Shown piece after piece: positions 1-35,387 of a stretch of DNA of 35,387 nt; positions within the stretch are counted from its first letter, which is position 1; each line of letters starts with the position of its first letter. Source of the stretch: an uncultured Methanosarcinales archaeon. GTDB taxonomy: Archaea; Nanobdellota; Nanobdellia; Woesearchaeales; CAYVYK01. A program made the translations under genes and the position numbers. The stretch covers positions 1-35,387 of the forward strand of contig CAYVYK010000017.1 of assembly GCA_964455675.1 (NCBI GenBank). The letters run 5' to 3'. The notes beneath the pieces are model-generated. The model was not told the DNA's origin, did no database searches, and saw only the letters and a program-made list of their open reading frames with translations.

Positions 1-2
1 GG

Positions 3-15
3 CAAAACATTTATA
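3..15 (+). promoter_or_regulatory. Archaeal BRE-TATA promoter of tmk (probably leaderless mRNA)
   Basis: caaaacatttata ends 25 nt before the ATG at 40; no SD. Confidence 0.6.
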
Positions 16-39
16 GCCCTCATTGCACTATACCTTCGT

Positions 40-810
40 ATGAAAACGCTCGCGCGCGGGGTTCTCATCGTCATCGACGGAACGGATGGTTCTGGCAAGG
101 CCACGCAGACGAAACTTCTAGTTGATGCGCTGCGGTTCGATGGCTATGCTGTTGAAGTAACAGACTTTCCGCAGTATGGCAAGAAAAGCGCGGGGCTTGT
201 TGAGGAATACCTCAATGGCGAATACGGGACTCCCGATGGTGTCGGTCCGTATCGCGCATCCATATTCTACGCCTGTGACCGCTATGCCGCCTCAAAAAAG
301 ATGAAGCAATGGCTGAATGATGGTCGAGTGATCATCTCGAACCGATATGTCTCGAGCAATATGGGCCACCAGGGCGGTAAGATCCTTGATAAGGCAGAAC
401 GTAAGAAATATCTTGACTGGAATTATGATCTGGAGTTCAACATCTTTGATATCCCAAAGCCCGACCTGAATATTCTCTTGTATGTACCTCCGCAGGTGGG
501 TCAGGAGCTCGTGAAGCAAAAACTTCAGTCCACACTTGATGTGTTTTCCGCTACGGACGCTGCGCAAAAGCTCAAGAGTCAGAAGGACTCGCGCAGCTAT
601 CTTGTGGGCAAGACACGTGACATTCACGAAGCGGACATTGACCATCTCAAGAACGCCGCGAATGTGTACCTCGAGATATCATCAATGTATCCTGGCTGGG
701 TGAGAATTGAATGCACAAGGAAGGGAAATCTTCTGTCAAGGGAAGCGATCCACAGGGCAGTGCTTGATGAAGTGCGAAAATTGCTCTCATCAAAAATTTC
801 TAAACTGTAG
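40..810 (+). CDS. tmk: Thymidylate kinase
   Basis: P-loop IDGTDGSGKATQ, FYACDR, IISNRYVSSN, PKPDLNILL motifs of dTMP kinase. Confidence 0.92.
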   Translation: MKTLARGVLIVIDGTDGSGKATQTKLLVDALRFDGYAVEVTDFPQYGKKSAGLVEEYLNGEYGTPDGVGPYRASIFYACDRYAASKKMKQWLNDGRVIISNRYVSSNMGHQGGKILDKAERKKYLDWNYDLEFNIFDIPKPDLNILLYVPPQVGQELVKQKLQSTLDVFSATDAAQKLKSQKDSRSYLVGKTRDIHEADIDHLKNAANVYLEISSMYPGWVRIECTRKGNLLSREAIHRAVLDEVRKLLSSKISKL

Positions 811-914
811 GGGTTCTCGTCCGGACGTTTACCAAAATCTAGCAACAAGTGTATTACTTGCACATCATTACAGAAAGGGAAGGAATAAAGAGAAAAAAAT
901 GGGAAAAAAATAAT

Positions 915-1685
915 CTACCGTACGATGCCGCCGATATCAGCTCGTGCAGCAATGATACAGTCTGGATCCCACTGGACACACTGTTGGTATTCGTGCAATG
1001 CTCCTCGTCCGCACATGGGTGCCGTGTGAGGCATCACATTAACGATCGTATGGATGTACTGGAGTCCGTCACCTGGATTTGTGATGACTTCGCACAGATA
1101 GACTGGGCCTCCACCGAATGACGACAGTGAGTACGTTGTTGTCGAGGATTCACCTTGGTCTGCGCAACACCACGGCTGTTGTCCATAATCTTCGCAATCC
1201 GCACCGCATATTGATGTTGATGGACAAAGCATGCTTCCCTGTTGGCAAGCCCAGGAGTTTTCCTGTGTTGTGACGAGTGGTACACTGCCGGAGTATTGTG
1301 GTGGTGCATTGAAGTTTTCGCATGTTATGGCTTGAGGATACCCTGGTGTTGTTTCGTACACTGCTCGTGCCATGATTTCAACAGCGTATGGCCAGGCAAA
1401 GAATTCGCAGTCAGTCCACTGAATGAGATCATAGTCGATGCAGCAATCAATAAATCCCATCCCATGTTTGTTGGCGGAAGTTCCTGATCCGCCACTTAAT
1501 CCTCCGCTTGATCCTCCACCTAGCGGCTGGCTTCCGATAGTTTGGAGCGATACGCGTCCCGTGACCGGTTCTGTTGATTTCTTGGCGATACTATTAATTG
1601 TCATGACCATCGCAAGGCCGACAATGACAACCGCTGCGATGACAACGGTTGAATTAGAATACCAGGATTCAGCTCTTTTCTTCAT
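915..1685 (-). CDS. Membrane-anchored/secreted Cys-rich surface protein
   Basis: Likely start MKKRAESW (ATG 1685); one N-terminal hydrophobic helix, Gly/Ser linker (GGGSSGGLSGGSG), 14 Cys in the C-terminal region. Confidence 0.75.
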   Translation of the reverse strand: MKKRAESWYSNSTVVIAAVVIVGLAMVMTINSIAKKSTEPVTGRVSLQTIGSQPLGGGSSGGLSGGSGTSANKHGMGFIDCCIDYDLIQWTDCEFFAWPYAVEIMARAVYETTPGYPQAITCENFNAPPQYSGSVPLVTTQENSWACQQGSMLCPSTSICGADCEDYGQQPWCCADQGESSTTTYSLSSFGGGPVYLCEVITNPGDGLQYIHTIVNVMPHTAPMCGRGALHEYQQCVQWDPDCIIAARADIGGIVR

Positions 1686-1749
1686 ACAAAGCACCTCGAC
1701 AATTGATGCTCTGTTCCTGGGGGATTCAGTATTTAAGGTTTGCCATGAT

Positions 1750-2244
1750 CTAATTGATGTACCCCGTGTTCTCCCGATCGATTCCCAATACAAATTCAAT
1801 ACTCCCTAATGCTGGCAACGTTTCAGACGATGGATAAATAAAATTTGGCAGGAACCGTTCGAGCCCCATCGCGAGTTCGGTCAGAATATGATTGTCTCCA
1901 AAGTGTTGCCTGCTTATTTCAAGCACGAGCTGCTGTGCCATCTGTTCGTCATACACGCCGATTGCATGCACGTATTCGTGCAACAACAAGTGGAAAATGT
2001 AGAAATTATACATTCCCCTGTTTGTCTGCATAAGGTTAGATAGTGCGCTCTTGTTGAGGACAATAATATTTGATCCTGGCGAGTAGAATGCACCAACGAA
2101 TCCCTCCGGGGATACTCCAAGATCGGATAATCCGACGAGGAGTCCTGCTTGTTCCTTGCCGAGGTATCTTTGAACCATTCGCTTCATAAGTGAGAACAAT
2201 TCTCCTATTGTTTGCGCGTTCCTGATTTTATTCTCCATATTCAT
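1750..2244 (-). CDS. Zincin-like (HEXXH) metalloprotein
   Basis: GAFYSPGSNIIVLN strand followed by LLLHEYVHAIG. Confidence 0.75.
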   Translation of the reverse strand: MNMENKIRNAQTIGELFSLMKRMVQRYLGKEQAGLLVGLSDLGVSPEGFVGAFYSPGSNIIVLNKSALSNLMQTNRGMYNFYIFHLLLHEYVHAIGVYDEQMAQQLVLEISRQHFGDNHILTELAMGLERFLPNFIYPSSETLPALGSIEFVLGIDRENTGYIN

Positions 2245-2365
2245 GTTTCCAAATTATCAGAACAGAGAGTCATCCATTTAAGATCAATCCTTGACCTTAA
2301 GGATGCGGCACCGTCAATGTTTTCTCAGTTATTAACAGTGGAAAACTCTCGTCAGAATCACCGAC

Positions 2366-2381
2366 CGAAACCCTTATAAAT
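2366..2381 (+). promoter_or_regulatory. rRNA operon promoter (BRE + TATA)
   Basis: cgaaacccttataaat about 190 nt upstream of the 16S 5' end. Confidence 0.7.
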
Positions 2382-2507
2382 AACCCCCATCTACCCTTCG
2401 AATTCCGTATCCAAGGAAATCTTTCCGTGGGTATATGACCTCCTTTATCAATGAAACAACACCCTACAGGGGGTTGTATCACGTGTGTACTCAAATTAAC
2501 CATTTGA

Positions 2508-2532
2508 GTATGAAGGAAATGACCCGAATACA
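2508..2532 (+). other. 5' arm of 16S processing stem (BHB-like)
   Basis: gtatgaaggaaatgacccgaa (2508-2528) pairs with 4091-4111 (21 bp, one G-U), then a 3-nt bulge GAT and a TACA/TGTA 4-bp helix. Confidence 0.85.
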
Positions 2533-2570
2533 ATTATTTTGATAGTTTCTGCTTTAGCGATTATCCACAG

Positions 2571-4046
<1,476 letters not shown>

Positions 4047-4083
4047 TTCTTTTCATCGCGATTCGCGATCGGAAGAAAAAATT

Positions 4084-4111
4084 TGTAGATTTCGGGTCAT
4101 TTCTTTCATAC
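4084..4111 (+). other. 3' arm of 16S processing stem
   Basis: tgta-gat-ttcgggtcatttctttcatac is complementary to 2508-2532. Confidence 0.85.
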
Positions 4112-4127
4112 ATTTTTTTTGCCGACT

Positions 4128-4201
4128 GGGCCCGTAGCTCAGTCCGGTAGAGTGGCTCGTTTGCACCGAGCAGGCCTCGGGTTCAAATCCCGACGGGTCC
4201 A
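4128..4201 (+). tRNA. tRNA-Ala(TGC), CCA not encoded
   Basis: Acceptor GGGCCCG/CGGGTCC-A with G3:U70; anticodon arm GCTCG-TTTGCAC-CGAGC; T arm TCGGG-TTCAAAT-CCCGA. Confidence 0.97.
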
Positions 4202-4266
4202 ATGCGAAGCATTGGAACCGTGGCGCCAAAAATTCCTCAGGAATTTTTGTGTCGCCGACGGGTCCA
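4190..4266 (+). repeat. 12-bp direct repeat of the tRNA-Ala 3' end enclosing an 11-bp inverted repeat
   Basis: ccgacgggtcca at 4190-4201 and 4255-4266; caaaaattcct-c-aggaatttttg at 4227-4249. Confidence 0.85.
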
Positions 4267-4427
4267 TGCATCCGAGTCGGCATATCACAAATATCACACT
4301 CATATCAACGCAGTTCGTCATGCTCGTCATGACGGATCAAGGGCTTAGACACCCATTCCCAGTGGGGAAATTACAACTGTTTCGTATGTTACGAAACATG
4401 TCCGAGAGGACGATTTCACGTTAATGA

Positions 4428-4446
4428 GGCCATGCATAGGTAAGGA
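4428..4446 (+). other. 5' arm of 23S processing stem
   Basis: ggccatgcataggtaagga pairs with tccttacctatgcatggct (7338-7356), 19 bp. Confidence 0.85.
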
Positions 4447-4447
4447 A

Positions 4448-7335
4448 AAGACGCTATTAGGTGGATGACTTGGCTCCAGAGCTGAAGAAGGACGAGACAA
4501 GCCTCGATACGCCTCGGCGAGCTGCATGTGAGCTTTGAACCGAGGATTTCTGAATGCGACTTCGCATTAGGACCGAAAGGTCGGGGAACGCGGGGAATTG
4601 AAACATCTTAGTACCCGCAGGAAAAGAAATCAATTGAGATGCTGCTAGTAAGAGCGACTGAACGTAGCATAAGGCAAACTGAATCCGCTGTAGTAATGCA
4701 GAGGAGATGTGGTGTTGTAGGACCCTCTTTACATCCTAGTCACGCGACCGGAACTTGGCTGGAAAGCCGGACGGCAAAGGGTGATAGTCCCGTACGGGAA
4801 GCGTGGAAGGATTTTGGGGAGTTCCTGAGTATAGCACCTCGGATATGGTGCTAGAATCCGGGAGGCATCAACTTCCAACCTTAAATACTTCTGGAGTCCG
4901 ATAGCGGAACAGTACCGTGAGGGAACGTTGAAAAGAACCCGTAACAGGAAGTTCAAAGAACCTGAAACCTAATAGCTATAGTCCGGTAGGGCACTAAGGT
5001 GTTCTACCGTTCGTTTGGAATAACGTGCCGGAGAGTTTACGTGTGTGGCAAGGGTAATTGCTTATGCAGCAAGCACCCAAAGGGAAACCAACATGCTCGC
5101 AAGAAATGAGGAGCGCCGTATGAAAGTGCGGGGAGTCATACACGTAAGATCCGAAGCCGGGCGATCTAGCCGTGAGTAGGGTGAAGTGCGGGTAATACCG
5201 TGTGGAGGCCCGAAGCGTAACTACGGGCAAGTGTTCGTGTAACTTGTGGCTAGGGGTGAAAAGCCAATCGAGCCCGGCAATAGCTGGTTCCTGCCGAAGT
5301 AGGCCGCAGTCTAGTGGCGAGGGAGATCGCATAGGCGGTAGAGCTACGGATTGGGGATTTTGGCTCCTAACGGGGTCGGTCCCCTGTCCAACTCCAAATG
5401 CTTGTGCGTCGTAGATCTTGCTAAACGGCGGCGCGGGGTAAGCTTGTGTCGCGAGACGGTAACAACCGAGACTACAGTTAAGGCCCCTAAATATCAGCTA
5501 AGTGCTATTTCGGAAGAGCGTTTAAAACCAGAGACAGCGAGGAGGTAGGCTTAGAAGTAGCCATCCTTTAAAAAGTGTGTAACAGCTTACTCGTCAAGGT
5601 TGTAAGCCTCGAAAATGGACGGGGCTAAGTTGATTGCCGATACTGTAGAGCGTCCAAAAGACGTTGGTAGGCAGGGTGTCGCGCTTGGGCAGAAGCATGC
5701 CTGGGAGGGTGTGTGGACCGAGTGCGAATGAAGATTCCGGCGGTAGTAGGAACATAGCAGAGTGAGAACCTCTGTCACCGAAAGGGCAAGGGTTCCTTGA
5801 CAATGCCGTTCAGTCAAGGGTTAGTTGATCCTAAGCAAGAGCGTAACTGTTCTTAGCGAAAGGGAAACCGGTTAATATTCCGGTACTAGCCGTGTATGTG
5901 TGGCAACACTAGTCGTGTTTCCGACGTTTTGGGGTAGATGCACACAGCTTGTCGGCTGTGCTAACTCGAGCAGGTCCGGGAAGTATCGTTGTGATGAGAA
6001 CCGGAGCAATTCGAGGAATGGTACCGCGTATGCGGGATTGCGTTGATCCCTGGAGCCCTTGAAAAGGGAACACGGAAAGATCATGGCTAATCATACCCAG
6101 AACCAGCACAGGTGCCCCAAGGTGAGAAGCCTAAGGTGTGAAGGAATAAACCATCTGAGGGAACTCGGCAAACTAGCCCCGTACCTTCGGTATAAGGGGT
6201 CCCTGCTGTTGTGTACGTATGTATGCGATAGCAGGGCTCAGTGACTAATGCGGTCCGACTGTTTAACAAAAACATAACTAACTGCTAGCCTGTAAAGGTG
6301 TGAATAGTTGGTGACGTCTGCTCAGTACAGGTACTTGAAAGCCCGGTCCAACGGGTATAAGAGCCTGCAAACAGCGGGAGTAACTATAACTCTCTTAAGG
6401 TAGCGTAATACCTTGCCGTTTGAATGACGGCTTGCATGAATGGCGTAACGAGATCGCAGCTGTCCCCAGATGGGACCCTCTGAACTCACTCTTCTGGTGC
6501 AAAGGCCAGAGACTTCCAGTGGGAAGCGAAGACCCCGTGAAACTTTACTGTAAGCTGTAGCTGTAACGTGAGTTGGGTTGTATAGCGTAAGTGGGAGCCG
6601 TTAAAGCAAAGACGCCAGTTTTTGTGTAGGCAATAATGTAACACCACTCTACTTAGTTTACGCTGCTCACTTCGAAAGAAGGACAACTGCAGTTGGACAG
6701 TTTGGCTGGGGTGGCACGCCGTTGAAAAGATATCGACGGCGCCCAATGGTCAACTCAGACCGGTTGGAAATCGGTTGTAGAGTGCAAAGGCAAAAGTTGG
6801 CCTGATTGGATTGGCACTAATCCCCAATCCAAAAGCGAAAGCTTGGCTTAGCGAACCTCTATGTCCTCCTTGATGGGGGCTAGAGATAACAGAAAAGTTA
6901 CTCCGGGGATAACAGAGTCGTCCCGCCCGAGAGTTCACATCGACGGCGGGGCTTGCTACATCGATGTCGGCTCTTCCTATCCTGGCTGTGCAGAAGCGGC
7001 CAAGGGTGGGGGTGTTCACCCATTAAAAGGGATCGTGAGCTGGGTTCACAACGCTGTGAGGCAGTTGGTTTGATATCTACTGGAAGTGTTGGAAGTCTGA
7101 AAGGAAGGATCCCCTAGTACGAGAGGAACGGGGGTTCGGCGCCTCTAGTTTATCGGTTATCCGACAGGGTATGCCGAGCAGCCACGCGCCACGTGATAAG
7201 GTCTGAATGCATCTAAGACTGAAGCACCCCTTGAAAAGAGACTTCCCGAACACGGGCAGAAGACCCGTTTAATGGAGCTGGCGTGTAAGTACGAAGCTTC
7301 GGCGACGTATTCAGCGCGCAGCACCCAACAGTTCA
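4448..7335 (+). rRNA. rrl: 23S rRNA, archaeal; ends approximate
   Basis: gaattgaaacatcttagtacc, taactataactctcttaaggtagc, PTC segments gggataacag and tcgatgtcggctc, sarcin-ricin loop agtacgagaggaac. About 2.89 kb, no intron-sized insertion. Confidence 0.98.
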
Positions 7336-7348
7336 TCTCCTTACCTAT

Positions 7349-7392
7349 GCATGGCTTTTCTTTTTTCACTTTCATGCGATTGTAGTGTGAGC
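7349..7392 (+). repeat. 23S-trailer repeat, copy 1
   Basis: 7362-7392 matches 7961-7991 at 27/31 nt; 5' part gcatggctttt and tttcatgcg recur at 9453-9477. Confidence 0.8.
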
Positions 7393-7427
7393 TATATTTT
7401 TAAACAAAAATTGATTCTCGAGGATTC

Positions 7428-7934
7428 ATGCCCACTAGGAATGGTCTATCTTGGAAGCAAATAAGAAATAAGGAGTGTATGATAAAAGGCAGAATCGCTG
7501 AGACTCTGATCGAAGAACTTTTTCTATCTCAAGGATATAACGTCTTTCGTTACGGGATGGAGAACTCAGTCCCGGGTATAATGAAATTATTGCAGGATGT
7601 GAAATCTGACGTCGCCGAACAGATCCGGAGGATGCCTGATTTTATCGTTCAAAACCCAGAGACGAATGAGGTCTTTTTTATTGAGGTTAAGTATAGGACG
7701 AGTGAAGAATTCTCATTCAACGATCTACCAAAGGGGTATCCATACGAAAACACCTACTTCATCATAGTATCCAAGAACCATATTAAATGCCTGACATACA
7801 CTGAATTGAAATCTGGGAAATCCATAAATCCGGGCTGCAAAAATTACCTAGGTAACAAGTCCGAGTTTAATATTGATAAGCAAGCCATAATTGACTTTTG
7901 CGAATTTGCGATCAAGTTTTTCGAATTTGCATAA
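7428..7934 (+). CDS. PD-(D/E)XK-family nuclease (restriction-endonuclease-like fold)
   Basis: KGRIAE helix, PDFIV, FFIEVKYR catalytic motifs; AT-rich relative to most of the window. Confidence 0.8.
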   Translation: MPTRNGLSWKQIRNKECMIKGRIAETLIEELFLSQGYNVFRYGMENSVPGIMKLLQDVKSDVAEQIRRMPDFIVQNPETNEVFFIEVKYRTSEEFSFNDLPKGYPYENTYFIIVSKNHIKCLTYTELKSGKSINPGCKNYLGNKSEFNIDKQAIIDFCEFAIKFFEFA

Positions 7935-7960
7935 ATCACCTCCTGAAATAGTATTCCTTC

Positions 7961-7991
7961 TTTTTCACTTCCATGCGAAAGTAGCGTGAGC
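7961..7991 (+). repeat. 23S-trailer repeat, copy 2
   Basis: tttttcacttccatgcgaaagtagcgtgagc versus tttttcactttcatgcgattgtagtgtgagc. Confidence 0.8.
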
Positions 7992-8048
7992 ACCATCGTT
8001 TCAAACACTACAATGATCTGAAGATAAAAACAGAATACCCGGTATGAA

Positions 8049-8747
8049 TCACTGAATCAAGCCAAACTTCCGAAGTCGCGCCCGAATGCCTCCAGGCTTT
8101 CTCTGGAAATGCGTTGCCAGCTCCCCGATGGTTTTGCCCGCAGAGAAAAGATCATTAAGCTCAGTATCCAATTGTTCCGTCCAGGGTTTATACGCATGAG
8201 GATATTTCTCCCTAATTTTTTTAAACGGGCGGCCGGACTCAAGCACAGTATGAGAACTGTTTTCAGGAGAATCGGGTGTGTGAACCTTGCGCAGGGGCAT
8301 GAATGATCCTGTGTCTCTCTCGAGGTCTCTGTGTTTTTTTTTATGGCAATCCCAGCAGAGAACCTCAAAGTTATTCAGTGTTTTTTCAAAGAAATCGGGA
8401 AATCTCTTCTCAATCAACTGCCACTTGTGATTCTCATTTGCGTAGACGTAATATTTCTTCTGAATCCTGTTATTCAGCTTCTTGCATATTTCCATTCGGC
8501 TTTTTTGGGCATGAGGTCCTCCGAGCAATCGGAGATTCTTTGGAAGCAGAAGCTCGTAGGTTTTATGATGGATAGTAATATTGTTCTTACTGCCACAGAA
8601 TTGGCAGGTGCTTCCTTTCCTTTGGAATATACGTTCCCGGAGGTAGGTACTCGTTAACTCCCTTTTGGCTTGCAAAGGAGAAACGATCATGTAATCATAT
8701 TCCTGCGGTAAATTTAGGAACTGAATTATTGCCTCCATTTCGTTCAT
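8049..8747 (-). CDS. HNH endonuclease with C-terminal HTH-like domain
   Basis: CQFCG..IHH ... NFEVLCWDCHKKKH; C-terminal AYKPWTEQLD..L..LF..GKTIGELATHFQRKPGGIRARLRK. Confidence 0.8.
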   Translation of the reverse strand: MNEMEAIIQFLNLPQEYDYMIVSPLQAKRELTSTYLRERIFQRKGSTCQFCGSKNNITIHHKTYELLLPKNLRLLGGPHAQKSRMEICKKLNNRIQKKYYVYANENHKWQLIEKRFPDFFEKTLNNFEVLCWDCHKKKHRDLERDTGSFMPLRKVHTPDSPENSSHTVLESGRPFKKIREKYPHAYKPWTEQLDTELNDLFSAGKTIGELATHFQRKPGGIRARLRKFGLIQ

Positions 8748-8844
8748 ACGTCCCCAAAAGAGTGTTCATTCTATAAAAAGTGCCCTATTTTTTCGCACAA
8801 AATATACAGAAAATTCAATATACTTCTTCATCTCACTCCTTCCC

Positions 8845-9441
8845 ATGGGAAAAAAACTTCTAGCTCTCGCAGCATCCGCTGCTTTGCTTACTGGTTGTGG
8901 TCAAAGATCATATCTCTGGACCGATCCTTTGATTGGTATTGGCAGCGATCTTATTGGTGACTTCCTCTCGGAAGCTGTCTACGGGTGCCCTCCATGCAAT
9001 GGCGTGCTAAGGACTCAGGGCGCGAAGGGACTAGGCTTGTACACCCTCGGTATTCCGGATACGGACATTGCCACCGCAATCTGTGGTTTTGATTATTACC
9101 AAGGTCATGCTGGAGGATACGGAGACACACTAGAACTCATCGGCTGCAATGATCAGGTCTGGATGGAATGGTCGTATGGGAAGCTTGGCACCATTGCGGT
9201 GAATAGTGGATTCTCGGGACCAACGGAAGCGGGTGTCCGTATGGGTGATAGTCTTGACGCTTTGATCGCTGCGTACCCAAGCGCTCATCAAGTGGAATTC
9301 TCAAGCGAAAACCAACCAACAGTGTTCATCAGCGGTAACGCAAAGTTCAGCCTCAAGGACGGACTGGTCAACGGCATCGAGGTGAACTCGCATGAGTACG
9401 ATGAGAACGCTGGCGGTGTCGGGCCGTATGAATGGTGGTAG
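8845..9441 (+). CDS. Putative lipoprotein
   Basis: MGKK + hydrophobic stretch + lipobox LLTG-C; C-terminal TEAGVRMGDSLDALIAAYP. Confidence 0.7.
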   Translation: MGKKLLALAASAALLTGCGQRSYLWTDPLIGIGSDLIGDFLSEAVYGCPPCNGVLRTQGAKGLGLYTLGIPDTDIATAICGFDYYQGHAGGYGDTLELIGCNDQVWMEWSYGKLGTIAVNSGFSGPTEAGVRMGDSLDALIAAYPSAHQVEFSSENQPTVFISGNAKFSLKDGLVNGIEVNSHEYDENAGGVGPYEWW

Positions 9442-9452
9442 CATCGCAGACA

Positions 9453-9477
9453 GCATGGCTTTTTCTATTTTCATGCG
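9453..9477 (+). repeat. 23S-trailer repeat, degenerate copy 3
   Basis: gcatggctttttctattttcatgcg shares gcatggctttt (11 nt) and tttcatgcg (9 nt) with 7349-7378, with a short internal deletion. Confidence 0.55.
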
Positions 9478-9581
9478 GGCCGGAGATTGAACGCTACCAC
9501 TTGAACCTCTCTTTTGGCCCCCCGTGGTGACAACGCCGTCCACAATAGTTTTTATGAGAGAGTTGTTTCTAAGGCGCTGCG

Positions 9582-10349
9582 ATGAGCTTCATCATGGACT
9601 TGTACAATCTGGTGTGTAAGTTTGGTTTTGTTACGATGGTTTATGAGTGGGAGCAGGCGCTCTATATCGCGAATGGTAAAATTGTTACGAAGCCCGTGCG
9701 CTGGCAGGGCAAGGATCTTGAGGGGATTGTTACTGAAGAGCGGAAGGTCTTGAGAGAATCTGGCGGTTACTGGACATTCTTGAATCCATTTAGCGATCCA
9801 TCCCTTCCAGAGAATTGGAAGCGTTCGAAAGTTACGGGCCTGCCGCGCCACCCAAAGAGGTATGAGCGAAAAGTCCTCCTTGATCCTGGTATTCGGTGGT
9901 ATGTTCCGCTCTGCCATGACGTAGTCAAGGCGTCCCAGCAGGATGACGTGCTTGATCTTGGGTATGCGGCCGTTCCCACGAATGATGAGGATCCAAAGAC
10001 AGTGATCCTGTCGTGTAATCTGCATTACAAGGTCATGGATCTTGAGCGCGCGTGGCGCGTCGTGCGTGATTACAAGAATTCCGTGAAGAAGCATACCATT
10101 TCTATTCTTTCAGAGTGCGCGCTTGGCATGTCGTACAAGGATTGGGCGGTTCCGGCAAAAGTAAAGGAAGTGCGTGATAGGACCCTCAAGCGTCTGCGCG
10201 AAGTTGTCACTGAGGATTGGGGCTTGAAGATTTTCCAGATTTACCTGACGCATCACGTGCAGGGCATCGTCCAGTTCATTGCGTATGATGGCCAAGCTCC
10301 GCTCATTATCAATCCGAACGCGGATGGATCGTCGTATACACCCGACTGA
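9582..10349 (+). CDS. SPFH/band-7 domain protein
   Basis: VYEWEQALY..GK, LDPGIRWYVP, LHYKVMD.ERA, DWGLKI pattern of the SPFH family. Confidence 0.75.
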   Translation: MSFIMDLYNLVCKFGFVTMVYEWEQALYIANGKIVTKPVRWQGKDLEGIVTEERKVLRESGGYWTFLNPFSDPSLPENWKRSKVTGLPRHPKRYERKVLLDPGIRWYVPLCHDVVKASQQDDVLDLGYAAVPTNDEDPKTVILSCNLHYKVMDLERAWRVVRDYKNSVKKHTISILSECALGMSYKDWAVPAKVKEVRDRTLKRLREVVTEDWGLKIFQIYLTHHVQGIVQFIAYDGQAPLIINPNADGSSYTPD

Positions 10350-10410
10350 TAAGGTCTGTGTTTCTTCTGTATTCTAGTTTGCGACGGTAATCGTATCCGC
10401 AACGTTCAGT

Positions 10411-11367
10411 TCATGATGTCTGTACTAACACAGATTTTTGAACGCGTGCGTCCCTGATGCGGCGCTCGTATGGGTCGTTGAAATAGTGGTCTCCTTTTTC
10501 GAGCAATGTCACAAGTCTTTCATGTTCCTTTCCGGGAAGGAGCTCCATCTGCTCGATGCGCTTGAGGCTTTCGATTTGATACACGGCAACTCCATAATGT
10601 GTTGGTCGTGCATGTATCCCATACGGCGCGAGCATTGCTCCGACTGCTTGGATGATGGGAAGACGGTTCCTCCCTCGCAGGTGGAGGCGTGGCCGTTTTG
10701 TGTCAACGCTTGCGCCTCTGAAGAATCCTCGTAGGTACGTGATGGTAGTAGGGTTATTCTGGAGAATTGCGTATGGCGGATGAGTGTTCATTCCTGTCAG
10801 CGCGTGGATGACATGCATGACTTGGTCGCTGTGGAACGAGACTCGTCGACGGAGAGGAAGGTACGCGCTTGGCGCGGGCCGGTCGCTTGCGGCGTCTCCG
10901 AATACTTGTTCGATGAGTGTGGCAAGATCCCGTGCTTCGTCCTTATCCTTGCAGCAGAGTGAGATGCACGGTGCAGCCGTATGCTGTGCTTCTTGGTAGA
11001 TTCCTACGAGTTGCGCGAATGCCGGCTTTTTAAACACCGAAACGTCATACTTCTTGATGACGATCCTCTTGTGCTGCGATTCCGCAACGATCCGTGCAAG
11101 CTCAAGGCCAGGCAATGGTTTTATCGGAACGCAGGAGGTACGCTGATGATTCGTTCTTGTCTGCCTGCGTAGGATATTCGTCCGGACTTTGTGCTCGGGA
11201 ATCCCTTCAAGAATCATTTTCGCCGTGTTGCGGTGCAGGTCATATCGCGCAGCGATTTGTGCAATGGTGGATAAGGCGTCCACTTCTCCTCGAAGCCATT
11301 GGTGCACTTCGTCCCGCGCAGTCTCCATCATTGACGCGCGGACGCTTTCAACGATCCTCGCTCGCAT
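10411..11367 (-). CDS. HTH + degenerate tandem LAGLIDADG-like protein
   Basis: N-terminal TIAQIAARYDLHRNTAKMIL; LAGLIDADG-like helices FAQLVGIYQEAQ and TYLRGFFRGASV followed by ..QAVGAMLAPYGI. Confidence 0.6.
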   Translation of the reverse strand: MRARIVESVRASMMETARDEVHQWLRGEVDALSTIAQIAARYDLHRNTAKMILEGIPEHKVRTNILRRQTRTNHQRTSCVPIKPLPGLELARIVAESQHKRIVIKKYDVSVFKKPAFAQLVGIYQEAQHTAAPCISLCCKDKDEARDLATLIEQVFGDAASDRPAPSAYLPLRRRVSFHSDQVMHVIHALTGMNTHPPYAILQNNPTTITYLRGFFRGASVDTKRPRLHLRGRNRLPIIQAVGAMLAPYGIHARPTHYGVAVYQIESLKRIEQMELLPGKEHERLVTLLEKGDHYFNDPYERRIRDARVQKSVLVQTS

Positions 11368-11653
11368 GAATGACCTTGGCCTTCAGTCGTTATATATCTT
11401 CCGATGACTACCGTCGGAGAGGATTATTGCCAACGAATGAATATCGGTTATGAGAACAGGTTCCGTCAAATACGTTCCACAACGAATCAAATCGCGACTG
11501 CGTTCCAAGCGACCGTTCAATAACGGAAACGGCGGCCAAAGGCTGCCGTGGTCAGAGCGTCATTCCCGGTGTTCTGATTGTCGGTTGTTGTTTTTTGCCG
11601 TGCGCAAAGCGTCATTCCAAGTAGTATGTGATGTGAATTCCTTTGATAGAGGA

Positions 11654-12019
11654 TTATGAGATTCGTTTTCGGTATGGCTCGAGTCTGTCACGGTCGTTTG
11701 TCTGCATGCCCATGGCAAAGACTATTTCCGCTCGTTCTGGGAAGTGTATCTGTTCTTGCCATTCCCCAATTCTTCCCTCGGCAGCAAATCGTTGGTACAC
11801 GCCCAAACGAGCAAGAAGTGTTTCATAATCAAGAGCAAGAATGCATCCGCCATTCACTTGGTGTGACCAAACCCCGCTTGCTCTATTCCTGAATGCTGGT
11901 TCGAGTGGCCGGACAAACTTGATATCATAGCCTTGCTGATCCATCGTCTGCGCAGCTTCTGGGTCGATGACGTGTGCGATGTCGTTATCGTACGGTATCA
12001 TAATAGTCTGTGGTGTCAA
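11654..12019 (-). CDS. Hypothetical protein (TTG start; alternative ATG 12001)
   Basis: Protein-like ORF preceded on the minus strand by gaaaggtttttata BRE-TATA (12027-12040). Confidence 0.6.
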   Translation of the reverse strand: MTPQTIMIPYDNDIAHVIDPEAAQTMDQQGYDIKFVRPLEPAFRNRASGVWSHQVNGGCILALDYETLLARLGVYQRFAAEGRIGEWQEQIHFPERAEIVFAMGMQTNDRDRLEPYRKRIS

Positions 12020-12179
12020 GTGAACGTATAAAAACCTTTCGTATAATAGTCACCTACTAGTAGTAATTAGATCCTCTCAATGCCCAAAGTCTATAGGTCG
12101 CACAAAATGCCGCTTGAGCAGTGAGTGAACATTGCGTATACCACAAACTTTTTAAGGAATTTCCTTCAACAATCCCCAG

Positions 12180-12755
12180 ATGAAAGCATTACTAGTACTT
12201 GTGTTGGGATTGCTACTGATCGCTTGCACTCCAGTTGCACCGATTGAACCCGCAACTCCAACACCGGAGGTTAGTACGATGGATAATACAAACAACACGA
12301 TCATTCTGATGGAAACTACCATGGGCAACATCAAGATCAGACTATTCGACGACAAAGTCCCGGTCACCGCGAAGAACTTCAAAGATCTGGTGGAGGAGGG
12401 ATTTTACGACGGCATAATCTTTCACCGCGTGATTGACGGCTTCATGATCCAAGGCGGGGATCCGACAGGCACAGGAACTGGCGGCAGCCTCAAGACTATT
12501 CCCGACGAGTTCCACCCTTCGCTTAAGCATAGCCGCAAGGGACTCCTCAGCATGGCGAACCGAGGCCCAAACACTGGTACCTCACAGTTCTTTATCACGC
12601 TTGTTCCAACCCCTCATCTTGACGGCAAGCACGCGATCTTTGGAGAAGTCATCGAGGGTATGAATGTTGTTGAGTCTATCGGCAGAGTCCCGATAGGACC
12701 TCGTGATAAGCCGATCAGTGATGTCGTTATGACAAAAGTAACGGTCGTGTCATAG
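12180..12755 (+). CDS. ppiA: Cyclophilin-type peptidyl-prolyl isomerase with lipoprotein-like signal
   Basis: [50 protein letters not shown]-terminal LLLIA-C lipobox and Pro/Thr linker. Confidence 0.93.
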
Positions 12756-12819
12756 TCCGAATTCTCTTCTGGAGACGAGCGACATATCGTTTGAGGCATT
12801 TCAACTAAAAGAATAAAAT

Positions 12820-12838
12820 CTGGTCCGTAATGGACCAG
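12820..12838. terminator. Hairpin between convergent genes (possible terminator)
   Basis: ctggtcc-gtaat-ggaccag inverted repeat. Confidence 0.35.
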
Positions 12839-12865
12839 GACTCATTATGCGATTACTTAGTGTGA

Positions 12866-13033
12866 TCACTTTGCTTTTTGGTAGACTGACGCACAGTGTT
12901 TGCACGGTTTTCCATTCATGGAACAGCGATTACAGCAGCATCCCATGTGCACCATTCCGTCCTTGTGCTCGCAAAGAACGAGTTGATCCGGACTTGTTTT
13001 GAAGTCGCCTGTGCAGATCTTGCAATTATCCAT
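12866..13033 (-). CDS. 55-aa Cys/His-rich zinc-finger protein (PHD/RING-like spacing)
   Basis: True start MDNCKIC at 13033 with SD-like agaggtg; 9 Cys + 3 His. Confidence 0.75.
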   Translation of the reverse strand: MDNCKICTGDFKTSPDQLVLCEHKDGMVHMGCCCNRCSMNGKPCKHCASVYQKAK

Positions 13034-13142
13034 GATAAGCACCTCTTTACATGAACCTTGGGAAACCGAGTATTTATGCTTTGTGGAACTGATGGATAAT
13101 GCTTGCACAATAATTTTATACTTCCATGGTAAATCATGATGC

Positions 13143-13652
13143 ATGGCCCATGTCTGTTCTGCAGAGCATGCATTTCTGCTTGATAATTTCATAAGGAAAT
13201 GGCTGCATAATCCCCATAAGATACTTTCGCCGTTCGTTAGACCTGGCATGACCGTCGTCGACCTCGGCTGCGGTCCTGGTTTATTTACCAGGGAAATGGC
13301 AAACCTGGTTGGTCCGAACGGAAAAGTAATCGCGGTGGACATCCAGAAAGCAATGCTTGATAAGATCAAAGTGCCTATGGTGAAATTGCATCTTGCAGGG
13401 AGAGACGCGATAGGCCTCAGGAGTCCCGTTGATTTCGCGCTCATGTTCTACATGCTTCACGAGGTGTCCGATCAGCGCAAATTCCTCAAGGACCTTCGGA
13501 GCATTCTGAAGGGATATGCGCTTCTCGTCGAGCCGAAATTCCATGTGTCAAGGAGCGATTTTGAGAAGAGCATTCTTTACGCGAAGAAGGCTGGTTTTTC
13601 CTGTGAAATCGGTCCTCGCATTCTGCTCAGTAGGACGTGCCTGCTGCGGTGA
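13143..13652 (+). CDS. Class I SAM-dependent methyltransferase
   Basis: VVDLGCGPG motif I, VIAVDIQ, FYMLHEV. Confidence 0.88.
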   Translation: MAHVCSAEHAFLLDNFIRKWLHNPHKILSPFVRPGMTVVDLGCGPGLFTREMANLVGPNGKVIAVDIQKAMLDKIKVPMVKLHLAGRDAIGLRSPVDFALMFYMLHEVSDQRKFLKDLRSILKGYALLVEPKFHVSRSDFEKSILYAKKAGFSCEIGPRILLSRTCLLR

Positions 13653-13724
13653 CACGAAAAAAATCGGTAAAATAGTCGAAACTTTATTATATTTAGCCAC
13701 TTTGGGTATGTCTGGGGTACGGAA

Positions 13725-14285
13725 ATGATGCCATCTGATGTGAATTCTCCAAAATTGACCGCTCATGATAAGGAAGTGCTCCAAAGAATTATCGACCATG
13801 CGAAGATTCCAGACAGCGAGATCGCGAAAGCGATCGGGATTTCTCCGCAGGCGGTGTTTAAGATCAGAAGCAAGCTTGAGAATCTCGGAATCATTAAAGG
13901 CTACATGCCCATCGTTGATTATCGGAAAGTTGGTATCACGATGATGGTCGTGCTTGTTATCCGCCTAACTTCCTCCGTATGGGAGAAATTCACTGATGAC
14001 TTGATATCTGACAGAATCTCGCGCATGCCCTACGTTCTCGGGGCGTACCGCGTGTCTGACGCGCGTGCCTCGCACATCCTTCTCATGGGTTTTCGGGACG
14101 TCCACCAAAAGGAGCAGTACCTGTCGCAGATTCAGACAAAGTTTGCCAAGGAGATCGAGATCAAGGATGTCTACTCATTTTCCGTCGATAAAATCATCCT
14201 CCAGAATCCTCTTGGAATCCTTAGCGAGATTATTGACAAGAAAGAGTTTTCTCCCTACGAATTCTTTCCGCCAATAAAGAAATGA
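13725..14285 (+). CDS. Lrp/AsnC family transcriptional regulator
   Basis: HTH DSEIAKAIGISPQAVFKIRSKLENLGIIKGY followed by a RAM-like C-terminal domain. Confidence 0.88.
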   Translation: MMPSDVNSPKLTAHDKEVLQRIIDHAKIPDSEIAKAIGISPQAVFKIRSKLENLGIIKGYMPIVDYRKVGITMMVVLVIRLTSSVWEKFTDDLISDRISRMPYVLGAYRVSDARASHILLMGFRDVHQKEQYLSQIQTKFAKEIEIKDVYSFSVDKIILQNPLGILSEIIDKKEFSPYEFFPPIKK

Positions 14286-14813
14286 GCATCAACTAAAGGG
14301 CGACCATCAGTTGATTTCATCTACCGAGTATTCAAATAGATAAACAGTTTTAATTCTGACAGGATACGACTCTCGTATTCGATTGTTGCGTTGGGGGATG
14401 ATCTGCGCAACGCTGGATTGTAAGCTAGTTTCACAGGGAGTTTCTTGCGACAGCGGTAGGATTTATGCGTGTTGGAAGTCTGGGGGGTGTGAGGATGATG
14501 TATCAAGATAGGAGTGGGAGAATCTTGTTCGACGACGACTTGGATGAGCTTAACGCGTGGGAAGTGGAGGAACTTGGCATCCATTATTATGACAAAATGG
14601 ATGTGTAAATGGACGTGTAACCGACGGGAGCAGGATGGAATCCTGCAGGATGGATGCGTGCAAGATTGGTGAGTTAGCGTGAAAGATGGATGCGATAGTG
14701 TGAACAGTGCCGGGTATATGGCAATGTCAACACATACCTTTATGAGCTAGTCTACATCTGCTCCAGCAATTGAGTAACAGAAACGAGAGTTGTCCCTACG
14801 TGGGCTGAAACAG

Positions 14814-14960
14814 ATGGAACAAAAAAAACAGGCAGTGAAACAAAAAAAACAGGCAGTGAATGCTGGGGTGAAGTGCAGGCACTGCCATAAGCCAGTATTT
14901 GAGGTGAGGTTGCGTGGGTTGTCACTCATCTGTCCGTATTGCGGAAAGCCTATAGGATAG
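14814..14960 (+). CDS. 48-aa zinc-ribbon protein (absent from ORF track)
   Basis: Hand translation MEQKKQAVKQKKQAVNAGVKCRHCHKPVFEVRLRGLSLICPYCGKPIG; CxxC...CPxCG. Confidence 0.75.
   Translation: MEQKKQAVKQKKQAVNAGVKCRHCHKPVFEVRLRGLSLICPYCGKPIG
14818..14860 (+). repeat. 21-bp tandem duplication (in-frame 7-aa repeat)
   Basis: aacaaaaaaaacaggcagtga x2. Confidence 0.9.
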
Positions 14961-15106
14961 ACCCTTCTTTGTGCTTCAACAAATATTTTCTCGATTGCTC
15001 ACGTTGAAAACCTGTATTCTTGTTCTGCTGTATCCGTGCCATGCAGTCATCCTTTCAATAATTCCTATGGTTAACTATTTAAATCGGCTCTCTTGGTATA
15101 CCATCG

Positions 15107-16483
15107 ATGAAGGCGGTTCTTGCGAACATGGGGTTTGTTTTGCAGATGTCTGGGATATTTCTTGCAATTCCCATTATCGCTTCATTTGTGTATGGCGAGA
15201 CAAATGCAACGATCGGGCTGTTCATCGCTGCGATGGTGTTCCTTGGTTGCGGTTTCCTCTTTAATGCCCTCTGCGAGAGGAAGGATCTTGACTCCTATAG
15301 TTCGAACGCGCTGATTGTACTCTCCTTCGTACTTCTCGGGGTCATTGGTTCTATTCCTTACATTTACATTAGTGGCACGCCAGGGATCGAGCGCGTGGTG
15401 GACGGCCTCTTCGAGTCCGTTTCAGGGTATACAACGACGGGTTTTACGATCATTGCGGATGTGGACCTGCTTCCCCGCTCTATCCTGCTCTACCGTGCGC
15501 TTACCCAGTTTATCGGCGGCATTGGTATTGTTCTCATCCTGCTTGTCTTCTTTTACAGCGAGGAAAAGCTTGTCGCGCTGTCAAAATCCCTGGGTCTTTC
15601 GAGCAACCACAAAATCAGGAAGACTTTTTTTCTCATCCTCGGCACGTACATCGGCTATGATATTATCGTCACCGCTGTCCTGTACCTTTTGGGGTATCAT
15701 GATGTCGTGACGATCACAGAATACGTGCTCGCGACGATCAGTACTGGTGGTTTCTCGCCAGGATCAATACAGGATCTTGTCACCCAGAAGCCTTTTGGTC
15801 TTATGATCATTCTTGGCATGCTCATGGGTGCGTCGAATTTTGTGGACTTGACGAACCTTGTGAGGGTTCGGATTTGGAGTTTCCTCAAGTCAGAGGCCAT
15901 GGCATTTCTCCTCGTTGTTGCTGGCGCGGTCATCGCGGTGCAGGTTTTTTTCCATCTGGGTTGGTATCAAACCGTATTCCACGTGGTGAGTGCCATGTCG
16001 ACGACAGGTTTTAGCTACATTGACATAAATGGCATGGGCGAGACGTTCATGCTGGTGTTTGCCGCGCTCATGCTCATCGGTGGTACGACATTCTCCACTG
16101 CTGGCGGTCTGAAAATGCAGAGACTGTTCCTTCTGCTCAAACTGATTCCAAAGGTTGTAGTTGAGGTAACGACCGGCAGGGAGAAGAAGGTTTCCGTGTT
16201 TGGCAGGGAATTTACCGACGCTGAACTTGTTCAAACCGTTTTCGCGAGCCTTCTCCTCGTGGTCTCAACGCTCGCTTTTGCGTTCCTTGTTCATCTGCAT
16301 GGTTTTCCGTTCGTGGATTCGCTCTTCGAGGTCGTTTCTGCCATCACATGTACGGGCCTTGGTGTTGGCATTGCCGCTCCTTCCGCTTCTGTCGCTGTCA
16401 AGCTGATTTTTACCCTCGTCATGCTTATCGGTCGTGTGGAACTTGTTGCTGTTCTCATCTTCCTCTCGTTTCGAAAGGCATAG
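15107..16483 (+). CDS. trkH: TrkH-family potassium uptake membrane subunit
   Basis: Pore loops FESVSGYTTTGFT, ISTGGFS, SAMSTTGFS, SAITCTGLG; STAGGLK; MLIGRVE. Confidence 0.93.
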   Translation: MKAVLANMGFVLQMSGIFLAIPIIASFVYGETNATIGLFIAAMVFLGCGFLFNALCERKDLDSYSSNALIVLSFVLLGVIGSIPYIYISGTPGIERVVDGLFESVSGYTTTGFTIIADVDLLPRSILLYRALTQFIGGIGIVLILLVFFYSEEKLVALSKSLGLSSNHKIRKTFFLILGTYIGYDIIVTAVLYLLGYHDVVTITEYVLATISTGGFSPGSIQDLVTQKPFGLMIILGMLMGASNFVDLTNLVRVRIWSFLKSEAMAFLLVVAGAVIAVQVFFHLGWYQTVFHVVSAMSTTGFSYIDINGMGETFMLVFAALMLIGGTTFSTAGGLKMQRLFLLLKLIPKVVVEVTTGREKKVSVFGREFTDAELVQTVFASLLLVVSTLAFAFLVHLHGFPFVDSLFEVVSAITCTGLGVGIAAPSASVAVKLIFTLVMLIGRVELVAVLIFLSFRKA

Positions 16484-16550
16484 CGCCTGATGCTTTGCAA
16501 GAGCTCCACACGCGGGAAAATTTATATATCACGACCTTCTGGATTTCCTC

Positions 16551-17390
16551 ATGCGTTTCCAGTCCTATCTTGGGTATGCTCTGATTGCGGCAGGTCTCAT
16601 ATTCTTTGCGGGATTTGTGCCCACAACGACGGGAGCCGTGATCGGTGCTCCACCTGTATCGTGGGCTGGTATGCTTGCGGGAATTCTCCTTGTGACTCTT
16701 GGTGTTGCGGCTGTCGCTTCAGATCGTCTTGAGCATATTGTGGCGGCGCAGGAGTTTGGTAGGAGGTTTCGTTCAGCCGAGCCTGATGATGCGAAGCGTG
16801 TTATTGTGCTTGATACGTCCGCGATTCTTCACTATGGGGAAAGGGAGCTGCTGCAATTCCTCCAGCAGTACGACCGCGTGTATGTCCCTGATAAAGTCCT
16901 TGCCGAAATCAAGGATTCCCGCCTGCGAAGGATTGTCGAGGAGAACAGCGATGAGTGCACGTACACGAAGCAGTACGTATCGATTGCGGAAAAGGCTCTT
17001 GCCCAGACAGAAAAGCCTCAGCTTCGGTTGCATCTCATGCCCTATCTTAAGGGCGAGAAGAAGATCACAAGCCTTTCCGAGCAGACAAGGATCCAGCGCG
17101 AGACGAAGCGAGTCCGTGAGATCATGCAGCGTGAGGGTGTTGATGGCGCGCTTGCGGATTATGCTCCTGATTTGGTGCGGAGGAAGATCATTGATTACCT
17201 TGACAAGTCATGCACGGTTTCTCCTGCGGATATTGAGGTTATGGCGACCGCGCTTTATGCCGCCAGGAACAGGAATCATGCACTCATTGGAGAGAGTGAT
17301 ATTGATTTGCGTGGCGCTGTTGCGCTCGTTAAGAAGGAGCATCCGAAGATTGGGGAGTATATGGACTGTGTTGAGCCGTACGCAGCGTAG
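16551..17390 (+). CDS. Membrane-anchored PIN-domain protein
   Basis: Two N-terminal hydrophobic helices; PIN motifs IVLDTSAIL, VPDKVLAEI, SPADIEV, ESDIDL. Confidence 0.78.
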   Translation: MRFQSYLGYALIAAGLIFFAGFVPTTTGAVIGAPPVSWAGMLAGILLVTLGVAAVASDRLEHIVAAQEFGRRFRSAEPDDAKRVIVLDTSAILHYGERELLQFLQQYDRVYVPDKVLAEIKDSRLRRIVEENSDECTYTKQYVSIAEKALAQTEKPQLRLHLMPYLKGEKKITSLSEQTRIQRETKRVREIMQREGVDGALADYAPDLVRRKIIDYLDKSCTVSPADIEVMATALYAARNRNHALIGESDIDLRGAVALVKKEHPKIGEYMDCVEPYAA

Positions 17391-17850
17391 CATTGATTTC
17401 TTTGCGCCATTCACTCATCCATCCTTTGATGGTATCCCAGCTTGGTTGCTCTGCGCTTGCTTTGAATGCTTCTCTGCAGAGGGTATCGTCCGCGATAAGA
17501 ACATCGTCGATGACGGTTGTCGCAAGCCCTTCAGGAATTCTCCGAACATTGTAGAAATTGATGCCTTTTCCAGTGTAGGCGCCTTCTGGACCGACGTGAT
17601 GACGCACGATCTTTGATGCGTATGTGTCGATCTCGGGATGCTCCCGCGAAAGCCTCCAATTTTCGATAACGTGTACAGGAGAGTTGAATACAGGCATGCC
17701 ATGGAATGGCTCAACACGCTGGTATGGCCCTTGATGGATATGAAAGTAAAAGTCATATTCCTTGCCATGAAACGAGATGAATGCGTTCTTTCCATAGAGC
17801 GTCGCCTGTTCGAACTTTCTGTCAAGTGCTTCCCGCAATGTCTCCGGCAT
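17329..17850 (-). CDS. Hypothetical protein
   Basis: Likely start MPETLREAL (17850); minus-strand cgaaaggtttataag promoter at 17920-17934; 3' end overlaps the PIN gene. Confidence 0.6.
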   Translation of the reverse strand: MPETLREALDRKFEQATLYGKNAFISFHGKEYDFYFHIHQGPYQRVEPFHGMPVFNSPVHVIENWRLSREHPEIDTYASKIVRHHVGPEGAYTGKGINFYNVRRIPEGLATTVIDDVLIADDTLCREAFKASAEQPSWDTIKGWMSEWRKEINATLRTAQHSPYTPQSSDAPS

Positions 17851-17979
17851 GAGCACGACGCCGCGCGGTTTTGGCTGTATAGGTAACACTACCATTAACT
17901 ACCATACAGTGACTACTTACTTATAAACCTTTCGCTTAATCCCGAACGTTTAAAAGCCGCTAGAAACCTCCATACGCGA

Positions 17980-18630
17980 ATGATTCGCTTCGCCGTTTTT
18001 GACTGGAATGGTACCTTGTTTGCGGACACGCAGGCTGTCGTCGACGCCGGAAACCATGTCATTCAGAGGTATGGCGGAACGCCGCTCAGTAGAGCGCGGT
18101 ACACTGCAGAGTTTGATTTTCCAGTTAGGGCGTTCCTCGAGCGTCAGGGCTGCGCCTTGCGTGATGGCTATGAGAATGTCTTCCATGAGTTCTACGAGCA
18201 AAGAGCACGGCAATGCCGCACGAGAAAAGGCGCGCGTCAGGTTCTAAGCTTCCTTCAGGACCGATCGATCGATTCCGTGATCCTCTCAAACCACATCGCA
18301 GGAGCTATCCACGATCAGCTGCTCCGGTTAGATCTTGTCCAGTACATCGCGACCGTCCTTGGCAATGAGACTCGTGAGGCGACAGGCACCGGATACAATA
18401 AAATCGAACGATTGCGGGAATACCTGGACCGAACCGGATTTGATCCCGCCCAAGGCATGGTCGTCGGTGACGCGCCCGAGGATATCGGTATTGGAAAGCA
18501 GTTCGGCATGACAACTGTCGGGATGCATGATGGCTACTATGGCGACAGAAGGGTTCTCGCATGCAAGCCCGATTACATGATTGAGAGCCTTCCTAAGCTC
18601 ATCGATATCGTGAAGGAGAAATCTAGATAG
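17980..18630 (+). CDS. HAD-superfamily hydrolase (phosphoglycolate-phosphatase-like)
   Basis: FDWNGTL motif I, ILSN motif II, K motif III, VGDAPEDI motif IV. Confidence 0.9.
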   Translation: MIRFAVFDWNGTLFADTQAVVDAGNHVIQRYGGTPLSRARYTAEFDFPVRAFLERQGCALRDGYENVFHEFYEQRARQCRTRKGARQVLSFLQDRSIDSVILSNHIAGAIHDQLLRLDLVQYIATVLGNETREATGTGYNKIERLREYLDRTGFDPAQGMVVGDAPEDIGIGKQFGMTTVGMHDGYYGDRRVLACKPDYMIESLPKLIDIVKEKSR

Positions 18631-18955
18631 TCTCGTGCTTCTTATCTTTGGGATCAGTATTCGTTTTGATGACGATGTAGTCGAGTTCTTCGAGGATCTT
18701 TTCGATCTGGTGCTTCTCTCCCGGATGTACCATGACGACATCGTCCTTACGGATGGGAACCTGTTCCCCATTGATCTTCATGATCGCTCTGCCGGCAAGA
18801 ATAAGGTAATACTCATAACCTTTCTCATGGCTGTGGTAGACTTCGCCTTTCAGGAGGTCTTTTCGCTTCGTGCGCATCACGATGAGTGGTGATCCGTGCT
18901 CAGCACCGCACACTTTAATGTCTTTTGCGTGCTGTCGCGTCTTGAATTTTTTCAT
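18623..18955 (-). CDS. Cupin domain protein
   Basis: HSHEKGYEYYLILAG ... DVVMVHPGEKH. Confidence 0.85.
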   Translation of the reverse strand: MKKFKTRQHAKDIKVCGAEHGSPLIVMRTKRKDLLKGEVYHSHEKGYEYYLILAGRAIMKINGEQVPIRKDDVVMVHPGEKHQIEKILEELDYIVIKTNTDPKDKKHETI

Positions 18956-19002
18956 ATGTCACAGCGACAACGCTCCCTTTAAGAATATTGCGGAATAATC
19001 TT

Positions 19003-19359
19003 CTATTTTTCGAACAGAAGGTCTTGTTCTCCGGGGTCGTTCGTCCGGAACATGAGGAGCACGAAATCCTCTTTGCCATGATTTGCAAACGCATGAATAT
19101 CCCCCGGTTCCATGAGGAAGAATTCTCCCGGTTTTGCCTTGATCTTTTTCCCATTCACGATCACGGTGCCATTCCCCTGCGCGACATAGAACACCTCGCA
19201 CCGAACGTTGTGATGGTGCTCAGGAACGCTTTTTCCCCTCGTGAATTTCAGCACCTGGAATTTAGCTCCTTTCGCGCGTAATTCTTTCTCGTATACCACG
19301 CTTCTAAGATAATCAAACCGGTCGTGGTATTTGAGTTTTTCAATACTTCCGGATTTCAT
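19003..19359 (-). CDS. Cupin domain protein
   Basis: EHHHNVRCEVFYVAQG ... PGEFFLMEPGDIHAF; start 19359 chosen from the minus-strand gataggtttatta promoter at about 19383-19395. Confidence 0.85.
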   Translation of the reverse strand: MKSGSIEKLKYHDRFDYLRSVVYEKELRAKGAKFQVLKFTRGKSVPEHHHNVRCEVFYVAQGNGTVIVNGKKIKAKPGEFFLMEPGDIHAFANHGKEDFVLLMFRTNDPGEQDLLFEK

Positions 19360-19445
19360 GCGGTGTTCTTTCATCGTTGCCGTAATAAACCTATCGGTAC
19401 ATAGTTCTATGTTCAGTGTATTCACGTGGACGCTAAAAAATAATA

Positions 19446-19615
19446 CTAGCGGGGAATACGAGACACCTGCCGTTCAGATGGGCTGATGGTTCCCCAGCCC
19501 CTTCTGGAACTGCTCGCGTTCTGGCACACCACCTGGTTGTGATCCTAAATTCAGTACTTGCCCTGTCCGTCGATCGTTGTGTGGAGGGGACAGGGCTCGC
19601 CGAAGGCTCGCAATA
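19446..19615. ncRNA. Candidate structured non-coding element (unassigned)
   Basis: GC-rich island between A/T tracts; stems gccctgtcc/ggacagggc (9 bp), gggctg/cagccc extended by ttcaga/tctgga; no protein-like ORF. Confidence 0.4.
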
Positions 19616-19637
19616 ATTTTCTATTTTTTTAGAGAGT

Positions 19638-19796
19638 CTCATGTTGACAGGGCGTGCCGTAAAGAAGACTCTAGACCATGGTAGCAAGGTCGTCATGCCA
19701 AAGTTGGCAACTAGCACCATGGGATGGTACGCCCGCGTGAAGGATAACCAAGGGAACATTATCGGGATATTTGAGTCAACAGGTCTATTACCCTAA
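19638..19796 (+). pseudogene. Truncated VOC/glyoxalase-family gene (C-terminal half)
   Basis: Reads ..VKKTLDHGSKVVMPKLATSTMGWYARVKDNQGNIIGIFES; in-frame TAA at 19614-19616; upstream HVDRA lies in another frame. Confidence 0.7.
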
Positions 19797-19834
19797 CCGA
19801 CATCTTTTTATGCGGTATCGGAATCAGAGGTATC

Positions 19835-20383
19835 ATGGGCCTCTTATCAGTTGTGCTAGGATCACTAGACGAGACCGCAGTAGCGAAAGCGCTTGGACCG
19901 CATGATGATGCAAGAAACAATTATCGTTTGCAGAGCGTTATGGTCGAGGATCCAGTGACTATTCAGCGTATCGTGAATGACTATTACGCTCATCACATGC
20001 GGGCAGCACCGGTCGTCAATCCTGGTGTTCAGGATGGCGTTGATCTTGTATCCCGCCTGTACGATCCGCACGATCCTGCGCACGGTCTTCGTGTTGCGAT
20101 TTCCAATGGCCAGCGTGGGAAGATGTATGAGATGCTAAACCATATGTGTGAGTATCTAAAAACTCGAGGCGAGGAGGAGTACGTGGAAAGTATGTTAAGA
20201 ACTCATGTGAAGACTCCGCAGGACCAGGCTGCAATCGTTCGGGAAATTTTCGAGATCAAGGAATTGGTTCCTCATTATGCGGATCCTTCGAGGCCTCAAG
20301 ATTACGTGGCTGATTGGAAGAAGCTTGTTCTTGGATTATCCCTCTGGCGTCGGGAGACCTCAAGGATATTCAGGTCATTATAA
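19835..20383 (+). CDS. Hypothetical protein
   Basis: 182-aa helical ORF with gaggt SD and upstream tttttat TATA. Confidence 0.7.
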   Translation: MGLLSVVLGSLDETAVAKALGPHDDARNNYRLQSVMVEDPVTIQRIVNDYYAHHMRAAPVVNPGVQDGVDLVSRLYDPHDPAHGLRVAISNGQRGKMYEMLNHMCEYLKTRGEEEYVESMLRTHVKTPQDQAAIVREIFEIKELVPHYADPSRPQDYVADWKKLVLGLSLWRRETSRIFRSL

Positions 20384-20421
20384 CTGATAATTTTATATAT
20401 CCAATTACCCGAGACCGTCGT

Positions 20422-20676
20422 GTGCCTTCACTCCATGATCTTCTGCAGGAAATCGAAAGGATCAAACAGCGCAACTTGCGCGTCGAAGCTGACAAGGCGT
20501 GGGAGACGAGTTGGTTGCGCAAGAGTGCAATTGCCATTCTCACCTATTTTGTGGTCGTGATTTTCTTCTTGACTGCTGGACTTCCAAGGCCTTTCACTAA
20601 TGCTATCATCCCTGCGCTTGCATTCATCCTTTCTACGCTTACGCTCGATTTGTTGAAGCGTAGGATGTATACGTAA
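20422..20676 (+). CDS. Small conserved membrane protein
   Basis: GTG start MPSLHDLL about 22 nt after ttttatatat; RNLRVEADKAWETSWLRK followed by two TM helices. Confidence 0.75.
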   Translation: MPSLHDLLQEIERIKQRNLRVEADKAWETSWLRKSAIAILTYFVVVIFFLTAGLPRPFTNAIIPALAFILSTLTLDLLKRRMYT

Positions 20677-20701
20677 GAATATACCCCTATGGGTTGAAAT
20701 A

Positions 20702-21358
20702 TTATCTTGATGGGTACTGTTTCTGCTTTCGTGCAGTAACAACAAAGAGAACGCTCTCCCTACCTTTACTCTTCTCCTTCCTGAGACTTTCGAACTTAAC
20801 AATACGGAGCGCTGCGAGTTCCAGCCGTAGCTCTCCTTCAGAAAAAAAGTGGTAGAGCCTGTTTTGGTCCACATAAGTATTTTCGCCTTGCTTGATCCAC
20901 GAATCGCGAGGGTAGCTAGAATCCTCCCTGCTGAGAGCGGTCAGGAAGAGATATCCTCCCTCATTCAAGCTGTTTTGTACATTCCTGACGAGAACTTTTC
21001 TTTCCTCTGTTGTGAGACAATGGTAAGAATTTATGCATACGATCGCGTCCATTCCTTTGGCTCGGAATTTGGTCATACTACGATTGAAGAATGTGCATTT
21101 CGGATACTTTTTTTTGGCCCATTGTACTGCCTCTGCTGAGAAATCAACGCCTGTCACATTATGCCCAAGATTCGTGAGGATAGCTGAGTATTTTCCATTG
21201 CCACAGCCGAGATCAAGAATCTTTGCACCGCTTGGAAGAATTCTTGAGAATGATACTACCTTTCTTTTGAGCGCCTCATACACCCTGCCATGTTCCCCTT
21301 TTTGGAAATAAGCGTCCCAACCCTTGATTCTTTCCGTTGTGCTTTTACCCTCTTCCAT
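20702..21358 (-). CDS. Class I SAM-dependent methyltransferase
   Basis: Start MEEGKST (21358); ILDLGCGNG, VTGVDFS, LNEGGYLFL. Confidence 0.88.
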   Translation of the reverse strand: MEEGKSTTERIKGWDAYFQKGEHGRVYEALKRKVVSFSRILPSGAKILDLGCGNGKYSAILTNLGHNVTGVDFSAEAVQWAKKKYPKCTFFNRSMTKFRAKGMDAIVCINSYHCLTTEERKVLVRNVQNSLNEGGYLFLTALSREDSSYPRDSWIKQGENTYVDQNRLYHFFSEGELRLELAALRIVKFESLRKEKSKGRESVLFVVTARKQKQYPSR

Positions 21359-21380
21359 AAGTGTTGTTACTGCGAGGGGT

Positions 21381-21400
21381 ATAAGTTTATAAACTTTTTT
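21381..21400. promoter_or_regulatory. Bidirectional TATA region between methyltransferase and radical-SAM operon
   Basis: Palindromic aagtttataaactt, about 20-27 nt from both divergent ATGs (21358 and 21415). Confidence 0.65.
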
Positions 21401-21414
21401 GATTTTCCCATCGT

Positions 21415-22899
21415 ATGGCGCGTGTTGTATTGGTGAATCCACAGCTTCCTGCCAGACCGCGTGGTTCCTCAGGTGGATTTCTCGATCAAATTCTCGCGAT
21501 AGAAAAAGGCGTAATTGACAGTCATCTCTTTCGGACATTTGCGAAGCCTCACTATACCTCACTTGGAATTCAGAAGACCTTCCACGAGCATTCATCTAAT
21601 ACCGCGTCTTTGGGACTGCTCTCAATGGCCGCAGTGTTACAAAAGGATGGTCACCACGTGGTATACTACGAGGATAAAGGAGAGTTCACGGATGAGTTCA
21701 AGAATCATGTTATGAATGCAGACGTTGTGGGAGTTACTGGAATTTGCACTAATTGGCAAAGAGCCAACGACATCAGTAAGCAAGTAAAAATATTGAACCC
21801 CAAGGTGCTCACAATCATCGGGGGGCCGCATGCCACCTACTCTCCGAACAATCCCCTTCTGGATAATCCTGCTTTAGATTGCGTGTGCAAAGGGTATGGT
21901 GAGGAAGTCTTAAGGCGTGTCGCCCAGGATCCATTCAATAAAGAAAACCTCCATACAATTCCAGGTCTTGATGTTCGTGAAGAGGGGGCTATCCGTTTGG
22001 GATCTCCGCCCATGCCGGTTGACATGAGGTCTCTCCCGCCACCCTTATATTCTCTCGTGCGAGATCCAAATACGCAAATCTATCTGCAATTCAGTCGTGG
22101 GTGCGAACGCTCTTGTGGATTCTGCTGCGAATGGGAACGTGAACAACATAAAAGTGCTATTGGCATACAAGAGGATCTCGAAGCACTGGAGAAGGTGAAG
22201 CAGCGCAACCTTGTGTTCATTGTTGACAGCAATTTCTTTGGGAGCCAAGAGAAGCTGGCGTTCTTTCGAGAAGCTGTGGTTGGAACGACAAACTTCTTCA
22301 CCGTACAAACTCGAATAACTACATTAGACGCAAATGTGGAGCGCTACTGCCAGGAGATGAAAGTTGCAAATCAGTTCATCGGTATTGAGAACCTTTCCGA
22401 TGAAGTATTGGCAGCAGTCGGGAAGGGGTACACCTGGTCTGATATCCAGAGAGTGCTCGCTCAAGTAGGCAGGGCTGCCAAACTGCCGCTGTATCGTACA
22501 AATTTTATCCAAGGCTTGCCTGGAGAAACAACTGAGGAAGCGAATGTGAACCTCGTCCGACGAAAAAAAATTATGAGTGAAGGACTTATTGTGTATGTGA
22601 ACGACAGTCTGTTTGTTCCAACCCCCGGCTCTCCCATTTTTTGCCACCCTGAGAGGTATAACATTCGGTTGAAGAAAGGATTCACTGTGACAGCACGAAA
22701 CGAATTTCCACAGTATGAGTATGTCGGTCATAATCGACGAACTCCCTTAGAAATCTTCTTGCATCATCTTGACATGCGAAGGTTATGTAATGAACAGCTG
22801 ATGCAACGTTACAATCTTGAATGGGTTCGAGATAGAACCATGGAACTGCTAAACAAAGGGGAACCAATTCCGGATTCTCTCGACCTTTACAGGTGCTAA
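21415..22899 (+). CDS. Cobalamin-binding radical SAM protein
   Basis: B12 domain (SLGLLSMAAVL, DVVGVTG, IIGGPHAT, KGYGE); RGCERSCGFC; GIEN..D..L; FIQGLPGET. Confidence 0.9.
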   Translation: MARVVLVNPQLPARPRGSSGGFLDQILAIEKGVIDSHLFRTFAKPHYTSLGIQKTFHEHSSNTASLGLLSMAAVLQKDGHHVVYYEDKGEFTDEFKNHVMNADVVGVTGICTNWQRANDISKQVKILNPKVLTIIGGPHATYSPNNPLLDNPALDCVCKGYGEEVLRRVAQDPFNKENLHTIPGLDVREEGAIRLGSPPMPVDMRSLPPPLYSLVRDPNTQIYLQFSRGCERSCGFCCEWEREQHKSAIGIQEDLEALEKVKQRNLVFIVDSNFFGSQEKLAFFREAVVGTTNFFTVQTRITTLDANVERYCQEMKVANQFIGIENLSDEVLAAVGKGYTWSDIQRVLAQVGRAAKLPLYRTNFIQGLPGETTEEANVNLVRRKKIMSEGLIVYVNDSLFVPTPGSPIFCHPERYNIRLKKGFTVTARNEFPQYEYVGHNRRTPLEIFLHHLDMRRLCNEQLMQRYNLEWVRDRTMELLNKGEPIPDSLDLYRC

Positions 22900-22900
22900 G

Positions 22901-23356
22901 ATGCCAATCACAGATCTCATTGTCCTAGAGTATAGAAGAAGTGTGCAAGAGTCCATACTCTCGAGATCCGGAAGGGAGCCGGAATACTTGGACTTCTTCC
23001 TGACTGAGGTGGAGCACCATTTTGATGAACTCGAGGAACTTAAGGCAAACAGGGATCCTCATTTCTATGCAGAACTGATTGACCTCGGTTACCTGGCATG
23101 CATTGTGTGCACCCTAACAGGGAATCCTTTCCAACCTCCGGAAGAAAGTGGTGATAGTTTTCCCATGCGATTGGCAGCTATACGAAAACAGTATCATAAC
23201 TCGGTTATCCAGCGTGGAAACGCAGATACTGAATTCTCCAAATTCATGGGTTTAGTTTTCGGCGCTGTTGAAGCCGAACAAGAATACGCACCTATCGAAC
23301 TGGTTGCGAAGAGGGCTGAGAAAATTCAGACCAAAATGAGGGAGGCGACAAGATGA
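22901..23356 (+). CDS. Hypothetical all-alpha protein, MazG/NTP-pyrophosphatase-like acidic motif
   Basis: EVEHHFDELEEL ... YAELIDLGYL resembles the ExxE...ExxD signature. Confidence 0.5.
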   Translation: MPITDLIVLEYRRSVQESILSRSGREPEYLDFFLTEVEHHFDELEELKANRDPHFYAELIDLGYLACIVCTLTGNPFQPPEESGDSFPMRLAAIRKQYHNSVIQRGNADTEFSKFMGLVFGAVEAEQEYAPIELVAKRAEKIQTKMREATR

Positions 23357-24894
23357 TAAGCCTTACAAAATTATGGGGGGATTTTCAGTATGTGGATGTT
23401 GGTAATTCCCCGACAGTAACAAGAAGACTATTCATGCAGCGACTGAGCGATCCGGATTGTAGAGAACGAGATCTCTTCATCGCATTAAACAGCCTTTCTG
23501 GTAGTATCGATATTCTGTCTGAACCGGAGGGTGTCGCCCTGGAACTGTTGCGTGGCGGTTTGACTACTCACCTAGACAGCGCAATGCAGAGAGAACTCTC
23601 AAAGCGAGGATACATATTTCCATCTCGTGCAGTGGAAGAACAGGTATATGCCGAGACATTACGGCGCGCCATCGACGCGCGGTTTACTGATGACCAGATT
23701 CTTCCTTTTTTCTCATTTGACACTACTTGTGGAATGGCATGCGAATACTGCTTTCAAAAAAGAGGAGAGGAGTCAAAACTGGACTTGGAAGTGAGCCGAA
23801 TGGACGAGGAGTCTCTGCGTTCCGCATTCCGTGCGCTCGACAATATACAGGAGTACTACGGAAAAACCTCCAAGTGGGCTGTCGGATTTGGTGGTGAACC
23901 TCTTAAAGGGAATCTAACAGAGATTAACACCTTGTTTATGAGTCTTGCACATGAACGTGGCATTCCAATTACCTATTTCTCAAATCTTGCCATGACAAGC
24001 CAAGAATTGCGGGACGTCTTGAAAAAAAACGCCGGTCAGTTGCACTTCATTGAGACCACATTGGATGGACCACCTGCAGTTCATAATGCGCTGCGGATGC
24101 TTGATGAACCTTTTCAAAGAACTGAGCGCACGATCACAGAATTGCTCAAGGCAGGTGTCCCGATCACGGTGCGTACAAATGTCAACCAGGAGAATCTTGC
24201 GGGAATACCTGAATTAGCGGAAGCTTTCGAGCGTAACGGATGGTTTGGTTTACCTAACTTTAAATCAGTAGTATCTCGGATTACCGATAGGCATCACGAC
24301 GGTAGCAAAATATTTCGCGAAGATGATGCAATGAGTGCATGGCTGGCATTAAAGGATCGTTATCCTGTTGTTCGAAAAATGAATGATTATAACATCGCAT
24401 ACGGATTGTTTAACCTTATGTTAGCATTAGGGATGAGATCCGTCGTTGACAAGGTTGATTTTCGGGTGGACACTTCACCCGTGGTCAGGCACTGTCCTAC
24501 AGATACTGGGCTTGAGTTTGTGTTTACAGGAAAACCTCACAACGGAATATATACATGTGCTGAGTGTGCGGGAATGCCAAAATACCGAATTGGAACTCAT
24601 TTTCCCGATCTTGTAATTGATCCCGCGCAGGCATCAAAGTGGGGGAACGCAACCTACATTGGCCTTCGCAGAGATATCCTTTCTCTTGAGCCCTGCTGGG
24701 ATTGTATCGGTGCAACACAGTGCGGTGGTGATTGTTCTCTGGAAGCGATTGCGGAATATGGTTCAGCAAGCAAGGTGTACTGCAAAGACGTTCCGTCAGT
24801 CATTAAGAGGTTTCTTGAGCACGAGCAGGGAAGGATATATCTAAGATGCCGAGAACTCATTAAAGAGTCTGAGGAGTATGACCGTCTTACATAA
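23353..24894 (+). CDS. Radical SAM/SPASM domain protein with N-terminal extension
   Basis: CGMACEYC, FGGEP, TTLDG; SPASM C..GIYTC..IG..CWDC....CGGDC..YC. Confidence 0.9.
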   Translation: MISLTKLWGDFQYVDVGNSPTVTRRLFMQRLSDPDCRERDLFIALNSLSGSIDILSEPEGVALELLRGGLTTHLDSAMQRELSKRGYIFPSRAVEEQVYAETLRRAIDARFTDDQILPFFSFDTTCGMACEYCFQKRGEESKLDLEVSRMDEESLRSAFRALDNIQEYYGKTSKWAVGFGGEPLKGNLTEINTLFMSLAHERGIPITYFSNLAMTSQELRDVLKKNAGQLHFIETTLDGPPAVHNALRMLDEPFQRTERTITELLKAGVPITVRTNVNQENLAGIPELAEAFERNGWFGLPNFKSVVSRITDRHHDGSKIFREDDAMSAWLALKDRYPVVRKMNDYNIAYGLFNLMLALGMRSVVDKVDFRVDTSPVVRHCPTDTGLEFVFTGKPHNGIYTCAECAGMPKYRIGTHFPDLVIDPAQASKWGNATYIGLRRDILSLEPCWDCIGATQCGGDCSLEAIAEYGSASKVYCKDVPSVIKRFLEHEQGRIYLRCRELIKESEEYDRLT

Positions 24895-25522
24895 TCTCAT
24901 TGCCGAGACAGAAAGAATATTTGACGACGTTTATTCCGTTCTACCCTCTCTTGGTAGTGAAGATGCTGTGGCAGAATATGTGTTGCACGTGATACGGTCA
25001 AGGGGTTTTCAACCATCTTTTAATCCATTTATTGCGTCTGGTGAGCATTCAACACATATCCATCCTGATTTTGAATCTGGGCCAATACAGCAAGGTTTTT
25101 TATTGGTGGATATTGGTATTTTTGCGGACGGGTACAACACTGACCTAACAAGGATGTTTTACTGCGGATGTCCATCTGAAGAAGAGCGAAGACATTTTGC
25201 CCTGGTTGAGTCTCTGATGGGATATGCGATGTCATCGGTACATGATAATTGCGTTTTCAGCGAAGTGGACACAGTTGTTGCTAGTATGGTGACGGAGGGT
25301 AAATACGTGATGGGCAGGCTTGGGCACGGGATAGGAAGGGAATTGCACCAATCTCCTTCGGTACGAGGTATAGACAGGATTATGGAAGGTCAAGTTTTCA
25401 CGCTTGAACCTGCACTTTATTTCAGCAACTACGGAATCCGGATAGAAAATATGCTTGCTCTGCAAAATCATGTTCCAGAACTTCTTTCACGATCCACATT
25501 GTCCCTGAGGAATGTACCATGA
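24878..25522 (+). CDS. M24 (Xaa-Pro/Met aminopeptidase-type) peptidase, catalytic domain only
   Basis: Metal ligands LVDIG, TDLTR, LGHGIG, TLEP, RIEN; no N-terminal creatinase domain. Confidence 0.85.
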   Translation: MTVLHNLIAETERIFDDVYSVLPSLGSEDAVAEYVLHVIRSRGFQPSFNPFIASGEHSTHIHPDFESGPIQQGFLLVDIGIFADGYNTDLTRMFYCGCPSEEERRHFALVESLMGYAMSSVHDNCVFSEVDTVVASMVTEGKYVMGRLGHGIGRELHQSPSVRGIDRIMEGQVFTLEPALYFSNYGIRIENMLALQNHVPELLSRSTLSLRNVP

Positions 25523-26907
25523 TCAATAGACCAAGAACCCTGGATGAAGCGCTTGGGATACTAGGACTTGGGAGTTATTCTGGGATCATCAAGAAACTTG
25601 ATTGTGTTTCTGAGAAACCCAGCATCCATGGAGAGGGAACAACCGGAAATCACCTGAGGCTGCTCTATGATAACCTTCCAGAAATTGTTGATGAATGGTT
25701 GATAACAGTCTCACTATTGCATGATCTTGGCAAATGTCATACACTCCCGCCTAATCATGAGGGTCATGAACAATCTTCGTCTCTTCTGGCGGGTTCTTTG
25801 CCGGAAGTTTATCCGGATCGTGAGAAAATAATCTGGATTATCGAAAACCATGGTGTTATTCTGAAGGATCCCGAAAAAATACGTGAGAATCCACACTATC
25901 CTGATTGCCTGCTCTTTCACTATTTTGATTCGATCTCCATGAATCCCCCCCGGATTGATAATTACGAGCGCCTTGCAGCAATTCTTCGAATGGAATCACC
26001 TTGCTCGACAGTGGCCATACATCTGACATCCACTTGCAATCTCGAGTGTGAGCACTGCTATGCCCCAGATGTGTCCATGGATGATATCAGTCTCGAGCAC
26101 ATTTCTGGGATCCTAAGGGATCTTTGTATTCTCGGTAGGCCTAAGGTTGTGCTTTTTGGAGGAGAACCATTTTTACGTCAAGACCTATCTCAAATTGTGC
26201 ATCTCTGCAAATCCTACGGATTACTCGCAGAGGTAGTTACAAACGGGACACTTGCAGATCGAAAGTCTCTTGAGGGCCTCAGGGATGCTGGATTACAAGA
26301 TCTTTGTATAAGTATTGACGGCACGAAGGAAACCCATGACAAAGTGCGGGGTAGTGGCACATACAACGCAGCGATGACCGCGTTACGTGAAGCAAGACTG
26401 TGTGGGTATAATCTCCGTGTGAATACCGTTGTTCGCCAGAGCAATAAAGAGGTTATTCCTGACTTAATACGGGAAGTCGCACCCCTTACTGACATTCATA
26501 AACTTCTGTATTTCACGCCGTTCGGTCGAGGGGAATGGATGGAATGGATTCCTCCAGAAGAATGGACATCACTTATTCATTTATATGCCTCCACAGAGCA
26601 CCAGGAGAAATTGCGAGTGCAGAATCCTTATGATACATCAACTCGATCGTGTAGCTTTGAAAATCCTGTCATTCTTTCCAATGGTCGAGTGTATCCTTGT
26701 GTGCTATTCCTGAACTCACCATATTCTTGCGGCAATGTTCTTAACGAAAGATTCCTCGACATTTGGAGAAGACAGCCTCCGAGGGAGGTCCCTCATTGTC
26801 GTGGCTACTCATTCATTCTGGAAGGGTCACCCAATATCCATCCAGAGGAGTATATGAGGATAATTTCAAAAATCGGATGCCCATTAGTCTGTCCAGAAGA
26901 GCGTTAA
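25519..26907 (+). CDS. HD domain-radical SAM (SPASM/twitch) fusion protein
   Basis: HD part: GNHL..LLHDLGK..GHE..IENH..FDS; radical SAM: CNLECEHC, FGGEP, VTNG, ISIDG; C-terminal C..NGRVYPC..GNV..IW. Confidence 0.85.
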   Translation: MINRPRTLDEALGILGLGSYSGIIKKLDCVSEKPSIHGEGTTGNHLRLLYDNLPEIVDEWLITVSLLHDLGKCHTLPPNHEGHEQSSSLLAGSLPEVYPDREKIIWIIENHGVILKDPEKIRENPHYPDCLLFHYFDSISMNPPRIDNYERLAAILRMESPCSTVAIHLTSTCNLECEHCYAPDVSMDDISLEHISGILRDLCILGRPKVVLFGGEPFLRQDLSQIVHLCKSYGLLAEVVTNGTLADRKSLEGLRDAGLQDLCISIDGTKETHDKVRGSGTYNAAMTALREARLCGYNLRVNTVVRQSNKEVIPDLIREVAPLTDIHKLLYFTPFGRGEWMEWIPPEEWTSLIHLYASTEHQEKLRVQNPYDTSTRSCSFENPVILSNGRVYPCVLFLNSPYSCGNVLNERFLDIWRRQPPREVPHCRGYSFILEGSPNIHPEEYMRIISKIGCPLVCPEER

Positions 26908-26993
26908 TTTGATTCACTCTCCATCTATTCCTCCTATTGATTTCCCCGGCATCTTTATATACCTCAGGATCCAGTAACTGTCGAGGTGATGTC

Positions 26994-27206
26994 ATGACAT
27001 GTTCTAACGTGATGTTGACCCTTGGGGCCATCTTGATCTTCTTGTTTGTGGTGTGGCCTGGCGTTGGTGGTATGGCAACGAAATGGGTCGTAGGTATTGC
27101 GTGCCTTGCGATTGTGCTGATCGCCTGGACGGGCGTCAAGTGCAGCTATTGCGAGAAGTGCGTGACGACGGCTACGCCCGAGATGAAGCCTAAAAAGAAG
27201 AAGTAG
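26994..27206 (+). CDS. Small two-helix membrane protein with CxxC and Lys-rich tail
   Basis: SD gaggtga before ATG 26994; own TATA (tttatata); ends KCSYCEKC..KPKKKK. Confidence 0.7.
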   Translation: MTCSNVMLTLGAILIFLFVVWPGVGGMATKWVVGIACLAIVLIAWTGVKCSYCEKCVTTATPEMKPKKKK

Positions 27207-27340
27207 TTACTGGTGCCAGATCTCTGATATTTCCACTTTTGGTAGCGCCGCGTAGATTGCTTCCTCTGCCATCATGATGAGGCAGAGAACCATTTTCCAC
27301 GTCGATTACGTTTAAATAACCGGTTTGTTTCCGATGTTGG

Positions 27341-27832
27341 ATGGATGTGTTTATCATCATCCGGGGTCCTGCTGCGTCAGGGAAAACCACAGTAGCGAGG
27401 GCGCTCGCGAAGCAGCTGAACGCCTCGTATTTCTCGTTTGATGACGTCATGCGTGAAAATGGCCTTGACAAGATTGAGGGTGATGGAATCAGCGCACAGA
27501 ACTTTGTGCGGGCAAATGAGATCGTGCTTCCTCTTCTTCGCAAAGTTGAGGGCGTCGTGATTCTTGACGGCTGTTTTTATCGGAAGGAGCAGATGGATCA
27601 TCTGCTATCTCGCTTGCCATTGCAGGGGATTATCATCGACCTTAAGGTTTCCCTGAAGGATTGCTTATCAAGGAATAAGGCAAGGCTCTCTCCGATGACT
27701 GACGAGAATATTCGGGCGGTCTTCCGATTGGTGCAGAGACATTCATTTGGTGTTGAAATCCCCTCATCAGGAAGGACTGTTGATGATGTTGTCCATGATA
27801 TTCTTACGAGAATTCCGTCTGGACGCTCCTGA
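27341..27832 (+). CDS. P-loop kinase (AAA_33/nucleotide-kinase-like)
   Basis: IIRGPAASGKTT, VILDG, CLSRN..R lid. Confidence 0.85.
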   Translation: MDVFIIIRGPAASGKTTVARALAKQLNASYFSFDDVMRENGLDKIEGDGISAQNFVRANEIVLPLLRKVEGVVILDGCFYRKEQMDHLLSRLPLQGIIIDLKVSLKDCLSRNKARLSPMTDENIRAVFRLVQRHSFGVEIPSSGRTVDDVVHDILTRIPSGRS

Positions 27833-27837
27833 AAATA

Positions 27838-27978
27838 TTATCCCCCTGTTGGGCAGTAGGTGCTCCTTGGGTCGTGGTGCTTCATTTCTCCAAAGAAGAG
27901 CACTCTTCCGAGGTACTGTGAGAGTGATGCCGTGACTGCTTACGTATCATCAATATCGCAGGCAATTCTTGGCTTCAT
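27838..27978 (-). pseudogene. Remnant of a HAD 5'(3')-nucleotidase-like gene
   Basis: Reads MKPRIACDIDDT*AVTASL..FFGEMKHHD; motif I DxDxT is followed by TAA where Leu is expected; TATA (aggtatatatt) about 24 nt upstream. Confidence 0.55.
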
Positions 27979-28052
27979 GCCTGAGGTGAATACCCTTTTC
28001 AATATATACCTTATTGCTAACATTTTTATCGTCTACCGCATTCGCTTTTGAT

Positions 28053-29099
28053 ATGCCAAAAAAGATTCTCGTTGTCGAGGACGATCCTGATTATTTGATT
28101 GCCCTTGAGCGAACGCTTGGTCAGAAGTATGATGTGGATACTGTCAAGGATGGCAACGCCGCTGTTGCTGCTCTTGAAAAACCATACGACCTTCTCGTGA
28201 TGGATATCATGCTTCCTCAGAAGTCGGGTTTTCTCGTTCTTGAAAAACTGCGGGAGCACGTCCCGAGATCAAGGCCGCCGTACGTCATTCTGATCACGGG
28301 CAATCAAGGTGCAAGGCATCGGCAGTACGGCCAATCTCTTGGTGCTCACGGGTATGTGAACAAGCCGTTCCGTATGGATTGGATGGCAGGTCTTGTGGAC
28401 AAATTCTTGGATCACGAACTTTCTGAGTCCGAACTCGAACGATTGTTCCGCTTATCCCAAACACCTGATCGTCAGCCAATTACCGAAAAAGAGGCACCCG
28501 TCGCTCTCAACTCTCTTGATGCCGAGCTTGATGCGTTTGACGTGCTCGTCCAAAGCGCTCATCTTGATGACTGCCGCATGCTGCCGCGCTGGATGCGCTT
28601 GACTCCTTACATTCCTGCTGGCGGGAAAAGCTCGGTTGCACTTTCATTGCAGTCTGGTCAGGAGCTAAAGAAATGCGGCGCTGGAGATCCTCCCGAGCAT
28701 TGCGTACGCTATGTTACAGATGGCTTGCAGTTCACGCACGGTATCATTTTTCATGGGCACTACTACGTTGGAGAGCATATCTCGCTTGAGGGAGCGGTCA
28801 AGGCGGAAATAGTTGCGTTCCATCGCTTCATGGCCCCTCTTACTCCTTCAGAGATCAACGGTTTTGCGGTCGGCATCCATTGGAAGAAAAGCCGCTTGAG
28901 TCCGATAGAACTTCCTCTCTCGACTGATTTTCTACACACCCTGCGGGATGGTGAGATTGTATTTACTCCTGACACGTCCTTGACAAAGTCAAACTATGTC
29001 GATATCCTGAATAATGCGCTTGGTTCTGCGAATGAGTACATCCATAGGATTGCGGCTTCCATTGGCGAAAAACCTGCCTGCTTCCGCATTCCCAAATAG
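28053..29099 (+). CDS. Response-regulator receiver domain fused to an unknown C-terminal domain
   Basis: ILVVEDD, DLLVMDIMLP, ILITG, YVNKPF; start MPKKIL at 28053. Confidence 0.85.
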   Translation: MPKKILVVEDDPDYLIALERTLGQKYDVDTVKDGNAAVAALEKPYDLLVMDIMLPQKSGFLVLEKLREHVPRSRPPYVILITGNQGARHRQYGQSLGAHGYVNKPFRMDWMAGLVDKFLDHELSESELERLFRLSQTPDRQPITEKEAPVALNSLDAELDAFDVLVQSAHLDDCRMLPRWMRLTPYIPAGGKSSVALSLQSGQELKKCGAGDPPEHCVRYVTDGLQFTHGIIFHGHYYVGEHISLEGAVKAEIVAFHRFMAPLTPSEINGFAVGIHWKKSRLSPIELPLSTDFLHTLRDGEIVFTPDTSLTKSNYVDILNNALGSANEYIHRIAASIGEKPACFRIPK

Positions 29100-29132
29100 G
29101 ATAACCTTTGTTCAAAGTCTAGAAGAAAAAAA

Positions 29133-29657
29133 CTACATTCCCTGTCCTTTGATTCTCTTCACGATTGCATCACGGATCTCTTCCGCGTGCATGATATCAA
29201 CTGCGGGGAGGTACCCTTCGCTGTGGTGTCGCTTCTTGCGCTGGACGAATCCTGATTGTCCTGCTGTTTCGATCTCGATGCTCGAGAATCCCATGATCCT
29301 TGCGATGACTCCGCGGTTGATGTCAACGTTCTGTATGCGCTCGTAAGGTATCGAGATATACTTTTTCCAAACGATTCCTTTCTCGATCTTGATGCATTCT
29401 TCCGTGATGTCATAGAGCCAGAAGCGGTATGCGAGCCTTGCGTAGATCTCCCCAATGATGATGATAACAAGCGCTATCACGAGAAGTGTGACGACCGTTG
29501 ACATGATGATTCCCTGCATCAATGCATCCGGAATCTTTTCCCGTAATGCATTGAACACGTCAACCGTGAAGTAGAACATAAAGATAGTTATTCCGATGAG
29601 CGGTGAGTACGCTCGAAGGCGGAAGAGCCATCTTGCTCCGGGGTGTAGCTCCTTCAT
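29133..29657 (-). CDS. Membrane protein with bacterial PH domain (YdbS-like)
   Basis: LHP, two TM helices, IPYERIQNVDINRG..ARIMG..I.IETAG. Confidence 0.85.
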   Translation of the reverse strand: MKELHPGARWLFRLRAYSPLIGITIFMFYFTVDVFNALREKIPDALMQGIIMSTVVTLLVIALVIIIIGEIYARLAYRFWLYDITEECIKIEKGIVWKKYISIPYERIQNVDINRGVIARIMGFSSIEIETAGQSGFVQRKKRHHSEGYLPAVDIMHAEEIRDAIVKRIKGQGM

Positions 29658-30130
29658 GTTCTCTTGCCCGTGATCTTTTGCATTAATAATCCCCGAATTT
29701 GTTCGGCTTCCTCGACGCCTACCGCTGGAATCTGTCCTTCCGCATGCGGCTGCGCTGAGTACCCGGCAGTTTGTATCATGATGCTTGAGAATCCTGCGAT
29801 TCTCGCGATGATTCCCCGGTGCACATCCACGTTCTGTATTCTCGCATAGGGGATTGTGCTGTAGCGCTTCCAGATGATGCCGCGCTCAAGGCGAACTCCT
29901 TCAGCTGTTAATTCGTAGAACCATCGGTTGTATGTCATCTGCGCGAAGATCTCCGCGCCGACGATAATAATGACGAGAAGAATAATCAAGAGTGTTAGGC
30001 CGATCGCCCATGATTTTAGGACTGCTGCTGCTCCAATGATGGCAAAGCTGCCAAATATCAATACAAGAATCCCAAGGACGTATCCGCCGATGCGGAACTG
30101 CCATTTTGCTCCAGGATGAAGTTTGTTCAT
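29654..30130 (-). CDS. Membrane protein with bacterial PH domain (YdbS-like), paralog
   Basis: LHPGAKW, IPYARIQNVDVHRGIIARIAG..IQTAG; ATGA-coupled to the next gene. Confidence 0.85.
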   Translation of the reverse strand: MNKLHPGAKWQFRIGGYVLGILVLIFGSFAIIGAAAVLKSWAIGLTLLIILLVIIIVGAEIFAQMTYNRWFYELTAEGVRLERGIIWKRYSTIPYARIQNVDVHRGIIARIAGFSSIMIQTAGYSAQPHAEGQIPAVGVEEAEQIRGLLMQKITGKRT

Positions 30131-30226
30131 AGATTCATTCCTTGAATTGTGGATATTTAAACATTGTGATCAATTCACCTTGGATGTCCAATAAGCCTTA
30201 TAATCCGCGCGTGATTCATCTTCTCG

Positions 30227-30961
30227 ATGGAATTGCTGCATGCAGTGCTCTTGTCGGTCATACAGGCCATCACGGAATGGCTTCCTGTTTCGAGTAGCGG
30301 CCATCTTGCGATCGTGCAGCACGTTATTGGCGTTCAGGACGTCGCGTTTGACGTGTTTTTGCATTTCGCGTCAATTCTAGCTGTTGTTGTGGTATTCTGG
30401 AGGGATATTGTGCATGCGCTGCAGGACGTTCCTTATCTTGTGAAGCTTGTGATTGCGATGATTCCTATTGCACTCGTCGGTTTGGTGTTCATGTCAGCGA
30501 TCGAAAGGGTGTTTGATAGCCTGTTCCTCGTGGGCGTGTTCTTCATCGCTTCAGGAATTATTGTTCTCCTGACGAGATTTGCTCGACAAAAGACCGGACG
30601 CGTGACGATTCTTGATTCGATCATCATCGGCCTTTTGCAGTGCGCTGCCATTCTTCCTGGCGTCTCGCGCTCTGGCACAACGATCAGTGCCGGTTTATTC
30701 CTTGGCCTCACGAAGGATGCCGCGATCAAGTTCTCATTCCTCATGGCAGTCCCCCTCATTCTTGGCGCGAGCATTCTCAAGGCTCCTATGCTTGTTACAT
30801 CAGGACTATCCTTCTATACAGTCGCCGTCTCGTTTGCTGTATCGTTTCTTGTGAGCGTTCTCGCGATTAAGTTCCTCCTTCGTGTTATCCGCCATGGGGG
30901 CTTTCATTGGTTTGGCGTGTACAACCTCTGCGTTGGTATCGTTCTGCTGCTCGTAGCATAA
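30227..30961 (+). CDS. uppP: Undecaprenyl-diphosphate phosphatase (BacA/UppP family)
   Basis: QAITEWLPVSSSGHL and PGVSRSGTTI signature motifs. Confidence 0.93.
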   Translation: MELLHAVLLSVIQAITEWLPVSSSGHLAIVQHVIGVQDVAFDVFLHFASILAVVVVFWRDIVHALQDVPYLVKLVIAMIPIALVGLVFMSAIERVFDSLFLVGVFFIASGIIVLLTRFARQKTGRVTILDSIIIGLLQCAAILPGVSRSGTTISAGLFLGLTKDAAIKFSFLMAVPLILGASILKAPMLVTSGLSFYTVAVSFAVSFLVSVLAIKFLLRVIRHGGFHWFGVYNLCVGIVLLLVA

Positions 30962-30994
30962 GGTTTATGAACTATCTCCTTCGCTTGAGGTATC

Positions 30995-31336
30995 ATGCGT
31001 AGGCTTTTGACCGCTCTGCTTTCGTTGTTGACGATTCTTGCGCTTATTGGCGCGTTTGTTGACGCCGGAGAGTATCATCAGTATATCTCGGGCGACCTGG
31101 TTCACTTTCTCGTGCTTTTTGTTCTGACTTTCATTGCTGTGCTTCTTGCGTTTCATCATAATTTCAAGCATCCCTACGGCGCTAGTTTCGTCTATGCCCT
31201 CGCGCTTGCCGGTATCATCGAGCTTGTCCAGTTCTTGCTTCCCTACCGCTCGCCAAAATGGAGCAATCTTCTCGCTGGTGTTGCTGGCGCGGTTCTTTCG
31301 CTCGTCATTGCGCGTCTCGCACGGAAAGTCTTATAA
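30995..31336 (+). CDS. VanZ-family membrane protein
   Basis: DLVHF..F ... IELVQFLLPYR...NL.A...GA. Confidence 0.8.
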   Translation: MRRLLTALLSLLTILALIGAFVDAGEYHQYISGDLVHFLVLFVLTFIAVLLAFHHNFKHPYGASFVYALALAGIIELVQFLLPYRSPKWSNLLAGVAGAVLSLVIARLARKVL

Positions 31337-31357
31337 ATCGTGCATGGCGTACGTTCT

Positions 31358-32812
31358 ATGATGGAAGAGGAGCTCGAGCTGTCTGATTATTGGAACATTG
31401 TGAAGAACCAGTGGAAACTGATCGCGCTTGTTCTGGTCGTCGTGCTCGCTATTGCCGGTATATACTCGTATCTTGCGTCTCCCGTGTATGAGGCGCGGAC
31501 TCTTGTTGTCGTCACGAATCAGGATTACTCATCGCTCATCCTTTCCGGAATTTCCCTTCCTCGAATTGACATCACGACCGAAACGGAGATTATCAGGAGC
31601 CAGGCGGTTCTTGGCGTAGTTCTCAAGGCGGCGAAGGCAAAGTATGATGTTTCCGTTGAGCCTGTGCGTGATTCGAGCGCGATCGAGATCATCGTGCATG
31701 GCGGAACTCCCGATGGCGTGCAGAAGGTGGCGAACGCGATCGCGCTGCGCTATGTGAATTACAGTATCGAAGCGCGAAAGGCTGACGCGGTTGCTGTCAC
31801 TTCTTTTATGACTGGCCAGATTGTTTCTCTTGAGGAGGAGATTGATATGATTAATCTTGAGATCCTTGAGATGGACCATAATAAGTCTCTCGACGCTGAG
31901 TACGCCTTGCAGACCTTGACATCCACTCTCTCGGCCAAGGAAAAGCTCCATTCCTATCTTTTGAACCGTCGTGAGGAGATCGGCATCTTCGCCCAGCAGT
32001 CGCAGGGGAATGTGCGTATTGTTGAGTACGCCGAAGCTCCGGTCTGGCCGGTCCGCCCGAATCTTGTGCTCAATCTTGCTGTGGGTATTGTTCTTGGCAT
32101 CTTTGCCGGCGTTGCTCTTGCGTTCATGCGTGAGTACGGCAAGAATGCGATCCAGCGTGTTTCTGACGCGGAAGCGTTCGGGACAGTCCTAGGCACTCTT
32201 CCTCATGCGAAGGGAAAAGGCCTGTTTCAATCATCCGCCCCCCATAGTGTGTTTTCCGAGAAAATCCGTCTCTTGCAGACTCATCTCGTGTTTGCGTTGA
32301 ATGATCAGTATGTGAAGGTCCTTGCGGTCTGCTCTCCTGAGCAAAAGGATGGCAAGACGACCGTTGCTGCGAACCTTGCGCACTCCCTTGCGCTGCACGA
32401 TGTTGAAGTCCTCCTGATTGACGCGAACCTGCGTGATGGTCCTATTTTTGGTCATAAGGGTCCTGGGCTTTCTGAGTACTTGCAGGGAGAAGCCGAGGCT
32501 GACAGCATTGTTTCAGATCATCATGGTATCCCGTTTATTTCTTCAAAAGCTGTTGAGCGCCCGATTGAACTGATTGTTTCTCCGAGGATGAAATCTCTCT
32601 TTTCAAAACTCGCAAAGGAGTACAGTATCATCATCGTGGACACTCCTTCCCTTGAGTTTGCGGAAGGCGCCCTCATCGCGTCGCAGTGCGATGGCGCGCT
32701 GATCGTTCTTGCGCAAGGGAAAACGTCCAAGGACGCGTCTGATAAGGCGAAGCGCACGTTGCACCGCGTCAAGGCAAGGATTATTGGCACGGTCCTTAAC
32801 TTTGCGCGGTAG
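31358..32812 (+). CDS. Wzc-like polysaccharide co-polymerase / BY-kinase
   Basis: Wzz-like N-terminus (PVYEART), coiled coil, PVRP + TM, SEKIRLLQTHL, Walker A KDGKTT, IDANLR, Walker B IVDTP, IGTVLN. Confidence 0.88.
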   Translation: MMEEELELSDYWNIVKNQWKLIALVLVVVLAIAGIYSYLASPVYEARTLVVVTNQDYSSLILSGISLPRIDITTETEIIRSQAVLGVVLKAAKAKYDVSVEPVRDSSAIEIIVHGGTPDGVQKVANAIALRYVNYSIEARKADAVAVTSFMTGQIVSLEEEIDMINLEILEMDHNKSLDAEYALQTLTSTLSAKEKLHSYLLNRREEIGIFAQQSQGNVRIVEYAEAPVWPVRPNLVLNLAVGIVLGIFAGVALAFMREYGKNAIQRVSDAEAFGTVLGTLPHAKGKGLFQSSAPHSVFSEKIRLLQTHLVFALNDQYVKVLAVCSPEQKDGKTTVAANLAHSLALHDVEVLLIDANLRDGPIFGHKGPGLSEYLQGEAEADSIVSDHHGIPFISSKAVERPIELIVSPRMKSLFSKLAKEYSIIIVDTPSLEFAEGALIASQCDGALIVLAQGKTSKDASDKAKRTLHRVKARIIGTVLNFAR

Positions 32813-32886
32813 CGTGTACGAAATTGTCACTATCGGATGGTGACGGATCGTAATCTTTTTATATTACCTGCATCCTTGAAGTACGC

Positions 32887-33375
32887 ATGGCTCACCTCCT
32901 AGATCTTGATACGAGGAAAGTGCATCCGCTGAAAGTTCCGTTCACGCTTATCGGCAGAAACCAGTGGAATGACATCGTCCTTCCAGGCCCGTATGTTTCT
33001 CGCTTCCATGGCGCGATCGTGCATCATGAAGGCTCTGATTATATCGTGAGATTTGGCAAGAACGCGATCTATTATCCTGAACGAAGCGCGATCGAGGATG
33101 TGTGCGAGGCGGATTTCATAAGGGAATCCATGGGTCTTGTTTCCGCATCGCATTTTGAGGCAAGGCGAGAGCAGGCAGAGTCTGATGTTGCTCCCTTGCC
33201 GGGCCGCCCGAAGTATGAGAACGCGCGCGATCTTGAGCCCCTGTTTGGCATGCTTGATGATCCCGAATCGAGGGGATTGATTGTCTCGTTTGGCAAAAAG
33301 CTCGAGCATGAAGGCATCATTGCGCTGCTCCGTGATGAGCCTCATAAGTATCATCGGCTGTTGTACATGAAGTAG
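32887..33375 (+). CDS. FHA domain protein
   Basis: IGR...NDIVL...VSRFHGAI...N motifs. Confidence 0.8.
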   Translation: MAHLLDLDTRKVHPLKVPFTLIGRNQWNDIVLPGPYVSRFHGAIVHHEGSDYIVRFGKNAIYYPERSAIEDVCEADFIRESMGLVSASHFEARREQAESDVAPLPGRPKYENARDLEPLFGMLDDPESRGLIVSFGKKLEHEGIIALLRDEPHKYHRLLYMK

Positions 33376-33410
33376 GAATTAATATAAACAGTTCTTGATT
33401 TCTGACGGGA

Positions 33411-34310
33411 ATGAATCTTGCCGAGTTTGTCCGGGGTGAACTTCTGCGTCATCCAAACGCCGGATACTGCGCTCGCCGTCAAGGTTTGTTTGCTGGCGAT
33501 GCTTTTGTTCGTCGAAAAGTGGATCGTGGCGTTCTCGCTCCCGGAAAAGTTGACCTTCTCGTGTTTGAGCCCTATGATGATCCTCTTGCCGTGCATGTCC
33601 ATAAGACCCATCAGGACTTTCTATCTGCTGGTATTCCCGTTGCTGCGCCGCTTGGTATCGTGAACGTAAGTTCCTATCGCGAGCTTGCGAGAGCGGAATT
33701 CCTTCGGTGGTTGTTCACGTTTGAGGTTGGCCAATCATCCTATCGCTTGCCGTTTGCTCGGGAATACATTGACACCAAGGTTGTGCGTCCTGTTGTCGCG
33801 CTTGAAGCAGTTGAGGGGGTTTCGTATGGGGAACTTCATGAGTCTTTGCGTCCTCGCATGGAAGAGCTTGTTCGTTCCTATCGTGAGCGGATTCTTGCGC
33901 AAGGGTTTGTGAGCCCAGCTGATATTTATGCTGACGTGCTCTCTGGCCACGCGTTTCCTCAAGAGTGGCCTCGGTCGCAGGTGGAATGTGCCGTGTATGA
34001 CCCTCTGCTTGACGAGGTTCATTTTGTTGACCTGATGAACTGGCGAAAGATTCCGCACGCTGCAAATGATATTCTTGAGCGGCTCGAGAAAGTCCGGCAC
34101 ATGAGGGAGGATAAAAGTATCTATAGTGCGCTTGCGCTTGCCGCAGGGATTCCTCAAATGTCGGAGCGGGAACTCTTCGCTGGCTGCACTCCTCTTGTAG
34201 GTCGCTGGCATCCGTGCGAGTTTGGCTCTGGTCCGAGGTATGAGCCCGGACTTCTCGATATCGAGGTGCCTGACGCGGACCTTTTTGCTCTAGAAGGGTT
34301 GAATGTGTGA
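33411..34310 (+). CDS. Divergent protein-kinase-like (Kdo/RIO-like) fold protein
   Basis: AGIPVAAPLG, LEAVEGVS, GFVSPAD, VHFVDL in kinase-like order; canonical HGD and DFG altered. Confidence 0.5.
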   Translation: MNLAEFVRGELLRHPNAGYCARRQGLFAGDAFVRRKVDRGVLAPGKVDLLVFEPYDDPLAVHVHKTHQDFLSAGIPVAAPLGIVNVSSYRELARAEFLRWLFTFEVGQSSYRLPFAREYIDTKVVRPVVALEAVEGVSYGELHESLRPRMEELVRSYRERILAQGFVSPADIYADVLSGHAFPQEWPRSQVECAVYDPLLDEVHFVDLMNWRKIPHAANDILERLEKVRHMREDKSIYSALALAAGIPQMSERELFAGCTPLVGRWHPCEFGSGPRYEPGLLDIEVPDADLFALEGLNV

Positions 34311-34350
34311 GACTTGTGAATTCAAATGGCAATGCAAGACAGCTTCCCCG

Positions 34351-34689
34351 CTAGAATCCTTCAAATCCCATCGACTTCAAGATCCTTGTTATCTCCGCAA
34401 TGGTTTGTTGTTGTGCTTTCTCGTCGCTCATCCTGATGAACTTGATGAGCAGCGCAGCGATCTCATCATGAGAACCGAACTTGAGCACCTGTCCGTCCGT
34501 GATGAAGTAGAACCTGAATGTTTGGTACCTCAGCTCTTTGAGAATGATGTTCTCGACATGCGAAAGCGCTTTTCCTTTTTGTGGTGCGTTTTCAAGTGAC
34601 TTCATCAGAAGAAAGATGTCGTGGCTTTTTCCCTTGAATTTACCCAGCACTTCCTCTTCAAGTGCCTTGGTAATGATCACTCGGGCCAT
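34351..34689 (-). CDS. RelE/ParE-like toxin
   Basis: MARVIITK..., SLENAPQKGK, LKELRY..FRFYF; overlaps the antitoxin stop. Confidence 0.65.
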   Translation of the reverse strand: MARVIITKALEEEVLGKFKGKSHDIFLLMKSLENAPQKGKALSHVENIILKELRYQTFRFYFITDGQVLKFGSHDEIAALLIKFIRMSDEKAQQQTIAEITRILKSMGFEGF

Positions 34690-34880
34690 CGTTTTCGCGC
34701 TTCTTTGAGTGCTTCGTCGATGCTGACACTGTCAGACTCATCGTAGAGGTACAACGCCAGCATGTTTTTCTTCGTGAGCTCGTACATCTTCCGGATGACA
34801 TCATCGTATGATTCACCAGCTTTTCCGAGATTTCTGAGCTTCTCCCTCATTTCCGTGCTGATCGAAATGGTCGTATTCAT
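34677..34880 (-). CDS. Antitoxin (ribbon-helix-helix-like)
   Basis: MNTTISISTEMREKLRNLGKAGESYDDVIRK; acidic C-terminus VSIDEAL. Confidence 0.75.
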   Translation of the reverse strand: MNTTISISTEMREKLRNLGKAGESYDDVIRKMYELTKKNMLALYLYDESDSVSIDEALKEARKRWPE

Positions 34881-34884
34881 AGAA

Positions 34885-34912
34885 CCTATAGAGTCCATAG
34901 GATATTTAATGC
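34885..34912 (-). promoter_or_regulatory. TA promoter with putative operator inverted repeat
   Basis: cctat-N7-atagg (34885-34901) between a minus-strand TATA (attaaata) and the ATG. Confidence 0.5.
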
Positions 34913-35347
34913 TTTCGATGCTCATGCTGCGAACTATGGATGTTGGGCTTTTTGTGCGTATCCGCTGAAAAAGCGAAAGATTTCCTGATCCCTGGCGGGG
35001 ACTGTCCGTGACTCAATCGACCTGCTCGAATATTTTGTCGAGAATCTTTCGATACTTGCCTTTCTTCCTCACGATGAGAACAATGCCATCATTGCTGATA
35101 ATGAGATAGATCATGCACGGTTGATTTTCCACTTCCGTTATGGTTCTCGTCCAGATTCCATGTAAGCTCCTTGAGCAAGTTCCCCTTATTCCAGAATTCC
35201 TCAAAAACCGAATTCAATGGTTTCAGAAAGCATTACAAGGGCATCATCTGATGCCCGAAACGTGAGAATAACACAATCACATGAACACATTGTATTTTCG
35301 CTCCCATGCCACCGTAAAGCGCCCCCCACTATTTTCGTTTTTCGCCC

Positions 35348-35361
35348 AAAGCCTTATAAAT
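35348..35361 (+). promoter_or_regulatory. BRE-TATA for a gene beyond the window end
   Basis: aaagccttataaat, same pattern as at 30191 and 31324. Confidence 0.55.
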
Positions 35362-35387
35362 CCGGCGTGGCGTACGAGGAGAGAGTT

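Follow-up and report, generated by a model that had tools for sequence, protein, structure and literature searches.

A rare cassette of radical SAM enzymes in an uncultured archaeon and its possible role in modifying a nucleotide-type substrate

Organization of the locus

The window, that is, the whole 35,387-nt stretch of DNA analysed here, contains archaeal rRNAs, and the host is therefore an archaeon. Five co-directional genes and one divergent methyltransferase gene form the cassette described here (Table 1). The five are tightly coupled: a single nucleotide (22900) separates the first two, ATGA overlaps join the second to the third (23353) and the fourth to the fifth (25519), and the third and fourth overlap by 17 nt (24878–24894). 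Re-reading of the open reading frames (ORFs) and of the sequence gave the same coordinates and couplings as the initial annotation. The longest ORF of the methyltransferase gene (20702–21595) would run 181 nt into the B12 gene, and its start is therefore likely to be the ATG at 21358. Inside the resulting 56-nt divergent spacer, GTTTATAAAC forms a perfect 10-nt palindrome. Its distance to the start codon is about 25 nt on the forward strand (ATG at 21415) and about 31 nt on the reverse strand (ATG at 21358). The palindrome had been proposed as a TATA element shared by the operon and the methyltransferase gene; its symmetry and its position between the two starts are borne out, and it is a putative promoter for both. 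Sigma-70 promoter scans are inapplicable to archaea.

Table 1. Genes and sequence features of the radical SAM cassette
Feature	Position	Strand	Basis
Class I SAM-dependent methyltransferase, 218 aa	20702..21358	-	Pfam; start from ATG 21358
Palindrome GTTTATAAAC, candidate shared archaeal TATA element	21385..21394	.	Sequence inspection
B12-binding-domain radical SAM enzyme, 494 aa, class B type	21415..22899	+	Pfam
p151, 151-aa all-alpha protein, possible NTP pyrophosphohydrolase (MazG/dimeric dUTPase) fold	22901..23356	+	AF2, Foldseek
rSAM-A, 513-aa radical SAM enzyme, RRE-like N-terminus, SPASM-type C-terminal cysteines	23353..24894	+	Pfam, motifs, AF2
Stand-alone M24 'pita-bread' metallohydrolase, 214 aa	24878..25522	+	Pfam, 1pv9 alignment
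HD domain (about residues 1–150) fused to rSAM-B, NirJ/AhbD-like	25519..26907	+	Pfam, Atlas

The block was also said to be AT-richer than its surroundings, and this is the case. Its G+C content is 0.457, compared with 0.486 in the non-rRNA rest of the window, and it has the lowest GC in the window, no 6.2-kb stretch beyond the rRNA operon being lower. GC3 ranges from 0.38 to 0.47 in the six genes (0.466 in the methyltransferase gene and 0.381, the lowest value, in the M24 gene), and only one of the 24 other ORFs is equally low (one-sided Mann-Whitney p = 1.9e-4). Because the block is tightly coupled and compositionally deviant, acquisition is plausible, and the cassette is best explained as a genuine, probably laterally acquired block of specialised metabolism, in line with the earlier description of it as acquired.

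Proteins encoded by the cassette

The methyltransferase matches Methyltransf_25 (62.1 bits) and Methyltransf_23 (61.2 bits) in Pfam, and all of its NCBIfam matches are far under cut-off (best 48.9 versus 155). The B12 enzyme matches the B12-binding (54.4 bits, cut-off 32.1) and Radical_SAM (37.4 bits, cut-off 29.5) families, and its translation shows a CX3CX2C motif, so that both domain assignments of the initial annotation hold. Its best NCBIfam match is ApyD (75.4 versus a cut-off of 750) and its best PDB match is TokK (4.3e-9).

In rSAM-A, the only Pfam match is Radical_SAM at 29.5 bits, which is exactly the cut-off. CX3CX2C and the SPASM motif CX2CX5CX3C are invariant in all six sequences of the family; the earlier assignment to the SPASM enzymes thus stands on a full cysteine motif, whereas the Pfam SPASM match falls on the HD fusion. 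AF2 models the first 105 residues as four strands and three helices (pLDDT 70–91), a predicted RRE-like domain, although no PqqD Pfam match was obtained for any of the six family members, even at E <= 5. The top Foldseek matches are SuiB (ranked first), CteB, TigE and SkfB, with E about 1e-7, and the alignments to CteB and TigE are full-length (about 500 columns). The best NCBIfam matches are the RiPP maturases CefB and TIGR04463, all far under cut-off. Between archaea and bacteria the N-terminal region hardly varies (LTKLWG.F, NTLSG..D), and relatives with 25% identity on Bacillus plasmids adjoin a 54-aa ORF, a second radical SAM gene and ABC-type genes.

For p151, no Pfam family was matched even at E <= 1, and no search linked it to MazG-like proteins at E <= 0.001. 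Its AF2 model has six helices (pLDDT 86.6); Foldseek against the PDB found nothing below E = 0.2, the best TM score being 0.43, to dimeric dUTPases. Against BFVD, matches reached E 0.01–0.1 and TMq 0.5–0.68, and eight of the top 50 are phage models named NTP-PPase, MazG or dUTPase; Atlas scores of 0.75–0.77 are at the level of a lead only. The seven invariant residues (E36, H39, H40, E43, H54, E58 and D61) are acidic or histidine and lie on helices. The protein may therefore be described as having a possible all-alpha NTP-pyrophosphatase-like fold, a weak fold-level lead drawn from the model, and the label 'MazG-like' given to it initially is not established. It has only two true relatives, P0143 and P0144, among 1.84 billion representatives. 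A third candidate, P0142, is spurious, being a cadherin/RTX repeat protein.

The stand-alone M24 protein was correctly recognised (Peptidase_M24, 114.5 bits). It aligns to residues 159–337 of the Pyrococcus prolidase 1pv9 (9e-22) and consists of the catalytic domain only; the additional N-terminal domain that prolidases have is missing. The D, D, H, E and E residues (in vDiG, NtDlTR, GHGiG, lEP and RIEn), which we take to be the metal ligands, are conserved in this alignment.

The HD fusion matches Radical_SAM (63.7 bits) and SPASM (31.6 bits). Its HD score of 17.7 is below the cut-off of 22, and no PDB sequence matched the HD domain at E <= 1; the assignment nevertheless holds, backed by the homolog P0007 (HD, 31.6 bits), which shares the H..HD..H..H..D motifs, and by the Atlas, where HD clusters make up 28 of the 30 neighbours, at 0.90. 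The C-terminus of rSAM-B is a reduced, SPASM/Twitch-like one, with only four invariant auxiliary cysteines. Its best PDB match is the nucleoside-modifying enzyme BlsE (2.8e-14), followed by others including MoaA and viperins. Its top NCBIfam matches are TIGR04053, AhbD, NirJ and AhbC (93–116 bits versus cut-offs of 395–650), and many of its homologs are named 12,18-didecarboxysiroheme deacetylase.

Relatives in other genomes

The cassette proteins are extremely rare. In 5.8 billion clusters there are five close homologs of rSAM-A, three of the B12 enzyme (P0145, 50% identity; P0146, 41%, from Beggiatoa sp. PS; P0147, 39%) and only one other full-length HD-rSAM-B fusion. For these three proteins the best match lies on a contig of 44,152 bases (P0145 in the case of the B12 enzyme).

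Homologs thus do occur together elsewhere, in favour of the initial reading, and they do so in bacteria as well. Genes for rSAM-A and for the rSAM-B part of the fusion recur as an adjacent pair in all five full-length bacterial loci (L001–L005), in a patchy distribution covering five bacterial lineages plus archaea. Identity to the window proteins is 35–42% for rSAM-A and 28–34% for rSAM-B, which in bacteria has 332 aa. The surrounding bacterial cassette has eight genes, namely MBL-HEAT, rSAM-A, rSAM-B, NUDIX, rSAM-C, FkbM, PTP or HAD, and rSAM-D, and adjoins mobile-element genes (transposase, relaxase, serine recombinase and DUF4143 ATPase); it is an undescribed mobile gene cluster, present in five bacterial phyla, with the rSAM-A/rSAM-B pair as its core. 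Of its eight genes, six lack a counterpart in the window. Conversely, four of the six window genes lack one in the bacterial loci, where tblastn with the B12 enzyme, p151, M24 and methyltransferase sequences found no match. Since only two of the six genes recur in bacteria, the six-gene set as such is kept in at most one other contig; what is conserved more widely is the pair. In an outgroup-rooted tree, the archaeal-type pair (the window and P0126) branches as the sister group of the bacterial clade, outside it.

Four mutually unrelated types of phosphohydrolase surround the pair: HD in the window, and NUDIX (four of five), PTP-type (three of five) and Cof-type HAD (one of five) in the bacterial loci. 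Fusion to a radical SAM enzyme is found twice, as HD-rSAM-B in the window and P0007, and as NUDIX-rSAM-C in L003. Comparison of 1071 ORFs of 20–130 aa across the loci and the window revealed no shared small ORF; the cross-locus families all lie inside large genes, and none includes the window.

The view that the cassette is not a described system agrees with our searches. No curated NCBIfam family covers it, every match being far under its cut-off, PADLOC yielded generic matches to radical SAM or methyltransferase models but no defence system, and no paper on the cassette was found in the literature.

Proposed function

A modified peptide, a peptidyl-nucleoside and a modified nucleotide had all been suggested as products. 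We lean, tentatively, towards the nucleotide: the best explanation, held at somewhat less than even confidence, is that radical SAM enzymes tailor a small, phosphorylated molecule of the nucleotide type, with a putative substrate, reactions and step order. The rSAM-A/rSAM-B pair would be the conserved heart and would carry out successive hydrogen-abstraction transformations of one small molecule. Preceding or following the radical chemistry, the HD domain and the putative pyrophosphatase p151 would set or remove its phosphate state. The B12 enzyme would methylate or rearrange an unactivated carbon, and O- or N-methylation would fall to the class I methyltransferase. M24 might cut an amide, either of an aminoacyl or peptidyl appendage or of an amidino-type bond.

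This proposal draws on the layout and coupling of the operon, on the phosphohydrolases that travel with, or are fused to, the pair, on BlsE as the best-matching solved structure for rSAM-B, and on p151, with its modelled likeness to phage NTP-PPase, MazG and dUTPase and its invariant acidic and histidine residues. Because the pair is all that the archaeal and bacterial cassettes share, with no small ORF in common, the cluster itself probably does not encode the substrate of the pair, as would suit a common metabolite; the low GC and GC3 and the bacterial mobile-element neighbours fit an accessory, transferable pathway. Precedent for a phosphohydrolase and a radical SAM enzyme acting on nucleotides is given by OxsB, a B12-radical SAM enzyme that works with the HD enzyme OxsA (PMC9204698), and by PolH, which is paired with a phosphatase on the way to octosyl acid (PMC5365060).

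Several observations count against it. The operon interior encodes no transporter, kinase, or glycosyl or nucleotidyl transferase; no nucleotide-binding motif was demonstrated in rSAM-A or rSAM-B; and a PDB sequence search with the B12 enzyme did not match OxsB at E <= 0.01. The similarity of rSAM-B to BlsE, viperin and MoaA is limited to the generic radical SAM core, the MazG-like assignment has the shortcomings given above, the M24 peptidase suggests a peptide bond, and the modelled architecture of rSAM-A is that of peptide maturases.

The last two points lead to the main rival, a RiPP-like or protein-modifying pathway, which we consider rather unlikely. Here rSAM-A would bind a peptide or protein via its RRE-like domain and cross-link it, rSAM-B and the B12 enzyme would add C–C bonds or C-methyl groups, the methyltransferase would cap the product, and M24, whose metal-ligand motifs are intact, would trim the leader or N-terminus; the precursor would be encoded elsewhere or have been missed. 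The predicted beta-sheet and three helices of the rSAM-A N-terminus, its SuiB, CteB and TigE matches, the Bacillus plasmid relatives beside a 54-aa ORF, and the best, though far sub-cut-off, NCBIfam matches (CefB/TIGR04463, ApyD and, for the methyltransferase, a daptide methyltransferase) all point this way, as does the precedent of an RRE-SPASM enzyme whose substrate is an entire neighbouring protein (PMC13692751). Yet neither the operon nor the gaps of 56 nt and 30 nt that flank it yielded a candidate precursor, which leaves this explanation without its defining element. Small ORFs are neither kept across the five bacterial loci nor common to these and the window. The rSAM-A N-terminus is near-invariant, yet no peptide gene is conserved beside it, no family member has a PqqD Pfam match, the operon lacks a transporter, and the association or fusion of HD, NUDIX, PTP and HAD with radical SAM enzymes is left unexplained.

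An anti-virus cassette, in which viperin-like radical SAM enzymes make a chain-terminating or otherwise toxic analogue of a cellular nucleotide, with HD and the MazG-like protein to adjust or deplete nucleotide pools, would differ from the favoured tailoring of a nucleotide-type molecule in biological role, the chemistry being the same; we regard it as improbable. PADLOC pVip models match rSAM-B (81.3 bits, 1.8e-23) and its bacterial counterparts, but in NCBIfam the viperin model reaches only 70.2, its cut-off being 180, and since MoaA, NirJ, AhbD and PqqE models score at least as high as viperin, the similarity is generic. A P-loop kinase (27341–27832), 434 nt downstream, matches the model of the viperin-associated kinase VakA (4.1e-9), but it is uncoupled from the operon and host-like in GC3 (0.53). 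The mobile-element neighbours, patchy distribution and low GC3 would suit defence, as would the mostly phage proteins among the nearest fold and feature neighbours of p151; on the other hand, there was no match among 50,697 phage records, PADLOC had none for p151, M24, MBL-HEAT, FkbM or PTP, and a set of six to eight biosynthetic genes, with methyltransferases and a B12 enzyme among them, is far larger than any known pVip system. A housekeeping pathway in a divergent organism (alternative heme or heme d1 synthesis by AhbC/AhbD/NirJ, molybdopterin by MoaA, tetraether lipid by Tes/Grs, methanopterin, or tRNA modification), to which the NCBIfam matches and names of rSAM-B homologs point, is very improbable, as all such scores are 3- to 7-fold under curated cut-offs, the proteins are extremely rare and not universal, the block is compositionally foreign, the pathway partner genes were not found, and the bacterial cousins adjoin mobile-element genes.

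Comparison with known systems

The RRE-radical SAM-SPASM maturases SuiB, CteB, TigE and SkfB have the three-part layout of rSAM-A and its two cysteine motifs, but rSAM-A is only 12–18% identical to them and differs in lacking a PqqD Pfam match and a detectable precursor gene. As in the OxsA/OxsB system of oxetanocin A, in which the two enzymes introduced above act jointly on a nucleotide (PMC9204698), an HD phosphohydrolase and a B12-domain radical SAM enzyme are encoded together; in contrast, the HD domain is here fused to a SPASM-type radical SAM enzyme, and two more radical SAM enzymes and M24 are present. NirJ, AhbC, AhbD, TIGR04053 and BlsE (cytosylglucuronate decarboxylase) are the best family or PDB matches of rSAM-B and its bacterial counterparts. 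The archaeal rSAM-B is set apart from these enzymes by its N-terminal HD domain, which none of them has, and by keeping only four invariant auxiliary cysteines. Prokaryotic viperins (pVip), radical SAM enzymes acting on NTPs, resemble the window weakly at the level of models (81 bits in PADLOC), and a P-loop kinase with a weak VakA match lies near the operon. The multi-enzyme operon, however, sets the window apart, as do the uncoupled kinase and a viperin score below the curated cut-off. The bacterial L001–L005 cassette shares with the archaeal one the adjacent rSAM-A and rSAM-B and the theme of a phosphohydrolase, a methyltransferase and several radical SAM enzymes.

Organization of the gene block

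The initial annotation described five tightly coupled, co-directional genes and a divergent methyltransferase gene, and this anatomy was borne out by the ORF listing (see table) and by reading the junctions directly in the sequence: the first two operon genes are separated by 1 nt, and the later ones overlap, twice by an ATGA and, between these, by 17 nt. The longest methyltransferase ORF is readable from 21595, giving a 181-nt overlap with the B12-radical SAM gene; read from the ATG at 21358, the product is 218 aa long and retains the whole methyltransferase domain. The 56-nt spacer between the divergent starts holds the perfect palindrome GTTTATAAAC, about 25 nt from the plus-strand start and about 31 nt from the minus-strand start. 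The palindrome previously read as a shared TATA box is present, and it can reasonably be inferred to be a candidate archaeal TATA element serving both directions, with two leaderless transcripts. A promoter and terminator scan, using a bacterial model on an archaeal host, gave counts at or below the shuffled expectation. Because an Rfam search of 19400-28100 returned no matches at E <= 1, cobalamin or SAM riboswitches are absent over that interval.

Positions of the features discussed (operon genes from the ORF listing)
Feature	Sequence	Position	Strand
rRNA operon	window	2570-7347	+
SSU rRNA	window	2570-4044
LSU rRNA	window	4437-7347
Second low-GC stretch	window	7000-9000
HNH endonuclease-motif ORF	window	8049-8747	-
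Palindrome	window	21385-21394
B12-radical SAM gene	window	21415-22899	+
p151 gene	window	22901-23356	+
rSAM-A gene	window	23353-24894	+
M24 gene	window	24878-25522	+
HD-rSAM-B fusion gene	window	25519-26907	+
ORF 3' of the operon	window	26937-27206	+
P-loop kinase gene	window	27341-27832	+
Envelope-type genes	window	29133-32812
Bacterial cassette	L001	4763-14950
Bacterial cassette	L002	1058-8877
Bacterial cassette	L003	382-8990
Bacterial cassette	L004	6809-16861
Bacterial cassette	L005	7424-16070
Plasmid region L008	NC_020394.1	148992-164395
Genes with 54-aa ORF	L008	5267-9977

Composition and surroundings of the block

The block has a G+C content of 0.457, compared with 0.486 in the rest of the non-rRNA window, and no other 6.2-kb stretch 3' of the rRNA operon is as low, as its earlier description as AT-rich had indicated. 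GC3 is 0.38-0.47 across all six cassette genes, and only one of the 24 other ORFs (some of which are not verified genes) is as low (one-sided Mann-Whitney p = 1.9e-4). The deviant stretch ends at about 26907, because the small ORF immediately 3' of the operon has a host-like GC3 of 0.644. This ORF begins 30 nt past the operon and matches no Pfam family; its product is predicted to carry a pair of hydrophobic segments, has a CSYCEKC...KKKK tail at its C terminus, and is probably a host membrane protein outside the island. Flanking repeats and an integrase were looked for at the block borders and neither was found; the repeat search around the block gave only short mismatched pairs, with no att-like flanks. 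On these results, lateral acquisition of the cassette is plausible though unproven.

The window contains archaeal SSU and LSU rRNA genes, linked as 16S, tRNA-Ala(TGC) in the spacer and 23S, and no 5S rRNA was detected in it. These genes mark the host as archaeal, within which the earlier label "DPANN-type" is a tentative placement. Directly 3' of the 23S rRNA gene lies a second low-GC stretch (0.43), in which family-less ORFs accompany one that bears an HNH endonuclease motif. A P-loop kinase gene (AAA_33/AAA_18) of host-like GC3 (0.53) is located 434 nt 3' of the operon and has a weak PADLOC match (4.1e-9) to the viperin-associated kinase model VakA. Farther downstream, a tandem pair of bPH_2 genes precedes genes for BacA (undecaprenyl-diphosphatase family), a VanZ-like protein and Wzz/GNVR/P-loop chain-length-determinant-like proteins; judged by these families, which are of bacterial type, the region is a cell-envelope neighbourhood within an archaeon.

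Proteins encoded by the operon

The product of the first gene passes both relevant Pfam cut-offs (B12-binding, 54.4 against 32.1; Radical_SAM, 37.4 against 29.5), in agreement with its earlier designation as a B12-radical SAM protein. With a B12-binding domain at the N terminus and a radical SAM core behind it, the protein is predicted to be a cobalamin-dependent (class B) enzyme.

The second product, p151, had been called MazG-like. It belongs to no Pfam family, its profile gave only chance-level matches to PDB sequences (E >= 0.03), and Foldseek found nothing in the PDB below an E of about 0.2, the best TM score being 0.43, to dimeric dUTPases. The predicted model (pLDDT 86.6) has six helices; its top Foldseek matches in BFVD have E values of 0.01-0.1 and TMq of 0.5-0.68, and eight of the best 50 are named NTP pyrophosphohydrolase, MazG-like or dUTPase. 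Its Atlas neighbours (0.75-0.77) belong to the MazG, dUTPase_2 or dATP/dGTP-PPHyd families. The metal motif of MazG or all-alpha NTP pyrophosphohydrolases is EXXE...EXXD. The invariant residues on the helices of p151 are E36, H39, H40, E43, H54, E58 and D61. Four of these are acidic (E36, E43, E58 and D61), but a strict EXXE would need a second glutamate at a position that varies. As the fold and Atlas matches agree with one another yet are sub-significant, and no Pfam family is matched, "MazG-like" may be kept as a consistent lead only.

The third product, rSAM-A (513 aa), matches Radical_SAM alone in Pfam, with a score exactly at the cut-off. Its alignment with five close relatives shows that CX3CX2C and CX2CX5CX3C are invariant in all six proteins, which upholds its designation as a SPASM radical SAM enzyme; such enzymes are characterised by CX3CX2C together with a C-terminal seven-cysteine motif that includes CX2CX5CX3C. 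In the AlphaFold model the N-terminal 105 residues (pLDDT 70-91) form a small sheet and then three helices, after which comes the radical SAM barrel. The best Foldseek matches are SuiB, CteB, TigE and SkfB (E about 1e-7, up to about 520 aligned columns). Judged from this topology and ranking, the predicted layout is that of the RRE-radical SAM-SPASM peptide maturases. An RRE-like topology is predicted for the N-domain and the top-ranked structures bear an RRE, in a model with an overall mean pLDDT of only 66; none of the six rSAM-A family members has a Pfam match to PqqD.

The fourth product, with a Pfam score of 114.5 bits, consists of the catalytic pita-bread domain alone, the N-terminal domain of prolidases being absent. 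Aligned to residues 159-337 of the Pyrococcus prolidase 1pv9, it keeps five motif positions (D, D, H, E, E), which we take to be the metal ligands. It is thus a putative peptidase of family M24, stand-alone as originally reported.

The last gene had been read as an HD-radical SAM fusion, and both parts of that reading held. About 150 N-terminal residues form the HD domain, which scores 17.7 in Pfam, under the cut-off of 22; the full-length relative P0007 scores 31.6, the window protein and P0007 have the H..HD..H..H..D motifs in common, and HD clusters make up 28 of the 30 Atlas neighbours. Motif, score and neighbours together predict a member of the HD family, within which the phosphohydrolase and oxygenase subtypes are not separable. 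The remainder, rSAM-B, scores 31.6 against the Pfam SPASM cut-off of 21.5; only four auxiliary cysteines are invariant in archaeal-type sequences, which may bind a single auxiliary cluster.

Rarity and a possible second copy

Relatives of the cassette proteins are few. A search of 5.8 billion protein clusters gave a single full-length relative for the HD fusion (P0007, 41% identity), five close ones for rSAM-A (P0126, 55%; P0127-P0130, 40-42%) and three for the B12 enzyme (P0145, 50%; P0146 of Beggiatoa sp. PS, 41%; P0147, 39%). Among 1.84 billion representatives p151 has two, a third match being a spurious repeat protein. The top matches of the HD fusion, rSAM-A and the B12 enzyme (P0007, P0126 and P0145) each lie on a contig of 44,152 bases, and this shared length suggests that half or more of the cassette exists in a second copy. 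P0146 is named in its source as a Mg-protoporphyrin IX monomethyl ester oxidative cyclase subunit, probably an over-annotation, because the window protein scores 54 bits against the BchE model, which has a cut-off of 481.

The 50,697 phage records searched contain no match to rSAM-A, and the relatives in plasmid records (5 records) are only 23-25% identical. In one region of a Bacillus thuringiensis plasmid (L008), neighbouring radical SAM genes, two in number and with products showing this 23-25% identity to rSAM-A, occur with a 54-aa ORF and an ABC-type gene; the arrangement resembles that of a RiPP cluster, apparently one not yet characterised.

A related cassette in bacteria

Searching GTDB genomes with the rSAM-A alignment yielded seven loci, five of which (L001-L005) have a full-length relative; they belong to MAGs of an uncultured bacterium, Chlamydiota, Candidatus Endomicrobiellum, Clostridia and Alphaproteobacteria. 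Directly after rSAM-A, each of the five loci encodes a SPASM radical SAM protein of 332-337 aa (rSAM-B) with 28-34% identity to residues ~165-440 of the window HD fusion. The cassette comprises eight genes: MBL-HEAT, rSAM-A, rSAM-B, NUDIX, rSAM-C, FkbM, PTP or HAD, and rSAM-D. The MBL-fold and HEAT protein, rSAM-C, the FkbM methyltransferase and rSAM-D are present at every locus; the NUDIX hydrolase is found at four (the fifth contig is short) and is fused in L003 to the next radical SAM. A PTP-type phosphatase occurs at three loci, with a Cof-type HAD instead in L004, where rSAM-A is present in two tandem copies. The cassettes adjoin transposase, relaxase, serine recombinase or DUF4143 ATPase genes. 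None of their radical SAM proteins reaches a curated NCBIfam cut-off, and the eight-gene cassette is apparently undescribed.

Of the archaeal six-gene set, then, the rSAM-A/rSAM-B pair recurs at all five bacterial loci, and the B12 enzyme, p151, M24 protein and methyltransferase gave no tblastn match there. A relationship between p151 and the bacterial MBL-HEAT protein was rejected (profile-profile probability 0.3%). In a maximum-likelihood tree with RiPP-like outgroups, the window sequence and P0126 (98/97 support) are sister to the bacterial clade (99/99). Because they are sister to all bacterial sequences, neither the donor nor the direction of transfer can be inferred.

Possible substrates

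The N-domain of rSAM-A is near-invariant between archaeal and bacterial members, and only rSAM-B is otherwise common to the cassettes. What repeatedly accompanies the pair is a phosphohydrolase, of any of four unrelated folds (HD, NUDIX, PTP and HAD), to which p151 may add a fifth, and a phosphohydrolase has been fused to a radical SAM protein twice (HD-rSAM-B, and NUDIX-radical SAM in L003). Among solved structures, rSAM-B is best matched by that of BlsE, a nucleoside enzyme, with similarity limited to the generic core. OxsA/OxsB set a precedent for a phosphohydrolase and a radical SAM enzyme acting on a nucleotide-type substrate (PMC9204698), and PolH with its phosphatase a further one (PMC5365060). 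On the basis of the phosphohydrolase pattern, the near-invariant N-domain, a search of the window and bacterial loci that gave no candidate precursor or shared small ORF, these precedents and the likeness to BlsE, we tentatively favour a pathway built on rSAM-A and rSAM-B that would carry out radical tailoring of a nucleotide-type molecule. With a common phosphorylated substrate of this type, recurrent and fused phosphohydrolases would be expected without a conserved precursor.

The initial annotation had left the choice among a modified peptide, a peptidyl-nucleoside and a modified nucleotide. A RiPP or protein-modifying pathway, which we consider rather unlikely, would agree with the architecture and structural neighbours of rSAM-A, which are those of peptide maturases, with the M24 peptidase within the operon, and with the distant Bacillus-plasmid relatives, which adjoin a 54-aa ORF and a second radical SAM gene. 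However, no plausible short ORF for a precursor peptide lies in or beside the operon, although a precursor gene could be located elsewhere. Furthermore, a comparison of 1071 small ORFs revealed none that the five bacterial loci have in common with one another or with the window, and each cross-locus family lies inside a large gene. The nucleotide part of the earlier proposal is thus favoured by the phosphohydrolases, and its RiPP part is left without a precursor; a peptidyl-nucleotide hybrid would accommodate both lines of evidence.

In a more speculative and doubtful extension of the nucleotide reading, the pair would define a new, horizontally mobile biosynthetic route, present in archaea and in five or more lineages of bacteria, to an unseen radical-tailored nucleotide or peptidyl-nucleotide used in conflict between organisms or in symbiosis; it would include the first HD- and NUDIX-radical SAM fusions, with the phosphohydrolase feeding or unloading the radical site.

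Comparison with known systems

Cassettes of radical SAM genes rank among the chief sources of novel enzyme chemistry, and antibiotics of the nucleoside or peptide type also come from them. In the archaeal cassette, three classes of radical SAM enzyme occur together with two modules resembling nucleotide hydrolases, and no curated family is matched. Similarity in PADLOC was confined to a generic level, for radical SAM (pVip) and methyltransferase models: the pVip match (81 bits) is no better than matches to many unrelated radical SAM families, and the cassette radical SAM scores 70.2 against the cut-off of 180 for the prokaryotic viperin model NF038283. A defence role, which would be a variant of the nucleotide reading, is improbable. 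A divergent housekeeping pathway is still harder to credit. Every NCBIfam match of every cluster protein is far under the curated cut-off (ApyD, 75 against 750; CefB, 58 against 600; PepQ, 64 against 630; TIGR04053, 116 against 395). The cassette also differs from the oxetanocin system OxsA/OxsB: a PDB sequence search with the B12 enzyme returned TokK and three others, OxsB being absent, and the HD domain had no matches among PDB sequences. A literature search found no paper describing the archaeal or the bacterial cassette, two leads (PMC2879425 and PMC7159879) proving unrelated.

The original observation was essentially right, and its interpretation is supported in part, in that the pathway matches no described system in NCBIfam, PADLOC or the literature and was plausibly acquired. 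What is added here is the conserved pair, the mobile bacterial cassette and the repeated association with phosphohydrolases. The pair ties the archaeal cassette to an equally undescribed bacterial one, and the two independent phosphohydrolase-radical SAM fusions provide a concrete handle on the substrate class. At 6.2 kb and six genes, heterologous expression is realistic. If the product were a nucleotide analogue, the cassette would add to the few radical routes to such molecules, namely those of viperin, oxetanocin and octosyl acid.
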